Shown here one piece after another: positions 1 to 64,000 of a stretch of 64,000 nt of DNA (within the stretch, counting starts at the first letter, position 1; each line of letters begins with the position of its first letter). Source of the DNA: Bacilli bacterium (GTDB lineage Bacteria > Bacillota_I > Bacilli_A > RFN20 > CAG-826). The position numbers were made by a program, and so were the translations under genes. The notes under the pieces were generated by a model that was not told where the DNA came from, ran no database searches, and was given only the letters and a program-made list of their open reading frames with translations. The stretch is from positions 4,010 through 68,009 of the forward strand of contig JAKSUL010000004.1 of assembly GCA_024409055.1 (NCBI GenBank), given 5' to 3'.

Positions 1-253
1 AAGGGCAAATAGGCTAGAGGCTAAAAAAACGAAGGTGTAGCCTACATTTTTGGATATTTTGTTAATAAACGATTATTGTTTGTATATTTGATGAAAACGA
101 GGTTTTTTGCCAAAAAACTAGAAATAAATCTGAAAATAATCATCCAAAAGAAATGTTTTTCGCATCGCTTTTCAATATGTCTTTCATTTGTTAATTCGAT
201 CTATCTTCCTAAATTATGGAAACGGACAAAATAAGCGAGTAACATTTTCCTCA

Positions 254-1795
254 ATGGAAAAGAAACACGTAATTGTTATTGGAGCTGGTATTGCTGGCCT
301 TACAGCCGGTATTTATGCCGCTCAGTCTGGATTAGACGTTGACGTTTACGAGTCTCATAGCGTGCCGGGCGGAGAATGCACTGGATGGACGCGCAAAGGA
401 TCTTACATTGAAGGATGCGCTCACTGGATTATTGGAATAAACCCAAAATCAGAACTTTATCCTTTGTGGAGGAACGTGCACGCCATAACCGATGAATCCG
501 TTGTATATACGACCGAATACCTTTCTGCTTTCGACGTACATGGGCGCACGTTTTACTTCTACAGCGATTTAACTCGTTTAGAGAAAGAACTCTTCGATTT
601 CTTCCCCGAAGATAAAAAACTTATTAAACGTTACATGCGTGGCGTGAAGGCCTACATGCATATAACCGTTCCGGTCAATATGCCGCTTGAGAAAATGAAT
701 ATCTTCTCTTTGACGGCTTTTGGCTTGCGTATGGTTCCTGTGTTAGGGGCTTTCAGCAAATACACGAAGGAATCCGTTGAGCATTTTGCCTCGCGCGCCA
801 AAAACCCGGATTTGAAGGACGTTTTGCTTCGTTGGCTTGATGGGCGCTATAGCCAACACTCTTTCTTCTATGTTTCTCAGGCCGCCGCAAGAAGAGACGC
901 CGGTGTTATCCAAGGCGGTTCTTTGCCCATGGCGAGAAGAATGGCGGATCGTCTTATCTCCGTCGGGGGACGCCTCCATCTCTCATCGCCCATTAAACGC
1001 ATCATTGTCGAAAACGGAAAAGCTATCGGTGTTGAACTATTGGACGGCACTAAAAACACATCCGACTACGTTATTTGTTCCACCGATGCCCATCATGCTT
1101 TCTCGAATTTGCTCGAAGGAAAGATCAACGACCCGTATTACGACTCTCGCTTCCTCCGTCCAGAGGATCATCCGCTTATCGCAGGGATGTTAGCTTGCTT
1201 TAGAACCAAAAAGGACGTCTCTAATAAACCGTTGATGTTGGACTTTAACGCAGACATCACTTGGCAGGGTTGCAAATTGACCCATATACCGGTCAGAAAT
1301 TTCTCATTCGATAAAACGATTAACGAAGGACGTGGCACTTTATTGACGTGCCTTCTTCCGGCCGATGCAGGCTTATATGGAAGATTAAAGAGTCTTGCTA
1401 GAGAAGATTATTTAGTCGCCAAAGAAGAACTTCTTAAGGAAGTCGCTGCCGAAATTGAGAAAGAATATGGCCTTGAACCTGGCGATGTTGAACCTTTAGA
1501 TTTGACCACGCCTCTAACCTATGAGCGTTACTGCAATGCTTATGAAGGGTCGTATATGTCTTTCCTCACGACCACAAAGGCCAAAGGACTTATGCGCAAA
1601 GAGAAAGTCAAAGGCGTCAAGAATCTATACCTTTGCGGTCAGTGGATCATGCCTCCAGGCGGTCTTCCGATTGCTCTTTTTACTGGTAAGCACGCCGCGT
1701 GGCATATCTGCCATAAAGAGAAGATTCGCTTCTATAATGACAAAAAGAAAAAGACCGGCGGCCATTACAAAATGGCGGTGGCCTCGTCTAAATAA
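254..1795 (+). CDS. NAD(P)/FAD-dependent oxidoreductase, phytoene-desaturase (CrtI)/amine-oxidase-like
   Basis: A Rossmann dinucleotide motif (HVIVIGAGIAGLTAGIYAAQSG..VYE...PGG) follows directly after the ATG at 254. The 188 start in the track is a TTG extension. The C-terminal CGQWIMPPGGLP is typical of this fold. Confidence 0.75.
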   Translation: MEKKHVIVIGAGIAGLTAGIYAAQSGLDVDVYESHSVPGGECTGWTRKGSYIEGCAHWIIGINPKSELYPLWRNVHAITDESVVYTTEYLSAFDVHGRTFYFYSDLTRLEKELFDFFPEDKKLIKRYMRGVKAYMHITVPVNMPLEKMNIFSLTAFGLRMVPVLGAFSKYTKESVEHFASRAKNPDLKDVLLRWLDGRYSQHSFFYVSQAAARRDAGVIQGGSLPMARRMADRLISVGGRLHLSSPIKRIIVENGKAIGVELLDGTKNTSDYVICSTDAHHAFSNLLEGKINDPYYDSRFLRPEDHPLIAGMLACFRTKKDVSNKPLMLDFNADITWQGCKLTHIPVRNFSFDKTINEGRGTLLTCLLPADAGLYGRLKSLAREDYLVAKEELLKEVAAEIEKEYGLEPGDVEPLDLTTPLTYERYCNAYEGSYMSFLTTTKAKGLMRKEKVKGVKNLYLCGQWIMPPGGLPIALFTGKHAAWHICHKEKIRFYNDKKKKTGGHYKMAVASSK

Positions 1796-1808
1796 GATTT
1801 CTTGAAAT

Positions 1809-1837
1809 GGATGTTCCTTAGCGGGGCATCCTTTTTT
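1809..1837 (+). terminator. putative rho-independent terminator after the oxidoreductase
   Basis: GGATG-N13-CATCC stem followed by TTTTTT, 14 nt after the stop codon. The stem is short and the loop long. Confidence 0.4.
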
Positions 1838-1863
1838 AAAAAAGCACCCTTATTCGAGGGTGC
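1838..1863 (-). terminator. putative rho-independent terminator after the antiporter gene
   Basis: GCACCC-N8-GGGTGC hairpin. On the minus strand it is followed by TTTTTT (1838-1843) and lies just downstream of the antiporter stop at 1882. Confidence 0.55.
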
Positions 1864-1881
1864 TAATTAATTGTTGACGCC

Positions 1882-3168
1882 TTATTTTGCGGTGACGGTT
1901 TCGACCGCGATTTCACCGGCTTTAGACAAAGCGGTTTTTGTGACAACTGGTCCGATAAGTTCGTACACCAAAGTGGTGGTAAGGATAATGGCAAGAATCA
2001 TGGATCCTGAATCTCCGCCAAGGATTGCAGACGCGGTGGTGGCTAAACCGATAGCAACACCGGCTTGAGGAATAAGGGCGAATCCTAAGTATTTTTTAAC
2101 GGTCGGCTCAGCCCTGGAGATGGTAGAACCCGTGAAGGCACCGGTCCATTTTCCAAGAGCGCGGAACACGACGTAGAACAAAGCGGCGATTACTATGTAA
2201 AGCGCCTTTTCGCTGGCGAATATCGTTAGGTCCAAAGACGCTCCAGAGAGAACGAAGAACAACATGAAGACCGGAGGAGTGAAATAGTCGATGCGGTCGA
2301 ATGTGCGGATGGCGTCGTTACGCATATTGACGAAGACGGCGCCGGAAGCCATGCACATCAATAAGCTCGATAGTTCGAATTCTCCCAATGCTGGAGTTTG
2401 AAAGAGGTGATACAAACCGATGCACGCAAGGATTGAGGCGAGGGAGAGGATCATCCTGTTTGAACGGGAACGAAAGAAATGGGCGACCCCCGAGATGATG
2501 AATCCGAAGATGGCGCCAATTCCGAGTGAGATCAGGATCTCGAGAATAGGTTTGACTAAGCCGGTATAAACGTCGAACCCAGTTCCGTTTGCGATTGTTT
2601 TGGAAACGGAGAATAGGATCGAGAACAGGATAAGAGCGGCTGCGTCATCGAGGGCGACTACTGGAAGGAGTGTATTAACGAGGGGTCCGTGGGCGTTATA
2701 TTGCTTGATGACCATCAAGGTGGCGGCCGGTGCCGTAGCGGCGGCGACTGCACCTAATGTTATGACTATTTCCCATGGGATGTAGGTTGGCCAGATTAAG
2801 TGAGCGATCGATAAACCGGCGATGGTTAATATCGATCCCCCCAAAGCCTCGAAAATGGTGATGACCAATACCTTCTTTCCTAAGGATTTAATGGTTGAAA
2901 GTTTGAAGGAGGAGCCGATGGTGAAGGCGATGAATCCAAGAGCGACTTCGGATATCCACGACAGGTTTTTAACAAGCCCTAATATCTGGTTGTTGGCGGG
3001 GTCGTTTGTGAAGTTGAAGTTATTGAAGAATAAACCCAAAACGAAAGGTCCGACCAAAATGCCGGTGATTAGATAACCGGTGACGTTAGGAAGCTTTATT
3101 AGTTTCATCACGCGGGATGAAAGAAGGGCAATCGCGATGGCGATTGCCAAATATAAGAAGTAGTTCAT
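1882..3168 (-). CDS. cation:proton antiporter (Na+/H+ exchanger family, CPA2-like), membrane domain only
   Basis: 428 aa and hydrophobic throughout. The N-terminus (LLSSRVMKLIKLPNVTGYLITGILVGPFVLG) is typical of the Na_H_exchanger family. No RCK/TrkA domain is present. Confidence 0.8.
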   Translation of the reverse strand: MNYFLYLAIAIAIALLSSRVMKLIKLPNVTGYLITGILVGPFVLGLFFNNFNFTNDPANNQILGLVKNLSWISEVALGFIAFTIGSSFKLSTIKSLGKKVLVITIFEALGGSILTIAGLSIAHLIWPTYIPWEIVITLGAVAAATAPAATLMVIKQYNAHGPLVNTLLPVVALDDAAALILFSILFSVSKTIANGTGFDVYTGLVKPILEILISLGIGAIFGFIISGVAHFFRSRSNRMILSLASILACIGLYHLFQTPALGEFELSSLLMCMASGAVFVNMRNDAIRTFDRIDYFTPPVFMLFFVLSGASLDLTIFASEKALYIVIAALFYVVFRALGKWTGAFTGSTISRAEPTVKKYLGFALIPQAGVAIGLATTASAILGGDSGSMILAIILTTTLVYELIGPVVTKTALSKAGEIAVETVTAK

Positions 3169-3169
3169 A

Positions 3170-3505
3170 TTAGATAGAACCTTCGAAGTCTTCAGCCGGG
3201 TGGCTATACATGCCGCCCTTCATGTCTTTGAAATTGTTGGTTTCAACGCGGACTATTTCTTTTAATTCGTCGAGCTTTTCTTTGCCTTCAACGACGAAAA
3301 CGGCGAATGTTGTCTCCTCCATCTTGGCCATCTCTAAGTGAGCGAGATTGACGAAATGACGCTCATGGTTTTCTTCTCCCGCCAAAGCGTGTTTTAAGGA
3401 AGTGGTGGCGAAGACGGTTCCGTTATATCCGTGCTTACGGAGTTCTTGGAACATGTGAGTCATATGGTCACCGTTTTTGAAGAATAAATTTAATACGTAT
3501 TTCAT
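3170..3505 (-). CDS. small soluble protein, P-II-fold-like (possibly PstA/DarA-type nucleotide receptor)
   Basis: GGAGGG RBS 7 nt upstream of the ATG at 3505. The stop is 1 nt from the antiporter ATG. The predicted pattern is beta-alpha-beta twice, and GTVFATTSLKHA and the C-terminal GGMYSHPAEDF are reminiscent of PstA/DarA. The coding call is solid; the family call is tentative. Confidence 0.5.
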   Translation of the reverse strand: MKYVLNLFFKNGDHMTHMFQELRKHGYNGTVFATTSLKHALAGEENHERHFVNLAHLEMAKMEETTFAVFVVEGKEKLDELKEIVRVETNNFKDMKGGMYSHPAEDFEGSI

Positions 3506-3544
3506 GTTTGGCCCTCCAAACGCCCTTTATCATAGGACGATTGA

Positions 3545-3575
3545 TACAAAAATAAAGGCGCATATTCGATGCGCC
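3545..3575 (-). terminator. putative rho-independent terminator (minus strand)
   Basis: GGCGCAT-ATTCG-ATGCGCC hairpin (3557-3575), followed on the minus strand by TTTATTTTTG. Confidence 0.45.
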
Positions 3576-3866
3576 AATTTAACGTGTTTATTGTTCGTAG
3601 CCGCATTTATGGCAATGTTCATTTTCTTCTGGCAAAGGCCCAAATGCATAGTCTTTCGCAGTGTTTTCCTTACATATATTGCACGTTTAGGAAATAGCGG
3701 CATCGATAGAAAGGAGAACCATGTTCATTGAACGTTCGTCGGAAATATAACCCCCCAGTTGTTATAAATGTGGCTTAGAGGCACGTCGGCTATAAAAGTT
3801 TTATTTCCCTTTTCTCCAAGCGCGGACCATATTGAGCCTGCGGTTTTATTAAATAGGAGATAGCTG

Positions 3867-3952
3867 ATGTGTAACAAATAATATAAAAATGTTTCACATT
3901 ATGTTTTTCCGTCCTATTATATGTGTAACAAATAATATAAAAATGTTTCACA
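3867..3952 (+). repeat. two perfect 32-bp direct repeats (3867-3898 and 3921-3952), each with an internal imperfect inverted repeat; candidate operator pair
   Basis: ATGTGTAACAAATAATATAAAAATGTTTCACA occurs twice with a 54-bp period. The arms are TGTGTAACA and TGTTTCACA (one mismatch) separated by 13 bp. The second copy ends 10 bp before the Fic ATG. Confidence 0.8.
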
Positions 3953-3962
3953 AGGGGTTAGT

Positions 3963-4895
3963 ATGGAAACAATTTACGAATTAAAAAATCAATTGGAAAC
4001 TATACAAAAAACTGTAAAAAACCTAATTCATGGTTCAATAGAAATCAGAGGGTCTGGTGGCAAAAAATATATCTATGTGCACTATAGAGAAGCGGGTACT
4101 CTCCTAACCAAATATGCTGGAGAATATTCTGACGAACTTTTCAACCTTATCAGAAATAATAACTCACGAGTCAAAGAACTTAATAAGCGCATCAAAGCTA
4201 TTAATAAATCGCTAAAAGAACTGTCTTATGAACAGAATGAGGTTAGTGATGTTGTTAAACTCAATATTGATTTGGCGAGGAAATATCTTGTCGATTCCAT
4301 TTATAAACAGTCGGTTTTGGAAGGTGTTGCTACAACTTATTCAGATACCGAGACCTTAGTGAATGAAGGAAGAGTTAACAATATGTCGGCATCTGATGTC
4401 CAAAAGATCATTAATTTAAAACACGCGTGGGAATTCATTTTGGACTATGATGTTGCAACTTATCCAACGAATTATGCCTTGTTGTGTCAAATTAATAGCT
4501 TGGTTGAAGAAGGTCTTTCCAGTTGTGCGGGAAAGATAAGAAGTGCCCCAGTAACGATAGGCGGTTCATCATACCTCCCACCGATTCCTTTCGAATCTCA
4601 AGTAAAAGAAAGGCTTGAGTTCATTATCAATAGGAATGACATCAGTGAGGCAGAAAAGGCGGCTAGACTAATAGCATATGCTATGAAAACTCAAACATTT
4701 CTTGATGGCAACAAAAGAACGGCTGTTATTTTTGGAAACCATTATTTAATAAGCAAGGGGCTGGGATTAATGGTTGTGCCTATTGAAAAGATATCTGAAT
4801 ATAAGAAATTGCTCATCGAATATTACGAAGATAAATCGGAAACCATATTTGATTTCTTCATCAATGAATGTTTCATTAAAACGCGCAGAGCATAA
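3963..4895 (+). CDS. Fic/Doc family protein with degenerate active-site motif
   Basis: Carries the Fic-type core GKIRSAPVTIGGSSYLPP and the motif QTFLDGNKRTAV, where HxFx(D/E)GN(G/K)R is expected. There is an SVLEG..T N-terminal segment and an AGGGG RBS. The gene is visibly more AT-rich than its neighbours. Confidence 0.75.
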   Translation: METIYELKNQLETIQKTVKNLIHGSIEIRGSGGKKYIYVHYREAGTLLTKYAGEYSDELFNLIRNNNSRVKELNKRIKAINKSLKELSYEQNEVSDVVKLNIDLARKYLVDSIYKQSVLEGVATTYSDTETLVNEGRVNNMSASDVQKIINLKHAWEFILDYDVATYPTNYALLCQINSLVEEGLSSCAGKIRSAPVTIGGSSYLPPIPFESQVKERLEFIINRNDISEAEKAARLIAYAMKTQTFLDGNKRTAVIFGNHYLISKGLGLMVVPIEKISEYKKLLIEYYEDKSETIFDFFINECFIKTRRA

Positions 4896-5009
4896 TGGCA
4901 AAAGGCCCATTGAAGCCAAAAGCTTTCTTTTTATGAACCTATCATAAGGCGTAGCCGTTTTTTCATGCTTGTAGTTTCTTTCGCGGGGTCGAAGGTCTAT
5001 AGTTCAACC

Positions 5010-5186
5010 ATGTTAACAACAAAAAATCCTGTCATTTTATTGAGCCTTATCAACACGAAGCTCCGCGATGTTTATTCTTCGCTAGATGATCTATGTGAGG
5101 ATATGGATACGACAAAGGAAGAATTAGATTCGATCCTCAATCCGGTTGGATATACATACGATAAAAACCAAAACCAATATAAGTAA
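5010..5186 (+). CDS. DUF4250-like small protein
   Basis: LLSLINTKLRDVYSSLDDLCEDMDTTKEELDSIL...YDKNQNQYK matches my recollection of DUF4250. The ATG at 5010 is preferred over the 4965 extension. The stop overlaps the next ATG by 1 nt. Confidence 0.55.
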   Translation: MLTTKNPVILLSLINTKLRDVYSSLDDLCEDMDTTKEELDSILNPVGYTYDKNQNQYK

Positions 5187-6121
5187 TGGCTAAGATAGAT
5201 TTGATTACAGGGTTTCTCGGTTCCGGGAAGACAACGTTTTTAAAGCAATACGTGTCTTTTCTTTTAAATAAAGGAGAACGGATTTGCATCTTGGAATTCG
5301 ATTATGGTGCTATCAACGTCGACATGATGCTGCTTCAAGAGTTTAACGATCGTTGCGACATGGAGATGGTGGCGGGCGGTTGCGATTATGATTGTCACCT
5401 AAGAAGGTTTAAAACGAAGCTCATCGCCATGGGCATGAAGAAATATGACCGCGTTATCGTTGAGCCAAGCGGTATTTTTGATCCTGATGAATTCTTCGAT
5501 ACTTTAGCGGAAGAACCCTTGGACCAATGGTATGAAATTGGGTCCGTCATCTCCATCGTGGACGCCGGAATAAACGAAAACCTTTCTCTTGAGTCCAAGT
5601 ATTTGCTCGCCTCTCAGCTTTCCTCAAGCGGGCTTGTCCTTATCAGCAAGTCTCAGCTTTACGGAGAAGAAAAAGTCAAATCCGCCATTTCTTATATAAA
5701 AGGTATATCCAAAGAGTTTGGCGTCACTCTTGATGAAGAAACCATCATGACCAAACCGTTTAGCGATTTTGGCGAAAGTGATTTCGAAAGAATCATGAAA
5801 GCCGGATATATGGAGCGGCCCCACGTGAAAATGAACGTGATGGATAGTAACGGTTATGCATCGTTATATTTCATGGATCTCGGGCTTTCTTTATCTCAAA
5901 TCAAAGGTGCCAAAGATAAGCTTTTTCTCGACCCCTCTTTCGGTTCGATCGCAAGAGTCAAAGGGTTCGTGAAAGACAATGGCCAGTGGTATGAGATAAA
6001 TGCCACAAAAAACGAAACCGTGGCCACCAAGATAGCCCTTGGCCAGGACGTCATTATCGTCATAGGCGAACAAATGAATGAAAAAATGATTAATTCACTA
6101 TTTAGCGAGGCGAAAAAATAG
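5186..6121 (+). CDS. COG0523 (CobW/HypB/UreG-type G3E) GTPase metallochaperone-like
   Basis: Walker A ITGFLGSGKTTFLK, a Walker B-like VIVEPSG, and a CobW_C-like C-terminal domain. The canonical GCxCC motif is replaced by GGCDYDCH. Confidence 0.8.
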   Translation: MAKIDLITGFLGSGKTTFLKQYVSFLLNKGERICILEFDYGAINVDMMLLQEFNDRCDMEMVAGGCDYDCHLRRFKTKLIAMGMKKYDRVIVEPSGIFDPDEFFDTLAEEPLDQWYEIGSVISIVDAGINENLSLESKYLLASQLSSSGLVLISKSQLYGEEKVKSAISYIKGISKEFGVTLDEETIMTKPFSDFGESDFERIMKAGYMERPHVKMNVMDSNGYASLYFMDLGLSLSQIKGAKDKLFLDPSFGSIARVKGFVKDNGQWYEINATKNETVATKIALGQDVIIVIGEQMNEKMINSLFSEAKK

Positions 6122-6159
6122 CACAATATTAAGCGCCTTATTTCAAAGGGGGACACATT

Positions 6160-7686
6160 ATGAAAAAAAGACCAGTAATGCTAATCATCATGGATGGATA
6201 CGGAATCGCTCCCGCTTCCGATTCCAATGCCGTCAGCTTAGCGAAAAAACCAAACCTCGATAGAATTTTCTCCGAATTCGACACCAAGACGCTTCAGGCC
6301 TCTGGAGACGCCGTCGGACTTCCGGAAGGACAGATGGGAAACTCCGAAGTCGGCCATATGAACATCGGAGCCGGCAGAGTCGTGAGACAATCTCTTTCTA
6401 GAATCAACTATTCAATCAAAACTGGAGAATTCAATTCCAACCCCGTTATCTTAGATGCCATCAAACACGCTAAAGAAAACGGAAAGAAATTCCATATTTT
6501 TGGACTTTGTTCGATTGGCGGAATTCACTCCCACATCGACCACATCATCGCCATCAGCAAATTAGCTCAGGCTAACGGAATCGAAAACGTCTATTACCAC
6601 GCTTTCCTCGATGGCCGTGACACCGCCCCGACTTCCGGAGCCGGATATCTTGAAACCATCATCAAAGAAGGCGGAGTCAAAGTCGCCACCGTCGGTGGAC
6701 GTTACTATGGAATGGATAGGGATAAAAACTATGACCGTATCCAAATCGCTTATGACGCGATGACAATCGCTAAGGGCGAATATATCGCCGATCCTGTCGC
6801 CGGTGTTAAAGCCTCCTACGAAAAGGGCATCACCGACGAATTCGTCGTTCCTTTCGTCTCCGATAAAAACGGCATGGTCGAAGACGGCGATTCCGTTGTT
6901 TTCGCCAACTTCCGTCCCGATAGGGCCATCCAAATCGCGACCGCTATGTCAAATCCGGAAGGAATTGTTTATAACCCGGAAAAGCCTTATAGGCTTGATA
7001 CATCCAAAGGACCGAAGAACGTTTTCTTCGTTTCGATGATGAAATATAGCGATACGGTCAAAGGAGAATTGGCCTTCGGACTTCAGAGCTTCGAAAACCT
7101 TTATGGCGATGTCATTGCCAAAAACGGTTTGACCCAACTTCGTATCGCCGAGACCGAGAAATACGCTCACGTCACCTTCTTCTTCGACGGCGGCGCCGAT
7201 AGAGACATCAAAGGAGCTGATCGTATTTTGGTCAATTCCCCGAAAGTCGCTACCTATGACTTGAAGCCAGAGATGAGCGCCTTTGAAGTCTGCGACAAAG
7301 TCGTTGAAGCTATCCGCGCTCAAAAATACGACACCATTATCCTCAACTTCGCTAACTGCGATATGGTCGGTCACACCGGAGTCATCCCGGCCGCTGTCAA
7401 AGCCGTTGAGGCCGTCGATACCTGCGTTGGCAAAGTCGTCGCCGCTCTTGACGAAGTCGGCGGTGTCGCTCTTATTTCCGCTGACCATGGCAATGCTGAA
7501 AAGATGAGGGACGAAAACGGCAATCCTTATACCGCTCATACCACCAACCTCGTTCCTGTCGTCGTCACTGATAAGAACATCAAGCTAAGAGATGGCATCC
7601 TCTCCGACATCGCCCCGACCCTTTTGGAGCTTCTCGGAGTCGAAATCCCAGCCGAGATGACCTCGAAATCTCTCATCGTTAAGTAA
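6160..7686 (+). CDS. gpmI: 2,3-bisphosphoglycerate-independent phosphoglycerate mutase
   Basis: Full-length match to the iPGM pattern: LIIMDGYG, GNSEVGHMNIGAGR, SDGGVHSH-like IGGIHSHIDH, ADHGNAE. Confidence 0.95.
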   Translation: MKKRPVMLIIMDGYGIAPASDSNAVSLAKKPNLDRIFSEFDTKTLQASGDAVGLPEGQMGNSEVGHMNIGAGRVVRQSLSRINYSIKTGEFNSNPVILDAIKHAKENGKKFHIFGLCSIGGIHSHIDHIIAISKLAQANGIENVYYHAFLDGRDTAPTSGAGYLETIIKEGGVKVATVGGRYYGMDRDKNYDRIQIAYDAMTIAKGEYIADPVAGVKASYEKGITDEFVVPFVSDKNGMVEDGDSVVFANFRPDRAIQIATAMSNPEGIVYNPEKPYRLDTSKGPKNVFFVSMMKYSDTVKGELAFGLQSFENLYGDVIAKNGLTQLRIAETEKYAHVTFFFDGGADRDIKGADRILVNSPKVATYDLKPEMSAFEVCDKVVEAIRAQKYDTIILNFANCDMVGHTGVIPAAVKAVEAVDTCVGKVVAALDEVGGVALISADHGNAEKMRDENGNPYTAHTTNLVPVVVTDKNIKLRDGILSDIAPTLLELLGVEIPAEMTSKSLIVK

Positions 7687-7692
7687 TGAATC

Positions 7693-7729
7693 GCGGATTT
7701 AAGGGAACCCTTGAATCCGCCTTTCTGTT
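7693..7729 (+). terminator. putative terminator after gpmI
   Basis: Long hairpin GCGGATTTAAGGG..CCCTTGAATCCGC (7693-7720), followed by a weak T-rich tract CTTTCTGTT. Confidence 0.5.
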
Positions 7730-7765
7730 CGCGTTAATTTAATATTGTATTTAGGAGATTCATCT

Positions 7766-8332
7766 ATGAAAAAATCATTATTCGTTTCATCTGCTTTATT
7801 GCTAGCTACGACCCTCACTTCCTGCGGCTCCAAAGCGCTTAGCAAACAGGAATTTTTGGCTGAATGCGCCAAATTCGAACAAATCGCTTTCAACACCGAC
7901 ATCAAAGTTACGATGGAAAGCTCGGTCTTAGTTAAGGACGAAGTCACCGATTCTAACTTCACCGAATTCCATCTTTTGATGAGCGAAAAGAAAGAGGGGG
8001 GATACGACCTGAACGTTAATCCCGAATCCGCCGCTTTAGCTGCTTTGGGGACTATGATTATCTACCTTGCTTTCTCGATGCCGCTAATCACTGAGGAAAC
8101 ATTCAAAGAGGTTCCGGAAGAAGCCGGTTTCTACTCAAATCCTTATAAACTCGAATACAAGGGAGAAGAGGGAGATGAAAAAGGGGAAGGCCTTTTCACC
8201 TGGGACAAAAACGGCGCTTTAAGATCCATGTATACCGTTAGCGTCACTGGCGATACCAAGAGTGCATCCGAAACCAAATATGAATTCTTGGGCGATACCT
8301 TCAAAATCAACAAAGAAGACCTCGACAAGTAA
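7766..8332 (+). CDS. hypothetical lipoprotein
   Basis: AGGAG RBS. Signal peptide with lipobox MKKSLFVSSALLLATTLTSC-GSK. No domain recognised. Confidence 0.7.
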   Translation: MKKSLFVSSALLLATTLTSCGSKALSKQEFLAECAKFEQIAFNTDIKVTMESSVLVKDEVTDSNFTEFHLLMSEKKEGGYDLNVNPESAALAALGTMIIYLAFSMPLITEETFKEVPEEAGFYSNPYKLEYKGEEGDEKGEGLFTWDKNGALRSMYTVSVTGDTKSASETKYEFLGDTFKINKEDLDK

Positions 8333-8381
8333 TAAAGCCTCAAGCGTTTCTTCTAAGGTTATTTATCGCAAAGATTCATAG

Positions 8382-8408
8382 GGCCGCTGTTAATTCGGTG
8401 GCCTTTTT
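8382..8408 (+). terminator. putative rho-independent terminator
   Basis: GGCCGC-N10-GTGGCC stem (one G-T pair) followed by TTTTT. Confidence 0.5.
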
Positions 8409-8617
8409 AGCTTTCAAAAATGCTACCTGAGCCTTTCGACAGACTTTGACGTAATTATTCGATGATTTCGGTAATTCGGTCTTTTTCTCATTTTTTATAT
8501 TCAAAGTGTTTCGTTTTCGGTGTTTTTTATAAAAAAACAAGAAAATATGTCGATTGTTCTTGTTTCATCGCCTCTTTTGTCAATAATGATTAATTTGTAC
8601 AGGAAAGGGTCTTTATT

Positions 8618-9103
8618 ATGGTTCTTAGAAAAGAAGCGGTTAATCAGATTAAAGAAATCTGCGCCCGCTACAAGGATGAGCCTTCTCCTTTAATGCTCAT
8701 TCTTTCCGACACACAAAAGGAATACGGGTACATCCCGCTCGAAGTCCAGGAAGTTATTTCTGGCGAGACTGGCATTCCGGTCTCTGAGATCTACGGAGTC
8801 GTCACTTTCTACTCCTTCTTCTCCCTCACCCCGAAAGGAAAATACGTCATCGGCTGCTGCGTTGGCACTGCCTGCTACGTCAAAGGCGGACAAAACGTCT
8901 TGGACAAGTTCGGTGAACTCCTCAAGATCAAACCGGGTGAAACCAGCGAAGACGGATTGTTCACCCTCGATGCCCTCCGTTGCATCGGTGCCTGCGGTAT
9001 CGCCCCGGCCATCTCCATCAACGGCAAGGTCTATCCGAAGGTTGCCTTAAGCGCAATCCCTGGCATCATCGCCGAATACAGAAAGAAAGCTCAGGAGGAA
9101 TAA
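8618..9103 (+). CDS. hydC: [FeFe] hydrogenase NuoE-like [2Fe-2S] subunit (HydC/HndA type)
   Basis: Thioredoxin-like [2Fe-2S] ferredoxin pattern CCVGTACYV...CIGACGIAP. It is the first gene of a three-gene operon with NuoF-like and HydA genes. Confidence 0.85.
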   Translation: MVLRKEAVNQIKEICARYKDEPSPLMLILSDTQKEYGYIPLEVQEVISGETGIPVSEIYGVVTFYSFFSLTPKGKYVIGCCVGTACYVKGGQNVLDKFGELLKIKPGETSEDGLFTLDALRCIGACGIAPAISINGKVYPKVALSAIPGIIAEYRKKAQEE

Positions 9104-9106
9104 TTC

Positions 9107-10984
9107 ATGGCTGAAAAGAAAATTGACAGCGTCAAAGCTCTTGAGGAAAAGACTGCTGCTTGCGCTAGCTGCTTAGAGAAGAAATTCTCCGGCCAAGATG
9201 GCAAGAGGCACATCCTCGTTTGCGGCGGAACTGGCTGCTTATCCAGCGAATCCCACGAAATCCTCGTCAGGATCCAAACTCTTATCAAAGAAAAAGGACT
9301 TGAGGACGTTTGCGAAGCCAACGTTGTTGGATGCTTCGGCTTCTGCTCCCAGGGACCTTTCGTCAAAATCTATCCGGAAGATCGCCTTTACCGCATGGTC
9401 AAGGTCTCCGATGCCGATAGGATCATTGAAGAAGATATCATCGGCAAAAAATGCATCACCGATCTTCTCTATGAAGACCCGAACACCCACGAGAAGATTG
9501 AGAAACAATCCGACATCAACTTCTACAAAAAGCAATTGCGTATCGCTCTCCATGGCTGCTCCAAGATCAACCCGACCGTCCTCGATGAGGCTCTCGGTGA
9601 CGGAGCCTTCCAGGGCTTAGTCAAAGCCTTGTCCATGACCCAGCAGCAAGTCGTCGACGAAATGTTGGCCTCTGGCTTAAGGGGACGTGGCGGCGCTGGC
9701 TTCCCGACCGGAAGAAAATGGCAGTTCGCTCTCAATCAAGTCAACGAAGATAAGTACGTCGTCTGCAACGGTGACGAAGGCGACCCGGGCGCATTCATGG
9801 ATCGTTCCATCCTTGAAGGTAACCCAGTCAACGTCATCGAAGGTATGATGATCGCCGGTTACGCTATCGGCGCCAAAAACGGTTACTTCTACGTCCGTGC
9901 TGAATACCCAATCGCTGTTGATAGGCTCCGCATCGCCATCAAAGAACTCGAAGAAGTCGGCTTATTGGGTGACAACATCCTCGGCTCTGGATTCAGCTTC
10001 AGAGTCCACCTCAGACTTGGCGCTGGCGCCTTCGTCTGCGGCGAAGAAACCGCTCTTCTTAACTCCATCGAAGGAAAACGTGGCATGCCGCGTCCTCGTC
10101 CGCCGTTCCCGGCCGTCAAAGGACTTTGGGGCAAGCCAACCATCATTAACAACGTCGAAACCTTGGCCAACGTTCCTTACATCATGAGGAATGGCGCTGC
10201 TGAGTTTGCTAAGCTCGGCACCGAAAAGAGCAAAGGAACCAAAGTCTTCGCTCTTGGCGGAAAAGTCAAGAACGTCGGCCTTGTCGAAGTTCCGATGGGA
10301 ACCACCGTCCGCGAGCTCGTTTACGATATCGGCGGCGGCGTTCCGAACAACAAAGACTTCCAAGCCATTCAGACCGGTGGACCTTCCGGCGGATGCTTAA
10401 CCAAAGACGAACTCGATACCCCAATCGATTACGATAACCTCGTTGCCAAGGGATCCATGATGGGTTCCGGCGGTGCCATCGTCATGGACGAAGACAACTG
10501 CATGGTCGACGTCGCTAAGTTCTATCTCGAATTCATCTGTGACGAATCCTGTGGTAAGTGCTCCCAGTGCCGTATCGGCACCAAGAGACTCCTCGAAATC
10601 GTCACCAAGATCACCGAGGGCAAAGGCGAGATGGAAGACCTCGAAAAACTCGAGACCCTCTCCAAATCCATCATGTCCGGTTCCTTGTGCGGACTCGGAC
10701 AGACCGCTCCTAACCCGGTCCTTTGCACCCTTACCAAATTCCGTGACGTTTATGTGAGACACATCGTCGACAAGAAGTGCGACGCCGGTGTCTGCAAATC
10801 CCTCATGGAATTCAAGATCGATGCCGACAAATGTAAGAAGTGCTCTCTCTGCGCTCGTAACTGCCCAGTCGATGCCATCACCGGCGTTGTTGGCAAAGAG
10901 CCGTTCAAGATTGACACTGCGAAGTGCATCAAGTGCGGTACCTGCATCACTGTTTGTAAGTTCGGTGCCGTTCATAAGGAGTAA
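9107..10984 (+). CDS. hydB: [FeFe] hydrogenase NuoF-like NAD(P)H/FMN subunit (HydB/HndC type)
   Basis: N-terminal [2Fe-2S] thioredoxin-like domain (VCGGTGC..CFGFCSQGP). NuoF core GRGGAGFPTGRKW, CNGDEGDPGAF and ESCGKCSQCR. C-terminal 2x[4Fe-4S] (CKKCSLCARNCP, CIKCGTCITVC). Confidence 0.9.
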   Translation: MAEKKIDSVKALEEKTAACASCLEKKFSGQDGKRHILVCGGTGCLSSESHEILVRIQTLIKEKGLEDVCEANVVGCFGFCSQGPFVKIYPEDRLYRMVKVSDADRIIEEDIIGKKCITDLLYEDPNTHEKIEKQSDINFYKKQLRIALHGCSKINPTVLDEALGDGAFQGLVKALSMTQQQVVDEMLASGLRGRGGAGFPTGRKWQFALNQVNEDKYVVCNGDEGDPGAFMDRSILEGNPVNVIEGMMIAGYAIGAKNGYFYVRAEYPIAVDRLRIAIKELEEVGLLGDNILGSGFSFRVHLRLGAGAFVCGEETALLNSIEGKRGMPRPRPPFPAVKGLWGKPTIINNVETLANVPYIMRNGAAEFAKLGTEKSKGTKVFALGGKVKNVGLVEVPMGTTVRELVYDIGGGVPNNKDFQAIQTGGPSGGCLTKDELDTPIDYDNLVAKGSMMGSGGAIVMDEDNCMVDVAKFYLEFICDESCGKCSQCRIGTKRLLEIVTKITEGKGEMEDLEKLETLSKSIMSGSLCGLGQTAPNPVLCTLTKFRDVYVRHIVDKKCDAGVCKSLMEFKIDADKCKKCSLCARNCPVDAITGVVGKEPFKIDTAKCIKCGTCITVCKFGAVHKE

Positions 10985-10989
10985 TTGCC

Positions 10990-12765
10990 ATGGCTAAGAT
11001 CACAATTTATTTCGAAAACATCCCATACAGCGTCGAAGACAATCTCACGATTCTCGAAGCCGCTAGGGTTTGCGGATACAACATCCCGTCCCTCTGCACC
11101 TACAAAAACGGCGAATGCTCTGTCGCTTCCTGCCGCGTTTGCTTGGTCAAAGTCGAAGGCGAGAGAAGGTTAGTCGCTTCCTGCGCTTACCCAGTCCGCG
11201 ACGGACTTAAAGTCTTCATCAACGATCCTGAGGCTGTTGTCGCCAGAAGGACTTCCGTTGAACTTATCCTTTCCAACCACAACATGGATTGCCAGACCTG
11301 CCGCAAGAACGGTCAGTGCGAACTCCTTGAGGTTGCCAAGCGTGTCGGCGCTGAGCCGAACAGATATCCTGGCGCCAAGACCGAGGTCACTCTCGATCAT
11401 CTTGCCCCGGGACTTGTCAGAGATACCTCCAAGTGTGTCTTGTGCGGACGCTGCATCGAAAGATGCAAAAACGCTCAGGGTATCGGTATCCTCGGCTTCG
11501 AAAACCGTGGTTTCAAGACCATCGTTTCCCCAGTTGCCAACCGTTCCTTCAGCAATGTTCCTTGCATCCAGTGCGGTCAGTGCACCCTCGTGTGCCCGAC
11601 TGGCGCTTTGATGGAAAACAACGAGATCTATAAGCTCGACAAAGCCTTCAAAGAAGGCAAATACGTCATCGTTCAGACTGCTCCGGCTGTCCGCGCCGCT
11701 CTCGGCGAGGAATTCGGTGATCCGGTCGGAACCGATGCCACCGGCAAAATGGTCGCCGCTCTCCGCCGTTTAGGCTTCTACCGCGTCTTCGACACCAACT
11801 TCGCTGCTGACCTTACCATCACCGAAGAGGCTTCCGAATTCGTTAAGAGAGTCGTCGACAAAGTTCCGGGACCGATGCTTACCTCCTGCTCTCCGGGCTG
11901 GATCAACTACATCGAATACTACTATCCTGAACTCCTCCCGCACCTCTCCTCCTGCAAATCTCCGCACGAGATGATGGGCGCTATCATCAAATCCTACTAT
12001 GCCGAAAAGAATGGCATCGACAAAGATAAGATCTGCGTCGTTTCCATCATGCCTTGCGTCGCCAAGAAGTATGAAAAGGAAAGGCCGGCCAACTCTGTCG
12101 ATGGTGTCCAAGACGTTGATGTCGTCTTGACCACCAGAGAGCTTGCCCAGCTCATCAAACGTTCTGGCATGATGTGGAAGAAGCTTCCGGAAGAGAAGTT
12201 CGACAACGACCTTCTCGGTGCCACGACTGGCGCCGCCGTTATCTTCGGCGTCACCGGTGGTGTTATGGAAGCCGCCGTCAGGACTGCTTATAACATCTTG
12301 ACCAAGAAAGAACTCGAACCGATCGAATTCACCGCTGTCCGTGGACTCCAGGGAATCAAAGAAGCCTCCGTTACAATCAATGGATTGACCGTTAACCTTG
12401 CCGTTTGCTCCGGCATGAAGAACGCCAAAGCCATCCTCGAATCCGTTAAGAACGGCACCTGCAAATATGACTTCGTCGAAGTCATGGGCTGCCCGGGCGG
12501 ATGCGTCAACGGCGGTGGACAACCATACGTCGCCAACATCTTCAAACCAAACGAAGAAGATGACATCATGGACACCTACATCCAGAAGAGAGCCGATGTT
12601 CTCTACAAATCTGACGAGAATTGCGAAGTCAGGAGGAGCCACCTCAATCCTGATGTCAACAAACTCTATCAGGATTACCTCGAGGCTTACGGATCCCACA
12701 AGGCTCACGAAATCCTCCACACCGAATACAATTCCAATAGGGAAAAGTATCCGAGCGACAAATAA
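10990..12765 (+). CDS. hydA: [FeFe] hydrogenase catalytic subunit (HydA), with variant P1 motif
   Basis: N-terminal [2Fe-2S] plus His-ligated and 2x[4Fe-4S] F-cluster domains. H-cluster motifs P2 IMPCVAKKYEKE and P3 VEVMGCPGGCVNGGGQP are present. P1 reads TSCSPGW instead of TSCCPxW. There is a C-terminal small-subunit-like extension. Confidence 0.9.
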   Translation: MAKITIYFENIPYSVEDNLTILEAARVCGYNIPSLCTYKNGECSVASCRVCLVKVEGERRLVASCAYPVRDGLKVFINDPEAVVARRTSVELILSNHNMDCQTCRKNGQCELLEVAKRVGAEPNRYPGAKTEVTLDHLAPGLVRDTSKCVLCGRCIERCKNAQGIGILGFENRGFKTIVSPVANRSFSNVPCIQCGQCTLVCPTGALMENNEIYKLDKAFKEGKYVIVQTAPAVRAALGEEFGDPVGTDATGKMVAALRRLGFYRVFDTNFAADLTITEEASEFVKRVVDKVPGPMLTSCSPGWINYIEYYYPELLPHLSSCKSPHEMMGAIIKSYYAEKNGIDKDKICVVSIMPCVAKKYEKERPANSVDGVQDVDVVLTTRELAQLIKRSGMMWKKLPEEKFDNDLLGATTGAAVIFGVTGGVMEAAVRTAYNILTKKELEPIEFTAVRGLQGIKEASVTINGLTVNLAVCSGMKNAKAILESVKNGTCKYDFVEVMGCPGGCVNGGGQPYVANIFKPNEEDDIMDTYIQKRADVLYKSDENCEVRRSHLNPDVNKLYQDYLEAYGSHKAHEILHTEYNSNREKYPSDK

Positions 12766-12775
12766 GCTCTAATAA

Positions 12776-12820
12776 GCAAAAAATGAGGCCGTGGCGTGTT
12801 AAACGCCTGGCCTCTTTTTG
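12776..12820. terminator. bidirectional terminator between hydA and the convergent Crp/Fnr gene
   Basis: GAGGCC...GGCCTC hairpin (12785-12814), flanked by AAAAAA upstream and TTTTT downstream. Confidence 0.6.
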
Positions 12821-12839
12821 TTATTTAGAGATATAGGTG

Positions 12840-13442
12840 TCAGTGGGTATTGGATTTTGTTATCGTCTTACTTCCTCTTTTGATTTTTCCTTCTTTTTCC
12901 AAATTAGAAATCAAACGCGATAACGTCTCTCTTCTTATATTAAGTTCTAATGCCAAATCAGTTATTGAACGAAAAGTGATCGAATCTCCATTTATCGACA
13001 GATAGTAAAAGAAACGTTCTTCGATATTTTGAATCGAAATAGTCTTTAACGCTTTGTTGAGACGATTTCCGCTTTGAGCGCTTAAGGTTAAATAATAAGA
13101 CAAGAATTCTCTATCGCTTGATAAGGCGGTTTCAAACTGTTCTTTTGAGAAGAAGGCAATCTTAGTGTTATCAGAAAAACTACTGACGTCCCCTCTATAT
13201 TTTCTACTTTTGCTGTAAATGAGGTTGTTCCCGAAGAATTCCCCTATCTCCACGTTTCTTAAATTAATGTCATTTCCCCTAGAGGTCACGGATGAAATCT
13301 TAATTTTTCCTGTGATCAAAAAACCGATTTGTCGGCATTCTTCGCCTTCATGGAATATCGTTTCCCCTAGGTCATATTGCTTTAATGAATATAAGGAAGG
13401 GTTTATTTTAGAAATATCAAACATAAGTGTGATTATAATCAC
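12840..13442 (-). CDS. Crp/Fnr family transcriptional regulator
   Basis: cNMP-binding-like beta-roll (FHEGEECRQIGFLITGKIKIS) plus a C-terminal HTH (RETLSRLISNLEKEGKI). The start is uncertain: GTG at 13442 or ATG at 13424. The gene is visibly AT-rich. Confidence 0.8.
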   Translation of the reverse strand: MIIITLMFDISKINPSLYSLKQYDLGETIFHEGEECRQIGFLITGKIKISSVTSRGNDINLRNVEIGEFFGNNLIYSKSRKYRGDVSSFSDNTKIAFFSKEQFETALSSDREFLSYYLTLSAQSGNRLNKALKTISIQNIEERFFYYLSINGDSITFRSITDLALELNIRRETLSRLISNLEKEGKIKRGSKTITKSNTH

Positions 13443-13443
13443 A
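13428..13443. promoter_or_regulatory. perfect 16-bp palindrome TGTGATTATAATCACA (CRP/FNR- or Rex-type core TGTGA-N6-TCACA)
   Basis: Read directly from the sequence. It lies in or at the 5' end of the Crp/Fnr gene, within the 46-bp divergent region shared with the substrate-binding-protein gene at 13489. TATAAT sits at its centre on both strands. Confidence 0.5.
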
Positions 13444-13488
13444 TACTTTCTTCTAGCAAACTCTTATTCTTTATACGAGGTATAAACC

Positions 13489-14460
13489 ATGAAAAAACAA
13501 ATTGTCTTGCTTACGATCCTTAGTTCGATGTTAGTTGGCTGCGGTGGAGGCAGCAACAGCGAATCATCTACGCCTTCCTATCCTTCTAGTTGGAATATTG
13601 TCACTCCGACTGGGGCTCCTGCGATTGCGTTCTATAATCACGCTAAAAATCCTCATTTCACGACGAACAGCACTCCAAGCAACATAGTTGCTATGATGAA
13701 TTCCCAATCCGATAAGGAAGTGGTGGTAATAGACACCGTCTCTGGCATCAAAGCCATCAACAAAGGGGCTCCTTATAAACTTGCTTCCACGATCACTTTG
13801 GGCAACTTCTACATCGCCGCTACAGGCAATGACGATGATGGAGTTATGAACGAAGGCGACACAATTGTTTTATTCGGGCAAAACCAAACCCCGGATCTTA
13901 TTTTCCATTATTTATATGGCGACAAATTTGACGCCTCGATTGAATACGTTACCGCGGTTAGTAACGCTGCCCAATGTTTGGCGAGTGGCAAAAACATCAT
14001 CACGTCCTCCACGGTTGACTATGTTTTCGTCGCCCAACCCGTCTTATTCGCTACATTAAATAACCAAAGCGCTCCAACATATGGAAAATCTAGCGTCTAT
14101 GCCGACGTTCAAGAGCTATATAAAGAAAAGTCAGGTGGAAAGTCTATGATTCAGGCTTCCGTCTTTGTTAAAGATTCCGTTAACGAAACTGAAAGAGGAC
14201 TATTCCTTGATAAGCTTAAAAGCGATATCGAAAACGGAATTGCTAACCCCGATTTAATCAAAGCCGGCATGGATGAACTTAGCGAAGAAGAACAATCTTC
14301 TATCTATGGCATAAAGTCCACCGTCGCTAAAGCGGTAGTCGGAAACGGCAATACGGTAGGCTTGGGCTACGTTAAAGCCAAAGAAAATAAAGCAGCCATT
14401 GATGCCTTTATATCACTATTCGGTATGGAGCCGACCAATGAGGAAATTTTCGTTAAATAA
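13489..14460 (+). CDS. ABC transporter substrate-binding lipoprotein (substrate unknown)
   Basis: Lipobox LSSMLVGC-GGG. It overlaps the downstream NitT/TauT-type permease gene. No specific family recognised. Confidence 0.6.
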   Translation: MKKQIVLLTILSSMLVGCGGGSNSESSTPSYPSSWNIVTPTGAPAIAFYNHAKNPHFTTNSTPSNIVAMMNSQSDKEVVVIDTVSGIKAINKGAPYKLASTITLGNFYIAATGNDDDGVMNEGDTIVLFGQNQTPDLIFHYLYGDKFDASIEYVTAVSNAAQCLASGKNIITSSTVDYVFVAQPVLFATLNNQSAPTYGKSSVYADVQELYKEKSGGKSMIQASVFVKDSVNETERGLFLDKLKSDIENGIANPDLIKAGMDELSEEEQSSIYGIKSTVAKAVVGNGNTVGLGYVKAKENKAAIDAFISLFGMEPTNEEIFVK

Positions 14461-15202
14461 ATACTTAGAGGCTATTACTGGAATAGTGCTGGTTCTAGTC
14501 ATATGGCTAGCTATCTCTTTTTCAATCGACGAAAGAACAATGGTTTTCCCAGATCCTTGGAAAACCGTTGAGGAATCTTTTCGTCTATTAGGGACCTCGT
14601 ATACGTGGTCTTGCATTGGGTTCACCCTTCTAAGGGTTGTCATCGGTTTCGCTATTTCTTTTGCCCTTGCGCTTGTTCTTGGTATCTTAGCCGGAAACAT
14701 ATCATTTATAAGAGGAGCGTTTAAGCCGATTTTGTCGGTTCTTAAATCAATTCCAACCGCGGCCTTGGTCTTTATGTTCTTGGTTTTGGTCGGCGCTAGA
14801 AGAGCCCCCGTTATGATGGTTGTGCTTATCTCTTTCCCGATACTTTACGAAGCGGTGGTGACGGGCATACAAAATATTGACGAATCGGTCATGATGGCCG
14901 CGAGAGTCGACGGAGCTTCCGGAATAAAACTCCTTGGAAATATCGAACTTCCTAATATTGGCTCTTACCTTGCTGTTGGAGTGGCTTCTAGTCTTGGCCT
15001 TTCTTTCAAAATCGAAATCATGGCGGAAATTCTTACTGGCGACACCAAAAACGGCCTTGGTTCCGCTATTTTGGCGGCGCAAAGAAACGATCCGACGAAC
15101 ATGGTTCCGATATTTGCTTATTCTTTGATCGCAATACTAATGTCTGCGCTTGTTTCATTTTCTCTCCTACTTTTCAAAAAATACGTTCTCCGTTTGAAAT
15201 AA
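14438..15202 (+). CDS. ABC transporter permease (NitT/TauT-like binding-protein-dependent family)
   Basis: Six predicted TM segments and an EAA-type loop MMAARVDGASGIKLLGNIELPNI. The ATG at 14438 overlaps the end of the substrate-binding-protein gene. Confidence 0.8.
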   Translation: MRKFSLNKYLEAITGIVLVLVIWLAISFSIDERTMVFPDPWKTVEESFRLLGTSYTWSCIGFTLLRVVIGFAISFALALVLGILAGNISFIRGAFKPILSVLKSIPTAALVFMFLVLVGARRAPVMMVVLISFPILYEAVVTGIQNIDESVMMAARVDGASGIKLLGNIELPNIGSYLAVGVASSLGLSFKIEIMAEILTGDTKNGLGSAILAAQRNDPTNMVPIFAYSLIAILMSALVSFSLLLFKKYVLRLK

Positions 15203-15352
15203 ATCTTTGAGACATAATGCATTATTGCATTATTTGACATTCGTTTTTCTTTTTTCGGTAAATCGGTAAAAGATAATCGTTTTGAATAGGTCGTTTGGCT
15301 TGTTTGGTACAAACGTATCGATATAATGAGTTTGAAGGTTAGAGGCAGAATA

Positions 15353-16654
15353 ATGATTGCAAAAACCAAAAAAATAGGTGGAACTGACAATCTTCTCTCA
15401 AGACGTCCAGCTATCCCGGCCCCAATTCCGGATTTTATCTATATCGCGGTTAATAACGCCCGTTGCCCAAGCGCCGACATTTTTGTTAAGGAAGGCGATC
15501 ACGTCAACTTATGCCAAGTCATCGGCGTTCGTCACGGCCCGTTCTTTGACCAGCCGATCCATTCAACTGTTTCCGGAACGATGGTCAAAATCGAGAAACA
15601 CTATCACCGCTGTGGCAAACTCGTCGATTTCATGAAGATCGAAAACGACCATTTGGATACACTAGATCCATCTGTCGTCGATCGCACCCCCGAGCAAGTC
15701 GAGGCTTTAACAAAAGACGAGATGATCCAAATCATCAAGGATTGCGCCTGTGTTGGCTTGGGCGGCTCTGGTTTCCCGACGTATATCAAGCTCCAGACCA
15801 AAGAAAAGATTGATCACATTTTAATAAACGGCATCGAATGCGAGCCTTATCTAGATACCGACCAAAGGTACATGATGGACCACGCCAAAGAAATCATCGG
15901 CGGAACCATGCTTCTTCAAAAGATGTATGGGGTCAAGGATGCGAGGATTTGTATTAAAGAGACGCACCCTGAAATCATCAACGACTTGCAAGCCATTTTA
16001 GACAAGCACTACAAGGATTCCGGCATCACCATTGCTAAGATGAAGAACTTCTATCCTCAGGGATGGGAAGTCGCCATGGTGAAAACCGCTTTGGGAATCG
16101 ATATGGAACCGGGAAAGATTCCTCCGATGTACGGCATCATGAATGTCAACGTCACCACGGTCGCCAGTATTTACCTCGCCATTTGGAATAACCGCCCGGT
16201 CACCGAAAGATATATGTCCGTGAACGGAAACGGTATCAACGCACCGTCTAACTTTGTCGTTCGCGTCGGTACGCCTGTCATCAATCTCGTTCACGCAGCC
16301 GGCGGATATAAAGGAGAGGAAAAGAAGATCCTCATCTTCGGAGGCCCGATGATGGGCGCCGCTCTTCCTAACGAAGACTGTATCGCCACAAAAACCGTTA
16401 CTTCGCTCATCGTAATGAACGAATCGAAAAAACCGGAAGCGCCGTGCATCCGTTGCGGATCATGCGTTCTTTCTTGTCCGCAGCATTTGCAGCCCGTCCT
16501 CATCATGGAGGCGGTTAAAGCCATGAACAAAGAAAACATTAAGGCTCTTAAACCCCTTAATTGCATGGAATGCGGCTTATGCACATATAGTTGCACATCC
16601 GGTATTCGCGTAACTGATTTTGTAAGGAGGGCAAAGATCATAGCTAAGCTTTGA
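15353..16654 (+). CDS. rnfC: Rnf complex subunit C
   Basis: GLGGSGFPTYIK nucleotide/FMN site and 2x[4Fe-4S] (CIRCGSCVLSCP, CMECGLCTYSC). The ATG at 15353 has a GAGG RBS; the 15326 alternative has none. Confidence 0.9.
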   Translation: MIAKTKKIGGTDNLLSRRPAIPAPIPDFIYIAVNNARCPSADIFVKEGDHVNLCQVIGVRHGPFFDQPIHSTVSGTMVKIEKHYHRCGKLVDFMKIENDHLDTLDPSVVDRTPEQVEALTKDEMIQIIKDCACVGLGGSGFPTYIKLQTKEKIDHILINGIECEPYLDTDQRYMMDHAKEIIGGTMLLQKMYGVKDARICIKETHPEIINDLQAILDKHYKDSGITIAKMKNFYPQGWEVAMVKTALGIDMEPGKIPPMYGIMNVNVTTVASIYLAIWNNRPVTERYMSVNGNGINAPSNFVVRVGTPVINLVHAAGGYKGEEKKILIFGGPMMGAALPNEDCIATKTVTSLIVMNESKKPEAPCIRCGSCVLSCPQHLQPVLIMEAVKAMNKENIKALKPLNCMECGLCTYSCTSGIRVTDFVRRAKIIAKL

Positions 16655-16665
16655 TCGATTTGATT

Positions 16666-17754
16666 ATGTTATTCGTCAAAGAAACATCCCCCCACATTAG
16701 ACGTAAAGATAGCCTTAGGATGATGCTTTTAAATGTCATCATCGCTTTGGCTCCAGTCGCTATTTGGGCATACATCGTTTACCCATTAAGCGCTTTGAGG
16801 ATTCTTCCTCTTTCCGTTGCTACGTGTGTCCTTTGTGAGTTCCTATTCGTCCTTATCACGAAGAAAGATCCAAAGGCCTTTACGTTAGAAAACATCCTTT
16901 CTTCCGTTGTAACTGGACTCATCTATGGATTATGCCTCCCGCCGTCACTTAGCTGGGATAACGGGGTCGGCTATTTCGTAGTCGTCTTTGGAGCCGCCTT
17001 TGGTATCACCATCGGAAAGCTTGTCTTCGGCGGTATCGGAAGCAACATCTTCAATCCTGCCGCTTTAGGCATGATCGTCGTTCGTATTTTCTGGAGCAGC
17101 ATCTGCAAAAGCGATGCCGGCGCCCTTGGTTTTATTATCATGGAACCGTTCGATACCTCCATTTCCGTCGGCGCGACCGCTCTATCTTATCCGGCCAGCT
17201 TATATGGCTCCGTCAATATGCTCGACCTTTTCTTGGGCCGCGTACCTGGCGCACTAGGCGAAACCTTCCATATCGCGATTCTTGCGGGGCTTGTTTATCT
17301 CCTTGTTACCAGAACAATTGACTGGAGAGTCTTTGTTTCCTATATGGGAACATTCATCACGCTTGGCCTTGCCGCTGGAATTGTGGCTTTGAATAAGGTT
17401 GGCACGAACCCGCTTTATTTCGCCGCCTATCAGCTTTTGTCTGGTGGTGTGTTATTCGGCGCCGTTTTCATGGTGACCGATCCAGTTACTGGGCCTATTG
17501 CCAGTCCAACCCGCTTTATCTATGGTGCCTTCGCCGCTATCATGGCCGCCATCATCAGATTGCTTGGCAGCTATAACGAAGGTGTCGGCCTCGGCGTCTT
17601 GCTTGCCAACATGTTTGCCTGCGTTCTCGACAATCCGAAATTCTCCGCTTCTCGTTGGAACAAGAAACACCTCATTGTTCTTGGTTCTGAAATCGGAGTT
17701 GCTCTTCTTATCGTCGTATTAACGCTTTGCTTTAAGGAAGGAGCTCTCAAATAA
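16666..17754 (+). CDS. rnfD: Rnf complex subunit D
   Basis: NqrB/RnfD polytopic membrane protein. Has the SPH motif near the N-terminus and the FMN-attachment region GAVFMVTDPVTGP. Confidence 0.9.
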   Translation: MLFVKETSPHIRRKDSLRMMLLNVIIALAPVAIWAYIVYPLSALRILPLSVATCVLCEFLFVLITKKDPKAFTLENILSSVVTGLIYGLCLPPSLSWDNGVGYFVVVFGAAFGITIGKLVFGGIGSNIFNPAALGMIVVRIFWSSICKSDAGALGFIIMEPFDTSISVGATALSYPASLYGSVNMLDLFLGRVPGALGETFHIAILAGLVYLLVTRTIDWRVFVSYMGTFITLGLAAGIVALNKVGTNPLYFAAYQLLSGGVLFGAVFMVTDPVTGPIASPTRFIYGAFAAIMAAIIRLLGSYNEGVGLGVLLANMFACVLDNPKFSASRWNKKHLIVLGSEIGVALLIVVLTLCFKEGALK

Positions 17755-18440
17755 TGAAAAACAAATATTTGCAGTGCGCCTTAGTCCTCTCCTCAATCTG
17801 CGTCGTCTCGGCTGGCGCGATTGGTGCTTTGAATTATGTGGCCGAGGTTTATAAAGCCGAACATCAAACCGATGAAGCTCCGGCGACAATAACGGCCTTG
17901 GACAAAGACGCTCTTTTCCAAAAAGTTAAAGACTTCGTTCCGGTTAAAACTCTTGGTGTCACCATCAACGAGGTTTACAAGATGACCAAAGGAAATGCGT
18001 TCCTTGGCTATGCTTATGACGTTGATGGAGGAAGACCGGTCGGCAACAACCTTCTTTTCACCATTTCATTTACCGGTGCCATCACTCCGGAAACTAAAGG
18101 CAGCGTGAAACCGACCGCCATACATGTTGTGTCTGGCGGCGACGCTGGCTACACCGAAATCGTTCAGACGTATGGTGATATGGTCGTTAATGGCGAGGCC
18201 AATTTGGATGAGAACGTCAAGATTGCTCTTGGCTCAACCTCCAAATCTTCTACCGCCTTGCAGAAGGCCATCAAAATAGTTAGAGACGAATATTGCGATC
18301 GCATGAATGGCGGTCCAGCCAAAGAGGGGGCCTATATGCCTACCTTGGAAGATGAATGCAACGATTATTCGCTTCCTGTTTTTTCTAGCGATGCCGTCAC
18401 TTTCGATATGAGGACTGGCTTTGTCAGTTATCTTGGATAA
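17754..18440 (+). CDS. rnfG: Rnf complex subunit G (FMN-binding domain), divergent flavinylation motif
   Basis: N-terminal TM anchor and FMN_bind-like core, in the position between rnfD and rnfE. The expected (S/T)GAT(I/V)S motif reads LGSTSKSS. Confidence 0.8.
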   Translation: MKNKYLQCALVLSSICVVSAGAIGALNYVAEVYKAEHQTDEAPATITALDKDALFQKVKDFVPVKTLGVTINEVYKMTKGNAFLGYAYDVDGGRPVGNNLLFTISFTGAITPETKGSVKPTAIHVVSGGDAGYTEIVQTYGDMVVNGEANLDENVKIALGSTSKSSTALQKAIKIVRDEYCDRMNGGPAKEGAYMPTLEDECNDYSLPVFSSDAVTFDMRTGFVSYLG

Positions 18441-18456
18441 GGAGGAATTGGAAATC

Positions 18457-19221
18457 ATGGAAAAATCAAAAAAACTTCCGATCTTCTTAGACCCGCTCCT
18501 TAAGGCGAACCCGTTGTTCGTCATGGTGCTTGGAACCTGCCCGGCTCTTGCGGTTACAACTTCGTTTGAAGCCGCGATTGGCATGGGTATGTTGTTCACT
18601 TTTGTCGTCTTATTCTCCAACATTATCATCTCGGCCCTTCGTAAGGTTATCCCAGACGAAATAAGGACCCCGTGCTTCATCGTTGTTATCGCAACGTTCG
18701 TTACCATCGTTAAGATTCTTTCTTCAACTTTCCTTCCCGAACTCTATAGCACTTTGGGCGTCTTCGTTTCGCTCCTTGTCGTTAACTGTATTGTTTTAGG
18801 ACGTGCCGAAGCGTTTGCCTCTCAAAACACAGTCGTCGATTCGATTCTCGATGGCTTGGGAAACGGCGTCGGCTACACTTGGGCAATCGGTGCCATCGCC
18901 CTCGTTAGAGAAGTGTTAGGAACCGGCACTTTAACCTTCGGAAAAACATTTACGTTTATTCCGGAAACCACTCTTCCGATCTTAGCTAAATTCCCCGGAT
19001 CGACATTCTCTGCCGCGATGCCAGTGTTTAGATCCAATGCTGGTGGCTTCTTGGTTTTGGGCATTGCCCTTGCCATAATCGCCGCTATCGAAAACGAGAA
19101 GAAGCGCAAAGAGAAAGAAAAAGAAAAAGCCAAGGTGGCCGCTGCGAAGGCTGCCGCCGCTAAAGCCGCTGCCGCCAAAGCCATGGCTGCAAGCGAAGCC
19201 GCGGCTGAAGGAGGTAAATAA
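18457..19221 (+). CDS. rnfE: Rnf complex subunit E with Lys/Ala-rich C-terminal tail
   Basis: NqrD/RnfE pattern LLKANPLFVMVLGTCPALAVT and VNCIVLGRAEAFA. GGAGG RBS. The last 44 aa are low complexity (KKRKEKEKEKAKVAAAKAAAAKAAAAK...). Confidence 0.9.
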   Translation: MEKSKKLPIFLDPLLKANPLFVMVLGTCPALAVTTSFEAAIGMGMLFTFVVLFSNIIISALRKVIPDEIRTPCFIVVIATFVTIVKILSSTFLPELYSTLGVFVSLLVVNCIVLGRAEAFASQNTVVDSILDGLGNGVGYTWAIGAIALVREVLGTGTLTFGKTFTFIPETTLPILAKFPGSTFSAAMPVFRSNAGGFLVLGIALAIIAAIENEKKRKEKEKEKAKVAAAKAAAAKAAAAKAMAASEAAAEGGK

Positions 19222-19223
19222 TT

Positions 19224-19826
19224 ATGTCTTACATCATATCGTTTATCCTCGCCATCGTTTCCTACATGGTCATCGACAACGTCATTTTGTCGAGATACTT
19301 CGGAATCTGTTCCTTCATCGGTGTTTCCAACAAAATCAAATCGGCGGTTTCCATGGGCATTGCCGTTGCCTTCGTCACCATTTTGGCGGCCCTCGTTTGC
19401 TGGCCGATATACACCTTCATCTTGGTTCCGGCCAAGATGGAATACATGGAGACAATTGTTTTCATCCTCGTCATTGCCTCTTTGGTTCAGATCGTCGGAT
19501 ACTTCATCAAAAAGAAATCCCCGACCTTATATAGAAGCCTCGGCATCTACCTCCCGCTTATCACGACCAACTGCGCGGTCTTGGGCGTCGTCGAAAGCAA
19601 CATGGCCTTCGACTTTGGGCGTTCAATGGCTAACGCGATTGGTACGTCTTTAGGCTTCATCCTCGTCATCTTCCTCTTCGCTTGCATTAGGGGACGCCTT
19701 GAATCTTCTAATACCCCGAAAGCCTTCAAAGGAGTTCCGATCGCTCTTATAGTCGCCGGCATCATGGCCATTGTCTTCATGGGCTTAAGCGGACTTATTG
19801 ATCTCGGAAGCTGGGGGGTCATCTGA
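19224..19826 (+). CDS. rnfA: Rnf complex subunit A
   Basis: NqrE/RnfA pattern LGICSF-like FGICSFIGVS and ITTNCAVLGV. 200 aa. Confidence 0.9.
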   Translation: MSYIISFILAIVSYMVIDNVILSRYFGICSFIGVSNKIKSAVSMGIAVAFVTILAALVCWPIYTFILVPAKMEYMETIVFILVIASLVQIVGYFIKKKSPTLYRSLGIYLPLITTNCAVLGVVESNMAFDFGRSMANAIGTSLGFILVIFLFACIRGRLESSNTPKAFKGVPIALIVAGIMAIVFMGLSGLIDLGSWGVI

Positions 19827-20062
19827 TGCCCCGAGAGGCATATATAGCCATTGCGATTGCTATAGTGGTCGCTCTTGTAGCCATCTTCGTTATCTCGTTT
19901 GTGGTTTACGTTAAAACGCCGGCCCCAAAGGGATGCGAGAAAAAAAGAGGACCTAATTGCGAAAATTGCGAACAAGCGAGCTGCCGTTTCTATTCTTACG
20001 CTGAGGAGCGTGAAGAAGCGAAAAAGAAAGCCGCCGAAACAAATAGAAAGGACCAACAATAA
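19826..20062 (+). CDS. small Cys-rich membrane protein embedded in the rnf operon
   Basis: One TM helix (IAIAIAIVVALVAIFVISFVVYV), then CEKKRGPNCENCEQASC (C-x8-C-x2-C-x4-C) and a charged tail. The start overlaps the rnfA stop by 1 nt, and the stop overlaps the rnfB ATG by 1 nt. Confidence 0.55.
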   Translation: MPREAYIAIAIAIVVALVAIFVISFVVYVKTPAPKGCEKKRGPNCENCEQASCRFYSYAEEREEAKKKAAETNRKDQQ

Positions 20063-20388
20063 TGGACGCTATGAACATCTTATGGGCCGTTCTCCTTATG
20101 GTGGGGCTCGGCATAGTATTCGCCTTACTCTTAGTTTTGTTTTCCAAGATTTTCTACGTCGAAGAAGATAAGAGAATCGACGCTGTTGAAAAGATGCTCC
20201 CCAATTACAATTGTGGCGCTTGCGGAAAAGCTGGGTGCCGCGATTTGGCGGAAGCAATCGTTAATGGCGAAGTGAAAAAAGTCTCGACTTGCAAAGCCGG
20301 AAAGAAAGACAAGAACTATGACCCAATCATCGCTTACCTATCTTCTACGCCAGGTCCGGACGGAAAGACGATAAATATCGACTTATAA
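20062..20388 (+). CDS. rnfB: minimal RnfB-like protein (TM anchor plus N-terminal Fe-S domain only)
   Basis: N-terminal TM helix and the CGACGKAGCRDLAEAI...C putative Fe-S domain typical of the RnfB N-terminus. Only 108 aa, with no ferredoxin-type CxxCxxCxxxCP motifs. Confidence 0.7.
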   Translation: MDAMNILWAVLLMVGLGIVFALLLVLFSKIFYVEEDKRIDAVEKMLPNYNCGACGKAGCRDLAEAIVNGEVKKVSTCKAGKKDKNYDPIIAYLSSTPGPDGKTINIDL

Positions 20389-20393
20389 GAATT

Positions 20394-20419
20394 AGGGCAC
20401 ATATGTGCCCTTTCTTTTC
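20394..20419 (+). terminator. rho-independent terminator after rnfB
   Basis: Perfect palindrome AGGGCACAT/ATGTGCCCT (20394-20411), followed by TTTCTTTTCC. Confidence 0.6.
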
Positions 20420-20455
20420 CTTGTTGACGACTTTGACCGTTCGTATGATAAGAAT

Positions 20456-21478
20456 ATGAAACTCAAGAAGACCTTAATCATCTTGTTACCTCTAATACTC
20501 TCGAGCTGTGGGAATGAAGAGGTTAAATATTATCAAGGTTTTGATTATGGAATTTTTCATTCTTTCGTCTCTTGGACATATGGGGCGAAAGGAGAAGATT
20601 TCAGCAATGAGATAACTTCTTATTTGGAACGTCTTGATGATTTGTCCGACCCTTATTATCCAATGGCGGGCGAAGCGAATTTATTCTCATTAAATGAATC
20701 TAGTGATTGGGTTGCAGTGGACCCCGTGCTTTATGATTTGCTTAAAACCGCGACTGATTTAAAAGAAAAAACTGAAGGTTACTTCGACCCTTATATCGGT
20801 AAGTTAACAAAGCTTTGGAAGAATACTCTTTTTGGAGAAGAGGAAGACATCTTTCCGACCCAAGAAGAGATAGACGAGGCCGCTACAAAAGTTCCGGAGT
20901 TACTAGAAGAAGCGAATTCTTTTAGCCTTTCATTTGATGAAGAGAATAAAAAAGTAAAACGAAACGGAACAGCCCACATTGATTTAGGCGGCTTGGTAAA
21001 GGGATATGCCGTTGAACAAATTGAAAAGATCATGAGCGCTCATGGCTCAACTATTTATAACATCAACGGGGGACAGAGCTCCGTTGGCTTAGGAAATACC
21101 AAATCCGGCAAACCGTTTACCGTATCGGTGATGTATAGCAAAGTCGAAGGGGAAAACACCTTTAAGTTTAAGGAAAAAGACACATCTGGTTCTGGTGTAT
21201 ACGAACAACAATATAGGCTTAACGGAAAGATATATAACCACATCGTTAATCCGAAGACGGGGATGCCTTTATCAGACTATTCTATGGCGTTTTTGGTGGG
21301 GGATGATTCCTCCGTTATCGACGCTTTCGCGACCGCGTGTATGCTGGCTGGCCCAGATAAGGCGAATGAGTGGTCTAAGAAATACGACTTTTACTATTCT
21401 TTATATAAAGACAAAGACGGTTACACGGATTTCGTTTCCGAATCTAGCGAATTAACCGCAATGAGAGCAAATGGCTGA
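20456..21478 (+). CDS. apbE: FAD:protein FMN transferase (ApbE family) lipoprotein
   Basis: Lipobox LPLILSSC-GNE. ApbE-like core (DPYIGKL, HIDLGGLVKGYAV, NHIVNPKTG, DAFATA). The 20405 extension in the track would run through the rnfB terminator. Confidence 0.85.
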   Translation: MKLKKTLIILLPLILSSCGNEEVKYYQGFDYGIFHSFVSWTYGAKGEDFSNEITSYLERLDDLSDPYYPMAGEANLFSLNESSDWVAVDPVLYDLLKTATDLKEKTEGYFDPYIGKLTKLWKNTLFGEEEDIFPTQEEIDEAATKVPELLEEANSFSLSFDEENKKVKRNGTAHIDLGGLVKGYAVEQIEKIMSAHGSTIYNINGGQSSVGLGNTKSGKPFTVSVMYSKVEGENTFKFKEKDTSGSGVYEQQYRLNGKIYNHIVNPKTGMPLSDYSMAFLVGDDSSVIDAFATACMLAGPDKANEWSKKYDFYYSLYKDKDGYTDFVSESSELTAMRANG

Positions 21479-21923
21479 CGTAGAGAAGAAGGAAAAAACC
21501 AAGAAATTCTTCCTGAGGCATATTTGGGATTTTGTTTTGCTCGTGGCTTTATCGTTAGGCACCGCCTCGGTTTTCATTGCTAGATCAATAAACGAGCAAA
21601 GAAAAGAAGAGGATGCCTTAGTGGCCACGGTTTATAAGAACAACCAAAAAATGGAGATAAAAGACGAGCACGGAAAATCAGTCAATCCGTTTGTTCTATC
21701 GACTATTAATGACGAAAAGCACTTCACGATAGAAGGCAGCAAAACCGATTTGGTTATTGCCGTCAAACATAATTCCATCTGCGTTTATAGTTCAAACTGT
21801 CCTGGGCAAGAATGTGTCCATGAGGGTTGGGTTTCCCATCCGAATCATCCGATCATCTGCGCCTACAACGAAATATTTATCGAAATAATCTCCCATAGTT
21901 GGGAAGAGATCATAGTTGGGTGA
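21471..21923 (+). CDS. NusG-domain-II-like (DUF1312-type) membrane-anchored protein
   Basis: N-terminal TM helix, a beta-rich body, and a CPGQECVHEGW motif. Overlaps the apbE stop by 8 nt. Family call from recollection. Confidence 0.5.
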   Translation: MADVEKKEKTKKFFLRHIWDFVLLVALSLGTASVFIARSINEQRKEEDALVATVYKNNQKMEIKDEHGKSVNPFVLSTINDEKHFTIEGSKTDLVIAVKHNSICVYSSNCPGQECVHEGWVSHPNHPIICAYNEIFIEIISHSWEEIIVG

Positions 21924-21927
21924 GTTT

Positions 21928-22476
21928 ATGGACACGAAAGCGCGTATTAAAAAACTCACGATGGTCGCCATTTTGCTAGCGATGGCGTTGGTTTTAAGTA
22001 TTGTCGAAAGCTTCATTCCATTTGGAATACCAGGAGTCAAATTGGGGCTAGCCAATCTCATTATCCTGTTATCTATTTATTACTTTGGATTCTGGATTCC
22101 TCTTGCCATCGACATCCTTAGAGTATTCATTGCCTCGATTGTGACGGGGACCTTCCTCGGAATGGGCTTTGTTATGTCCATATCTGGGGCTATTGCGAGC
22201 TTTTTATTGATGTACGTCTTCGTTAGATGGATCAAATGCTTCACTAGCGTCGGAGCCTCGATAATTGGGGCATACGTGCATGCGCTTGCCCAGATTCTTA
22301 TTGGCGTCCTTTACATGAATTCATGGGGAATTTTCTATTATTTCCCCGTTATGGCGTTAGTTGCTTTGATAACTGGCACGGTCAACGGAATCATCGTAGA
22401 AGTGCTTCTAAACAATTCTTATTTGAATAAAGTCGTGGCTTCGACGAAAAAACAGGCAGAAACTTCCTCGAATTAA
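21928..22476 (+). CDS. Gx transporter family protein (heptaprenyl-diphosphate-synthase-component-I-like membrane protein)
   Basis: LTMVAILLAMALVLSIVESFIPFGIPGVKLGLANLIILL is typical of this family. Five to six predicted TM segments. Confidence 0.65.
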   Translation: MDTKARIKKLTMVAILLAMALVLSIVESFIPFGIPGVKLGLANLIILLSIYYFGFWIPLAIDILRVFIASIVTGTFLGMGFVMSISGAIASFLLMYVFVRWIKCFTSVGASIIGAYVHALAQILIGVLYMNSWGIFYYFPVMALVALITGTVNGIIVEVLLNNSYLNKVVASTKKQAETSSN

Positions 22477-22500
22477 TTTTCGCTATGTTTTAGCTGGTTT

Positions 22501-23268
22501 TTATTTGGTCGCGTTTTTCATCGTGATGTCCACGACTACGTCTTCGCTTCCCATAACAAATGAAGCGGTTGTTTTCATCCAATTATTAACGCTTGATTCA
22601 ATCGTATTTCCGTAAAGAGATGCCGTTCCTATCTTTGCGGAATATGAATAGAACCCATTGAGGTAATTGTCCATGTCTTCGCCTTGAATAAGATAAGAAA
22701 CCCACGATCCTTCGATCATCTGAGCCTGATGGTTTCCTTTTGTTCGGAAACAGGAATCGAGGTTTGAACCAGTGATTTCTAACCCCCCATCATCTGCGGG
22801 TGTTGTTTCGTCGACGATATTTAGGCTAACGTTGTGAAGCTTTGCCCCGTCCACGGCTTTTGATACAACATCGATACTCACCTTAGAATTTGGCTGCTTG
22901 TACGAGCAATATTTGAATCCTTTTAAGGAAAGAGGGCCGTTGTATGTTTCAAACACATCTTGGTCTGTTCCTGTTTGAGCCTCGTATTTTTCGCCGTTGA
23001 TGATCATGTGATCCAATTCGTTGGATCCCATGAACGACGGAACTAGATATACGATGTCGTTAACTTTCGGCGTATACACGTATGCTCCGTTTTGGATGCG
23101 GCTAAGAACCGATACGCCTAGGAGGTTCTCGTCGCTTTGATAATTCACGACGACTCCTTCGAAAACGGAAGCTCCGATCTCGACTGATTCGTTCATGCTC
23201 GATGATGTGTTTTGTGCCCCGCAGGAGATTAGCGCGAAGGCTGAAATTAGTATGATTTTAGATTTCAT
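22501..23268 (-). CDS. hypothetical lipoprotein
   Basis: AGGAG RBS before the ATG at 23268. Lipobox SAFALISC-GAQ. No domain recognised. Confidence 0.65.
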   Translation of the reverse strand: MKSKIILISAFALISCGAQNTSSSMNESVEIGASVFEGVVVNYQSDENLLGVSVLSRIQNGAYVYTPKVNDIVYLVPSFMGSNELDHMIINGEKYEAQTGTDQDVFETYNGPLSLKGFKYCSYKQPNSKVSIDVVSKAVDGAKLHNVSLNIVDETTPADDGGLEITGSNLDSCFRTKGNHQAQMIEGSWVSYLIQGEDMDNYLNGFYSYSAKIGTASLYGNTIESSVNNWMKTTASFVMGSEDVVVDITMKNATK

Positions 23269-23394
23269 TGTTTTTCTCCTTTCTGGATCAAATCCATCCA
23301 CACCCTTACTATACAAGTAAGGACGATGAAGGCGCAAAAGAAACGATAATAGAATTTTTCCCCCTCATTGCTAAACTATAAGCGACATTAGTTT

Positions 23395-26385
23395 ATGAAA
23401 GAAAAAGACAGGTTCATTCAAATTGCCGGCGGTGGCAAAAAGATGAATGGCGAAATCAAACGCTTGGAAGAAATAAAGCCCCTTTCTTTTACTCATTTCT
23501 CCCTTAAAGAAGGCGGAGAACCTGTTTTTGCTAGAGAAGAAAAAAGCGAAGAAGAACTATACGCGAATTATCTTCGCGAAAAGGAAGAAGTTAAACTTCG
23601 CTTAAAACCGTTTTTGGCTAAGTATTCTCCCAATGTTTCTTGCAAAAAGATCGAAATAAACGATTTCTTATATAGAAAAGAGACCGAAGAAGATAAAAAG
23701 GATTTCTCTTTAGTTCTAAATAAACAAGGAAAATGGGAAAAGGTCAAAACCCCACATTACATAGGGGTTACCGGCAAGTGGAATTGCTTCTATATAACCA
23801 GTCTTTCCATCGATTCGCTTGATGACGATAAGCGTTTTATTTTGATGTTTGAAAGCGTCGACTACATTTGCGATGTCTACGTGAATGGAAGGATGGTGTA
23901 TAGCCATACCGGCTTCTTCGCTCCGTTTGAAGTCGATGTGACCGATTACGTCAATGAAGGCGAAAATAAGCTCCTTTTGGTGATTCATAACGATTTGACC
24001 ACCAATGGGATCCAGGTTAGCGGATCTATCCATCACGGCAATAAGATTTACGCTTGCACCAACATTGGATATGATGAACCGAATTTAGGCTGGCATCATT
24101 GCCCGGCCGGTGCCGGAATCATCGGAAGAATCTATTTATTAAAATCCCCGCTTCAGAGAGTGAGAGATTGTTTTGTTCGCCCAAATATCAATACAGGCGA
24201 AATAACGGTCGAAACCACGGTTGAGAATTACACCGATTCAAAAATAGATTTGGATGTGTTCTATTCGGTTGATGGCAGGAACTTCAAAGAGGCTTCTTTA
24301 TCAAACATCAAAGGCACATCAGACTCTTTCCAAATTGGATCTAACCATTTAAAAGAAACGCTACGTATACCTTCTTTCCGCTTGTGGACGTTAGACGAAC
24401 CATATCTATACGACATTATGGTCCAATTAAAAGACAAAGACGGAAAGCTGATTGATACATTTCAAACTCATTTCGGATTCCGTGAATTCAAGATGGATTT
24501 AGAATCCAAACCTCTTAAAGGCGCGTTCTTCTTTAACGGCAAGAGAATAATGCTCCGCGGCACGAATGAGATGGGGCATCTCCCAAGAGCTGTCATGGAA
24601 AACAACTTCGATCAGTTGGTTGATGATATCGCGGCCGCTAAAGTGGCGGGTTTGAATTTCTACCGCATGACTCAGAGGCCAACCCTACCTCAGATATACG
24701 ACTACTTTGATATGATGGGCATGCTTTGCCAAAGCGATTTCCCTCTCTTTTCCTATTTGACCGACGGAGCTCTTGGCGAAGCCTATAAACAAGTCGATGA
24801 AATGGAAAGGCTGACTAGAAACCACCCTTCCGTCATTTTAGAAACGTTCTGCAATGAAACCCTCGATAAAACCGCTTGGGGAAAAGAACAATATGTTCTT
24901 TCTCGTTACGATATCGAAAAGTTCTTTGATATCGCAAAAGGAATCGTCCTTCTTTTAAATCCGGACAGGGTCATCAAGTATTCCGAAGGGGATTACGCCC
25001 CATTAAAAGAGACGTATGGCATAAGCGATTTCCATTGCTATACCTATTGGTACATTTCACACGGACTCCCATCAGGGAAACTAAGAAAAGGATATTTGCC
25101 CCCGATTCGCAAAGACTATATGTGTGGATGCGGTGAGTTTGGCGTCGATGGCTTAGATAGCCTCGAGATAATGAAAAAATACGCCCCCAAGGAATGGCTC
25201 CCCAAGAAACTCGATGATCCTTGGAGTCCGAAGGTTATCGCAAAAGAACAATGCTATGTCCTTCATGGCGATTTCTTTCCGGAACAAAACACCATCGAAG
25301 AATGGATCAATGCTTCTAGGCAATTCCAAAAGGAAGCAATCAAGGAATACGTGCATTCATTGAGGCTTAGAAGCGATTATTTAGAGTCGACCGCCGTCCA
25401 TCTTTTAATAGACGCTTGGCCGATGGGCTGGACCAAAACACTAATCGATGTCGATAGAAAACCAAAGCCGGCTTTCTATGCCTTCCAAGAAGCAAATATT
25501 CCACTTAGGGTCTCTTTAAGGCGTGACCAGTTTGTCATTTACCAAAAAGATAAAGCGGCGGTGGAGATCTATGCTTATAACGATTTCCCAGAAGACAAGG
25601 AAGTTGAGTTCCGGGTGTCTATTCATTATGGGGACACCATTCAAACTTATTCGGGAAAAGGAATTGCTAAATCCGTAGGAACTACGTATTTGGGCGAAGT
25701 TGTCGTTAAGAGCGAGGCCGGGTATTTGGGAGAAGTAAAAGTAATTTCCGAAATGACGTGCGATGGAAAAACCACGTATGACGAAGTTTCGCTCGAAATA
25801 AAGCCAAACGAGAAAAAGGCAAATAAAACCCCGTTGATTCTTTCGTCTTCTTTGGAATGTCTAAAATCTATTTGCGAAGGCCCAACCGATGACAATCAGA
25901 TATTCGTTGATAGGGACTACTTTGTTGAGCATCAAGAGGAATTAGAAGAAAAAGCTTCCCTTGGCGCGACGGTTTTCGTCAACATGACGTACCCGATGAA
26001 TGTTCTGGGCAAAGACATATCTTTCAGGGTTCACACGTTGGAAGAAGAGGTGAGGGCCAACAACCTCATTTATCCATCTTTTTCCTGCGAATATACAAAA
26101 GAATTCGGCTTGTTGGATTTTAAAAATTTCTATAACACCAAAGCCGGGTATCAAGATTTAACCGCTTGGTTTAAGTTTTATTATCCTGGCGCCGAAGAGA
26201 TTCTTTATACCCTCGAGGACACCCCCGAAGAGCAATATAGGCTCCATAAAAAGCACAAGTTAATCATGGGCTCCGTCAAACACGGCAAAGGCCAAATCAT
26301 AATATCCACTTTGTCTTCTTTGGATGGCTGTGTTGGCTATAACCCGGTTCTAGATCGCCTTTTCAAAAACATCATTGAAAAATAA
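23395..26385 (+). CDS. glycoside hydrolase family 2-like enzyme (specificity unknown)
   Basis: GH2 sugar-binding signature (FESVDYICDVYVNGRMVYSHTGFFAPFEVDVTDYV..NKLLLVIHN). The TIM-barrel region has FYRMTQRP and the acid/base-like FCNETLD. The start is uncertain (23395 or 23443). Confidence 0.75.
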   Translation: MKEKDRFIQIAGGGKKMNGEIKRLEEIKPLSFTHFSLKEGGEPVFAREEKSEEELYANYLREKEEVKLRLKPFLAKYSPNVSCKKIEINDFLYRKETEEDKKDFSLVLNKQGKWEKVKTPHYIGVTGKWNCFYITSLSIDSLDDDKRFILMFESVDYICDVYVNGRMVYSHTGFFAPFEVDVTDYVNEGENKLLLVIHNDLTTNGIQVSGSIHHGNKIYACTNIGYDEPNLGWHHCPAGAGIIGRIYLLKSPLQRVRDCFVRPNINTGEITVETTVENYTDSKIDLDVFYSVDGRNFKEASLSNIKGTSDSFQIGSNHLKETLRIPSFRLWTLDEPYLYDIMVQLKDKDGKLIDTFQTHFGFREFKMDLESKPLKGAFFFNGKRIMLRGTNEMGHLPRAVMENNFDQLVDDIAAAKVAGLNFYRMTQRPTLPQIYDYFDMMGMLCQSDFPLFSYLTDGALGEAYKQVDEMERLTRNHPSVILETFCNETLDKTAWGKEQYVLSRYDIEKFFDIAKGIVLLLNPDRVIKYSEGDYAPLKETYGISDFHCYTYWYISHGLPSGKLRKGYLPPIRKDYMCGCGEFGVDGLDSLEIMKKYAPKEWLPKKLDDPWSPKVIAKEQCYVLHGDFFPEQNTIEEWINASRQFQKEAIKEYVHSLRLRSDYLESTAVHLLIDAWPMGWTKTLIDVDRKPKPAFYAFQEANIPLRVSLRRDQFVIYQKDKAAVEIYAYNDFPEDKEVEFRVSIHYGDTIQTYSGKGIAKSVGTTYLGEVVVKSEAGYLGEVKVISEMTCDGKTTYDEVSLEIKPNEKKANKTPLILSSSLECLKSICEGPTDDNQIFVDRDYFVEHQEELEEKASLGATVFVNMTYPMNVLGKDISFRVHTLEEEVRANNLIYPSFSCEYTKEFGLLDFKNFYNTKAGYQDLTAWFKFYYPGAEEILYTLEDTPEEQYRLHKKHKLIMGSVKHGKGQIIISTLSSLDGCVGYNPVLDRLFKNIIEK

Positions 26386-26532
26386 CAAACGCGACCCCCC
26401 TTTGTTTTAAGGGAAGTCACGTTTTTTGAATTTAAGGGATAATTTGCAAAATTATTCTTTTGTAAAAACGCTTACATTCGTTTACGATAATCTCAACTAA
26501 CGCATAGGAGGCCCTATAAGGGCATTATCTAC

Positions 26533-27963
26533 ATGAAAAAATTATTAGTCTTAGCCGCCTCTGCCGGACTAGTCTTCTCCGGCGCTGCCGCAGTTACGGC
26601 CAATGTCTTGAACACGCCAGTTGTCGAGACCAAAGCTGAAGCCGCTGGAACTTCTCAAATCATTACCGAAGAGGTCGATGTTACTGGGAAGACAAAATTA
26701 AGAGCTTCCGAAGGATCTTTCATTAAAGTCGCCAATCCGAAAACTTCCGGTCTTGGACTTTACATGGAATTTAAGGTCGCTAATCCGGAAAATACGCGTC
26801 GCCAAGTCATCCGTTTACAAAAGAACGGCGTTGATGCCAGCGGAAACATTTACTTATTAGATGTTTCTGATGCTGGCGGTGTCGCTATGTCGAGCTACGG
26901 AGCTGCTGTTCTCGACAGGACGCCTGGAAGGCGTGATGTCGTTAGCCTCGCCGACGGCTGGATGAAATATGAAGTTATGTTTGCCGATGCCGGCATAAAC
27001 GAAGGTGTTGATTACATCGATGGTATCAACTTAAGCGCCTGGGGCGATGCCTCCAACATCGTCGCTGTTCGTAATATTAAGATCACCGATCAAACGACAT
27101 ATCTCGGCATGACTCCTTGCACATACGAAGATCGCGGTGGCGACGGCCAATACCTCAAAGGGTATGGCGTGAATCGTCAAATGCCCGCGGTTGCTAACTG
27201 GAAAACTTCCGGAAAAGGCGTTTCCTTTGAGTTTAAGCCGGCGGAAGGCAGAGATTTCGAAACCTTGATTCAATTCAAGGAACAGCCGAATAGCTGGGCG
27301 ACCGTCTCTAGTGGAAACATTTATATGTATCGCCCTGGAAATACTGGTACTGCCACCTGCGGTAAAACAATCACTTTAGCTGATGGCTGGTATCGCTACG
27401 AAGCGATGTTCGCCGATGTTTCGTGTGTCGATGGAAAAGAAACATCCACGGTTTCGATTCTCTATTTCGGACAATGGGCAAATGACGTTAAATACGGATG
27501 CCGCCCAACCATCAGAAACGTTAAGTTAATCTCCTTCTATTCTTCCGCTGCTGAAACCGAGGTTGGAGATTACGCAACCAACGTCATGAATAACACTGCT
27601 GCGGTTTGTGTCGCCGACGGATCCACCGATCAAGAGGCTCTTACCGAAACTGTTGCGGCCCTAAAGACGAGATACAACACCCTCGCCCCGCAATCCAAGA
27701 TTCTTACGGTCTATCCGGAAAATATTGTTGGAGCTGATCAAAAGACCATAGTCGAGAGAGCCAACGCTAGACTCGGCTACATCTTCGCCAAATATCCGAG
27801 CATCGCGAACTACACTCCGGTCCCGGTCACCGCTGCTTACGGTACTTCCTTCCTCTTCAATGGAAACAGCGCTTCCGAGTACTACGTCGTCGCTGCTGTC
27901 GGCGGAGTCGCCTTGCTTGCCGCTGGTGGACTCATCTTCTCCAGGAAGAAAAAACACAACTAA
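26533..27963 (+). CDS. secreted, C-terminally membrane-anchored surface protein with two copies of an uncharacterised ~150-aa module
   Basis: Signal peptide. Motifs WKTSGKGVSFEFKP and DGW(M/Y)(K/R)YE(V/A)MFAD are each duplicated. The C-terminal TM plus SRKKKHN lacks the GCGG motif. Paralogous to 44832..46733. Confidence 0.6.
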   Translation: MKKLLVLAASAGLVFSGAAAVTANVLNTPVVETKAEAAGTSQIITEEVDVTGKTKLRASEGSFIKVANPKTSGLGLYMEFKVANPENTRRQVIRLQKNGVDASGNIYLLDVSDAGGVAMSSYGAAVLDRTPGRRDVVSLADGWMKYEVMFADAGINEGVDYIDGINLSAWGDASNIVAVRNIKITDQTTYLGMTPCTYEDRGGDGQYLKGYGVNRQMPAVANWKTSGKGVSFEFKPAEGRDFETLIQFKEQPNSWATVSSGNIYMYRPGNTGTATCGKTITLADGWYRYEAMFADVSCVDGKETSTVSILYFGQWANDVKYGCRPTIRNVKLISFYSSAAETEVGDYATNVMNNTAAVCVADGSTDQEALTETVAALKTRYNTLAPQSKILTVYPENIVGADQKTIVERANARLGYIFAKYPSIANYTPVPVTAAYGTSFLFNGNSASEYYVVAAVGGVALLAAGGLIFSRKKKHN

Positions 27964-28005
27964 TCATTAATTATTGGAATGGCGTGCATGCGCCAAAGGG
28001 CTTAG

Positions 28006-28722
28006 ATGGCTGAACTTACTTGTAAAAACATCAAAATAACCTACATCCAAAAGAACAAACAATTTATCGATGGGCTTGACGGCCTGTCGATAAATTTTTG
28101 TTCAGGGGGTGTAACCGTGATTTTTGGGGAGAACGGATGTGGCAAGACCACATTGTTCAACTGCATTACCGGTTTGCTTGCCTATGATGGCGAGATTCTT
28201 TTTGATGGGGTCAATGCCGACGAACTTTCCATTAAGGAAAGAAACATTGCCTACGTTCAGCAAAATCTATCCTTATTCCCAAAGAAAACCATATTCGACA
28301 ACATCGCTTTTCCTTTGAAGTCACAAAAACTATCTCCAGAGGAAATCGTCTCGAAAATCTACAAAGTTCTTAGGATTTTTAGAATTTCGCATTTGATGAA
28401 TTGCTTGCCTTCCCAGATATCAATCGGACAGCTGCAGAAAGTTTGTTTGGCTAAAGCCATTGTGACTGAGCCGAAGGTTCTGATTCTTGATGAGGCGTTT
28501 TCGAATTTAGATCCTGTCACCACTGAATCTATTCAAACAATCATCAAACAATATGCGAAAGAAAAAGACATTATTGTTCTTTACGTCACACACAGCATTA
28601 AAGAAGGGCTCATTTTTGGAGATTACTTCAAGGTTATGACCAAACGCGGTCTTACCTATGATGGGACTAAAGAAAACACGACTGAGGACGTGCTTAAACG
28701 CTACGTATTGGGAAATGGCTAA
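28006..28722 (+). CDS. ABC transporter ATP-binding protein, MalK/MsmX-like NBD without regulatory domain
   Basis: Walker A GENGCGKTT, Q-loop YVQQN, Walker B LILDEAFSNLD, H-loop YVTHS. The signature motif is degenerate (ISIGQ instead of LSGGQ). Only 238 aa. Confidence 0.85.
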   Translation: MAELTCKNIKITYIQKNKQFIDGLDGLSINFCSGGVTVIFGENGCGKTTLFNCITGLLAYDGEILFDGVNADELSIKERNIAYVQQNLSLFPKKTIFDNIAFPLKSQKLSPEEIVSKIYKVLRIFRISHLMNCLPSQISIGQLQKVCLAKAIVTEPKVLILDEAFSNLDPVTTESIQTIIKQYAKEKDIIVLYVTHSIKEGLIFGDYFKVMTKRGLTYDGTKENTTEDVLKRYVLGNG

Positions 28723-29623
28723 ACGAAAGAAGAGACCCATATATGCGAATGAGGACTTTTTAGCCAGTTCTCTTCCGCATAGCAGGAAAGATCAGTTCAA
28801 GTTCATCTTTAAAACAAGAAAGCCTCTTTTCCTTTTGATTGGCCTGTTCCTTGTTTTGTTTTCGCTTCCGCTTTTGGTGAGTACCCTCTTTTTAGATTTC
28901 ACCATCAACAACGCCTATAACTTGTTTCAAAGTGGGGAGATCACGGAATCCTCTTTTTACGCCTTCTTTTATACTGACGTCATGGTGTTTGGGATTGCAG
29001 GGGCTATTTTGTTCCTCGTCTTTACCGTTGGTCTATCGGGTGTTTTTGAAATATTGAAGAAACTGATTTTTAGCCAACCGATTTTCTTTTGGTACGACTT
29101 TAGACAAGGCATTAAAAAGAACGTCAAAGGATTCCTTGGCATATCTGCGTTCGCGGCTTTCTTCGTGATTTTGCTAAGCGTCTTATTCAGGTTCGTCGGA
29201 CCGACATTTTGGTTCTTGATTACGACCGTTTTCTTCATCCTTTTCGTCTATCCGATTATCGTGGGTCTTTTTGTTTATAAGACGTTCTATGAAGCTTCTT
29301 TTGCCGAAGCTTTAAGAAACGGGGTCCAACTATTCGTGATAGTGCACGTAAAAGGAATCCTGATTTCGCTTGGGTTTGCCATTGTTCCGATTGTCACCAA
29401 CGTGCTGTCGGCCCTTTTGGTCATGACGCCGATGGTCAGCGAATTCATCAACATCGCTTATATGCTTTTCGTCGCCCCGTGGTATCTCTTATTTGTATTC
29501 TCGTTCTATTATTCGGTTTTGGACGAGAACATTAATAAAGACAATTTCGAATACTATTACCTAAAAGGTCTATACCATAGTAGTAGGGAGGAAGATGAAT
29601 ATGAAAACAAGATTCAAGGATAA
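28715..29623 (+). CDS. YesL/DUF624-like polytopic membrane protein
   Basis: The ATG at 28715 overlaps the ATPase stop (ATGGCTAA). Six hydrophobic segments. YesL-type proteins accompany sugar ABC systems in Bacillus. Family call is tentative. Confidence 0.45.
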   Translation: MAKRKKRPIYANEDFLASSLPHSRKDQFKFIFKTRKPLFLLIGLFLVLFSLPLLVSTLFLDFTINNAYNLFQSGEITESSFYAFFYTDVMVFGIAGAILFLVFTVGLSGVFEILKKLIFSQPIFFWYDFRQGIKKNVKGFLGISAFAAFFVILLSVLFRFVGPTFWFLITTVFFILFVYPIIVGLFVYKTFYEASFAEALRNGVQLFVIVHVKGILISLGFAIVPIVTNVLSALLVMTPMVSEFINIAYMLFVAPWYLLFVFSFYYSVLDENINKDNFEYYYLKGLYHSSREEDEYENKIQG

Positions 29624-31304
29624 GAGAATCATCGTTTCCGGGGAGAACTACGAGCAAGTTCTCTTTGATATCGGAACCGACAAGTACTGCACCCAATTCG
29701 ATGGGAGGGGTGGCATTACCTATTTTCACTATGTGAACAACCCTCGTTATAACGTTAAAGGCCATTCCTATTTGAACATCTATATCGACGGAGAGCCTCT
29801 AACTATTTTTGGAAAAAAGAAAGTCATTTGCTGCGGTCGTATTCAAAAAATCGTTTATCAGTTAAAAGACGGCAGCATCACTTTGACCCAATATGGTTAT
29901 GAGTCCTACGTTTTCAATCGCATTTCTTATCGTTTCAAAGAAGAAAAAGAAATCGTGATGGCCTATGACTATTGCGAATTTAAGGACGTTCCATCCCTTG
30001 CTTCGACTTTCCCAGTCGACGAGGTAATGGACAACTACTCTTATTACATAACATCCAAAGGGAAAACGGCCCGTTTTGACGTTTGCTTCTCCTTCACCGA
30101 TGATCCGAAGAAGATGGTGAAGAAGTCGGGGCGCATATTGAAGATGCTCGAAAACGAAATCGAATCTATCTCACTTCCTGAATCTGCGGACACCGAACTT
30201 AAAAAAGCCATATACGCATCTTCTGTTTTTGCCGCCTTAGAAAACTACAAGTCTATTCCTGGATTCTCTGGATTAACGGCGGGCGTCAACTATCTCGTTC
30301 CGTTTAGGACCTACTATCGCGACTCTTATTGGACCGTTCTTGCTCTCCATAAAGAACACCCTGAGATAATCCGCAACCAAGTTTTGACCTTGGCCAAAGG
30401 AATCGGGGAAAACGGAGAATGCCCATCCGCGGTTAAATCTGATTATTCTTCCTTCTGGGGAGGTCATTACGATAGCCCGTCCTTCTTCGTGATGGAGACT
30501 TTCGACTATGTCGCCCATTCCGGCGACAAATCCTTGCTCAAGGAAGTCGTGAATGGAAAAACCGTCTTAGAACTTTGCGAAAAAGTCCTCGAAAATACAG
30601 CTTCAAGAACTGATGAAACCCATCTTATCTATAAGAAGGGTCCATATAACAGACTCGATTGGTCTGATGAAGTTAACAGGATTGGGTACGTCACTTTCGA
30701 CGAATGCCTTTATTACAGGGCTTTGTCTTGTATGGGAAGCCTTATCGGCGGCGAAAACAAATACAAGAAAGAAGCCGAGATCGTTAAAAAGAAGATCAAC
30801 GAGATTCTTTGGAACGACGAACTTGGCTATTACTACAACTACAAAGACGGAGATGTATATGAAGACAACCTAGTTGTCGATACGATCTTGGCCGTGTTGT
30901 TCGATATCGTCCCTGAGGATAAAAAAGATAGGTTCTTGGATAACTTCGAGAAGATGCTTTATTCCAAAAACCACGAAGAGCTTAAAGATTACGGCGTCAT
31001 GTCCGCCTATCCGGTTTATAAAAGATATAAAGGCGTGGTCAACAAATCCACCCAATCATATCGTTACCACAATGGAGCGAACTGGCCGTATTGGTCGGCG
31101 ATTGTCGCATACGCTATGTCGTTGAACGGCAGGGAATATGAATATGCTCTGACATCGTGGTTTATGTACAACATAAAACGTGGAAACCTAACTCCAATCG
31201 AGTATTTCTCGCCATATTACCAAGACGGGTCGAATCTACAAGCTTGGAGCGCGACCTCTGCCTTTTGCTTAGATTGGTTGTCAAAACCCTTCTTTGTGTT
31301 ATAG
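29601..31304 (+). CDS. (alpha/alpha)6-barrel glycoside hydrolase, GH63 / amylo-alpha-1,6-glucosidase (GDE_C)-like
   Basis: YYRDSYWTVLAL, DSPSFFVMETFDYV, VTFDECLYYRAL, WNDELGYYYNY and YHNGANWPYWSAIVAYAM resemble GDE_C/GH63-type barrels. GGGAGG RBS. The ATG at 29601 is preferred over 29595 on spacing. Confidence 0.55.
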   Translation: MKTRFKDKRIIVSGENYEQVLFDIGTDKYCTQFDGRGGITYFHYVNNPRYNVKGHSYLNIYIDGEPLTIFGKKKVICCGRIQKIVYQLKDGSITLTQYGYESYVFNRISYRFKEEKEIVMAYDYCEFKDVPSLASTFPVDEVMDNYSYYITSKGKTARFDVCFSFTDDPKKMVKKSGRILKMLENEIESISLPESADTELKKAIYASSVFAALENYKSIPGFSGLTAGVNYLVPFRTYYRDSYWTVLALHKEHPEIIRNQVLTLAKGIGENGECPSAVKSDYSSFWGGHYDSPSFFVMETFDYVAHSGDKSLLKEVVNGKTVLELCEKVLENTASRTDETHLIYKKGPYNRLDWSDEVNRIGYVTFDECLYYRALSCMGSLIGGENKYKKEAEIVKKKINEILWNDELGYYYNYKDGDVYEDNLVVDTILAVLFDIVPEDKKDRFLDNFEKMLYSKNHEELKDYGVMSAYPVYKRYKGVVNKSTQSYRYHNGANWPYWSAIVAYAMSLNGREYEYALTSWFMYNIKRGNLTPIEYFSPYYQDGSNLQAWSATSAFCLDWLSKPFFVL

Positions 31305-31333
31305 TTTGTTGAAAGAATAAGGAGAAACCTTAT

Positions 31334-33091
31334 ATGAAATATAAAAAAGCATTATTACCGATTTCTTTGTTGGCCGTTGTTTCGACGCTAGCTTCGTGTG
31401 GAAAGCTTGGCCCGGCCACCTCTTCCACCAGTGGCGGAAACTATCAATATAACGTTGATGGACCGAACAAAACGAAGATCACCGTCGGAAACTTCGGTGG
31501 TGGTATCGGAAGCCTTTGGATCGAAAAGGCCGCTGACCGTTTCGCCAAGGAAGTCATGAACAAGTCTTACGCCGACGGACACCAAGGCGTCTACATCAAA
31601 TTCATCAACTCCTTCGAACTTAAGACCAGCACGATGGACCAATCCAATACCTCCATGTTCTTTGATGAACGTTTCTCCGACATCACCGAACTTGGTCAGG
31701 CCGGACTTCTTCTCGACCTCGACGAAATCGTCTTGGACGAGACCAGAAAAGGCGGATCCCTCGATTCCAACATCTTCGATAGCGTTAAAGACGGCCTTAA
31801 GGTTCAAGGCAAATACTATGGTCTTCCTCACTATGAATACTATGGCGGTCTTACCTATAACCACGAAATATTCGACAGCATCTTCGCTTATTTCGCCGAT
31901 CCGACTGCTGACGACAAGATCGAATGGGAATGCAAATATGGCACCGATTATTTCGTCAGCGATTTGAATACCAAGAGATCCGTTGGCCCAGACGGAAAAG
32001 CTGGCACCATGGATGACGGCCTCCCGGCTACCATGGAACAGTTCATCATCTTGATGGACTACATCAAATCCAATAACTGCGCCCCGATCGTCATCTCTGG
32101 CCAATACCAGAAATACGGCGACTATCTCCTCTCGGGCATTTGGTCTTCTTTGGCCGGCACCGAGCAGATGAAGAACTACTATAACTGCACTGGCGAAATC
32201 GAGGTCGTTGAAAGAGACGCCTCTGGTAACATCGTTTATGAAGGAAACGCCTTCCCGGGCATCGATTACGTCAAAAAGCCAAAGACTAAGAAAGTCACCA
32301 TGGCCGCTGATGGAAGCCAGGGATATTTAGGGAACGACATGGCCGCTAAGTACTACGCCATCGCCCTCCTCGACATCATGAAAAACGAAGGCTTCTTCAA
32401 CCTCGATTCCTCCATCTCCACAAAGAGCCACTACGACGCCCAGAAATGCTTATATCTTGGCGATGTTTCCCGTGACTACGATAAGGCCGCGATGCTTATC
32501 GAAGGATCCTACTGGTACAACGAGTCCAGCGAAATGGGCTGCTTCAACCAGTTCGAAAAATACACCGGAAGAAAGAGGGGAGACCTCGACGTTCGTTGGA
32601 TGAACCTTCCGACCGAAGTCTTCAACTCCGATAGCTTTGAAGGAAAAGAACAGTGCCTCGTCGATATTGGACACTCCTTCTCCATGATTAACGGAAATAT
32701 CAAAAACAATCCTGAGATCAAGGACGTCTGCATCGACTTCATGAAGTTCCTTTATAGCGAAGAAGAACTCGCCGCTTTCTCAATCCAGACCGGTATGCCG
32801 AGGATGATCAACTATCCGATGAATACCGACGACTTGTCCAATTCCGGCCCGTTCTATGAAAAGCTCTTTAAGCAAAGGAACGCCAATACCGATAATATTA
32901 TCGGTCTTTCTGGAACCACCAAGGTTTTCAAGAAAGCCAAGAGTATCATCAAGCTTTGCCTCCAGTCTTCCCCGTTCGTTGACGTCGCTGGCAAATACGA
33001 ACTCCAGAAACTCAAAGGCGGAGAACACGCTCCGACCATCTTTGATGATTTCTCCATCAAACCGAGCTCCTGGAAATATAACAACGACTAA
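31334..33091 (+). CDS. large extracellular solute-binding lipoprotein of a carbohydrate ABC transporter (LplA/YtcQ-like)
   Basis: Lipobox VVSTLASC-GKL. 585 aa. Followed by LplB- and LplC-like permeases. Confidence 0.8.
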   Translation: MKYKKALLPISLLAVVSTLASCGKLGPATSSTSGGNYQYNVDGPNKTKITVGNFGGGIGSLWIEKAADRFAKEVMNKSYADGHQGVYIKFINSFELKTSTMDQSNTSMFFDERFSDITELGQAGLLLDLDEIVLDETRKGGSLDSNIFDSVKDGLKVQGKYYGLPHYEYYGGLTYNHEIFDSIFAYFADPTADDKIEWECKYGTDYFVSDLNTKRSVGPDGKAGTMDDGLPATMEQFIILMDYIKSNNCAPIVISGQYQKYGDYLLSGIWSSLAGTEQMKNYYNCTGEIEVVERDASGNIVYEGNAFPGIDYVKKPKTKKVTMAADGSQGYLGNDMAAKYYAIALLDIMKNEGFFNLDSSISTKSHYDAQKCLYLGDVSRDYDKAAMLIEGSYWYNESSEMGCFNQFEKYTGRKRGDLDVRWMNLPTEVFNSDSFEGKEQCLVDIGHSFSMINGNIKNNPEIKDVCIDFMKFLYSEEELAAFSIQTGMPRMINYPMNTDDLSNSGPFYEKLFKQRNANTDNIIGLSGTTKVFKKAKSIIKLCLQSSPFVDVAGKYELQKLKGGEHAPTIFDDFSIKPSSWKYNND

Positions 33092-33104
33092 TTAGGAGAC
33101 GATA

Positions 33105-34076
33105 ATGGCCGCCTTAACCGTACAGGGACAAAGAAAGGGTTTTGCGAGCAAACGCGAAAGAAGCAGGCTCTTCTTTTACCTAGGAATGTTCGCTATTCCT
33201 CTTATTCAGTTCGCAATCTTTTATTGGGTGGCTAACTTCAACTCCATTTTGATTAGCTTCCAAAAATACGAAGCCAACACTGATGGCCTTGGTTACACGG
33301 CCGTTTGGGTGGGTTTAACAAATTTCAAGAAAGCCTGGAGCATCTTGTTCAGCAAAGACGTTGGCGAGATGGTCGGCTTTTCTTTGATTTTTTATGGATG
33401 CAATTTATTCATAGTCACGCCATTGGCTTTGATATTCAGCTTCTATATCGCGAAGAATTACCGCTTCTCCGGGTTCTTCAGGGTCATGCTTTATTTGCCG
33501 TGTGTCTTATCGGCGGTCGTTTTGACCATTCTTTATAAGTATGTCGTCACCGATGTTTACCGCTATTTGGTCTCGGCTTTCGGCGGTGGAAACGTCGCTG
33601 GCTTATTAGACGGCACCAAAGAGACCCAATTCAAAACCATTCTTTTCTATAACTTGTGGTTAGCTTACGGCACCAACACCATGCTTTACACGGGCGCGAT
33701 GACCGATATCAACCCTTCGATCATCGAAGCCGCGAAAGTCGATGGCGCTGGTCCTGTCCGTCAGTTCATTCACATATACGTCCCGATGATTTGGCCGACA
33801 TTGGTAACCTTCATCGTTACCGGTATGGCTGGATTATTCGTTGAGCAGATGCAGTTATATTCCTTCTTCGGCGGAGGCGGATCCAACTTGTTCTCGACAT
33901 TTGGATACTACTTCTACACGCAGTCCGTAGGTTCAAACCTCTATGTGGCAGAAGGAAGCAAATACCTATCCTATCCGGAGCTTTCCGCGTTAGGTGTTCT
34001 CATCACCTTGTTCTTAATACCGGTCGTTTTGACGGTTAGAAAGTTGTTAACGAAGTATGGCCCTAGCGTTGATTAA
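33105..34076 (+). CDS. carbohydrate ABC transporter permease (LplB-like)
   Basis: Polytopic, with the EAA loop IIEAAKVDGAGPVRQFIHIYVPMIWP. Confidence 0.85.
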   Translation: MAALTVQGQRKGFASKRERSRLFFYLGMFAIPLIQFAIFYWVANFNSILISFQKYEANTDGLGYTAVWVGLTNFKKAWSILFSKDVGEMVGFSLIFYGCNLFIVTPLALIFSFYIAKNYRFSGFFRVMLYLPCVLSAVVLTILYKYVVTDVYRYLVSAFGGGNVAGLLDGTKETQFKTILFYNLWLAYGTNTMLYTGAMTDINPSIIEAAKVDGAGPVRQFIHIYVPMIWPTLVTFIVTGMAGLFVEQMQLYSFFGGGGSNLFSTFGYYFYTQSVGSNLYVAEGSKYLSYPELSALGVLITLFLIPVVLTVRKLLTKYGPSVD

Positions 34077-35043
34077 GAGAAAACCAAAAGCCCAGAAGAA
34101 GCCTATCGAGAAGGCTAATGCTGGATCGATCATCGTCATGGTGATTCTTTTCCTCTATTCTTTGACTTTGATCGCTTTGTTGCTTTGGGGCTTCAACACA
34201 TCGTTCAAAACCTCCGAAGAATATAAGATTGGCGGAAACATCATCGGATTCCCCGATTTCGTCCACAGTGAATATTCCTTCATCAATAACTACTACATTG
34301 TCCTTAATGCGTTTAAGTATCAAGCCGAAGACCATTCCTACATCTCCGCTTTCTTTGGGCGCATTAGCAATACTGGACCTGAAGGCGGATTTACCTTTGG
34401 TCTATTCATGATCAACTCCTTCGTTTACTGTATCGTCGGATCGTTTGCTAGGACCTTTGTCGCTTTGGTAGCTGGTTATCTTGTTTCGAAATATAAATAC
34501 AAATTCTCCAAGATCATCTATGTCGTGATGTTGATCATCATGGCCATTCCGATTGTCGGCAGTGCGCCTGCTATGTTGAAACTTACCCGCGACTTGGCGA
34601 TTTATGACTCTTATTTAGGGATGCTTCTTTTGAATCTTAACTTTACGGGTCTATATTTCTTCGTATTTGCCGCGTATTTCCAAGATTATTCCGACACTTA
34701 TATCGAAGCCGCTGAGATTGACGGATCCAATCAGTTCCGCGCTTTCTTCACCATTGTTTTCCCGATGGCGTCGAAATTGTTCTGGACTGTCTTCCTTCTC
34801 AACTTCATCACCCTTTGGAACGACTACCAGACCCCGCTTCTTTATTACCCCAACCACCCAACTCTTTCATACGCCATTTACAAAATGTCCACCAATAGCG
34901 TCCACATCATCGGATCTGACGCCATTGAGATTCCTCAGATCGTGGCCGGATGTATGTTGCTAGTTCTTCCTGTCCTCGCCCTCTTCTTGGCGACTAGGAA
35001 AGCCTTACTTGGCAATATGTCCGCCGGAGGCATAAAGGAGTAG
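34057..35043 (+). CDS. carbohydrate ABC transporter permease (LplC-like)
   Basis: Polytopic, with the EAA loop YIEAAEIDGSNQFRAFFTIVFPM. Overlaps the upstream permease by 20 nt. Confidence 0.85.
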   Translation: MALALIKRKPKAQKKPIEKANAGSIIVMVILFLYSLTLIALLLWGFNTSFKTSEEYKIGGNIIGFPDFVHSEYSFINNYYIVLNAFKYQAEDHSYISAFFGRISNTGPEGGFTFGLFMINSFVYCIVGSFARTFVALVAGYLVSKYKYKFSKIIYVVMLIIMAIPIVGSAPAMLKLTRDLAIYDSYLGMLLLNLNFTGLYFFVFAAYFQDYSDTYIEAAEIDGSNQFRAFFTIVFPMASKLFWTVFLLNFITLWNDYQTPLLYYPNHPTLSYAIYKMSTNSVHIIGSDAIEIPQIVAGCMLLVLPVLALFLATRKALLGNMSAGGIKE

Positions 35044-35045
35044 TT

Positions 35046-38000
35046 ATGTTTAAGAAATCAATTCTAGGCATCGCCGCGTTGTCGCTCATAGCGGTATCTT
35101 TGATTATTCCGGGAGTAAAAGGCCTCTCGGCCGAAGAAGGAGTGGAATACGTCATTCTCGATGATTCTACATTCGCCGACTCCTATGATTTTGGATACTT
35201 GCTCGAAGCTCCGTCCATTGAAAAGCTCTACTTTGAAAAGGATGGGGTGATGAATAAGGTCACCTATGGAGAAGTCACTTTGCCGAATGGTGTGACTAGG
35301 GTTCCGGGTAAATTCTCTTTGGATATCCCTGGACAATACAAGGTCGCGTATTATGCAAAAGGCGGCGCTTCATTTAAAAAAGAATTCGTCGTTCGCAAAA
35401 CCGTATATGAAAACGGCAATGGCGTGACTTCTTATTTTGAGAACTCTATGCCTGTTTCCGCGAAGAAGGGCATCGCCGTCAACCTCGTCAGCGGATCTTC
35501 ATTCAAGATCAATAAAGTGGTGGACATCCATTCCTTTAAGAACGGATTGGTCGACGTAGTTAATTACTATCCTATTTTCAGGAAGACTAAAGACCAAATT
35601 CCGGCCGCTTCTTTCTGCACAGTTAAATTGGTCGACGCTTATAACCCAGACCATTTCCTCGAGTTCTACACTTGGTGCGATAAATCAGCCATTCCTTACT
35701 ATGCTGGCGTTGGCTCCAGTGAGCAGAATTTCACCGGCCTAGAATATAACCCGAATCGCCCCGACAAGATCAACTGCGTTTATGAAGGCGTTTCTTATAA
35801 CAAACACGTCACCACCCGTTACCAAGTCGTTGACGCTTATGGTGTTTGGGGTGGCATGATGGATGAAGCGACCCTAATTAGAGAAAACGGCGTTTCCTAT
35901 TCTTGGGATCTTAATGACAACAAGACATATTTCATCGGAAAAGATACCAACAAATTGATCACCGACCTTGACGCTCCTGAAGTTTACGATAGCAACCCTC
36001 TCGACGTTGAAAGCTTCTTCACGACCGGCGAAGTGTATGCTCAGTTTGAATGCTTCGGCTTCAATTCCGGATCCATGGATATCGAAATCGTTTCCGTTTT
36101 GGGGATGAAGGGCGATGAACTCAAAGACGCGATCGTCTATGACGAAAAAGCCCCGACCATCAAAACTGACTTCATGGAAGAAGGAAAAGAATCCGTTACC
36201 GTTTCCAAAGACGAAAAGTTCTATATCCCAAGTGACGTCACCGTCCTCGACTATAACTACTATGGAGATTTAAAGACCAACGTATACCTTAATTATGGGC
36301 AGCCCGATCAATCCTCTGTCTATAGTTCCGATTACTTCGTTCCGACCGTTTTAGGAAATTATTCGCTTGTTTATACAGCTCGTGACAGTTTTGGCAACGT
36401 CTCGAAGAAAGTCGTTAGCTTAAACTGCGTTGACAAGAAGCCGTTCACCTTCGAAGAGAAGAAAGTGGCTAAGCTCGACGCGGCTGCTCCAAACGACATT
36501 CCATTCCTTGAAGTTGCTGGTCATAATGGCGACGTTTCTATCAAGGCATACGCAATCGATCCGAAAGGCGAAGTGACGCCTCTAGGCTTAAACGAAAGCA
36601 AGACCGCCTATTCTTTTGTCCCGCTTTATACGGGCGAATATGAGATTTCGTATGAAATATCCGATGCCTTCTATTCGACCTCTTATAGCTACAAGGTTAA
36701 TTCCGAAGATATCGGTAACGTCTACTTCGCCAAGGCCCCGGCCGTCTATCCTTATTACATTAAAGGTGCTTCATATTCCTTGAATGACTTTGTCGGCGTG
36801 AAAGCGACCGCGAATGGACCGGTCGAAGTTAAAACGACCCCCAGCGTCTCTTTCGATGGCGGTGCTTTTAGCGTCGTCTCCAATCCAAGGAAGATTGATA
36901 TCACTGGCTCGTCCTCCGTTAAATTCAAATTCTCCGCCGGAGGAGTCGAATACACGAGCGACGAGATAAAGATCCTTGATTTGAAATTCGGAAAACGCAG
37001 CGTTGAGAGGAATTACGTTGATTACTTCCAAGGAAATTTTGAAGCCAAATCCGAAGAGCTCTCGAGCCTCCGTTATGAATTCGGCGCCTCTGGAAACATG
37101 ACGTTTGCCAATGTCATATCTTTCTCCAACTTTGCTTTCAATTTTGATTTCGAAGCCTCTAACGCAAATTCGATCGAAGTTGTTCTTTCCGATTACCAAG
37201 ATAGAGGAAACTACATTTCTGTTTTCATCGAGAAGATGACATCCTTGACCTTTAAGGCCACGATTGTTCAAAACGATGGAAAATTCGAAACCAAACAAAG
37301 CGGATATTTCAATTTGTCCGGATCCAGCGAATCCATCAACATTTTGGTCCAAAGCGGCAAGCTCTTTGTTAACGACTATGTTTCGATGGAAGTCGAGCAT
37401 AACTTCGAGCTTTCGCGCTTGGACGTTATGACAAACGGCGCGACCGCTATCGACGTTAAAAAAATAAATAACCAAAACGTCTTGAAGGCCGCGAAGATGA
37501 TCGAGACTGGTCCTCAATCTTATTACGATAAGAAAACGGGATCGTTTGAAATCGGAAGCGACTATTCCGCCGCCCCATGCGTCGCCTCTAGCGTCTTGTC
37601 TCCGGTTCTTGCCGACGACATCAGACTTACCATCACCGATTCTAGTGGCGAAGTTGTTACCTCTCTTGACGGAATCCGCTTAGATTCGGTTCTTGCCGAT
37701 CGCCAATACGATATCAACCTCGCCAAATGCGGACAGTACCGTGTTAATTACGTAGTGTCCTGCGAAGGATCTTCGAGGTCTGGCGGAGAAAAGATCGTCA
37801 ATGATAAAGACTATTACATCGTTAATGTTGATGATACGGTTCCGCCGGTTGTTACGTTTGCGGATCGTTCTACCCTTGAAGTCGAGGTCCATAGCGTAGT
37901 TCGCATTAGGTCCTTCACGGTTAGCGACAACAATTCCGACCCAAGCAAAATCAAAACATACGTCGTGATTGAAGACTATAACGGCACGATTTCCGAATCC

Positions 38001-38123
38001 GGTTTCAATGTCGGCGAAACATACGCTTTCCATAAAGTCGGAACCTTCAAGGTCAGCGTATACGCATACGATGAATACGGTAACTGGAGCAGCGACTCCT
38101 ATACCGTGATTGTGAGGGCATAG
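35046..38123 (+). CDS. large secreted protein of unknown function (1025 aa)
   Basis: N-terminal signal/anchor MFKKSILGIAALSLIAVSLIIPGVKG. Beta-rich composition. Tightly packed between the permease gene and the lipoprotein gene. No domain recognised. Confidence 0.6.
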   Translation: MFKKSILGIAALSLIAVSLIIPGVKGLSAEEGVEYVILDDSTFADSYDFGYLLEAPSIEKLYFEKDGVMNKVTYGEVTLPNGVTRVPGKFSLDIPGQYKVAYYAKGGASFKKEFVVRKTVYENGNGVTSYFENSMPVSAKKGIAVNLVSGSSFKINKVVDIHSFKNGLVDVVNYYPIFRKTKDQIPAASFCTVKLVDAYNPDHFLEFYTWCDKSAIPYYAGVGSSEQNFTGLEYNPNRPDKINCVYEGVSYNKHVTTRYQVVDAYGVWGGMMDEATLIRENGVSYSWDLNDNKTYFIGKDTNKLITDLDAPEVYDSNPLDVESFFTTGEVYAQFECFGFNSGSMDIEIVSVLGMKGDELKDAIVYDEKAPTIKTDFMEEGKESVTVSKDEKFYIPSDVTVLDYNYYGDLKTNVYLNYGQPDQSSVYSSDYFVPTVLGNYSLVYTARDSFGNVSKKVVSLNCVDKKPFTFEEKKVAKLDAAAPNDIPFLEVAGHNGDVSIKAYAIDPKGEVTPLGLNESKTAYSFVPLYTGEYEISYEISDAFYSTSYSYKVNSEDIGNVYFAKAPAVYPYYIKGASYSLNDFVGVKATANGPVEVKTTPSVSFDGGAFSVVSNPRKIDITGSSSVKFKFSAGGVEYTSDEIKILDLKFGKRSVERNYVDYFQGNFEAKSEELSSLRYEFGASGNMTFANVISFSNFAFNFDFEASNANSIEVVLSDYQDRGNYISVFIEKMTSLTFKATIVQNDGKFETKQSGYFNLSGSSESINILVQSGKLFVNDYVSMEVEHNFELSRLDVMTNGATAIDVKKINNQNVLKAAKMIETGPQSYYDKKTGSFEIGSDYSAAPCVASSVLSPVLADDIRLTITDSSGEVVTSLDGIRLDSVLADRQYDINLAKCGQYRVNYVVSCEGSSRSGGEKIVNDKDYYIVNVDDTVPPVVTFADRSTLEVEVHSVVRIRSFTVSDNNSDPSKIKTYVVIEDYNGTISESGFNVGETYAFHKVGTFKVSVYAYDEYGNWSSDSYTVIVRA

Positions 38124-38125
38124 TT

Positions 38126-40129
38126 ATGAAGAAGAACACACTATTCTTGTTATTGCTATCCGCCTTGATGGTTGGATGCTCTGGCCCGCAAAGCGGTGGG
38201 GATGTCATCGGTAAAGAAGATGACATTGCCCGTTATCCTTTTGAAGGCGTCCATGATTTCGACGTTAAAGAGACCGAAGATTACATCGTCAAAAATAACG
38301 TCACCGATTACAAACTTCTTCTTCCGAACGCGGTCGATTCATATTTGACCACAGCCAAGGAAGAGTTTGTCGCCCTCTTTAAAAAAGCCACAGGCATTAC
38401 CATTGATGTCGTCAATGAAACGGCTGCTGGAATGGAGCATGACGCTCTTGGAAAATACATCTCCATTGGCGATACTCATATGTTCTCCACGAGCGGGCTC
38501 TCTTTTGACAAGGAAGCTTTAGGAACTCAAGCGGTTCGCATCCAAACCAAGGATAAAACCGTTTATCTCAATGGTGGCGATACGCATGGTTGCATTTATG
38601 CCGTCTACGATTTCTTAGAGGCTCTTCTTCACTTCGATACTTATTCGTATGACTGCGTTTATATTGACGAAGTTGAGAACCTCAAGTTCTATGAAATGAA
38701 CATCACGGATATCCCGGATATTCAAATTCGCGCTAACTCCTGGGGCTTTATTAAAGAAAATCCGAACAACGTCGCCACCAGGCTTCGTACCCCGTTTGAC
38801 TTCGCCGATTACATCTTAGCGGTCGCCGATACAGAGGCCGGAGCGACTAGGTCCGCCATCCATAACTCTTTGGACATTATTCCTAGGAACGCGCCGACTT
38901 CTCGTCCGACTTGGTTCTCGGATTCCGGCGATCAGATTTGCTATACGGCCCACGGCAATCCTGAAGATTACCAGGCCTTGGTTGATAGATCGGCCGAAAT
39001 CATTGAGCAGGGATTGGTCGCTTTTGATCCTGTTAACTATCCGATGAAGAATATCGTCACTTTCACAATGGAAGATAACCACGATATCTGCAAATGCGAA
39101 TCCTGCACCGCCAAAACAAAGATGTATGGAGAGCAATCGGGAAATGTCATCTATTTCTGCAATGATTTGATGGCTAAGATTCGCGCTTGGATGGACGACC
39201 CCATCAATGCCAAATACAATCGCCCCGACTTCAAACTCCTCTTCTTTGCCTACAATGACTACGTGAACGCTCCGGCCCATTATGATCCAGAGCTTAAGAA
39301 AAACGTCATCAATCACCCTGATCTTGTGATGAGAGATGATGTCGGCGTTTATTATGCTATCTCCAGCGGAATCAACTACCAGTTGAGCATCTATGACAAG
39401 GAAAACCAAGAAGGTGTCGTCAACTATAAGAAGTGGTGCGATGTCGCTCCTTCTACTTATCTTTGGACCTATAACGCCAACTTCGGTGGTTACCTTTCGC
39501 ACGTTAACTCCACCAACTTCTATAACCCTGACGCATATCAGTTCTTTGCCAGTGGGCATGCCAAACTCCTTTATAACCAAGGCGGATGGAACACCTATAA
39601 CCTCACTGCTTTCCAGATGCTTGCCATTTATCTTGATGCCAAACTCAGCTGGAACAGCAACCTCGATATGAACAAGCTCATCGATGGATGGTTTGAACAT
39701 ATGTTCCTTGATGCCGCTAATGACATGAAGAAGCTTTATGAAGCCGAGAATCTTTATTCTTTGGTTTTGCTTGAACGCGCTGGAAAATTCCGTGGCGGCA
39801 TCATCAACGTCGCCGTTGGAAACCAGGAATTCTGGCCACAGCAAATGCTTATGAAATGGCTTAGCTTTATTGATGATGCTAGAGCGAAAGTCGCCGTCTA
39901 CGAAGAAGTGGATCCGGCCTTATTCAAAACCATCAAAGAACACATCGATCTCGAATGGGTCTCTCCTGCGTATTTCCTGCTTTCTCTATATGGAAAGGAT
40001 TACTTATCCGCCGAGATGTATTACGAGATGGCCAATTACTTCTACTACGAAATCCTTCCGCTGAAGTTCTTCCTCGTTTCCGAAAGAAGCGCGCCGTTAA
40101 GCACTTGGATTTTGACTTTGCTTCAATAG
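38126..40129 (+). CDS. lipoprotein, DUF4838-like (glycoside-hydrolase-like fold suspected)
   Basis: Lipobox LSALMVGC-SGP. The N-terminal segment TKDKTVYLNGGDTHGCIYAVYDFLE and the CKCESC motif resemble my recollection of DUF4838. Tentative. Confidence 0.45.
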   Translation: MKKNTLFLLLLSALMVGCSGPQSGGDVIGKEDDIARYPFEGVHDFDVKETEDYIVKNNVTDYKLLLPNAVDSYLTTAKEEFVALFKKATGITIDVVNETAAGMEHDALGKYISIGDTHMFSTSGLSFDKEALGTQAVRIQTKDKTVYLNGGDTHGCIYAVYDFLEALLHFDTYSYDCVYIDEVENLKFYEMNITDIPDIQIRANSWGFIKENPNNVATRLRTPFDFADYILAVADTEAGATRSAIHNSLDIIPRNAPTSRPTWFSDSGDQICYTAHGNPEDYQALVDRSAEIIEQGLVAFDPVNYPMKNIVTFTMEDNHDICKCESCTAKTKMYGEQSGNVIYFCNDLMAKIRAWMDDPINAKYNRPDFKLLFFAYNDYVNAPAHYDPELKKNVINHPDLVMRDDVGVYYAISSGINYQLSIYDKENQEGVVNYKKWCDVAPSTYLWTYNANFGGYLSHVNSTNFYNPDAYQFFASGHAKLLYNQGGWNTYNLTAFQMLAIYLDAKLSWNSNLDMNKLIDGWFEHMFLDAANDMKKLYEAENLYSLVLLERAGKFRGGIINVAVGNQEFWPQQMLMKWLSFIDDARAKVAVYEEVDPALFKTIKEHIDLEWVSPAYFLLSLYGKDYLSAEMYYEMANYFYYEILPLKFFLVSERSAPLSTWILTLLQ

Positions 40130-40141
40130 GAGGGGACAAAC

Positions 40142-42160
40142 ATGAAAAAGAGAATTCTCAAAACATTATCAGTTAGCTTCCTTCTTTTCTCCTGCGGATT
40201 AGTTTCGGCCTGCTCAAATGGCGGAAACGTGTCTTCGAGTTCGACTGTAGCTCCTGCGTTCGAAGTAAAACTTAACAAATCGGAAATTAAGCTCACTATC
40301 GGTGACAAGAGCCAGCTCGTCGCCACTAATTCCGATGAGTCCGAAGTCAAATACGTCTGGTCTTCTTCCAATTCCAGCGTCGTTACCGTAGATGAATCCG
40401 GAAGGATTGAAGCTATAAGAAACGGCGAGGCCGTCATATCGGCTTCGTATGGTGGCTCAATCGCTACATGCACCGTTTCGGTCACATCAGGCTTACTCGT
40501 TCCTTCTCTTCACTTTGTGAACGAGGTGGAGGCTGTAGAACAAGTCACCAAGGGGTCCACATTGAATCTTCAAACCATGATTAAGTTCAATGGAAAGGAT
40601 TTCTATGATGTTAATGCTTCTTATTTCGTAACAAATCCAGAGGCCGGTTCTATCGAAAACGGAATATTCACGGCCGGTAATAAAGCTAATGTCAGCACCG
40701 ATATCATCGTTAACGCTAGATGGAGAAATTTCGATTCGCCTTCTCTTTCGATGGAAATAAGGGTCGATATCATTTCTTTGAAGAACATTTACTTAAACAA
40801 CGGCGATCTCGGAGATGTAAGTCTCTTCACCGTCGATCATATTGGCTCCGCCGATTACAAAGTGTCGCAAGAAATCACTTCGATTGACGCCGAAGAAGAT
40901 GGCGTTGCCATGCCGATTCAATCGGTTGAGGTCATAGATAACAAATCAAGCGATAATCCTTCTTTGCCGTCTGTTGATTTCGTATACGATGCATCCACAA
41001 AGAAAGGAAGCATCACCTCAATTAGGCAAGGAAGCGCGATCTTGAAGGTCTCTTTCCTCGATTCTTCATCAAACGTCTACTCCAAATCATTCAACATCAC
41101 TGTAAATCTCCCTGTTCTTGAAATCGAAGAATGGGTTCCTTATTTCTCACTCGATGATGGATTGTTCTATGACGAGAGCACCGATTCGATGAAGTCGCTT
41201 GGCTCTCTTTTCCCGGCTGGATCTACCAATATCGTTAAAGCCTATCAAGATGGTAGAGCTTTGACCGTTGATGGAGATAAGGTCTTAGACGTCGGCTCCA
41301 CAAGTTCTACGTCTTTTGGAACCGCTGAGCTTACCGTTTATAACGAAGTCATGGCTATTAAAGTCCGTACTCAAACATATCAAAGAGTCATTGACGAGGT
41401 CTCTGATTTCACCAACTTCTATAGTGCGGACACCAAAGGGGCCGAGGTTACTGGATACTTTGTGGTTGTCAAAGACTTGGTCGACAAAACAAACCATTTG
41501 GCGATGCCTGCTGGCAAATATCCGTCCACGTTTGCCGGAACATTAGAAGGACTCGGACACAAGGTCAGCGTTTATCTTGACCATGCCGCGCCTGGTGATG
41601 AATGGGGATTATTTGGAAACTCGTTCAAAGGAACAATAAAGAATATCGCTTTCGCCGATTGCGAAATGCAGGCTGCTTTCGCTGGGCTCATCGCCCATCA
41701 CTGCGACGGTGGCGCCACCATTAAGGATGTTTATCTCAATAATACCGTCCATAGTACCTCTTCCACTCCGGCCTTTGGCGTTTTCTATAGCACCTATGGC
41801 TTCTTAAAAATCTCTCAATCGATCATTCACGTCCCGGCTACCATGGAGTCGAATTACAATCATGGTGCTTTCGGAATCCATAAGCTTGCGACAGGAAGCG
41901 GAAACTTCTACATCGTGAGTCCGAAGAGCAATGGCATAGGCCAAACTGATAGATTCAAGAACTATATCTATCAAACCGAAGCTGACGCAGATACCGAATT
42001 CGCCGGAACTAAGTTTGTTATGTACCCGAGCGCTTTGTGGTATCCAAGGTTCGCAGAGATGGATGAAGCCAAAAATGACTACTCCACCTTCAATCCGGAT
42101 GTATGGAATTTCGAGAGCGGAGTCCCAGTTTTTAAAGGCCTTAATTACTATTCCAAATAA
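40142..42160 (+). CDS. surface lipoprotein with Big_2 Ig-like domain and beta-helix-like C-terminal region
   Basis: Lipobox (LLFSC or VSAC). Clear Big_2 domain (KLTIGDKSQLVAT...VVTVDESGRIEAIRNGEAVISASYGG..ATCTVSV). The C-terminal FAGTLEGLGHKV..WGLFGNSFKGTIKNIAF pattern is typical of GLUG-like beta-helix surface proteins. Confidence 0.65.
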   Translation: MKKRILKTLSVSFLLFSCGLVSACSNGGNVSSSSTVAPAFEVKLNKSEIKLTIGDKSQLVATNSDESEVKYVWSSSNSSVVTVDESGRIEAIRNGEAVISASYGGSIATCTVSVTSGLLVPSLHFVNEVEAVEQVTKGSTLNLQTMIKFNGKDFYDVNASYFVTNPEAGSIENGIFTAGNKANVSTDIIVNARWRNFDSPSLSMEIRVDIISLKNIYLNNGDLGDVSLFTVDHIGSADYKVSQEITSIDAEEDGVAMPIQSVEVIDNKSSDNPSLPSVDFVYDASTKKGSITSIRQGSAILKVSFLDSSSNVYSKSFNITVNLPVLEIEEWVPYFSLDDGLFYDESTDSMKSLGSLFPAGSTNIVKAYQDGRALTVDGDKVLDVGSTSSTSFGTAELTVYNEVMAIKVRTQTYQRVIDEVSDFTNFYSADTKGAEVTGYFVVVKDLVDKTNHLAMPAGKYPSTFAGTLEGLGHKVSVYLDHAAPGDEWGLFGNSFKGTIKNIAFADCEMQAAFAGLIAHHCDGGATIKDVYLNNTVHSTSSTPAFGVFYSTYGFLKISQSIIHVPATMESNYNHGAFGIHKLATGSGNFYIVSPKSNGIGQTDRFKNYIYQTEADADTEFAGTKFVMYPSALWYPRFAEMDEAKNDYSTFNPDVWNFESGVPVFKGLNYYSK

Positions 42161-42173
42161 TTTTGGAGGGAAT

Positions 42174-43463
42174 ATGAAAAAACTCAAAGCTGCGGTTATT
42201 GGTCTTGGCAACCGCGGAAAAATATATGCCAACTATTCAAACTTAGAGCCAGAAGAACTTGAGATTGTCGCTCTTGTTGAGCCAAATAAATTTAGGCTTA
42301 AAACCGCCGCGGAAGAATTTCATGTCGACAAAAAGAATTGTTTCACTTCTATTGCTTCTTTCTTAAAAGCCAATATTGAGTGCGATTTCGTCATCAACGC
42401 GACGATGGATCAAATCCATTTAAAAACGACTCTCCCCCTTTTAAAAGCTGGATATAACCTCCTTCTTGAAAAACCAATCGTCGAAACCGAAGCCAAGCTT
42501 AAGAAGATAGTTTTAACCGCTAGAGAAAACGGCTGCAAAATTTGCGTATGCCACGTTCTTAGATACACGCCGTTCTATTCGAAGATTAAGGAAATCATCG
42601 ATTCCGGTTCCATTGGAACGATTTGTGAGCTTGAGCTTCACGAATATGTTTGGAACGTCCACATGGTCAATTCGTACGTCCGCGGCAAGTGGAGAAACGA
42701 AGAGGAGTGCGGATCTCCGTTCCTCTTGGCTAAATCCTGCCACGACATGGATTTGATGTGTTGGCTTAATAATGCCACCACGCCGGTTAAGGTTTCTTCT
42801 TTCGGATCTAGAAGAATGTATTGCCCGGAGAACGCCCCTGAGGGTGCCACTCAGTATTGCCATGAGTGCCCGGTGAAAGATAAATGCCTTTATAACGCCG
42901 CTATTTTTGAAGCGGTCAAAGACTGGTTCCCAAAATACACTTGGAAGAATATTGATAAGCCTTATAAAGACATCACCATGGAAGAAAAGCTTGAATATCT
43001 TAAGCACGACATCATGGGTCAATGCGTTTACAAGACCGATATGGATATCGTTGACCGTCAGTGCGTCAACGTTGAGTTTGCTAATGGATCCGTCGGATCC
43101 TTTAACCTTGTTGGCGGGGCCACGAAGATCAGCCGCCACATTCACATTGTCGGTACATTAGGAGAAATCGTTGGTGAGCTCGGTGAAAACAAATTCACGG
43201 TCCGTCATACAGATCCGAAGATAATTGAACCAATTGACGAGGTTATCGATTTCAATATTGTCCATAATGACGGTGATCCCGCCATCGACTCTCACTTCGG
43301 CGGAGACTATGGAATTATGCATAACGTGTGTGCTTATTTCCGTGGCGATAAGACGACTTCTTCTTTGACGAAGATTGAAGATTCAATTAATTCGCACCTT
43401 GTTTGCTATGCTGCCGAAAAATCTAGGAAGACCGAAAAGATAGTCCGCGTTCCTAAGTTCTGA
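42174..43463 (+). CDS. Gfo/Idh/MocA family oxidoreductase
   Basis: GGAGGG RBS and ATG at 42174. KAAVIGLGNRGKIYA Rossmann motif, LEKP motif, and a KSCHDMDLMCW-type C-terminal domain. Confidence 0.85.
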   Translation: MKKLKAAVIGLGNRGKIYANYSNLEPEELEIVALVEPNKFRLKTAAEEFHVDKKNCFTSIASFLKANIECDFVINATMDQIHLKTTLPLLKAGYNLLLEKPIVETEAKLKKIVLTARENGCKICVCHVLRYTPFYSKIKEIIDSGSIGTICELELHEYVWNVHMVNSYVRGKWRNEEECGSPFLLAKSCHDMDLMCWLNNATTPVKVSSFGSRRMYCPENAPEGATQYCHECPVKDKCLYNAAIFEAVKDWFPKYTWKNIDKPYKDITMEEKLEYLKHDIMGQCVYKTDMDIVDRQCVNVEFANGSVGSFNLVGGATKISRHIHIVGTLGEIVGELGENKFTVRHTDPKIIEPIDEVIDFNIVHNDGDPAIDSHFGGDYGIMHNVCAYFRGDKTTSSLTKIEDSINSHLVCYAAEKSRKTEKIVRVPKF

Positions 43464-43465
43464 TT

Positions 43466-44818
43466 ATGAAGAAAAACCCCTTTCTTATCGTTTCGTCCGT
43501 CGTTAGCCTTCTTTTGGTTGGCTGCGGTGGCGAAACAAAGGGCAAATGCATTGATGGCGGCGACCATGCGTATGTTCACCATGAAGCGGTGACGTACGAA
43601 GAGAAAAACGGCACCGCTGAATACTATTCATGTTCGAAGTGCGAGCATCTTTTTGATGTTAGCTATAAAGAAGTCGACAAAGTGCCGGTCGCTCCTCCGA
43701 ATAGAAAGATAATTCTTCCCTATAAAATGGAGGGAGAAAGACAGGAGACCATAGATAACACAGTCATTGGTTATTTATCTTGTCGCAACGAAGAGGAAGC
43801 CGCTGGATACCTATATACAAATAGGGGAAGAACGGAATGCTCAACCAAGTCTGTCATGATTTCATGGAGAAATAGCGGGTCAAGCGGATCGTATAAAGTT
43901 CAGCTTTCTAAAGATTCGTCGTTTTCGAAAATCGATTTAGAAAGAGCGACCACGTCTACCTCTATTTCCTTGTCGAATTTAGAACCATCCACCTATTACT
44001 ACAAAGTGGTGGACACTAAAGGAAATGAATCGTTGGTGGATTATTTCACGATGAATCCGCTAAGAACCATCAAATCCACAAATGGTGGCGTCGTGAATAT
44101 GCGAGACCTTGGCGGTTGGGAAACGACGACAGGGGATAAGATTAGGTATGGAAAACTCTATAGGTCGGCCCTTCCTTCTACGGCCGACGTCCCTCTCTTT
44201 AATGAATTAGGGATAAAGACGGAAATTGACCTCCGTATTAAAGGCGGTTCCGCAGATCAAATCGGAGACTTTAATGGAATTAGCCCGAATATCAATTACG
44301 TTATAGCTCTTGGGGAGGGTGAACGTTATTGGCCTCAATACGACATGATTTTGGAGGACCAATACAAATCGTATTCAAAAGGGTATTTCGACAAGATATT
44401 CACCTTGATGTCCGACGAAGCCAATTATCCGATTAACTTCCATTGCAAAAGCGGGGCTGATAGAACCGGAACGCTTGCCTACCTCATAAACGGGCTTTGT
44501 GGCGTTTCTTATGAAAACCTTACGAAAGATTTCGAATTGACCTCGTTTTATAAATCTCCTCGTTGGAGGAGCGATATCCAGGGAGACGGGGCCACATATT
44601 GGTTCACTGATACTGGAATGATGGCGACTGGCGACAATGTCCATTGGGGCAAGTTCCATAAAGAAATTATGGAAAAATACGGAGACTCATCTAAACTAGT
44701 CTCAAAGGCGATCCTCAATTATTTGACCTCATATTGCGAGGTTGATGAGATGAAGATCAAAAAATCATTGTCTATTCTCCTTGAAGGAGAGGCTTACTTG
44801 GATTTATTTGCCAAGTAG
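43466..44818 (+). CDS. lipoprotein with Fn3-like domain and C-terminal Cys-based (CX5R) phosphatase domain
   Basis: Lipobox SLLLVGC-GGE. Fn3-like segment (SYKVQLSKDSSFS...YYYKV). P-loop FHCKSGADRTGT at 44438-44473, typical of tyrosine/dual-specificity-type (Y_phosphatase3-like) phosphatases. Confidence 0.7.
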   Translation: MKKNPFLIVSSVVSLLLVGCGGETKGKCIDGGDHAYVHHEAVTYEEKNGTAEYYSCSKCEHLFDVSYKEVDKVPVAPPNRKIILPYKMEGERQETIDNTVIGYLSCRNEEEAAGYLYTNRGRTECSTKSVMISWRNSGSSGSYKVQLSKDSSFSKIDLERATTSTSISLSNLEPSTYYYKVVDTKGNESLVDYFTMNPLRTIKSTNGGVVNMRDLGGWETTTGDKIRYGKLYRSALPSTADVPLFNELGIKTEIDLRIKGGSADQIGDFNGISPNINYVIALGEGERYWPQYDMILEDQYKSYSKGYFDKIFTLMSDEANYPINFHCKSGADRTGTLAYLINGLCGVSYENLTKDFELTSFYKSPRWRSDIQGDGATYWFTDTGMMATGDNVHWGKFHKEIMEKYGDSSKLVSKAILNYLTSYCEVDEMKIKKSLSILLEGEAYLDLFAK

Positions 44819-44831
44819 AGAAAGGATTCAT

Positions 44832-46733
44832 ATGAAAAAGAAAACCTTAATTTGCTCTATTTTGTCTTTAGCTGCGATTGGTGCGATGGGAATCGGGGCC
44901 AACGTTGCCACGACTCCTTGGACCCCATCTACCGCGGTTAAGGCTGACGATGGATTCAAAGACATGACCGAAAAAGGATTCTGGGCCGCTAGCGATGGTG
45001 ACTTCGTCCAAGTCGAAAATTGGTTCAATTCCGGAAAAGGATTCTCCTTTGAATTTAAACTTGCCGATAACGTCATGAAGGAAATGAGTGTGAAGCTCTA
45101 TTCTGGATCCACCGAAATCACTTCTAATTTCTATGGCTTCCAGCCGAATGAAGATGGCACCGATTTGTCTACCAACGCCGCCAAAATTGCTTCATGGAGA
45201 GGACGTGCGTTCCTTTTGAATGCGGAAGAGAAAGTCTACCGCTACGAATTGATGTTCTCCGACCTCGTCGATAAAAAGAAAGCGGGATTCGAAGACGCTA
45301 CAGTCGATGGAATCACATTCCTTTGGAACTGGGGAGCCCCTTACCAAAACAAATTCTTAGTCAGAGACTTGAAGGTTATTAATGACTATAGTGACGAAGC
45401 CTTCTACCACGAGGTCGATACTTCTGGCCCAGATCAATACCTCAAATATGCCGAGCATACCTTTATTCAGATAGAAAACTGGAAAACATCAGGGAAGGGA
45501 TTCGCTCTTCATTTCAAACCGCGTGAAAACGGGCAGGTTGTCGTTATGCTTAATGGAAATTCTGCAGATGGCACTATTCGAGGAAGGGATGTCAGCAAAT
45601 ACAAATACATCTATAGAAAAGGCGGAAACCCGGATGTTGGCAAGGTGTTCGATATTGGCGACGGATGGTATCGCTATGAAGTTATGTTCTCCGAGCTCGA
45701 AAGCGTTAATGTCGATGGCGTTGACGGCGGAACTTTTACCGTCACTCAGCTCCACATCGCTTGGATGAGTTCTGGATATGGAATCACAACCTCTGGCAGA
45801 ACCGCCATTATCGACGGCTATTCCTATAACTACTCATTCAATATCGATGGCGTTGTCACCGAAAAAGGCTATACCGCGAAAGCCCTTGAGGAGCCGACCG
45901 CTCCATCAAAAGAGGGAAACCACTTCTGCGGTTGGTATACCGAGCCGGAATTCACAAATAAATATGAGTTCGGTAATCCATTAACTTCTGATGTTTCCTT
46001 GTATGCCAAATTTGAACCTCACGCATACACGGAGCATTGCCATGACGAAAACGAACACTGGGACGCCTGCGAATGCGGCGAAAAAACCAATGTTGGTGTT
46101 CACGTCTATGATCAAGAAGCCGCGAACGAAGAATTCTATGCTGCTCCGGCCACTTGCATGCACGGCAAGGAGTATTACAAATCTTGCGTTTGCGGAGCCA
46201 AAGGAAGTGAAACCTTCATGGTTGGTGAAAAGGATCCAACCGTTCACGTTCCAGGTGCTTCGACCAAAGAAAATATGACCGCTCCAGGGTGTGAAACTGA
46301 TGGCGGATACGACAATGTCGTCCGTTGCGAAGAATGTCACGAAATTGTCTCCTCTTCCCACGTTGTCATCCCGGCCAGCGGGCATGATTACGTCGAGTCC
46401 TCTTGGTCTTTGAGCGAAGATAAGACAACTGGCACTCTCCATCTTGTCTGCGGCAATGATAGCAGCCACACCAAAGATGTTTCAGCCACCGTCACTGTCG
46501 TGGTTGTCGAACCGACCACTGAGAAAGATGGAAAGGCCACGTATACCTTATCTGCTAATTTCGAAGGCAAATCTTATAGTCACGTCATCGAAGAAATCCT
46601 TCCCAAGAAAGACCCAGAACCAGAGCCGAAGAAAGACGGAGGATGTGGTGGAGCCATTGTTGGTTGTAGCGCAGCCGCTATCGTCGGATTGGTCGGACTC
46701 GGTGTTGTCGCCATTAAACGCAAAGAAAAATAA
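44832..46733 (+). CDS. surface protein: two copies of the 26533-type module, a Listeria-Bacteroides repeat, a Cys/His-rich region and a GCGG C-terminal anchor
   Basis: Signal peptide. Motifs WFNSGKGFSFEFKL / WKTSGKGFALHFKP and DGWYRYEVMFSEL. GWYTEPEFTNKYEFGNPLTSDVSLYAKF matches the Flg_new/List-Bact repeat. The tail is DGGCGGAIVGCSAAAIVGLVGLGVVAIKRKEK. Confidence 0.65.
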   Translation: MKKKTLICSILSLAAIGAMGIGANVATTPWTPSTAVKADDGFKDMTEKGFWAASDGDFVQVENWFNSGKGFSFEFKLADNVMKEMSVKLYSGSTEITSNFYGFQPNEDGTDLSTNAAKIASWRGRAFLLNAEEKVYRYELMFSDLVDKKKAGFEDATVDGITFLWNWGAPYQNKFLVRDLKVINDYSDEAFYHEVDTSGPDQYLKYAEHTFIQIENWKTSGKGFALHFKPRENGQVVVMLNGNSADGTIRGRDVSKYKYIYRKGGNPDVGKVFDIGDGWYRYEVMFSELESVNVDGVDGGTFTVTQLHIAWMSSGYGITTSGRTAIIDGYSYNYSFNIDGVVTEKGYTAKALEEPTAPSKEGNHFCGWYTEPEFTNKYEFGNPLTSDVSLYAKFEPHAYTEHCHDENEHWDACECGEKTNVGVHVYDQEAANEEFYAAPATCMHGKEYYKSCVCGAKGSETFMVGEKDPTVHVPGASTKENMTAPGCETDGGYDNVVRCEECHEIVSSSHVVIPASGHDYVESSWSLSEDKTTGTLHLVCGNDSSHTKDVSATVTVVVVEPTTEKDGKATYTLSANFEGKSYSHVIEEILPKKDPEPEPKKDGGCGGAIVGCSAAAIVGLVGLGVVAIKRKEK

Positions 46734-46749
46734 GATCTAATTTAAAATT

Positions 46750-46777
46750 GACCATGGGGTAACCTGTGGTCTTTTTT
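46750..46777 (+). terminator. putative rho-independent terminator
   Basis: GACCATGGG..CCTGTGGTC hairpin followed by TTTTTT. Confidence 0.5.
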
Positions 46778-46801
46778 GTGCCCTTTGGATATGATTTAGC
46801 G

Positions 46802-47494
46802 GTGAGCTATAAAATTATTCTTTGGGACATAGACGGAACTATCCTCAATTTCAAAGCAGCCGAAGCTGTTGCCATAAAAACTGGGTTCAAAAGGCTTGGC
46901 CTAGGAGAATGCAGCGATGAAATGATCAAGGATTATTCTTCGATAAACGTTAAGTGGTGGGCCAGTTTGGAAAGAGGAGAACATACAAAACCTGAGATTC
47001 TGGTCGGAAGGTTTGAAGAGTTCTTCGCAAAATACGGTTTGGATACCTCGAAAGCGTTTGAATTTAACAAGAATTACCAGACGGACTTGGGTGATATGAT
47101 TGTTTTTAACGACGAGGCATATGACGTCATTAAGTCGATAAAAGTCCCTCAATACGGCGCTACAAATGGAACAAAAATTGCCCAAAAGAAAAAGATTAAA
47201 GGCTCGGGACTTGATCGATTACTAGAGGCGGTATTTATCTCCGATGAGATCGGATACGAAAAGCCGTCGATTGAATATTTCGACTATGTTTTCTCTTATA
47301 TTAAGGACAAACATGGATCAATTGATAAGAAGGACATCGTGATTGTCGGAGACTCCCTCACTAGCGATATTCAGGGCGGGAACAACGCCGGCATTGCTAC
47401 TGTTTGGTATAACAAAGAACATAAAGAAAATAAGACCGATTTGCGTATCGATTTTGAAATAGACGATCTTCATCAATTGCTGAAGATTTTATAA
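46802..47494 (+). CDS. HAD-superfamily hydrolase (YjjG-like nucleotidase/phosphatase subfamily IA)
   Basis: DxDGT motif ILWDIDGTILNF, and VGDSLTSDIQGGNNAG motif IV. The GTG at 46802 is preferred because the track's 46766 start lies inside the terminator hairpin. Confidence 0.7.
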   Translation: MSYKIILWDIDGTILNFKAAEAVAIKTGFKRLGLGECSDEMIKDYSSINVKWWASLERGEHTKPEILVGRFEEFFAKYGLDTSKAFEFNKNYQTDLGDMIVFNDEAYDVIKSIKVPQYGATNGTKIAQKKKIKGSGLDRLLEAVFISDEIGYEKPSIEYFDYVFSYIKDKHGSIDKKDIVIVGDSLTSDIQGGNNAGIATVWYNKEHKENKTDLRIDFEIDDLHQLLKIL

Positions 47495-48547
47495 GCCAAT
47501 TTTCTTCAAGGTTTTAGCGATTTTTTTCGCTATGTAATAAAAGCCTAAATCATTTGGGTGACATTTATCGACAATGCAGTCGTCTTTTATTTGCTTCGGG
47601 AAAAATGTGTACCCGTTTATGAAATAAACATTATCGTCCCCGTTCTTTTTGGCATTTAAGTACGTTTTCTTAACTATGGAGCGGCGCTTGGCAAAATAAT
47701 CTGGATTACCTTTTCCGTATGGTGCGGAAATAATGATGACGGGAGTATCCGGATGTTTCTTTCTGAATTCTAAGAATACCTTTTCGTGAGTGTTATCGAG
47801 ATGCTCAAGGCTAGGCGTGTTGTAATCGTAGTCCAAAACAAAGGCGCTGCATTCAAAGGAAGAAAGGAATTCAGCCATTTCTTTCTGCCCAAGGCAGTTT
47901 CCGGATAGCCCCATATTAATGAAATCGACGTTATTCCATTTTGCTATAAAGGCTTCATATGTATTGTCTGGCCTAGAAGCACAACCGCCATTGGTGATTG
48001 AACTTCCATAATACAAAATCGGTTTTGCGTCTCTATAAGGGTTCAGTTTTGAAATGGTGGCATTTTCTTCGATCTCAATTGATAAAGTGCTAACGCGATT
48101 ATATAGAGGGAAGTACATGATGTAATCGTGCTCTTCCCCATCTAATTCGTCGGTCGAAGAGGAGTATCCCTCTTTGTCATTGACCGAAAAGGCGAATGTA
48201 TGGACATGTGTTTCCTCTCCACCTTTTATTTCGTTCAAAGAAAAGCCGGCTTGGCCAGTTAGAGCCATCTGAGACAATATATCCAACGTTGGATAAGTAA
48301 CGTGGATTTTTATGAATTTGCTGTTTGTTTTAAAACAAACGCGTCCTCCGGCCACGACTTCGTTAAGCCAGTTATAGATGTCTCCTAATGAGGAAACCAA
48401 ATCATTTGGGAGTCTATGGAAACCTTTGCCGTCGGAATATTGGATGCCGAAAAGTGAGAGCGATGATGAAGGAACCGAAATAAGGCGACCATTAATTGTT
48501 CGGTCGTCGACTTTGAAATTTTTATCAATTTCTTCGATCTTCGGCAT
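47489..48547 (-). CDS. SGNH/GDSL-type hydrolase with N-terminal beta-sandwich (carbohydrate esterase-like)
   Basis: Block I YYGSSITNG and block V-like CHPNDLG. The ~170-aa N-terminal extension resembles CE2-type esterases. Confidence 0.65.
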   Translation of the reverse strand: MPKIEEIDKNFKVDDRTINGRLISVPSSSLSLFGIQYSDGKGFHRLPNDLVSSLGDIYNWLNEVVAGGRVCFKTNSKFIKIHVTYPTLDILSQMALTGQAGFSLNEIKGGEETHVHTFAFSVNDKEGYSSSTDELDGEEHDYIMYFPLYNRVSTLSIEIEENATISKLNPYRDAKPILYYGSSITNGGCASRPDNTYEAFIAKWNNVDFINMGLSGNCLGQKEMAEFLSSFECSAFVLDYDYNTPSLEHLDNTHEKVFLEFRKKHPDTPVIIISAPYGKGNPDYFAKRRSIVKKTYLNAKKNGDDNVYFINGYTFFPKQIKDDCIVDKCHPNDLGFYYIAKKIAKTLKKIGL

Positions 48548-49503
48548 TAGAATTCAATTTCTTTTCCCTTGCTCTTGTAGGACTTTAAAACAACTCTGTT
48601 TGCTTTGGACGCTTCTTCGATGTTGAGGAAGTAGGGCTTTCCTTCTTCTACACAAGAATAGAAGTCGTCAAACATGTATTCGTGTCCTCTTCCATAGCAA
48701 GCTTTGCCATAGAAATATTCTTCTTTTTTAACTTTTTGAATCTTGTCATCGACGAAAACTGATTCTCCGACTATGCGTATCGTGTGTCCGTCTTTGGTTT
48801 TGATGGCAACCTGGTTTAAATAGTTGGAAGACGCTCCGGTAGAAGCCAAAAGAGTGAAGGGACGTTCCCCTCTTCCCATCACGATCGCATTGTCTTCAAC
48901 TTCGATTAATGGGTGCACTAAGTTAGAGACGTTGGCAGCGATTGTTTTAGGCGCCCCTAAGGACCAAACAAGGAAATCGATGGTGTGGATTGCTTGGTTG
49001 ATCAACAGTCCTCCGCCTTCGGTTGCCCATTTGCCTCTCCATGGTGCGCTATTGTAATAGGCCATGTCACGGTTCCATAGAAGCGTGGCGTATCCAGCTT
49101 CGGGCTCGTGTTCTTCCAGATAAGCCTTCGTAAATTTCATCGCGTGGTTGTATCTGGTTTGGAAACAAACTCCGGCAAGGGCTTTGCTCTTTTTCTCTAA
49201 AGCAATCAGCTCGTCGAGTTCTTCCTCTTTGATGCCGACCGGCTTTTCGATGATGACGTTGATGTTGTTTTCCAAACAATATTTGGCCATCTCGAAGTGG
49301 AGATAATGTGGGGTGCAGATATGGACTATATCGATTTCCTCTTTTTGGAGCATCTCTTTATAGTCTTTATATTTCGGGCAAGTAAAATCTCTCATTGCCT
49401 CATCGGAGATGTCGCAAACTGCGTCAATGGAAAAACCTAGCTTATTCAAAGCTTCGGCATGGACGTGTCCGATGTTTCCGGTTCCGATGATTGCGGTTTT
49501 CAT
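48547..49503 (-). CDS. Gfo/Idh/MocA family oxidoreductase
   Basis: MKTAIIGTGNIGHVHA Rossmann motif and IEKP motif. The start overlaps the upstream gene's stop by 4 nt. Confidence 0.85.
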   Translation of the reverse strand: MKTAIIGTGNIGHVHAEALNKLGFSIDAVCDISDEAMRDFTCPKYKDYKEMLQKEEIDIVHICTPHYLHFEMAKYCLENNINVIIEKPVGIKEEELDELIALEKKSKALAGVCFQTRYNHAMKFTKAYLEEHEPEAGYATLLWNRDMAYYNSAPWRGKWATEGGGLLINQAIHTIDFLVWSLGAPKTIAANVSNLVHPLIEVEDNAIVMGRGERPFTLLASTGASSNYLNQVAIKTKDGHTIRIVGESVFVDDKIQKVKKEEYFYGKACYGRGHEYMFDDFYSCVEEGKPYFLNIEEASKANRVVLKSYKSKGKEIEF

Positions 49504-50384
49504 AAAAGGAATCCTTCGTAATCGACTTTGACGGTCTCTCCAGAATTCATGGATTCTTCAATTGCAATAGTGAGAGGAACCGAGGCGAAGAAGTCATCTA
49601 AGCCCAAGTGTCCGTCTATTCCGTTTAAGAGGTTATGGAATTCTTCGAATTCGATGTGGAAGCATGGAGAATCGGCGGTGACCGGCTCTTCATAGCTTTG
49701 GACACCGTCTTCGGCTTGGCGGTTCATGTAGTAGGTGTAGTGGCCATCCACGAATAAGCCGTGAACAATGAAGGTGTCATAGATGAAGTCGACATCGACC
49801 TTATCTCCCCAATTCTTAGCCTTAACTTCTTTGGCATATCCAAAGGCGGCTGACACCATGTCGATAAGGTGTTGGCAGTAGAAGCGATATCCGCCATAAG
49901 CATTTGTTAGGCTGACGGGGGCGCGGAAATAACCGCCAATGGTTTTTCCATTGAGGTTTTCTTTATGACCTTTGGCGCATTCAGAGACCCCGTTAAGGTA
50001 TTTGCAGCATGATCCGCCGCAGAAGCGAACGCCTTTTTCTGTTATGAGTTTTTTGAATTCGAGAGAGTCTTCTTTGGTAATGGTTAATGGCTTGTCTAAA
50101 AAGATGGCTTTGACTCCCCCAGCTTCAAGATATGGTTTAGCGAAAGGAAGATGATATTTGCCGTGCCTATTGGTGAGGACGACTCCGTCGACTTTGCCGA
50201 CGAATTCGTCAAAAGACTTCATTGAATAAACGCCAAATTCATTGGCGAGTTTTTCTTTCGCGGCTTCGTCGTCGCTATAAACGCCGACTACCTCGATGTC
50301 TTTGAATTGCTCCTCATTTTTGATGTATTTGAGGAAGCCGTTGGCGTGAGAGTTCTCACAACCGAGGAAAACTACTTTGTACAT
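49500..50384 (-). CDS. Gfo/Idh/MocA-like protein with degenerate dinucleotide-binding loop
   Basis: The layout matches the family (VVFLGCENSHANGF...LDKP...), but the GxGxxG/A loop reads GCENSH. Confidence 0.6.
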   Translation of the reverse strand: MYKVVFLGCENSHANGFLKYIKNEEQFKDIEVVGVYSDDEAAKEKLANEFGVYSMKSFDEFVGKVDGVVLTNRHGKYHLPFAKPYLEAGGVKAIFLDKPLTITKEDSLEFKKLITEKGVRFCGGSCCKYLNGVSECAKGHKENLNGKTIGGYFRAPVSLTNAYGGYRFYCQHLIDMVSAAFGYAKEVKAKNWGDKVDVDFIYDTFIVHGLFVDGHYTYYMNRQAEDGVQSYEEPVTADSPCFHIEFEEFHNLLNGIDGHLGLDDFFASVPLTIAIEESMNSGETVKVDYEGFLL

Positions 50385-50402
50385 ATATTTTCGTTCCTTT
50401 CG

Positions 50403-51545
50403 TTATTTCCTTTTTATTCCTCCGACGAAGACGTCGGTGACATTAATATCTTTGTCGAACACGACGATGTCGGCGTCGTATCCTTCTTGCAAACGGCCTT
50501 TGCCGTTAAGTTTTAATAACTTGGCTGGATTGTCGGTAAGCATCTTCACCGCGTCGGTCAAAGAGGCTCCACAACTAAGGAGCGTTCTGATCAATACCTC
50601 GTCGGTGGCAACACTTCCTGCGAAGGCGCTTCTGTCTTTTAGCTTGCAGACGCCGTCCTCGACGATGAATTCGGTGCCGCTCATGACGCCTTCTTTGATA
50701 TCCGTACCCGCTATTTCCAAGGAATCGGTAATCAAAACTGTTTTGTCAACGCCTTTGTTCTTAAGGACGAGTTGGATCAATTCCTTTGGGAGGTGTTTGC
50801 CGTCGGCGATTATTTCGACGGACAAATCATCCAACAAATAGGCCGATTCGGTAACGCCTAAGCTACGGAAGCCGTGGTCTCTGGTAATAGTGGATGTGCA
50901 GGAATACAAATGGGTAACCATAGATGCGCCGTTTTGAACGGCTCTAAGGCAATCTTCGTACTTGGCGTTGCTGTGGCCGATTGATGGGATGGTCCCATTT
51001 TCGGATAGCATCTTGGCAAATGAACCGTCATCGTTTTCGGCAGCATAAGTCCATTTCTTAATGAATGAACCATACTTTTCTAAGAAAGGGACGTAATCTT
51101 CTTTGTTTGGCTTTGTGATGAACGTGGGGCACTGAGCGCCGCATTGTTCTTTGGAAAGATATGGTCCTTCCATGTGAACACCGACAATGTTTGTCAAAAG
51201 CTTTTCTGATTTGGAAGCTTCATAGATGTTGCTGGCAGCATTCGACATGTTTTTGAAGGGGCCGGCAGTGACGGTTGGGACGATTGATGTCGTTCCATGC
51301 ATTAAATGGAAGTTGGCACCATTGATGACGTCTTCGACTGTTGAGTTGATGAAAGCGTATCCTCCGCCTCCGTGAGTGTGCATCTCAACAAAACCAGGGG
51401 CGACGTATTTATCGCCGAAGTCATATTCCTCTTCACATGGCAAATCGACGGAAGATATGTCGGTTATTTTTCCGTTCTCGACATAGATAAAGCCGGATAT
51501 GACTTTATCAAGGAGAACGATGTTGTTGCTTTTTATCTTTATCAT
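50403..51545 (-). CDS. nagA: N-acetylglucosamine-6-phosphate deacetylase
   Basis: PGFVEMHTHGGGGY metal site, VGVHMEGPYL, IGHSNA, and amidohydrolase length. Confidence 0.9.
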   Translation of the reverse strand: MIKIKSNNIVLLDKVISGFIYVENGKITDISSVDLPCEEEYDFGDKYVAPGFVEMHTHGGGGYAFINSTVEDVINGANFHLMHGTTSIVPTVTAGPFKNMSNAASNIYEASKSEKLLTNIVGVHMEGPYLSKEQCGAQCPTFITKPNKEDYVPFLEKYGSFIKKWTYAAENDDGSFAKMLSENGTIPSIGHSNAKYEDCLRAVQNGASMVTHLYSCTSTITRDHGFRSLGVTESAYLLDDLSVEIIADGKHLPKELIQLVLKNKGVDKTVLITDSLEIAGTDIKEGVMSGTEFIVEDGVCKLKDRSAFAGSVATDEVLIRTLLSCGASLTDAVKMLTDNPAKLLKLNGKGRLQEGYDADIVVFDKDINVTDVFVGGIKRK

Positions 51546-53158
51546 AATTTCAAAAGTTTAGAGCTGTCGGCATCCAAATAAAGGGTAGCATCGCCATGTT
51601 TTCTCATGATGGAAGCAGGGCACTTTTCGCTGATAGGACCGTTAACGGTGTCATAGACGGCCTGAGCTTTGGTGGCGACAGGAACAACGCAGAACAAATG
51701 TGGGGCGTTGTATAAAGTCGGGATGGTCAATGTTAAGGCGTACTGTGGGACGTCTTCGAGTTTAGCGAAGCATCCATCGTGGACTTGCTGGTTGCGGCAC
51801 ATATCATCAAGCGGGACCGGTTTGACGACTTTCGGATCGTTGAAGTCGGCGACGTCAGGATCGTTAAACGCGATATGTCCGTTTTCACCGATGCCTAAGA
51901 CAACGGCGTCGGGCTTATGCTCCATTAAGATCTTGCTGTATCTTTCGGCTTCTTTCTCCGGATCTTTGGCGGAAACATCGATGCAGTTGACGGACTTAAA
52001 CGGAACCAAATCGAACAAAGCGGCTCTTAAGAAATTGGCGAATCCTTGCGGGGCGTTTTTATCTAATCCGATGTATTCGTCCATGTGGTAGGCATTGATC
52101 CTGTTCCACTCGATGGTCTTATCGGCGACTAAGGAACGTAGAACGTCGTTTTGACTTGGCGCGGCAGCAAAGATGACGTTGATCTCTTCCTTTTCTTCTA
52201 AGAGTTTTTTGAAGCAAGCGGCGGCGTCTTTCGCTGCCTCTTTGCCCATTTCTTCGCGAGTCGCGAAGGCTTTAACCATAAGGTTGTCTTTCTTCATTGT
52301 TTTCATTTTTTCTGCCTCCTTAATGCAGTATTTAGTTCCTTCAACTCCGGCCAAGAACGCGTCTTGCTGGGTTTTGAATTTGTAGGGATTGACGAACGCC
52401 TTTCCGACCAAGGCGTTTAAGCCTCCGAAAGACTCAAGGTGTGGCTCAATCGTTATGTAGAAGTCTTTCGTTTGGTCGTTTTTGGCCAAGGCAAGAATTT
52501 CTTTTATGCGAGCTTCGCCTTTTCCGGCTGGCACAATAGCGCCGGCATATAAAGAATCTTTGATATGGAAATATTCGATATAACCCTTTAGGAGTTCATA
52601 CCCCTTTAACGGATCGTATCCATCGAGGACATAGTTTCCCATGTCGAAGACTATCGCAAGTCTTCCTTTGAAGAACTTGGCTAACTTCAAACAAGCTTCA
52701 GGGGATTCGCCGTAAATCAAAGCTTCGTTTTCGTGGCAAAGTTTGACCCCATATTTATCAGCCAAATCCAAAAGCGATGTTAATCTTTCGATGACGGTTT
52801 TTTCAAATTTATCGAATTCGACGTTTGTTTTGTTGTAGAAAGAGAACATGCGGATATTCTTGCATTCAAGAATATTGGCGATTCGATAGATGTTTTCTGC
52901 CTTTTTCATGTGGGCGTCGAAATCGTCGATAATGTCGATTTTGCCTAGAGGCGACCCGATAGAAGACACTCTGATGCCTGCGGCATCGAGTTTTTTCTTA
53001 ACTTCTTTTGCCTCTTCGATTGTTAAATCGGCGACGTTTTTCCCGTCGACGTTTCTAATTTCTAAAAAGGAAATGTTCTGGGCATTCAAAACAGAGATTT
53101 GCTCATCGAGGCTGGATGAGTATTCATCGGCGAATGCTGAAAGTTTGATATTTGCCAT
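51542..53158 (-). CDS. fusion protein: xylose-isomerase-like TIM barrel (sugar phosphate isomerase/epimerase) + NagB/6-phosphogluconolactonase-like deaminase/isomerase
   Basis: N-terminal ~280 aa: AP_endonuc_2-type barrel (LSAFADEY..FLEIR, KLCHENE, YFHIKD). C-terminal ~250 aa: NVIFAAAPSQ, YHMDEYIGL, LGIGENGHIAFNDP. Overlaps the nagA start by 4 nt. Confidence 0.8.
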   Translation of the reverse strand: MANIKLSAFADEYSSSLDEQISVLNAQNISFLEIRNVDGKNVADLTIEEAKEVKKKLDAAGIRVSSIGSPLGKIDIIDDFDAHMKKAENIYRIANILECKNIRMFSFYNKTNVEFDKFEKTVIERLTSLLDLADKYGVKLCHENEALIYGESPEACLKLAKFFKGRLAIVFDMGNYVLDGYDPLKGYELLKGYIEYFHIKDSLYAGAIVPAGKGEARIKEILALAKNDQTKDFYITIEPHLESFGGLNALVGKAFVNPYKFKTQQDAFLAGVEGTKYCIKEAEKMKTMKKDNLMVKAFATREEMGKEAAKDAAACFKKLLEEKEEINVIFAAAPSQNDVLRSLVADKTIEWNRINAYHMDEYIGLDKNAPQGFANFLRAALFDLVPFKSVNCIDVSAKDPEKEAERYSKILMEHKPDAVVLGIGENGHIAFNDPDVADFNDPKVVKPVPLDDMCRNQQVHDGCFAKLEDVPQYALTLTIPTLYNAPHLFCVVPVATKAQAVYDTVNGPISEKCPASIMRKHGDATLYLDADSSKLLKL

Positions 53159-53182
53159 AACTTGTATGGCTATATTCTAGAT

Positions 53183-53200
53183 TCCAAAACTTGTTTTGGA
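53183..53200. promoter_or_regulatory. perfect 18-bp palindrome TCCAAAAC-TT-GTTTTGGA in a divergent promoter region; candidate operator
   Basis: Read directly. It lies 25 bp upstream of the fusion-gene ATG (53158, minus strand) and 60 bp upstream of the SGNH gene (plus strand). Confidence 0.35.
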
Positions 53201-53259
53201 TATATCTACTCTAACGATTATTCATATTAGTAAAAAACTTGGAGAAAAAACCTTGTATA

Positions 53260-53853
53260 ATGGCCGATATGGAAAAAGAAAGATTTGAATGGATTCATTC
53301 ATGGACTGACGAGACGAACGAATCGAAATACAAGAGGGTTTTGCTTATTGGCGACTCTATTTTTCATGGTCTAAACGAAATTCTTAGGGGAATGCTTAAG
53401 GGGGAACGTTACCTCGACTATATCTCTTCCTCTTACACGGTCGATCGTGATTTTTATAAAAACACCATGTCGTCTTTTGCGAACCAATATGAATACGATC
53501 TGATCATCGTCAATCATGCTTTGCATGGCAAATACATGAGCGATGAAGTCTACGAGGAAAACATGATCGAATTCTTAGGGATGCTCAAATGCAGAAACAT
53601 CGTCCTTGCGTATGGAAGCGTTGTGTATGAGGAAGGACTAGGCTCAATATGCAAAGAATGGGATGAAACGGTAAAAAGCAGAAATGCGTCAATGGAAAAA
53701 TTGGCCGCAAAGCTTGGCTTATCGACATTTGATTTCTATAGCGTTTCCAAAACAGTTCCGCTCGATTCAAGGATCGATGATGGATTCCATTACAAAAAAG
53801 AAGGTTCAGAAATATTGGCAAAATCCTTAGCCGAATTAATCAAAGCAAAGTAA
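53260..53853 (+). CDS. SGNH/GDSL family hydrolase
   Basis: Block I VLLIGDSIFHG, block III-like NHALHG, and DDGFHY near the C-terminus. The start is uncertain (53260 or 53269). Confidence 0.7.
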   Translation: MADMEKERFEWIHSWTDETNESKYKRVLLIGDSIFHGLNEILRGMLKGERYLDYISSSYTVDRDFYKNTMSSFANQYEYDLIIVNHALHGKYMSDEVYEENMIEFLGMLKCRNIVLAYGSVVYEEGLGSICKEWDETVKSRNASMEKLAAKLGLSTFDFYSVSKTVPLDSRIDDGFHYKKEGSEILAKSLAELIKAK

Positions 53854-53863
53854 ACCAAAAGAA

Positions 53864-53888
53864 AAAGCCCGCCGAAGCGGACTTTTTT
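53864..53888. terminator. bidirectional terminator between convergent genes
   Basis: AAGCCCGC-CGAA-GCGGACTT hairpin (one mismatch), flanked by an A-run and TTTTTT. Confidence 0.55.
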
Positions 53889-54966
53889 AATATTTGATTT
53901 TGACTGGAAGTGGATTGTCTTCGTGGATTTTTTCGCAAACCCTGATGACTTCGCGGCCCATCCAAGCCTGGACCTTCATCGGGCGATCTTCGGTTAGGTA
54001 GTGGTAGAGGTCCTCGTAGAGATTGGCGGTTCCGACTTCAAAGGCGGTTCCTTCATAGTTTTTCTCTTCTTCGTGCCAGACCATTTGTTCGCTGCAGTAC
54101 TTCGGAGTATGCTTCTCGTCCATCAAGGAACCCTGGACCAATTCTTTCTTCGGGTTTTCTTCGTCCAAATAATATTTGAGCTTGTATCCGAAGATGTTTG
54201 TCTGGTAGTTGCCGTGATCGCCAACGAGTTGGACGTTATAAGGAGACCAGAAGCAGTTGCTGTGCATTTCCATATCGATCATCGGTTTGTTTGGGGCTTC
54301 GATGATTATCTTTGTGAAGTCATCGGAGTCGCCGGAACTATTGCACGTGGTCTCTAATTTGGAATAGGCGACTCTCCAATCTTTATCGTAATCGATTAAA
54401 TGCAATCCGATGCCGATTGGGTGTGGGCCGGTGTTGTAGGCGTTTCCAGCGGCCATTTTTTGAAGGGTTTGCCAGTCCCATCTTCTGGCGAAGCCGTTCC
54501 AACGAAGTTTGATTTCGCTTAAGCGTCCAAGAACTCCGCTCTTGATGACTTCCTGAAGATGGTTGAAGTACGGGGCATATAAAGACTGTTGGAAGACGGC
54601 GACCTTAACGCCTTTTCTTTTAGCGGTGTCGATCAAATCTTGGCATTCTTCGGCGGTGCGGGCCATTGGTTTTTCGACCAAGGCGTTATAACCGTGCTCA
54701 AGGATTGATTTGGCGACTGGGTAGTGCTCGTTTGAGTAAGTGGAAACGACGAATAAGTCGATATCTTTGCGATCAAATAATTCGGTGCACTCAGCAACGA
54801 CTTCTGCCTCCGGGAAAAGTCCTTTGGCAATATCTCTTCTTACTGGATCGCGGTCGATAACGTACTTGACGTTATAAAGTTTGTTGGCGTCGGAAAGGAA
54901 AAAATTACCGTGAATGTCTTTTCCGCTCCTTCCCTGTCCAATTAGGGCGACGTTAAGTTTTTTCAT
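53887..54966 (-). CDS. Gfo/Idh/MocA family oxidoreductase
   Basis: KLNVALIGQGRSGKDIH Rossmann motif and VEKP motif. 359 aa. Confidence 0.85.
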   Translation of the reverse strand: MKKLNVALIGQGRSGKDIHGNFFLSDANKLYNVKYVIDRDPVRRDIAKGLFPEAEVVAECTELFDRKDIDLFVVSTYSNEHYPVAKSILEHGYNALVEKPMARTAEECQDLIDTAKRKGVKVAVFQQSLYAPYFNHLQEVIKSGVLGRLSEIKLRWNGFARRWDWQTLQKMAAGNAYNTGPHPIGIGLHLIDYDKDWRVAYSKLETTCNSSGDSDDFTKIIIEAPNKPMIDMEMHSNCFWSPYNVQLVGDHGNYQTNIFGYKLKYYLDEENPKKELVQGSLMDEKHTPKYCSEQMVWHEEEKNYEGTAFEVGTANLYEDLYHYLTEDRPMKVQAWMGREVIRVCEKIHEDNPLPVKIKY

Positions 54967-55096
54967 ATGATTCTCCTTGGAGTTACTAAACGTTACGAAG
55001 ATTTTATACCTAGAGGTATGAGGAAAAAAGATGAGAAGGACAAAATGATCTGCAATTTAGCAACAAGTAAAAAAGTCAAAAAAACAACGACGCTGT

Positions 55097-55681
55097 TTAT
55101 TTTGATTTTGCGACTTGCCTTATTACCTCGGACGCTTGTTTAGCGCACTTTTTATAGCATTCCTCAGTGAGGTGAAGATTATCGCTGCATTTTCCATATC
55201 CTGGTTCTTGTAACATTAAGGAATATAAGTCATCAACCACGACACCTTCTTCTTTCATGAGTTTCAAGGCTGCCTCGTTATATTCTTTGACATCTTCGTT
55301 CGTATATAGCTTGTTCGGTGCGATTTCCCCAGTTGGGATTGGAAGCTTAAATATTGGGGTCGTAGTAGCGAAAATCGGTGTAGCGCCACTCTCTTTTATC
55401 ATGGAAATTAAGCGTTTGAAATTATGAATGTAATCCTCAATCGGGGTAATTCTTTCCCCTTTTGGCCCTTCTGTATTCATGTCCCAATAACCGTTGTTGA
55501 AGTGGACTATATCGAAAGGTCCGAAACGATTATTCAAATAATTGAATTGCCAAATGGTGTAGGCCGAGAACCTTCCATTATCGGAGTCATCGTAAACGAC
55601 TTCAAATTCAGATAGCTCTTCCTTTATATAACTGTCATATCCCATTCGGATTGAATCTCCGAGCAAAAGAATCTTTTTCAT
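55097..55681 (-). CDS. SGNH/GDSL family hydrolase
   Basis: GGAGG RBS 6 nt before the ATG at 55681. Block I ILLLGDSIRMGY, NNGYWD block, and DNLHLT block V. Confidence 0.75.
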   Translation of the reverse strand: MKKILLLGDSIRMGYDSYIKEELSEFEVVYDDSDNGRFSAYTIWQFNYLNNRFGPFDIVHFNNGYWDMNTEGPKGERITPIEDYIHNFKRLISMIKESGATPIFATTTPIFKLPIPTGEIAPNKLYTNEDVKEYNEAALKLMKEEGVVVDDLYSLMLQEPGYGKCSDNLHLTEECYKKCAKQASEVIRQVAKSK

Positions 55682-55773
55682 AAGTGCCTCCATCTTCTCA
55701 TAGATTTAATCATCCGAAAAAAAGGATATAAATAGACAAAAAAAGAAAATGGCTGGAGTAGTAAAATAGTGTC

Positions 55774-57261
55774 ATGAAAACAATTCTTTATCTACCGCTT
55801 GATGAAAGGCCGTGCAATTACGAACTCCCATTCGCTCTTTCAAAGTGCGCAAAGGGATACAAAATGATCCGTCCCTCAAAGAGCGCGATGGGGGACATGA
55901 AGATTCCGACCCCGTTCGAAAATGTTTCTTCCTTTTTAAGAGAGAATGTTTCCGATAGCGATATTGCTGTAATCTCGCTCGATCAACTCTTATATGGCGG
56001 GATAGTCCCGTCCAGGATTCACTATCTAACGGAAAAGGATATTTTAAATAGGTTATCCTTAATAAAAGATATAAAAGAAGCGAATCCGAATCTTAAGATT
56101 TATCTTTTTGCCCTCGTTTTGCGTTGCCCTTGTTATTCGACCGATGAAGAAGAACCTCTTTTTTACGGAAGATGCGGCCAAGAAATATTTGAATATGGGG
56201 TCCTAAAATCGAAAAGAGATTTAGGCATTATTCCCGAAGAGGAATATAAAGTGAAAAGCGAGCCCCTTTTGAAGAAATGCGGATCGGATTTGTCGGATTT
56301 TGAACAAAGAAGAAACATCAATTTATTCGCCTTAAAACAGTTCATCAAAAATTACTCCAAATACGTCGACCTGTTTGTCATTCCTCAAGATGATAGCGAG
56401 CCATACGGCTATGCAATGATGGATAGAATGAGGGTCTCTAAATGTTTGGACGAAAACGGAGTAAAGGCCCTTATGTACCCTGGTGCCGATGAAGTCGGGA
56501 TGGTGCTTTTAGCGAGGGCGTTAAGCGATGATATGGGAATAAAGCCCGATATCGAAGCCGTTTTTCCAAAAGAAGAATGCAAGGAAGTTTATCCGATGTA
56601 TGAGGCCCAACCGGTTTATAAGACGATGCAAGCCCAACTAAAGACCATCGGATTTAATCTAGTTGAGAAATCAAAGAACAAGTTGTTCATGAATTACCCG
56701 ACAAAAAAGACGGTGAATATGGGGAGCGCGCCTAACGAATCATACGCAGAACGTGATTTGCCCACCTTTGTTTCGAAAATCGTCTCCTCAGCCAAGGCGA
56801 ATGACAACGTCATGATTTGCGATGGAGCCTATTGCAATGGTGGGGAAGAAGATTTCCTGTTTGAAATTTCCAAAGGGGTATCTCTCTTTAAGTTATGCGG
56901 GTATGCAGGATGGAATACTTCCTCGAACGCGATGGGGACCGTTTTGGCTCAAGGCATGCTTGCCATATTGTTTGGTCATAACCAAGAACAAGAATATTTC
57001 TTATCTGAAAGAATTTATGAAGATATCGCCTATTGTGGGCATGTTCGTTGGGATGTTTGGCACGGCTACGCCCCTGAACATGGCTACTCGCTAGAACATG
57101 CCGGATCAAGCAACGGAATCGTGGCCAAAGAAATAAGAAGGCAGCTTGAAAATTACATGAGCAAACGCTTCCCCGAAGTCTATACTAAATACGCATTATC
57201 TAGGTGCAGACTCCCATGGAGACGTTTGTTTGAAGTGGATCTCAAATTAAGGAGAAAATAA
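55774..57261 (+). CDS. DUF4127 family protein
   Basis: The N-terminus ILYLPLDERPCNYELP matches my recollection of DUF4127. 495 aa, function unknown. Confidence 0.55.
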   Translation: MKTILYLPLDERPCNYELPFALSKCAKGYKMIRPSKSAMGDMKIPTPFENVSSFLRENVSDSDIAVISLDQLLYGGIVPSRIHYLTEKDILNRLSLIKDIKEANPNLKIYLFALVLRCPCYSTDEEEPLFYGRCGQEIFEYGVLKSKRDLGIIPEEEYKVKSEPLLKKCGSDLSDFEQRRNINLFALKQFIKNYSKYVDLFVIPQDDSEPYGYAMMDRMRVSKCLDENGVKALMYPGADEVGMVLLARALSDDMGIKPDIEAVFPKEECKEVYPMYEAQPVYKTMQAQLKTIGFNLVEKSKNKLFMNYPTKKTVNMGSAPNESYAERDLPTFVSKIVSSAKANDNVMICDGAYCNGGEEDFLFEISKGVSLFKLCGYAGWNTSSNAMGTVLAQGMLAILFGHNQEQEYFLSERIYEDIAYCGHVRWDVWHGYAPEHGYSLEHAGSSNGIVAKEIRRQLENYMSKRFPEVYTKYALSRCRLPWRRLFEVDLKLRRK

Positions 57262-57263
57262 GG

Positions 57264-58454
57264 ATGGACATCAAAAAGTATTTATCTCTCTACGAGACGG
57301 AATTGGACGAATATTGCGCCCCTTTCTGGCTCAAGTATGCGGTCGATGAAAAAGACGGCGGCATTCTCAACTGCGTTGACGAAAAAGGCGAGGTTTATTC
57401 TCTCGACAAAAGCGTGTGGATGCAGGGCAGATGCGGATATATGTATTCGCACCTTTACAACACCCATAAAAAGGATCCGGAGTATTTAAAAATAGCCAAG
57501 TCGTGCATCGATTTTTTGGATCAGCATTGCTTTGACGCGGATGGCAGGATGTATTTCACCGTCACCCACGATGGACTTCCTCTTAGAAAAAGAAGGTATT
57601 ACTTCTCGGAGACCTTCTACATCATGGCTAACATCGAATATTACGGCGCGACCGGAGATGTCGAAAAGCTTAAGAATGCTAAGAAGGTCTTTGATCTTGT
57701 TTATGCCATTTACAAAGACGGCGCCAATGATCCGTTCCAGATTTGGCCAAAGACCTATCCAACCACCCGCGCTTTGAAGGCGATGGGCCCGAGCATGATT
57801 CTTCTCAACGTCACATACATCATGAGGGAATTTGATAAGGAAAACGAAGAAAGATATAACGCGATCATCGATGAATGCATCGCAGAAATCAAACTTCACT
57901 ATATCCCTGAATATCATGCGATGCTCGAATCCATCACAGTCGATAACAAAGCCTTCTTAGATAGTGCTCCGGAGAGAATTATCAATCCTGGACACGATTT
58001 GGAATGCTCCTTCTTCTTAGCCCAAGAAGCTCAGTATCGCAACGACAAGGAACTTCTCGCCTTTGCTGAGTTAGTCTTCAAGGACGCCATCAAGAACGGA
58101 TGGGATGAAACCTATGGCGGAATCTTGTATTTCAAAGACTGCCTTGGAAAGCCAGTTGAGGCTTATGAACACGATATGAAACTCTGGTGGCCACACAATG
58201 AAGGCATCAACGCATCCCTTCTTTTGTTCCAATTGACCGGAGATAAGTTCTATGCCGATTGGTTCGAGAAGATTACCGAATACGCCTTCTCTCATTTCTC
58301 CGATCATAAATATGGGGAATGGTATGGGTACCTTAGAAGAGACGGAAAACCGACCGAGCCTCCGTGCAAAGGCCATACATACAAAGGGCCATTCCACGTT
58401 ATGAGATGTCTTAATAACGTCATCGGAATGCTCAAAGAAATGTCATCTAAATAA
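57264..58454 (+). CDS. N-acylglucosamine 2-epimerase (AGE) family epimerase/isomerase
   Basis: (alpha/alpha)6 AGE pattern: FWLKYAVDEKDGGILNCVD, KSVWMQGR, HDLECSFFL, LWWPHNE, GEWYGYL. Confidence 0.85.
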   Translation: MDIKKYLSLYETELDEYCAPFWLKYAVDEKDGGILNCVDEKGEVYSLDKSVWMQGRCGYMYSHLYNTHKKDPEYLKIAKSCIDFLDQHCFDADGRMYFTVTHDGLPLRKRRYYFSETFYIMANIEYYGATGDVEKLKNAKKVFDLVYAIYKDGANDPFQIWPKTYPTTRALKAMGPSMILLNVTYIMREFDKENEERYNAIIDECIAEIKLHYIPEYHAMLESITVDNKAFLDSAPERIINPGHDLECSFFLAQEAQYRNDKELLAFAELVFKDAIKNGWDETYGGILYFKDCLGKPVEAYEHDMKLWWPHNEGINASLLLFQLTGDKFYADWFEKITEYAFSHFSDHKYGEWYGYLRRDGKPTEPPCKGHTYKGPFHVMRCLNNVIGMLKEMSSK

Positions 58455-58460
58455 CGAAAC

Positions 58461-58493
58461 AGCCAATTGGGTTCTTCCCAGTTGGCTTTTCTT
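58461..58493 (+). terminator. rho-independent terminator after the AGE gene
   Basis: 11-bp stem AGCCAATTGGG / CCCAGTTGGCT with a 5-nt loop, followed by TTTTCTT. Confidence 0.55.
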
Positions 58494-58526
58494 GTGCAAA
58501 ATTAGAGCAAGCAAAGAGGAAATACT

Positions 58527-58868
58527 ATGGCAAAAGTAAGACGCTATATGGGCGGCTATGTTCTTCAATTTGAGGGTGACCGAATTCGTGAATATATGGG
58601 CGGATACCTTTATCAGATTGAAGGAGATCGCGTTCGTCGTTATATGGGGGGTTACGTCTACCAAATAGAAGGTAACCGAGTTAGAGACTACATGGGCGGT
58701 TACATCTTGGAGTTCGATGGAAAGAGGCTGCGCCGCTACATGGGCGGCTATGTGGCTGAAGTCGAGGGAGACAAAATCCGCCAGTATATGGGCGACTATG
58801 TTTACCAAATCGAGGGATTTTTAACAAACAAAGAAATGATGGTGTTGCTCACGCTTCTGTTTGCGTAA
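58527..58868 (+). CDS. small protein built from six tandem 16-aa repeats (consensus RRYMGGYVYQIEGDRV) with a hydrophobic C-terminal tail
   Basis: GAGGAAA RBS. The repeats are conserved at the amino-acid level while synonymous codons differ between units. The tail is KEMMVLLTLLFA. Confidence 0.6.
   Translation: MAKVRRYMGGYVLQFEGDRIREYMGGYLYQIEGDRVRRYMGGYVYQIEGNRVRDYMGGYILEFDGKRLRRYMGGYVAEVEGDKIRQYMGDYVYQIEGFLTNKEMMVLLTLLFA
58539..58817 (+). repeat. 48-bp-period coding tandem repeat (5 full units plus 1 partial)
   Basis: Units start at 58539, 58587, 58635, 58683, 58731 and 58779, each containing TA(T/C)ATGGG(N)G(G/A)(N)TA. Confidence 0.8.
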
Positions 58869-58904
58869 TAATGTTTGCGCCTCGTCAATAAAGGGAATAC
58901 GTAT

Positions 58905-59879
58905 ATGAAAAAATACATTGGAACAATCATAACCGTCATCGTCGTTTTGGCAGCGACAGTGCTTGGGTTCGTCTTCTGCCCGCCGAATTTGGACAGCCTT
59001 CAACTCGAGACCATGTTTATCTTGGCCTGCATAACCGGTGGATCGATTTTATATTGCTTTATCGTTGGTGAAATAACTCTTAATAACTCTCAAATGGATA
59101 AGCTTTGGAGCATCCTTCCGATTGCTTATATTTGGGTTATCGCGATAAAGGGAGGCCTATCCCCGCGTCTTCTCATCATGGCGCTTTTGGTGACCTTGTG
59201 GGGTATCCGTCTCACTGCTAATTTTGCAAGAAAAGGCGCCTATTCTATTAAGTTTTGGACGGGTGAAGAAGACTACCGTTGGGTTGTTTTAAGGAAAAAC
59301 AAACTTCTTCAGCCGAGGTGGAAATGGGCCATCTTTGATTTGCTATTTATCTCTATTTATCAAAACGTTCTAGTTTTGGCGATATGTTTGCCTGCCGTTG
59401 CCGTCATGTCTTCAACCGCTTCATTTGGAGTTTGGGACTATGTGGCTTCCATTGCCATGTTTGGCTTTATTCTTTTGGAGACTATCGCCGACGAGCAACA
59501 GATGGCGTTCTACAAGAAAAGGGGCGAATATTACGCCCAAGGAAAGAAGCTTGAAGAAATGCCGCTCCCGTATAGCAGAGGTTTCAATACATCGGGATTA
59601 TGGGGACATTCCCGCCACCCGAACTATTTTTCGGAACAAGGCACTTGGATTTCTCTCTATATCTTCACAATCGGAGCTGGAGTCATCGTTTACGGTGTCT
59701 TCAACTGGTCGATGGTTGGCTGTTTGTTCTTGGTCCTTCTTTTCCTAGGAAGCTCGGCTTTTGGAGAAGGGGTCTCGTCTTCAAAGTATCCTGAATACAA
59801 ACTTTACCAAGCGAAAGTCTCCAAATACGTCCCTTGGCTCAAATATAATCCAACCAAGGAATCCGCTGAGACGAAATAA
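58905..59879 (+). CDS. DUF1295 / steroid-5-alpha-reductase-like membrane protein
   Basis: Polytopic. The motif GLWGHSRHPNYFSEQGTWISLY is typical of DUF1295/ICMT-like families. ATG at 58905 with an AAGGGA RBS. Confidence 0.7.
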   Translation: MKKYIGTIITVIVVLAATVLGFVFCPPNLDSLQLETMFILACITGGSILYCFIVGEITLNNSQMDKLWSILPIAYIWVIAIKGGLSPRLLIMALLVTLWGIRLTANFARKGAYSIKFWTGEEDYRWVVLRKNKLLQPRWKWAIFDLLFISIYQNVLVLAICLPAVAVMSSTASFGVWDYVASIAMFGFILLETIADEQQMAFYKKRGEYYAQGKKLEEMPLPYSRGFNTSGLWGHSRHPNYFSEQGTWISLYIFTIGAGVIVYGVFNWSMVGCLFLVLLFLGSSAFGEGVSSSKYPEYKLYQAKVSKYVPWLKYNPTKESAETK

Positions 59880-59901
59880 GGGGCCACGTGGCTCCTTTTT
59901 T
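59880..59901 (+). terminator. rho-independent terminator
   Basis: GGGGCC-ACGT-GGCTCC hairpin immediately after the stop, followed by TTTTTT. Confidence 0.6.
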
Positions 59902-59991
59902 CTGCCCCTAGTTATTTTCTTTTCTCGTATTTTGGCATGGTTTTTTCAATGAGCGACAAATGTACCGATAATGAATGAAATTGCCCCAAAA

Positions 59992-60020
59992 TCGACATTT
60001 TACCTATATTTAGGTATAGT
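59992..60020 (+). promoter_or_regulatory. candidate sigma-70-type promoter TCGACA-N17-TATAGT upstream of the first nuclease gene
   Basis: Hexamers read directly. The -10 hexamer ends 9 nt before the ATG at 60030, and no Shine-Dalgarno lies in between. Confidence 0.35.
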
Positions 60021-60029
60021 GTATTGCAT

Positions 60030-61568
60030 ATGAAAAAGAGGCACCTTGTTTTTAGCGTTCTTATCTTGGCTCTTTTTGCTTGTGCTTCGGTGTCATCGGC
60101 GTTCGCAAATTTAAACAACGAGCCGACCGTCGTTAACGCCGCCGACTATTCATCCTATTGGAATGGAATCGATACTTCCGGAAAGACTGTAGGCAACACA
60201 TTCAGAAAATCTCTCCAAGACATCATGAAGTCTAAGGGAACAAAGACAGGTTCCAATTCTTATAAAGGTCTCAACACGATTTTGGCAAAGAGCGATGCCG
60301 ATCCGAAAGATTCATCGAAGGTCATTCCTTTTTACCATGGGCCCAATGAATCGGTCACCGCTTCGTGGAACACCACCATCAATAAAGAACACACTTGGCC
60401 GAATAGCCGTGGTGCCGGTGAGAACTCCGGATATGCCGGAACCGATCCGCAAGTCATTCGTCCAACGTTGATAAAAGATAACAGCAGCCGTGGCAACTCT
60501 ATGTTCGCTGAATCAGGGGCTTACGACCCGGCAAGTTTGGGCTATGAACCCGCTAGAGGAGAGGCAGCCCGCATCATCCTTTATGCCGCCACGATGTATT
60601 ACAACAAATCGACATCAGGGGCTGGAGGAACTTCGAAAGGGAGCAAACCTCTTGAACTAACGAATAACGTAAGCGATTCGGCAAGTAACTGCACCATGGG
60701 TAGGTTGAGGGATCTTCTTAAATGGAACCTCCAATACCCAGTGACGGATGCCGAGGTCAGGAGGAACAACTATTTGACCTCCATCAACTATGCTAGAAAC
60801 CCGTTTATCGATAATCCTGAATGGGCAAATTTCATTTGGGACGATAACGGTATTCGCCAATCGCCTTACGACCCGACATCTTCTTATTCGCCCGTTTCCA
60901 TTTCTTCGTCTTCAGAAAGTCAAATTCCAAGCGGCGCCAAGTATCAAATGATTCAGGACACCAGGGAACTCGTTATCGGAAAGCATTACGCGATCGCCGG
61001 AGAAAATAGCACCTCGTATTTCGCCATGAAGAACGAGATAAAAGCCACATATTACATTGATCAAGTTCAAGTTAACGTCACCGACGGAATTCTTACGAGT
61101 GCCGATGGAATGTGCGATTTCGTTTTAGAAGAAGGCACTACCCCTGGGACTTATGCATTTCACGATGCGAGTGCAGGTTATTTAAACGGCGTCATGAGCG
61201 GGACTCACTACAATGTCGGGTACCAAACTAACGGATCCGCCAAAAACACCGATTGGACCATTTCTTCGTATAAGGATGGCTTCAGTTTGATGTCTGGGAA
61301 CGGAGTCTATGCATCTCATTACGCTGAAAAAGCCGACTTTACTGGAAGCCAATATGCCGCGGAACTTTATTTATTCGAATTGATCGATGGCCCGACCCCA
61401 ACTTCTTCAAGCTCGCAGGCCACCAGTGAACATCCTCCCGTTTCTCATTCTGATTCTAGTGGAGCAGGAGGGACTGGCTGCGGTGGTTCTATCGTTGGAA
61501 CGTTGGCGGTTTCGACCATCGGCCTTTTCGGCCTAGGTTTGGCGTTTGCCATCAAAAAGAGGAAATGA
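60030..61568 (+). CDS. extracellular endonuclease I family nuclease with extra C-terminal domain and GCGG C-terminal anchor
   Basis: Signal peptide. Endonuclease_1 motifs NKEHTWPNSRG, DPQVIRPTLIKDNSSRGNSMF, AARIILYAATMY and RNPFIDNPEWA. The tail is GGTGCGGSIVGTLAVSTIGLFGLGLAFAIKKRK. Confidence 0.85.
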   Translation: MKKRHLVFSVLILALFACASVSSAFANLNNEPTVVNAADYSSYWNGIDTSGKTVGNTFRKSLQDIMKSKGTKTGSNSYKGLNTILAKSDADPKDSSKVIPFYHGPNESVTASWNTTINKEHTWPNSRGAGENSGYAGTDPQVIRPTLIKDNSSRGNSMFAESGAYDPASLGYEPARGEAARIILYAATMYYNKSTSGAGGTSKGSKPLELTNNVSDSASNCTMGRLRDLLKWNLQYPVTDAEVRRNNYLTSINYARNPFIDNPEWANFIWDDNGIRQSPYDPTSSYSPVSISSSSESQIPSGAKYQMIQDTRELVIGKHYAIAGENSTSYFAMKNEIKATYYIDQVQVNVTDGILTSADGMCDFVLEEGTTPGTYAFHDASAGYLNGVMSGTHYNVGYQTNGSAKNTDWTISSYKDGFSLMSGNGVYASHYAEKADFTGSQYAAELYLFELIDGPTPTSSSSQATSEHPPVSHSDSSGAGGTGCGGSIVGTLAVSTIGLFGLGLAFAIKKRK

Positions 61569-61571
61569 ACA

Positions 61572-62690
61572 ATGAAATTGAAGGCCGGTAAAAAAACAAT
61601 TATTGCTACCGCCCTTCTTTCGCTTTGCTCCATTGCCGTTTCTTTCTCGCTCTTTGGAAAAACCGTTTCCTCAGTAGATGCTAGAGGGGGAGATTACTCA
61701 GTTCCTCTTGACGGGTATTACGACGAAATAACGGCCACGTCTGGCAGGGAATTAACTGGTCAGGTGCATGACTTGATCGTGAAAACCCACCAAAATTACA
61801 CGACGTATGACGACAACGGGAAAAACGGTCTTCAGAAGCAGGCCGATTACGATCCCGAGAATCCGAGCAACATTATCGAATGGTATTCCGGCATGCCTAT
61901 GCCAAATGCGTGGAATCCAGTCACCGGTGGATACAATCGCGAGCATGTATGGTGCCAATCTCTTTCGAATGGATTATGGGGTGAAAAAGGAGGGGGTGCG
62001 GATATGCACCATCTTCGCCCTGTTGAGGTTTCTTTAAATACCGCTAGAAACAATAGCCCCTACGGCATTGTCCCAAATAGGGAGAACTATAAAAAATACC
62101 CAAAAGACTTAAACAAAAACTACATCACCGATTGGTGCGGCGGTTATAAAACCAATGACGTTTTCGAGCCTATCGATTCCAAGAAAGGCGATGTCGCCCG
62201 CGTCGTAATGTATACGTACCTGCACTATTCTACGTATGCGAACGTTGGCGGGACCACCAATGGGTCCGGCGGAATAGATTATTTCGGCACCCTTCCGATT
62301 ACGAATGTTATTTCGGCCGCCAACGAGCAGGACGCTTGGAAACTATTGATCGATTGGAACAACATGGATCCGGTCGACATCCTCGAAATAAATAGAAACG
62401 AAGCTGTTGCAAAATTTCAGGGGAATAGAAATCCTTTTATCGATCATCCTGAATATGCAGCCGCTATGTGGGGAGATCAACCGCTTCCGCCACCGACTAG
62501 TGAGCCGTCTTCTTCGACAATTGAGTCGTCGCCGATTGAATCATCTTTAGCTCCTACCTCTCAGTCTGGAGGAGGGAACGGATGCGGTGGGGCCATCGAA
62601 TCCACCCTATCTCTACTGGCGATTGGACTTGGAGGGTGTGCGGTCCTCACGACAACTTGGCTAATCAAACGCGCTAAAGAAAGGAAATAA
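61572..62690 (+). CDS. extracellular endonuclease I family nuclease with GCGG C-terminal anchor
   Basis: Signal peptide. Motifs NREHVWCQSLS, DMHHLRPVEVSLNTARNNSPYG, VARVVMYTYLHY and RNPFIDHPEYA. The tail is GGNGCGGAIESTLSLLAIGLGGCAVLTTTWLIKRAKERK. Confidence 0.85.
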   Translation: MKLKAGKKTIIATALLSLCSIAVSFSLFGKTVSSVDARGGDYSVPLDGYYDEITATSGRELTGQVHDLIVKTHQNYTTYDDNGKNGLQKQADYDPENPSNIIEWYSGMPMPNAWNPVTGGYNREHVWCQSLSNGLWGEKGGGADMHHLRPVEVSLNTARNNSPYGIVPNRENYKKYPKDLNKNYITDWCGGYKTNDVFEPIDSKKGDVARVVMYTYLHYSTYANVGGTTNGSGGIDYFGTLPITNVISAANEQDAWKLLIDWNNMDPVDILEINRNEAVAKFQGNRNPFIDHPEYAAAMWGDQPLPPPTSEPSSSTIESSPIESSLAPTSQSGGGNGCGGAIESTLSLLAIGLGGCAVLTTTWLIKRAKERK

Positions 62691-62694
62691 TGTC

Positions 62695-64000
62695 ATGAAA
62701 AAGAGAACAAAGATATTCGCCGCTCTTGCTGCATTGTGCCTTGCTTTTTCTAGCGGTGCCGTCGCTTCCTTCTTTGGGAGCGTCGTCGATGCGGTGGAAG
62801 CCGCTGTTGTAACTACTCCTGACGGTGCGGCCATCAATAGCGTTTGGAGCGGGCTAGATACAGGAAAATACGGAGCTCAGTTTGCGACTGAATTAAGAAA
62901 CAAAATGGCAAGCGTCAAAACAAAGAGCAGTTCCTACGATGACCTTAAAACCATCCTCTGTAGTTCCGATTTGGATCCGGCCGGTTCCGGAAAGATGCTT
63001 GGCTTCTACGATGCTACAAAACTCAATGCCGTTTGGGATAGCGCCGCTACGTGGAATAGAGAACACGTGTGGCCCGATTCTCGTGGCGTTGGCAAATCTG
63101 GACCTGGTTCAGATCCCCATATGATTCGTCCTGCCTCCGTAAAAATAAATTCGTCCCGTGGCAACTCTATGTACGGAGAATCCGGTAGCACCTATGATGC
63201 CGGGCAATATGTCGAATATTACCGTGGTATCGCCGCAAGGATCATTTTCTACACAGCGACATATTATGGAAAGGCTAGTGGTGGAGGATCTCTTTTCCTC
63301 ACCAACGAAACCAGCGTGGTCACAAACGCTATGGGAAGGATCAGCGATCTTCTCAAATGGAATGCTAAATACCCGGTTCAGCCATCCGAAATCGTGAGAA
63401 ACGAATACCTCTACGCTAACGGATATGGTCGCAATCCTTTTATCGATAATCCAGAATTCGCCTCATATATTTGGACTGTTGATTCGTCAAAAGGCGGTAA
63501 CAATTCAAATAACTACGTGAGAACTACGGCGTATACCGGAGACGAATATACGTATGAATCGGCTTCTTCCTCGTTCTCATATAGTGTCTCTCCCTCAACG
63601 TCGAAATCCACTTCGACTTCGAGCGGATCCACGTCTTCTCAAACTTCTATCAGTTCCGAAACCTCTGCCTCTTCCTCGACGTCAGGGAATGTGATTATCA
63701 CTCCCGATACTGTCAATATGCCTACCTCGTATCCGACCACTGATACTCAGTATTCTTTAGAAGGTTTGAACTTGACGTTAAATAACGTGGGCCGCTTCCT
63801 CTACAACAATGTTCCATACATTCAGATGAAGAAGAGCGGAAGTTATCTTTATAACAAGTCCGCCTTATCGGAAATCTCCCAGATAAAAATTACGTTAAAC
63901 AGCGGGACGATCCCGACTGTTACTTATGGTAATACCTCTTCTTTAGGGAATACCGCAACTCCGTCACAAAGTGGATCTGTCTATTCATTTAATTTAAATG
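62695..64000 (+). CDS. extracellular endonuclease I family nuclease, 5' partial (runs off the window end; absent from the supplied ORF track)
   Basis: I translated the frame from the ATG at 62695 by hand; it stays open to 64000. It begins MKKRTKIFAALAALCLAFSSGAVAS... and contains NREHVWPDSRG, DPHMIRPASVKINSSRGNSMY, AARIIFYTATYY and RNPFIDNPEFA, followed by a Ser/Thr-rich linker. Confidence 0.8.
   Translation, partial: MKKRTKIFAALAALCLAFSSGAVASFFGSVVDAVEAAVVTTPDGAAINSVWSGLDTGKYGAQFATELRNKMASVKTKSSSYDDLKTILCSSDLDPAGSGKMLGFYDATKLNAVWDSAATWNREHVWPDSRGVGKSGPGSDPHMIRPASVKINSSRGNSMYGESGSTYDAGQYVEYYRGIAARIIFYTATYYGKASGGGSLFLTNETSVVTNAMGRISDLLKWNAKYPVQPSEIVRNEYLYANGYGRNPFIDNPEFASYIWTVDSSKGGNNSNNYVRTTAYTGDEYTYESASSSFSYSVSPSTSKSTSTSSGSTSSQTSISSETSASSSTSGNVIITPDTVNMPTSYPTTDTQYSLEGLNLTLNNVGRFLYNNVPYIQMKKSGSYLYNKSALSEISQIKITLNSGTIPTVTYGNTSSLGNTATPSQSGSVYSFNLN

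Follow-up and report, generated by a model that had tools for sequence, protein, structure and literature searches.

A conserved Cys-containing C-terminal tail on unrelated surface proteins of Bacillota: a candidate Cys-type sorting signal

The last ~45 residues of a 633-residue surface protein and of two endonuclease-I proteins, all encoded in the window (the whole 64,000-nucleotide stretch of DNA analyzed here), are read as one tripartite, Cys-type C-terminal sorting or anchoring signal that would be lipidated at its cysteine and relieved of its helix; we place the probability of this reading at about 0.5. That the tail is a selected, dedicated C-terminal signal is very probable. That it is lipidated and cleaved by the pathway proposed below, which is built by analogy, has slightly less than an even prospect. 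Judged by its sequence, the tail is a widespread Bacillota family.

The 633-residue protein, identical to one already in sequence records, ends in GGCGGAIVGCSAAAIVGLVGLGVVAIKRKEK, encoded together with the stop codon by positions 46638..46733; this end comprises GCGGAI, a hydrophobic helix of 21 residues, and KRKEK (Table 1). A preliminary description of this DNA had reported the same GCGG, transmembrane (TM), and basic parts, on a protein of 634 residues; the tail is indeed present, and the length had counted the stop codon. The acidic, Pro-rich composition of the spacer ahead of the motif is found likewise at positions −14 to −4 in an alignment of 155 family tails. An AlphaFold2 model of the protein, made from only three sequences, had a mean pLDDT of 38.7, too low to be of use. 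The lipoprotein gene upstream ends 14 nt before the gene for the 633-residue protein, and Rfam had no match anywhere in the window. The protein encoded at 26533..27963 is, as described earlier, genuinely paralogous: it is 30% identical across the ~310 N-terminal residues (E 2e-27) and ends in a plain TM helix and SRKKKHN with no GCGG. It had no match to the tail HMM even at E 10, and only weak, generic TM matches among NCBIfam and Pfam models.

Table 1. Features of the window that carry, adjoin, or serve as comparison for the C-terminal tail
Feature	Position	Strand	Basis or remark
Gene for 633-aa secreted surface protein	44832..46733	+	ORF/translation
N-terminal Sec-type signal peptide	633-aa protein (44832..46733)		
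Two ~150-aa repeats	633-aa protein		Common to paralogue at 26533
Flg_new (Listeria-Bacteroides) repeat	aa 332-393 of 633-aa protein		Pfam, E 7e-13
Cys/His-rich region	633-aa protein		Cys tail also present
Pro/Glu/Lys-rich spacer PKKDPEPEPKKDG, aa 591-603, N-terminal to motif	46602..46640	+	Sequence
Signature motif G604-C605-G606-G607-A608-I609	46641..46658	+	Family conservation
TM stretch A608-I628	46653..46715	+	Kyte-Doolittle 17-residue mean 2.42
Cytoplasmic basic end KRKEK and stop codon	46716..46733	+	Sequence
Paralogue of 633-aa protein, Cys-less TM and SRKKKHN end	26533..27963	+	Internal control
Lipoprotein, tyrosine phosphatase family, lipobox LLVGC/GG	43466..44818	+	Y_phosphatase3 (Pfam), E 1e-26
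Endonuclease-I protein 1, 512 aa	60030..61568	+	Pfam Endonuclease_1, E 3e-18
Cys tail GCGGSIVG...AIKKRK of endonuclease-I protein 1	61476..61568	+	Translation
Endonuclease-I protein 2, 372 aa	61572..62690	+	Pfam Endonuclease_1, E 1e-33
Cys tail GCGGAIES...LIKRAKERK of endonuclease-I protein 2	62580..62690	+	Translation
Third tandem endonuclease-I gene, cut by window end	62695..64000	+	Endonuclease_1, E 3e-22

The C-termini of the two complete nucleases read ...GTGCGGSIVGTLAVSTIGLFGLGLAFAIKKRK and ...GNGCGGAIESTLSLLAIGLGGCAVLTTTWLIKRAKERK; the product of the third, truncated gene is 43% identical to nuclease 1. The tail of the 633-residue protein had been described as the one found on these nucleases, the proteins being otherwise unrelated, and BLASTP bore this out: the tail was the sole similarity, with residues 604-632 aligning with 483-512 of nuclease 1 at 53% identity (E 8e-6). 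Across the 19,692 translated residues of the window, GCGG was seen five times against 0.14 expected, an excess of about 35-fold. All five occurrences lie at a membrane interface, three in C-terminal tails and two in lipoboxes of the form LVGC/GG, and the motif is present on three of the four window proteins that have both a signal peptide and a C-terminal TM helix.

Short motifs may recur by chance, and Gly-rich stretches do stand upstream of the window tails (SGAGGTG, SGGGNG, DGG), so the motif could be a compositional accident of Gly-rich linkers beside TM helices, or else the three tails could be recent copies of one another. Both versions are refuted, and we assign them a negligible probability. 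Besides the census of GCGG and the unmatched TM tail of the paralogue, a profile built from 12 tails and searched against 1.84 billion cluster representatives matched 177 proteins at E ≤ 0.001, nearly always at the very C-terminus. The three window tails, for their part, share merely 55-61% of their nucleotides, with synonymous differences within the motif codons, and are therefore not recent copies.

The family so collected has a consensus of a Pro/Glu-rich linker, KKGCG[GS][SV]I, ~20 hydrophobic residues, and KKKED; numbered from the Cys, its logo shows K-3, G-1, C0, G+1, [GS]+2, I+4, S+8, G/A+18, and K/R at +24 to +27, and the consensus of the basic end is [KR]K[KR]KED at +24 to +29. Across unrelated proteins, each of G-1, C0, G+1, and I+4 is kept by 90-99% of 142-155 tails, and G-1 by 99%. 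The ~20-residue hydrophobic block is present in all members, 24-35 residues (median 28) follow the Cys, and in 151 of 153 tails checked the Cys is at most 36 residues from the C-terminus. It is the only Cys of the tail in 144 of 155. Conservation of K-3, S+8, and G+18 is far stronger in the profile matches than in the 12-sequence seed and was therefore not imposed by the query. Among orthologues at 71% identity, KGCGGSIVA is kept and the TM residues drift. The tails of the window are weaker members of the family (33.6 bits for the 633-residue protein, 20.4 for nuclease 1, and 13.6 for nuclease 2) and have no KK ahead of Gly-Cys. The earlier contention that the Cys motif is no by-product of a TM anchor is thus supported by the 90-99% conservation of its core, by K-3, S+8, and G+18, and by the fixed length.

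The tail had further been called a portable module and not part of a nuclease domain, and its distribution agrees. Beyond the unrelated proteins of the window, it is borne by Flg_new, Endonuclease_1, Big_3, CBM_X2, GDSL lipase, GDPD, PA, and FIVAR proteins, the cargo of the family as a whole ranging from 45 to 3023 residues, and among 120 nuclease homologues it occurs in at least five separate lineages. Homologues P0102 and P0103 have the tail and P0095, with a core 74-76% identical to theirs, has a Cys-less TM tail; by this comparison of sequences, closely related nucleases exchange the tail whole. The hosts that have a name are Erysipelotrichaceae, Bacilli, Ca. Onthovivens, and Clostridia/Clostridiales metagenome-assembled genomes (MAGs). 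Tail proteins can be clustered, with five in 22 kb at locus L016, four at L017, three at L018, and three in the window. Their N-termini are ordinary signal peptides, lipoprotein-like in only 3 of 105 full-length members, and lipoproteins make up about half of the secreted proteins at the tail loci. An N-terminal lipobox of the form [LVI][ASTVI][GAS]C is absent from the 633-residue protein and nuclease 2; nuclease 1 has a borderline LFAC.

Other searches recovered less. A scan for the decapeptide GCGG[SA]I[VG][AG][TAC][SL] gave three confirmed loci in GTDB genomes, five in metagenomes, and none in viral contigs. A word-indexed homology search with the tail alignment, a method nearly blind to the tail, yielded one match among 190 candidates, and tblastn of the consensus tail against plasmids and phages gave no match, probably owing to low-complexity masking. 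No description of the Cys tail was found in the literature on Cys-type signals of Bacillota or Clostridia or on a C-terminal lipobox or C-terminal lipidation.

No Pfam or NCBIfam model reached its cutoff over the Cys motif. The best-scoring models aligned over it were those for MYXO-CTERM (TIGR03901, 16.9 bits; TIGR03382, 12.6-13.9 bits), together with models of families anchored by MYXO-CTERM, which aligned through their C-termini. In the best of 31 tails the cutoffs were missed (TIGR03901.2, 16.9 versus 20 bits; TIGR03382, 13.9 versus 15.85 bits), and the three window tails matched neither model. Among described signals the tail most resembles MYXO-CTERM, with this match subthreshold. The myxosortase MrtX is a CPBP/Rce1-type intramembrane protease found in Myxococcota and Bradymonadales, and MYXO-CTERM is present solely where the genome encodes a myxosortase (core domain NF040914). 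It cleaves MYXO-CTERM, whose generic motif is GCGC, in a Cys-dependent manner, and cleavage works in E. coli too, which suggests that the lipidating enzyme is a broadly conserved one, Lgt for example (PMC11980579; bioRxiv 10.1101/2023.06.07.544157). Like MYXO-CTERM, the tail is built of three parts and closes the chain of proteins exported by Sec, with an invariant Cys after Gly just outside the helix (GCG[GS] in the tail) and a basic cluster after it. As in that class (10.1101/2023.06.07.544157), it is borne by many unrelated proteins, several per genome, with N-terminal Sec signals. Unlike MYXO-CTERM, which is confined to Myxococcota and Bradymonadales, its named hosts are MAGs of Bacilli, Erysipelotrichaceae, and Clostridia, assumed to lack both an outer membrane and the type II secretion (T2SS) step. 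Its cytoplasmic end is rich in Lys and finishes in ED, whereas that of MYXO-CTERM is Arg-rich, and the tail has, as a rule, a single Cys and the additional conserved residues K-3, I+4, S+8, and G+18. Other Cys-type signals, for which CPBP processing is predicted (10.1101/2023.06.07.544157), are those of Proteobacteria, Synergistota, and Thermococcales. They share the invariant motif Cys, TM helix, and basic cluster, but their motifs differ from the tail (DP motif, in-helix Pro, CGP) and their models gave ≤11.6 bits on the Firmicutes tails.

A different sorting enzyme might instead recognize the tail: a rhomboid ('rhombosortase-like', cutting the Gly-rich motif), a sortase of unusual motif specificity, or a transpeptidase of the exosortase/archaeosortase family, which would join the Cys or the new C-terminus to a wall polymer or lipid in one step. 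The tripartite architecture is as in LPXTG, GlyGly-CTERM, and PEP-CTERM signals. LPXTG signals (TIGR01167, PF00746) occur in the same phylum and have a similar TM and K/R end, and a few tails do pass TIGR01167, whose cutoff is low (15.9 bits), at 16.4-19.0 bits; Rumino_NPXTG gave up to 19.1 bits. Both sets of matches, to sortase signals of the same hosts, cover TM and basic positions only (9-34 of 34 for TIGR01167). The conserved residue in the tail, unlike that of LPXTG, is Cys; an LPXTG-type pentapeptide stands upstream of the helix in 0 of 155 tails, a PEP motif is likewise absent, and TIGR01167 does not match the three window tails. GlyGly-CTERM, the rhombosortase signal, shares a Gly-Gly motif directly ahead of the helix, the basic end, and surface-hydrolase cargo, but it has no invariant Cys and belongs to Gram-negative hosts with T2SS. 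No GlyGly-CTERM or PEP-CTERM model match covers the tail motif. With no such enzyme encoded within 10 kb of a tail gene at any of 19 loci, and with Cys, the hallmark of the CPBP-processed class (10.1101/2023.06.07.544157), as the sole invariant residue, this alternative appears improbable.

The N-terminal lipobox (Lgt/Lsp) offers another comparison. It too has Gly/Ala-Cys where a membrane helix meets the outside, the opposite, basic end of that helix being cytoplasmic, and GCGG occurs in both contexts, in the lipoproteins of the window and in its C-terminal tails. The chain polarity is opposite, K-K replaces the hydrophobic residues at −3/−2, and G-1 is 99% conserved where lipoboxes accept A/G/S. 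Read in reverse, the tail (helix, I-S-G-G-C) resembles helix, L-[VAS]-[AGS]-C, which would make it a putative retro-lipobox.

The proposed order of events is as follows. First, the N-terminal signal peptide would direct the protein out by the Sec route. The C-terminal helix would then stop transfer, so that the K/R end stays cytoplasmic and the invariant Gly-Cys comes to lie on the outer face of the membrane, 3-4 residues from the helix. Next, by analogy with MYXO-CTERM, Lgt or an Lgt-like transferase would lipidate the thiol. Finally, an intramembrane protease would possibly cut distal to the Cys, and the helix would be lost; among candidates for this step a CPBP/Rce1-type, 'myxosortase-like' protease comes first. 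The cargo, be it enzyme or adhesin, would then stay tethered to the cell surface through a C-terminal lipid, with a Pro/Glu-rich stretch as its stalk. What was observed directly is the module itself, its conservation, its portability, its place at the very C-terminus, and the presence of several substrates in one genome; that the Cys is lipidated, that the tail is cut, and which enzymes do so is what we infer here. Against lipidation and cleavage stand the MYXO-CTERM scores, every one below cutoff, and the weak membership of the window's own tails with no KK before Gly-Cys. A further point against them is that no gene for a CPBP protease (PF02517), rhomboid, sortase, or exosortase was found within 10 kb of the tail genes in the window and at 18 other loci. 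An RDD-family membrane protein adjoins a tail gene in L003 and L013/L014; as a sorting enzyme it was rejected, being replaced by other proteins in the homologous operons L009 and L010 and seemingly part of the ABC transporter. A DUF1295 protein encoded upstream of the window's nucleases was also rejected, as it stands beside no tail gene at any other locus.

The tail might instead be a permanent type-I TM anchor, never cleaved, in which the juxtamembrane KKGCGGSI has another role. It could be S-acylated as a dual anchor, be recognized by a membrane partner or insertase, sort the protein laterally to a zone of membrane or wall, or pair helices. Helix and basic end already form a complete stop-transfer anchor, and other nuclease homologues make do with plain TM and basic ends. 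On the assumption that the Bacillota hosts are monoderm, the protein has neither an outer membrane to cross nor a T2SS step to pass, so a retained helix would serve just as well as an anchor and the need for cleavage is not obvious; none of the 19 loci has a linked protease gene. A disulphide role for the single exposed Cys is unlikely, because the hosts are gut anaerobes. In ordinary TM anchors, however, one does not see G-C-G and I+4 nearly invariant, the distance to the C-terminus fixed, and KKKED always at the end when unrelated proteins of two bacterial classes are compared. These are hallmarks of sorting signals recognized by an enzyme and argue against an ordinary anchor, which we consider rather unlikely though still deserving of weight.

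Current accounts of how Gram-positive bacteria display proteins invoke sortase and LPXTG signals, N-terminal lipoproteins, plain TM anchors, and non-covalent wall-binding domains. To these would be added a Cys-type C-terminal signal, conserved on hundreds of protein clusters of gut Clostridia and Bacilli. Annotation would also gain: proteins with the tail are now 'hypothetical', and some pass the LPXTG-anchor model by their TM part alone. In uncultured gut bacteria the tail picks out a set of nucleases, adhesin-like repeat proteins, and glycan-active enzymes exposed on the surface. The tail would also offer a simpler system for a question left by the MYXO-CTERM work, namely what enzyme attaches the lipid to the Cys and whether an inverted substrate is open to Lgt; in monoderm hosts, as these are assumed to be, the experiment would be free of an outer membrane and of type II secretion. 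Tentatively, then, the tail may be a fifth, Bacillota-wide Cys-type C-terminal sorting signal, the first in bacteria presumed to have no outer membrane, making 'C-terminal lipoproteins' in which an outer-leaflet Cys would be lipidated as the mirror image of a lipobox, perhaps with Lgt as the enzyme, and a dedicated candidate intramembrane protease would clip the helix. By this means uncultured gut Firmicutes may display nucleases, glycan-binding proteins, and hydrolases.

The preliminary description had reported that the 633-aa surface protein and two endonuclease-I proteins, encoded 15 kb downstream of its gene, end alike in a GCGG motif, a transmembrane helix, and basic residues. Translation bore this out (see table); an identical sequence of the 633-aa protein was already recorded as a predicted protein. 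The mature parts are unrelated, as had been claimed: BLASTP of the 633-aa protein against the nucleases aligned the tail alone (53% identity over 30 residues, E 8e-6). Among the tandem nucleases, the first and third are 43% identical, and the second is 27-28% identical to each; nuclease 1 also carries a borderline N-terminal lipobox, ALFAC. The true paralogue of the 633-aa protein (30% identity over the N-terminal ~310 residues, E 2e-27) ends in a helix without Cys followed by SRKKKHN, and an HMM built from 151 tails did not match it, in agreement with the earlier remark that the Cys motif is no by-product of a membrane anchor.

Tail-bearing proteins, their neighbours, and other features of the window and of other loci (L-numbers) around tail genes
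Feature	Sequence	Position	Strand	Remarks
633-aa protein	window	44832..46733	+	Sec-type signal peptide MKKKTLICSILSLAAIGAMGIGANV...; end ...PKKDPEPEPKKDG-GCGGAI-VGCSAAAIVGLVGLGVVAI-KRKEK
Nuclease 1, Endonuclease_1	window	60030..61568	+	end GCGGSIVG...AIKKRK
Nuclease 2, Endonuclease_1	window	61572..62690	+	end GCGGAIES...LIKRAKERK
Nuclease 3, Endonuclease_1	window	62695, cut by window end (64000)	+	third tandem paralogue
Paralogue of 633-aa protein	window	26533..27963
Tyrosine-phosphatase-family lipoprotein	window	43466..44818		ends 14 nt upstream of 633-aa gene
Repeat ORF	window	58527..58868	+	113 aa; six 16-aa repeats RRYMGGYVYQIEGDRV; 48-nt DNA period
Antisense ORF	window	58443..58808		longer; hides repeat ORF in naive gene call
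DUF1295 protein	window	58905..59879	+	multi-pass membrane protein; PF06966, E 4e-40
NuoE/NuoF/[FeFe]-hydrogenase set	window	8618..12765		upstream of Rnf cluster
Rnf complex cluster	window	15326..22476		range includes, after the cluster, ApbE flavin transferase, NusG_II-domain protein, heptaprenyl-diphosphate-synthase-component-I-like membrane protein
RDD-family (PF06271) membrane protein	L003	4510..5667		directly adjoins tail gene
RDD-family membrane protein	L013	11706..12560		as above
RDD-family membrane protein	L014	7824..8678		as above
Nucleoside-salvage operon	L009, L010, L013, L014	about 3500..19800 each		includes tail-bearing nuclease
DUF4185/tail protein pairs	L016	2212..16208		three pairs
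Tail protein/lipoprotein cluster	L017	7714..22915		four tail proteins, three lipoproteins

Chance is excluded as the source of the GCGG tails in the window. Based on the window's own amino-acid composition, 0.14 occurrences of the motif would be expected in 19,692 residues; five were observed, in three C-terminal tails and two lipoprotein lipoboxes (LVGC-GG; genes at 13489 and 43466). Four window proteins have both a signal peptide and a C-terminal helix, and three of them bear the motif. The three tails share a mere 55-61% nucleotide identity and use differing codons inside the motif, so their likeness has been maintained at the protein level and not through recent copying. Given the short gap between them, the lipoprotein gene at 43466 and the 633-aa gene are probably co-transcribed; both products contain His/Cys-rich segments (HxY..H...EYYxSCxCG), and there is a weak Pfam RYYR-CCHC match (E 0.03).

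Homologues in other organisms share the tail. The sole close homologue of the 633-aa protein, P0002 (31% identity), ends NGCGGSIVAAS...KKRKEDK, and another database protein, P0009, ends LGCGGSIGGAS...RKKED; query aside, eight of the 120 best nuclease homologues have GCG[GSA]xIG...RRK tails. A profile built from 12 tails matched 177 of 1.84 billion cluster representatives at E <= 0.001. The Cys lay at most 36 residues from the C-terminus in 151 of 153 tails checked; a further listed match, P0134, was a false positive without Cys. Tail-bearing proteins are 45 to 3023 aa long and begin with ordinary signal peptides, lipoprotein-like in just 3 of 105. Aligned on the Cys (position 0), the tails yielded a logo with an upstream spacer rich in Pro/Glu/Thr, K-3 (61% of tails), K or G at -2, G-1 (99%), C0, G+1 (94%), G or S at +2, S or V at +3, I+4 (90%), S+8 (65%), G/A at +18 (92%), and K/R at +24 to +27, in many cases with ED after them; the Cys is followed by 24-35 residues in all (median 28). 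Conservation of K-3, S+8, and G+18 is far stronger in the matches than in the 12 seed sequences, so these positions characterize the family and were not imposed by the query.

The tail is a dedicated, selected, and portable module. At least five separate lineages of the nuclease family possess it; P0102 and P0103 bear it, whereas P0095, with a catalytic core 74-76% identical to both, has a Cys-less helix instead, and gain or loss as a unit is seen among these homologues. Orthologues at L004 and L005, 71% identical overall, kept KGCGGSIVA while the helix residues drifted. Portability, proposed in the preliminary description, is likewise evident from the diversity of cargo: 73 proteins included 12 with Flg_new, seven Endonuclease_1, four Big_3, and four CBM_X2, as well as GDSL lipase, GDPD, PA, FIVAR, and others. 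Across 263 kb (window and loci), the HMM from 151 tails matched only expected proteins. Named hosts were an Erysipelotrichaceae MAG, Bacilli MAGs, Ca. Onthovivens, Ca. Enteromonas, and Clostridia/Clostridiales MAGs; source annotation calls the proteins 'hypothetical' or names them by their cargo. The original observation is confirmed and its interpretation supported.

No Pfam-A model covers the tail, and no family of NCBIfam release 20 reached its cutoff on the motif in 31 tails. The best-scoring models spanning the Cys region were those of MYXO-CTERM (TIGR03901.2, 16.9 bits, cutoff 20; TIGR03382, 12.6-13.9 bits, cutoff 15.85), and the C-termini of MYXO-CTERM-anchored families also matched. 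TIGR01167 (LPXTG_anchor, cutoff 15.9 bits) scored 16.4-19.0 bits on the tails of P0002, P0120, P0172, and P0251, which have no LPXTG motif; since these matches run through the TM/basic positions only, such proteins could be mislabelled sortase substrates. Four Cys-type signals have been described, MYXO-, JDVT-, Synerg-, and CGP-CTERM, from Myxococcota/Bradymonadales, Proteobacteria, Synergistota, and Thermococcales, none from Firmicutes (10.1101/2023.06.07.544157). In working, the tail would be most like MYXO-CTERM, but its HMM scores and lineage place it outside that family. Full-text literature searches with motif strings and related terms returned no description of it. Within the cysteine-type tripartite C-terminal sorting signals, the tail is a variant that is widespread in Bacillota and has so far gone uncatalogued.

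The generic MYXO-CTERM motif is GCGC, and it is cut in a Cys-dependent manner by the CPBP protease MrtX; because cleavage also occurs in E. coli, the authors proposed that lipidation is carried out by Lgt (PMC11980579). The present tail is so arranged that its Cys lies on the outer side of the membrane and its K/R end on the cytoplasmic side. On the model of MYXO-CTERM, the Cys would be S-lipidated and an intramembrane protease would then take off the helix, leaving a surface protein held by a C-terminal lipid. GCGG in the window is restricted to lipoboxes and tails, and the tail in reverse (helix, I-S-G-G-C) bears a suggestive resemblance to a lipobox (helix, L-V-G-C). Alternatively, the helix may be retained as an uncleaved anchor. 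No relevant processing enzyme was found within 10 kb of tail genes at 19 loci, and a retained helix would hold the protein equally well in hosts that, as we assume, have no outer membrane; this reading therefore keeps a real, if lesser, claim. That the tail is a substrate of another class of sorting enzyme seems improbable.

The DUF1295 gene immediately precedes the three tandem nuclease genes, and the repeat ORF is situated between it and a glycoside-hydrolase-like gene. Isoprenylcysteine carboxyl methyltransferases are distant relatives of DUF1295, a link that would suit a CAAX-like pathway; no DUF1295 gene was found beside tail genes in the 18 other loci. RDD-family neighbours occur in two unrelated contexts, and since other small membrane proteins replace them in the homologous operons of L009 and L010, the link may be accidental.

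Clustered tail genes (five in 22 kb at L016, four at L017, three at L018) are typically interleaved with N-terminal lipoprotein genes in sugar- or nucleoside-scavenging loci. At L016, the pairing of a DUF4185 protein with a tail protein of ~350 aa after it occurs three times, and in two of these pairs the DUF4185 protein is a lipoprotein; the lipoproteins at L017 are ~370 aa. These repeated pairs suggest surface complexes built from two anchor types. In higher-GC MAGs (55-57% at L009 and L010), the conserved salvage operon runs DeoC, purine nucleoside phosphorylase, phosphopentomutase, cytidine deaminase, 5'-nucleotidase lipoprotein, pyrimidine nucleoside phosphorylase, thymidine kinase, tail-bearing nuclease, ABC transporter, and SNase lipoprotein. 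The presence of the nuclease in this operon suggests that extracellular DNA is scavenged at the cell surface.

Follow-up and report, generated by a model that had tools for sequence, protein, structure and literature searches.

Three genes of the window (the whole stretch of Bacilli bacterium DNA that was analysed, 64,000 nucleotides) encode precursors with a Cys-type tail at the C-terminus, which gives a density of 3 tails in 64 kb. Two of these genes are adjacent and code for nucleases, in agreement with the first-pass annotation; both were found to belong to Endonuclease_1 (PF04231). The nuclease 1 precursor (514 aa, 60024..61568 of the + strand in the ORF list, E 3.2e-18) is formed by an N-terminal signal peptide, Endonuclease_1, an extra C-terminal domain, a Ser/Pro/Gly linker and the tail. 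Tail 1, the coordinates of which (61470..61565, +) had been given correctly, consists of SGAGGTG-C-GGSIVG, a hydrophobic helix and KKRK followed by the stop codon (C-terminus of ORF 60024-61568: ...SGAGGTGCGGSIVGTLAVSTIGLFGLGLAFAIKKRK). The nuclease 2 precursor (372 aa, 61572..62690, +, E 1.2e-33) is built of a signal peptide, Endonuclease_1, a Pro/Ser linker and tail 2 (62565..62687, +), with SGGGNG-C-GGAIES, a long hydrophobic helix, KRAKERK and the stop codon (C-terminus of ORF 61572-62690: ...SGGGNGCGGAIESTLSLLAIGLGGCAVLTTTWLIKRAKERK). This tail is the most divergent among the three, and its start at 62565 replaces the initially assigned 62574. A third tandem Endonuclease_1 paralogue (62695..63999, +, E 3.4e-22) is truncated at the end of the window.

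Tail 3 belongs to a surface protein with a Flg_new (Listeria-Bacteroides) repeat and a Cys-rich region (44832..46733, +; PF09479, E 7.9e-13), which according to Pfam is indeed unrelated to the two nucleases. Its translation likely starts from ATG 44832 rather than from TTG 44781 of the listed ORF. The protein comprises a signal peptide (MKKKTLICS...), a Lys/Pro/Glu linker and the tail (46635..46730, +; one codon earlier than the 46638 assigned before), which is composed of DGG-C-GGAIVG, a hydrophobic helix, KRKEK and the stop codon (C-terminus of ORF 44781-46733: ...DGGCGGAIVGCSAAAIVGLVGLGVVAIKRKEK).

The common plan of the three tails is a linker, G-C-G-G-x-I, ~20 hydrophobic residues and a cluster of Lys and Arg. 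Both the low-complexity linker and the motif-helix-basic layout of a sorting signal, noticed at first reading, are seen in each of them. The motif was originally written as G-x-G-C-G-G; its Gly-Cys core holds, and the whole is better given as G-C-[GK]-[SG]-x-[IV]-G. The tripeptide CGG occurs 8 times in the window ORFs of at least 150 aa (three tails and 2 N-terminal lipoboxes are among these occurrences), and in the tails it sits 29–35 residues before the stop codon. The N-terminal lipoproteins reported earlier were found at their positions (LVGC-GGG at 13489 and LVGC-GGE at 43466), and the source genome encodes many N-terminal lipoproteins of the LVGC-GG type. Another protein of the window (26533-27963) ends with a helix-plus-basic tail free of Cys.

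Spread and conservation of the tail

A profile constructed from 10 tails was searched against 1.84 billion proteins with the threshold E<=1e-3. It resulted in 23 significant matches, each located 0–6 residues from the C-terminus. The carriers are unrelated to one another (GH3, GDSL lipase, CBM_X2, M26_N and Pfam-negative proteins), with Big_3, Flg_new and Endonuclease_1 as further carrier domains, and N-terminal signal peptides are visible in their sequences. The confinement to extreme C-termini that the first-pass annotation had named as support is seen in 23/23 matches, all of them in secreted proteins unrelated to one another. A word-index search with the tail alignment gave no scored match among 2162 candidates. 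The tail is present in 8 out of 120 listed Endonuclease_1 homologues, the window's own protein included; the remaining ones possess other anchors or no anchor.

Residue conservation was estimated from 27 tails collected outside the DNA-pattern selection described below: Gly at position -1 (96%), Cys (100%), Ser or Gly at +2 (88%), Ile or Val at +4 (95%) and Gly at +5 (81%). In 94 of 100 tails the first basic residue follows Cys at a distance of 22–25 aa. GTDB genomes were scanned with a DNA pattern that favours TGC codons and KK(x)KED endings, and 60 of its 87 matches are in-frame, stop-terminated tails. The codon before Cys had been left free in this pattern, and it encodes Gly in 57/58 cases. 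The taxonomy of valid tails covers the records with listed titles (L089-L095 were left out): all of these are Clostridia, Eubacteriales, Lachnospiraceae, Oscillospiraceae, Christensenellaceae or Bacilli MAGs, and all non-Bacillota matches of the pattern are invalid as tails. Several MAGs contain 2–3 tails even with such a strict pattern. The tail type closest to that of the window, GCGGSI, occurs in Bacilli MAGs.

Membership of the window tails was assessed with a leave-out profile of 28 tails, all from other organisms, scored against 324 window ORFs. The three tails occupy ranks 1, 2 and 3 of the 324: tail 3 with 22.4 bits (E 1e-6), tail 1 with 9.4 bits for the whole protein and 14.4 for the domain (E 0.013), and tail 2 with 4.3 bits (E 0.5). 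Judged by this score, the tail of the Flg_new protein is a clear member of the family. With a profile of operon-adjacent tails (see below) it reaches 23.4 bits in the ORF scan and, as an isolated tail, 30.5 bits (36.4 without composition correction). The nuclease tails diverge further: their helix is longer and rich in Leu and Thr, and they score weakly with the outside-organism profiles. Their assignment to the family rests on the G-C-G-G-x-I motif and the architecture, as well as on nuclease homologues from other lineages, which bear typical tails. The observation of a recurrent Cys-type tail is confirmed, and in Bacillota of gut and rumen this tail forms a widespread, self-contained module that is specific to the C-terminus.

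Comparison with existing sorting-signal models

None of the NCBIfam (June 2026) or Pfam sorting-signal models was reached at its cut-off in 26 scans with bit scores, the outcome on which the supposed novelty of the tail had been made to depend; a scan of 31 tails gave E-values only. The matches to existing models are confined to the helix and the basic part of the tails. For LPXTG (TIGR01167 / PF00746) the scores are 12–15.5 bits versus the cut-off of 15.9, with two near-misses (15.1 and 15.5 bits), and they involve model positions 10–33 only; the LPXTG motif is absent from the tails. One isolated tail (LPXTG E 0.0015) may lie above the cut-off through its helix and basic part alone. PEP-CTERM, PGF-CTERM, Loki-CTERM and PTPA-CTERM gave 9–17 bits versus cut-offs of 16–29, again for the helix and basic part. 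The weak matches in the 31-tail scan comprise LPXTG (13/31), Rumino_NPXTG (12/31), MYXO-CTERM (2/31, best E 0.006) and PGF-CTERM (1/31, E 0.0086).

No match to MYXO-CTERM (TIGR03901 / TIGR03382) is listed for the window tails, and none to GlyGly-CTERM in any scan. Synerg-CTERM (TIGR04564), JDVT-CTERM and CGP-CTERM gave nothing at E<=10 with the three window tails, three full window proteins and 10 other carriers, and they are absent among the 25 of 33 families listed for the 31 tails. The name of NF058595 ("lipo-invert putative C-terminal anchoring domain") suggests a lipoprotein-like signal at the C-terminus. However, this is a 113-position model with a cut-off of 37 bits, and no match to it is listed for the individually scanned tails or tail-bearing proteins; its sole weak match (14.2 bits) is the N-terminal lipoprotein signal of protein P0123. 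No publication describing NF058595 or the present tail was found. So far, the tail is a putative C-terminal sorting signal without an existing model.

Candidate enzymes encoded beside tail genes

At locus L067 a tail gene is followed by an Lgt-like gene (PF01790) and a CPBP gene (PF02517), the latter two overlapping by 8 nt; the same order is found at L096. The operon was surveyed in 80 metagenome loci containing relatives of its CPBP (672,676 bp). The Lgt-like gene ends from -35 to +143 nt relative to the CPBP start in 52/80 loci, and it accompanies all 25 close CPBP relatives (score of 156 bits or more) for which 800 nt or more of upstream sequence is available. A gene of a Cys-tail protein lies directly upstream of the Lgt-like gene in 16 of the 28 readable loci, representing ~9 lineages. 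All profile-positive tails in the 672,676 bp (14/14) are encoded directly upstream of the Lgt-like/CPBP pair. These two genes are the only ones common to 33 operon loci with GC contents of 33–62%. The operon-adjacent targets all have a Sec signal peptide, and every locus or protein in which the operon was seen bears the label Clostridia.

The association is peculiar to a single CPBP clade: no Lgt-like gene or tails were detected near the distant relatives P0236 and P0250 or in 15 low-scoring metagenome loci. The operon is located near only 1 of ~60 dispersed tail loci, so that in each genome a single favoured neighbour provides the link between tail and operon. Clustering revealed no recurrent neighbour family around the ~60 loci; the targets are scattered, like those of housekeeping sorting systems. 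No other Lgt-family ORFs were found in the scanned tail and nuclease loci, which comprise little sequence. As already noticed at first reading, there is no processing enzyme in the window, and it contains neither an Lgt-like nor a CPBP gene. A DUF1295 gene (58875-59879) was considered as an ICMT-like partner and rejected: among 26 membrane proteins scanned only the window's own gene was of this type, and DUF1295 is absent from the nuclease loci and recurs in no other tail locus.

The operon protease is a member of the CPBP / Rce1-like glutamic intramembrane protease family. It scores 71.8 bits with PF02517 (cut-off 22.4) and keeps the EExxxR, FxxxH and HxxxN motifs, with FEELAFRG, FGLxH and HAVYN conserved in 27 sequences. 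Its predicted structure (pLDDT 91.7) matches best the CPBP-family protein SpdC (6u0o_A, probability 1.0, TM 0.51); a PDB sequence search with the CPBP profile gave no match. Aside from a generic ABC-permease/CPBP fusion model, the best NCBIfam matches are the myxosortase models MrtJ (22–36 bits, cut-off 75), Mrt_core (NF040914; 16–30 bits, cut-off 100) and MrtS (20–26 bits, cut-off 130).

The Lgt-like protein reaches 105.5 bits with Pfam LGT (cut-off 24.9), but only 66–98 bits with TIGR00544 (cut-off 118.9) and 103–118 bits with NF000778 (cut-off 334). It is therefore an Lgt-family member and not a recognised Lgt orthologue. The Lgt signature (PROSITE) is G-R-x-G-N-F-x-N-x-E-x-x-G. The corresponding motif of the Lgt-like protein is GRIGCLMAGCC.G versus GRLGNFINGELWG in E. 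coli Lgt. Equivalents of R143, Y235, R239 and E243 are kept, while N146 and E151 of the canonical signature are missing, which makes the chemistry of this protein uncertain.

Possible processing of the tail

The Lgt-like/CPBP operon adjoining tail genes suggests C-terminal lipid anchoring. Probably, though by no means certainly, the window tails are members of a widespread C-terminal sorting signal undergoing lipidation of the Cys and then removal of the tail. The signal would consist of an acidic/Lys or Ser/Gly linker, G-C-[GK]-[SG]-x-[IV]-G, ~20 small or hydrophobic residues and a K/R cluster (KK(R)KED in many tails) before the stop codon. The precursor would be exported by Sec via its N-terminal signal peptide, which is visible in the sequences. 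The C-terminal helix would then stop the transfer, leaving the basic cluster inside the cell. The invariant Cys, exposed on the outer side of the membrane, may be lipidated by an Lgt-family transferase, and the Rce1-like CPBP glutamic intramembrane protease may cut just after the lipidated Cys, removing the helix. The mature protein would be tethered to the outer leaflet via its C-terminal lipid, mirroring N-terminal lipoproteins. All the steps after export are deduced from the gene context elsewhere and from analogy with Rce1 and myxosortase, and the exact chemistry is the least certain among them. The lipid attachment and cleavage at the C-terminal Cys envisaged in the first-pass annotation thus gained candidate enzymes outside the window, in ~9 lineages, the processing itself staying at the level of inference. 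More tentatively, these enzymes could constitute a dedicated C-terminal lipoprotein pathway of Bacillota, in which a specialised Lgt paralogue lipidates the Cys of G-C-G-S-x-I-G and a co-transcribed Rce1-like protease removes the helix; we regard this as a serious possibility.

The tail resembles the signals of N-terminal lipoproteins (Lgt, LspA) in having Gly-Cys at the outer end of the helix and positive charges at the other end, and an Lgt-family gene is linked to tail genes. In contrast, the topology is mirrored, with Cys before the helix and the signal at the C-terminus; Leu/Ala at -3/-2 are lacking, and the partner is CPBP and not LspA. In eukaryotic CAAX processing a prenyltransferase lipidates a C-terminal Cys, Rce1 trims the residues after it, and ICMT follows. 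The order proposed here, C-terminal Cys lipidation and then trimming by an Rce1-family protease, would be similar. However, ~28 residues including the helix follow Cys instead of three, the event would take place outside the cytoplasm, the candidate transferase is of the Lgt family rather than a prenyltransferase, and no linked methyltransferase was found. With LPXTG/sortase and Rumino_NPXTG signals the tail shares the position in the protein, the hosts and a similar helix with a KRKED-type end, but its Cys motif abuts the helix, and there is neither LPXTG/NPXTG nor a linked sortase.

The present system fits a monoderm counterpart of MYXO-CTERM/myxosortase, with a candidate lipid transferase included, as far as analogy can tell. 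Its hosts are Bacillota, while those of MYXO-CTERM are Myxococcota. Since Bacillota are as a rule monoderm, the process should involve neither an outer membrane nor type II secretion. Common to both are a Gly-rich motif with an invariant Cys (GCGC in MYXO-CTERM), a helix and a basic cluster, many unrelated targets per genome and an Rce1-like CPBP enzyme, with lipidation preceding cleavage after Cys in the working model and presumably here. The tails and the CPBP differ in lying below every curated cut-off in the bit-score scans, the basic cluster is Lys-rich with terminal Glu-Asp and not Arg-rich, and the CPBP is co-operonic with a divergent Lgt-family gene, a link not described for Mrt systems. 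MYXO-CTERM is cleaved by the CPBP protein MrtX (PMC11980579), and in the working model its Cys is lipidated by an unidentified "Lgt-like" enzyme (PMC11980579; Haft 2023 preprint). The 2025 mBio paper presents Lgt as no more than a leading candidate for this modification.

It is also possible, but rather unlikely, that the tail is a plain uncleaved transmembrane anchor with G-C-G serving, for example, as a flexible hinge or as a site of reversible S-acylation or of an intermolecular disulfide, and that the Lgt-like/CPBP pair acts on other substrates. Every feature of a stop-transfer anchor is present in the tail, Cys-free helix-plus-basic tails occur in other nuclease homologues as well as in the abovementioned window protein, and the window lacks a processing enzyme. 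Such an anchor leaves unexplained the near-invariant G-C, Ile/Val at +4, Gly at +5 and the spacing of 22–25 residues, a conservation spanning unrelated proteins and loci of 33–62% GC, and likewise the invariable placement of profile-positive tails before the Lgt-like/CPBP pair. Chance or low complexity, i.e. Gly-rich linkers and helices with an incidental Cys, is hardly credible: the motif is short and the nuclease tails score weakly with outside profiles, but a fortuitous resemblance is refuted by the placement of all database matches at the extreme C-terminus, by the restriction of the titled records among 60 valid tails to Bacillota, by Gly at the free -1 position and by the ranking of the window tails.

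That the tail is no anchor but a signal for cleavage or release, served by housekeeping enzymes such as the ordinary Lgt together with LspA, or else a rhomboid or a different CPBP, seems quite improbable. The cut would then fall at the Cys or before it, and the protein would be freed into the medium or transferred to the wall as with sortase. The processing of a substrate by MrtX in E. coli (PMC11980579) suggests that a housekeeping transferase can suffice. Gly(-1)-Cys corresponds to the lipobox -1/+1, LVGC-GG lipoproteins exist in the same genome, and the helix with KKRKED is LPXTG-like, as reflected in the near-misses and weak matches given above. Nevertheless, those matches are limited to the model positions specified there and no LPXTG-like motif accompanies them, and the lipobox positions -3/-2 are charged or small residues instead of Leu/Ala. 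The helix is opposite in orientation to a signal peptide, which makes the geometry unsuitable for LspA. The conserved dedicated Lgt-like/CPBP operon beside the targets favours a specific system.

Current accounts of Gram-positive surface display invoke sortase, N-terminal lipoproteins, wall-binding domains and plain helices. A widespread Cys-type C-terminal signal would be a further route to the surface in Clostridia and Bacilli of gut and rumen that are still uncultured, and it would help to predict the surface proteome (glycoside hydrolases, nucleases, adhesins) of these microbiomes. In the window it would keep two or three DNases, probably scavenging extracellular DNA, and an adhesin-like protein at the cell surface. 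New annotation models could be made from the tail profile and from both enzyme subfamilies, and the Lgt-like/CPBP operon beside its substrates is a compact three-gene unit open to reconstitution. If the proposed processing is true, the long-sought lipid transferase acting on Cys-type C-terminal signals of the MYXO-CTERM class would have been identified genetically for the first time, and eukaryotic CAAX processing would have a counterpart in bacteria, one that takes place outside the cytoplasm.

C-terminal tails of the window proteins

Three proteins encoded on the forward strand end in a Cys-type tail: nuclease 1 (60024-61568, 514 aa) and nuclease 2 (61572-62690, 372 aa), both of the Endonuclease_1 family (PF04231), and a Flg_new-repeat protein unrelated to the nucleases (44781-46733, likely start ATG 44832). 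The tail layout is the same in all three ORFs: a low-complexity linker leads to the motif G-C-G-G-[SA]-I, which 21-26 residues, most of them hydrophobic, separate from a K/R cluster; the stop codon follows. The ORF reading places the three tails within 3 codons of the positions assigned to them by the first-pass annotation, and the N-terminal lipoproteins that it quoted for comparison are present as it described. With a profile built without the window tails, the three rank 1, 2 and 3 among 324 ORFs of the window. Strong significance with this outside profile is reached by the tail of the Flg_new protein only, and the tails of the two nucleases are divergent variants.

The nucleases open a tandem of three Endonuclease_1 paralogues (60024-63999, +). 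The third paralogue starts at 62695 (+) and continues past the end of the window, so that its C-terminus lies outside; it is similar to nuclease 1 (NREHVWPDSRG vs NKEHTWPNSRG). A DUF1295 membrane protein (58875-59879, +; PF06966, E 3.6e-40) is encoded directly upstream of the tandem. DUF1295 proteins share a superfamily with isoprenylcysteine carboxyl methyltransferase, so that this gene brings to mind step three of CAAX processing; no recurrence of a DUF1295, ICMT or PEMT gene was seen near other tail genes or operons. In the 113-aa ORF at 58527-58868 (+), which has no Pfam match, a 16-residue unit (R-x-Y-M-G-G-Y-x-x-x-x-E-G-x-x-x) is repeated six times ahead of a hydrophobic end. The ORF at 26533-27963 (+) encodes a secreted protein of 476 aa that is paralogous to the N-terminal part of the 44781 protein. 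It terminates with a Cys-free helix and SRKKKHN, scores only 4 bits with the tail profile and provides an internal contrast, Cys-type tails and plain C-terminal anchors coexisting in one genome.

Lipoboxes in which G-G, G-S or S-G comes after the Cys are found at 7745, 13489, 20405, 22501 (reverse strand), 31334, 38126, 40142 and 43466. With so many N-terminal lipoproteins, the genome relies heavily on lipid anchoring, and ordinary Lgt and LspA must be encoded elsewhere in it. A Cys also occurs within the hydrophobic core of the N-terminal signal peptide (e.g. LFAC, LIAC, VLSC) in about 12 of 16 tail-bearing precursors, as read from sequence (precursors at 60024, 61572 and 44832 and in loci L067, L104, L126, L129, L133, L134, L137, L141 and L159). 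It fits a lipobox in some of them only, and may reflect either processing at both ends or chance. According to the ORF reading, 8618-12765 seems to encode NuoE-like, NuoF-like and hydrogenase subunits of a trimeric [FeFe]-hydrogenase-like cluster, and 15326-19826 an Rnf complex; anaerobic fermenters would typically have this combination, which would agree with a Bacillota MAG from gut or rumen.

Recurrence of the tail and comparison with known sorting signals

Among the 120 listed of 5952 matches to nuclease 2, seven homologues from other lineages carry ...KGCG[GSA]xIG... with a helix and RRK(D), and most of the others have different C-terminal anchors or none. A 10-tail profile searched against 1.84 billion representative proteins (E<=1e-3) gave 23 matches, all 23 at the extreme C-terminus, in unrelated carriers (GH3, GDSL lipase, CBM_X2, M26_N and unknowns). 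GTDB species genomes were scanned with a DNA pattern (C-G-x-x-I, gap, KK(x)KED-stop), and 60 of the 87 matched stretches encode in-frame, stop-terminated hydrophobic tails. All valid tails with a listed record title (L089-L095 excluded) belong to Clostridia, Eubacteriales, Lachnospiraceae, Oscillospiraceae, Christensenellaceae or Bacilli MAGs, several MAGs having 2 or 3 pattern matches each; the matches from other phyla are all invalid. The residue preceding Cys, left free in the pattern, is Gly in 57/58 cases. The motif in 27 tails not selected by the pattern is G(96%)-C-[G62/K18]-[S70/G18]-x-[I77/V18]-G(81%), and the basic residues follow the Cys by 22-25 residues in 94% of tails.

At locus L068 (3-338, +) Tyr replaces the invariant Cys in one otherwise typical tail (GGYGGSIG...KRKED), and a regular Cys tail lies beside it. 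In P0123, a metagenome protein of only 75 aa, a linker of 25 residues connects an N-terminal lipoprotein signal with a typical Cys-type tail; the signal matches several NCBIfam lipoprotein models weakly and below their cut-offs (E about 3e-4). Mature P0123, should the protein be real, would be a short peptide potentially lipidated at both ends.

NCBIfam release 20 and Pfam were searched with the tails by themselves, with the complete proteins, with 10 additional carriers and with 31 tails as a set. Wherever bit scores were given, every sorting-domain model stayed under its cut-off. Weak matches to LPXTG_anchor, Rumino_NPXTG, Loki-CTERM, PEP-CTERM and PTPA-CTERM cover the helix and basic part, and MYXO-CTERM matches 2 of the 31 tails weakly. 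Synerg-CTERM, JDVT-CTERM, CGP-CTERM and GlyGly-CTERM are absent from all match lists of the tails and carriers scanned. The "lipo-invert putative C-terminal anchoring domain" (NF058595) gave a sole match of 14 bits, to the N-terminal signal of one small protein.

The Lgt-like/CPBP operon

Among the genes flanking some 60 scattered tail genes, no common family was found. Locus L067 has, in this order, a tail-bearing gene, an Lgt-family gene and the gene of an Rce1-like CPBP protease, the last two overlapping by 8 nt. The proteins closest to this CPBP protease come from Clostridia MAGs, are about 260 residues long and make up a compact clade; one of them (P0157) has the same gene order. A metagenome scan with the clade alignment yielded 80 loci (672,676 bp). 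The Lgt-like gene ends at -35 to +143 nt from the CPBP start in 52 of them. All 25 closer CPBP relatives for which the upstream sequence is long enough have this gene; it is lacking at 15 loci, those of the most distant relatives. The gene upstream of the pair encodes a Cys-tail protein in 16 of 28 readable loci, spanning about nine lineages and at least 2 protein families, and FtsK in 8/28. All 14 profile-positive tails in the 672,676 bp are directly upstream of an Lgt-like gene, all operon-adjacent targets have Sec signal peptides, and the Lgt-like and CPBP genes are the only ones common to 33 operon loci (33-62% GC). Upstream of pairs without a target lies ftsK (L113, L116-L118, L120, L124, L127, L179) or the gene of a conserved membrane protein of ~215 aa (L125, L182), which has no Pfam match and ends ...IRDYLVRNKKY...NIELF.

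The operon CPBP protein keeps the catalytic EExxxR, FxxxH and HxxxN motifs. Its predicted structure (pLDDT 91.7) has the CPBP-family protein SpdC as the best solved match; the protein sequence falls below every NCBIfam cut-off, the best specific matches being MrtJ, Mrt_core and MrtS. The Lgt-like protein matches Pfam LGT and stays under the Lgt equivalog cut-offs, its alignment with E. coli Lgt (5AZB) scoring only 35 bits. Equivalents of R143, Y235, R239 and E243 (E. coli numbering) are retained; Cys occupies the positions of N146 and E151, and Ala that of H103.

Proposed processing and role of the nucleases

Most probably, the precursor would be exported by Sec, arrested in the membrane through stop-transfer by its tail, lipidated at the Cys by the putative Lgt paralogue and relieved of its helix by the CPBP protease, resulting in a surface protein with a C-terminal lipid anchor; everything after export is inferred. 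The published model of MYXO-CTERM combines an invariant Cys with cleavage by the CPBP protease MrtX and with addition of a lipid by an "Lgt-like" enzyme not yet identified (PMC11980579; Haft 2023), and the present tail and operon fit it closely. Within the 64-kb window there is no Lgt-like or CPBP gene; the operon was seen only in Clostridia-labelled material, and the tails of the window, of the GCGGSI type, are similar to ones from Bacilli MAGs, among whose GCGGSI carriers are RGIG3500, RGIG8459, RGIG5035, RGIG9216 and UBA1744. It is possible that the tail persists as an uncleaved anchor, or that it is processed by housekeeping enzymes. Lipidation at the Cys followed by helix removal is the reading that we prefer.

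The tail and its operon belong with the C-terminal sorting signals of the Cys type that have CPBP proteases, a kind already known. What is new is the host group, the monoderm Bacillota, together with the signature motif and the operonic putative Lgt paralogue; literature searches returned neither a tail of such kind in Bacillota nor an Lgt/CPBP operon.

Tail-bearing Endonuclease_1 genes at four loci (L001, L002, L003, L005; proteins P0027, P0075, P0089, P0107) are located in a conserved nucleoside-salvage operon. It comprises deoC, pnp, phosphopentomutase (deoB), cdd, 5'-nucleotidase, thymidine phosphorylase and tdk; then come the nuclease gene, either two unknown genes or one for an RDD protein, and the genes of an ABC transporter and of SNase. 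Because tail-bearing homologues reside in such operons, the window nucleases are likely to be surface-tethered DNases feeding nucleotide scavenging.
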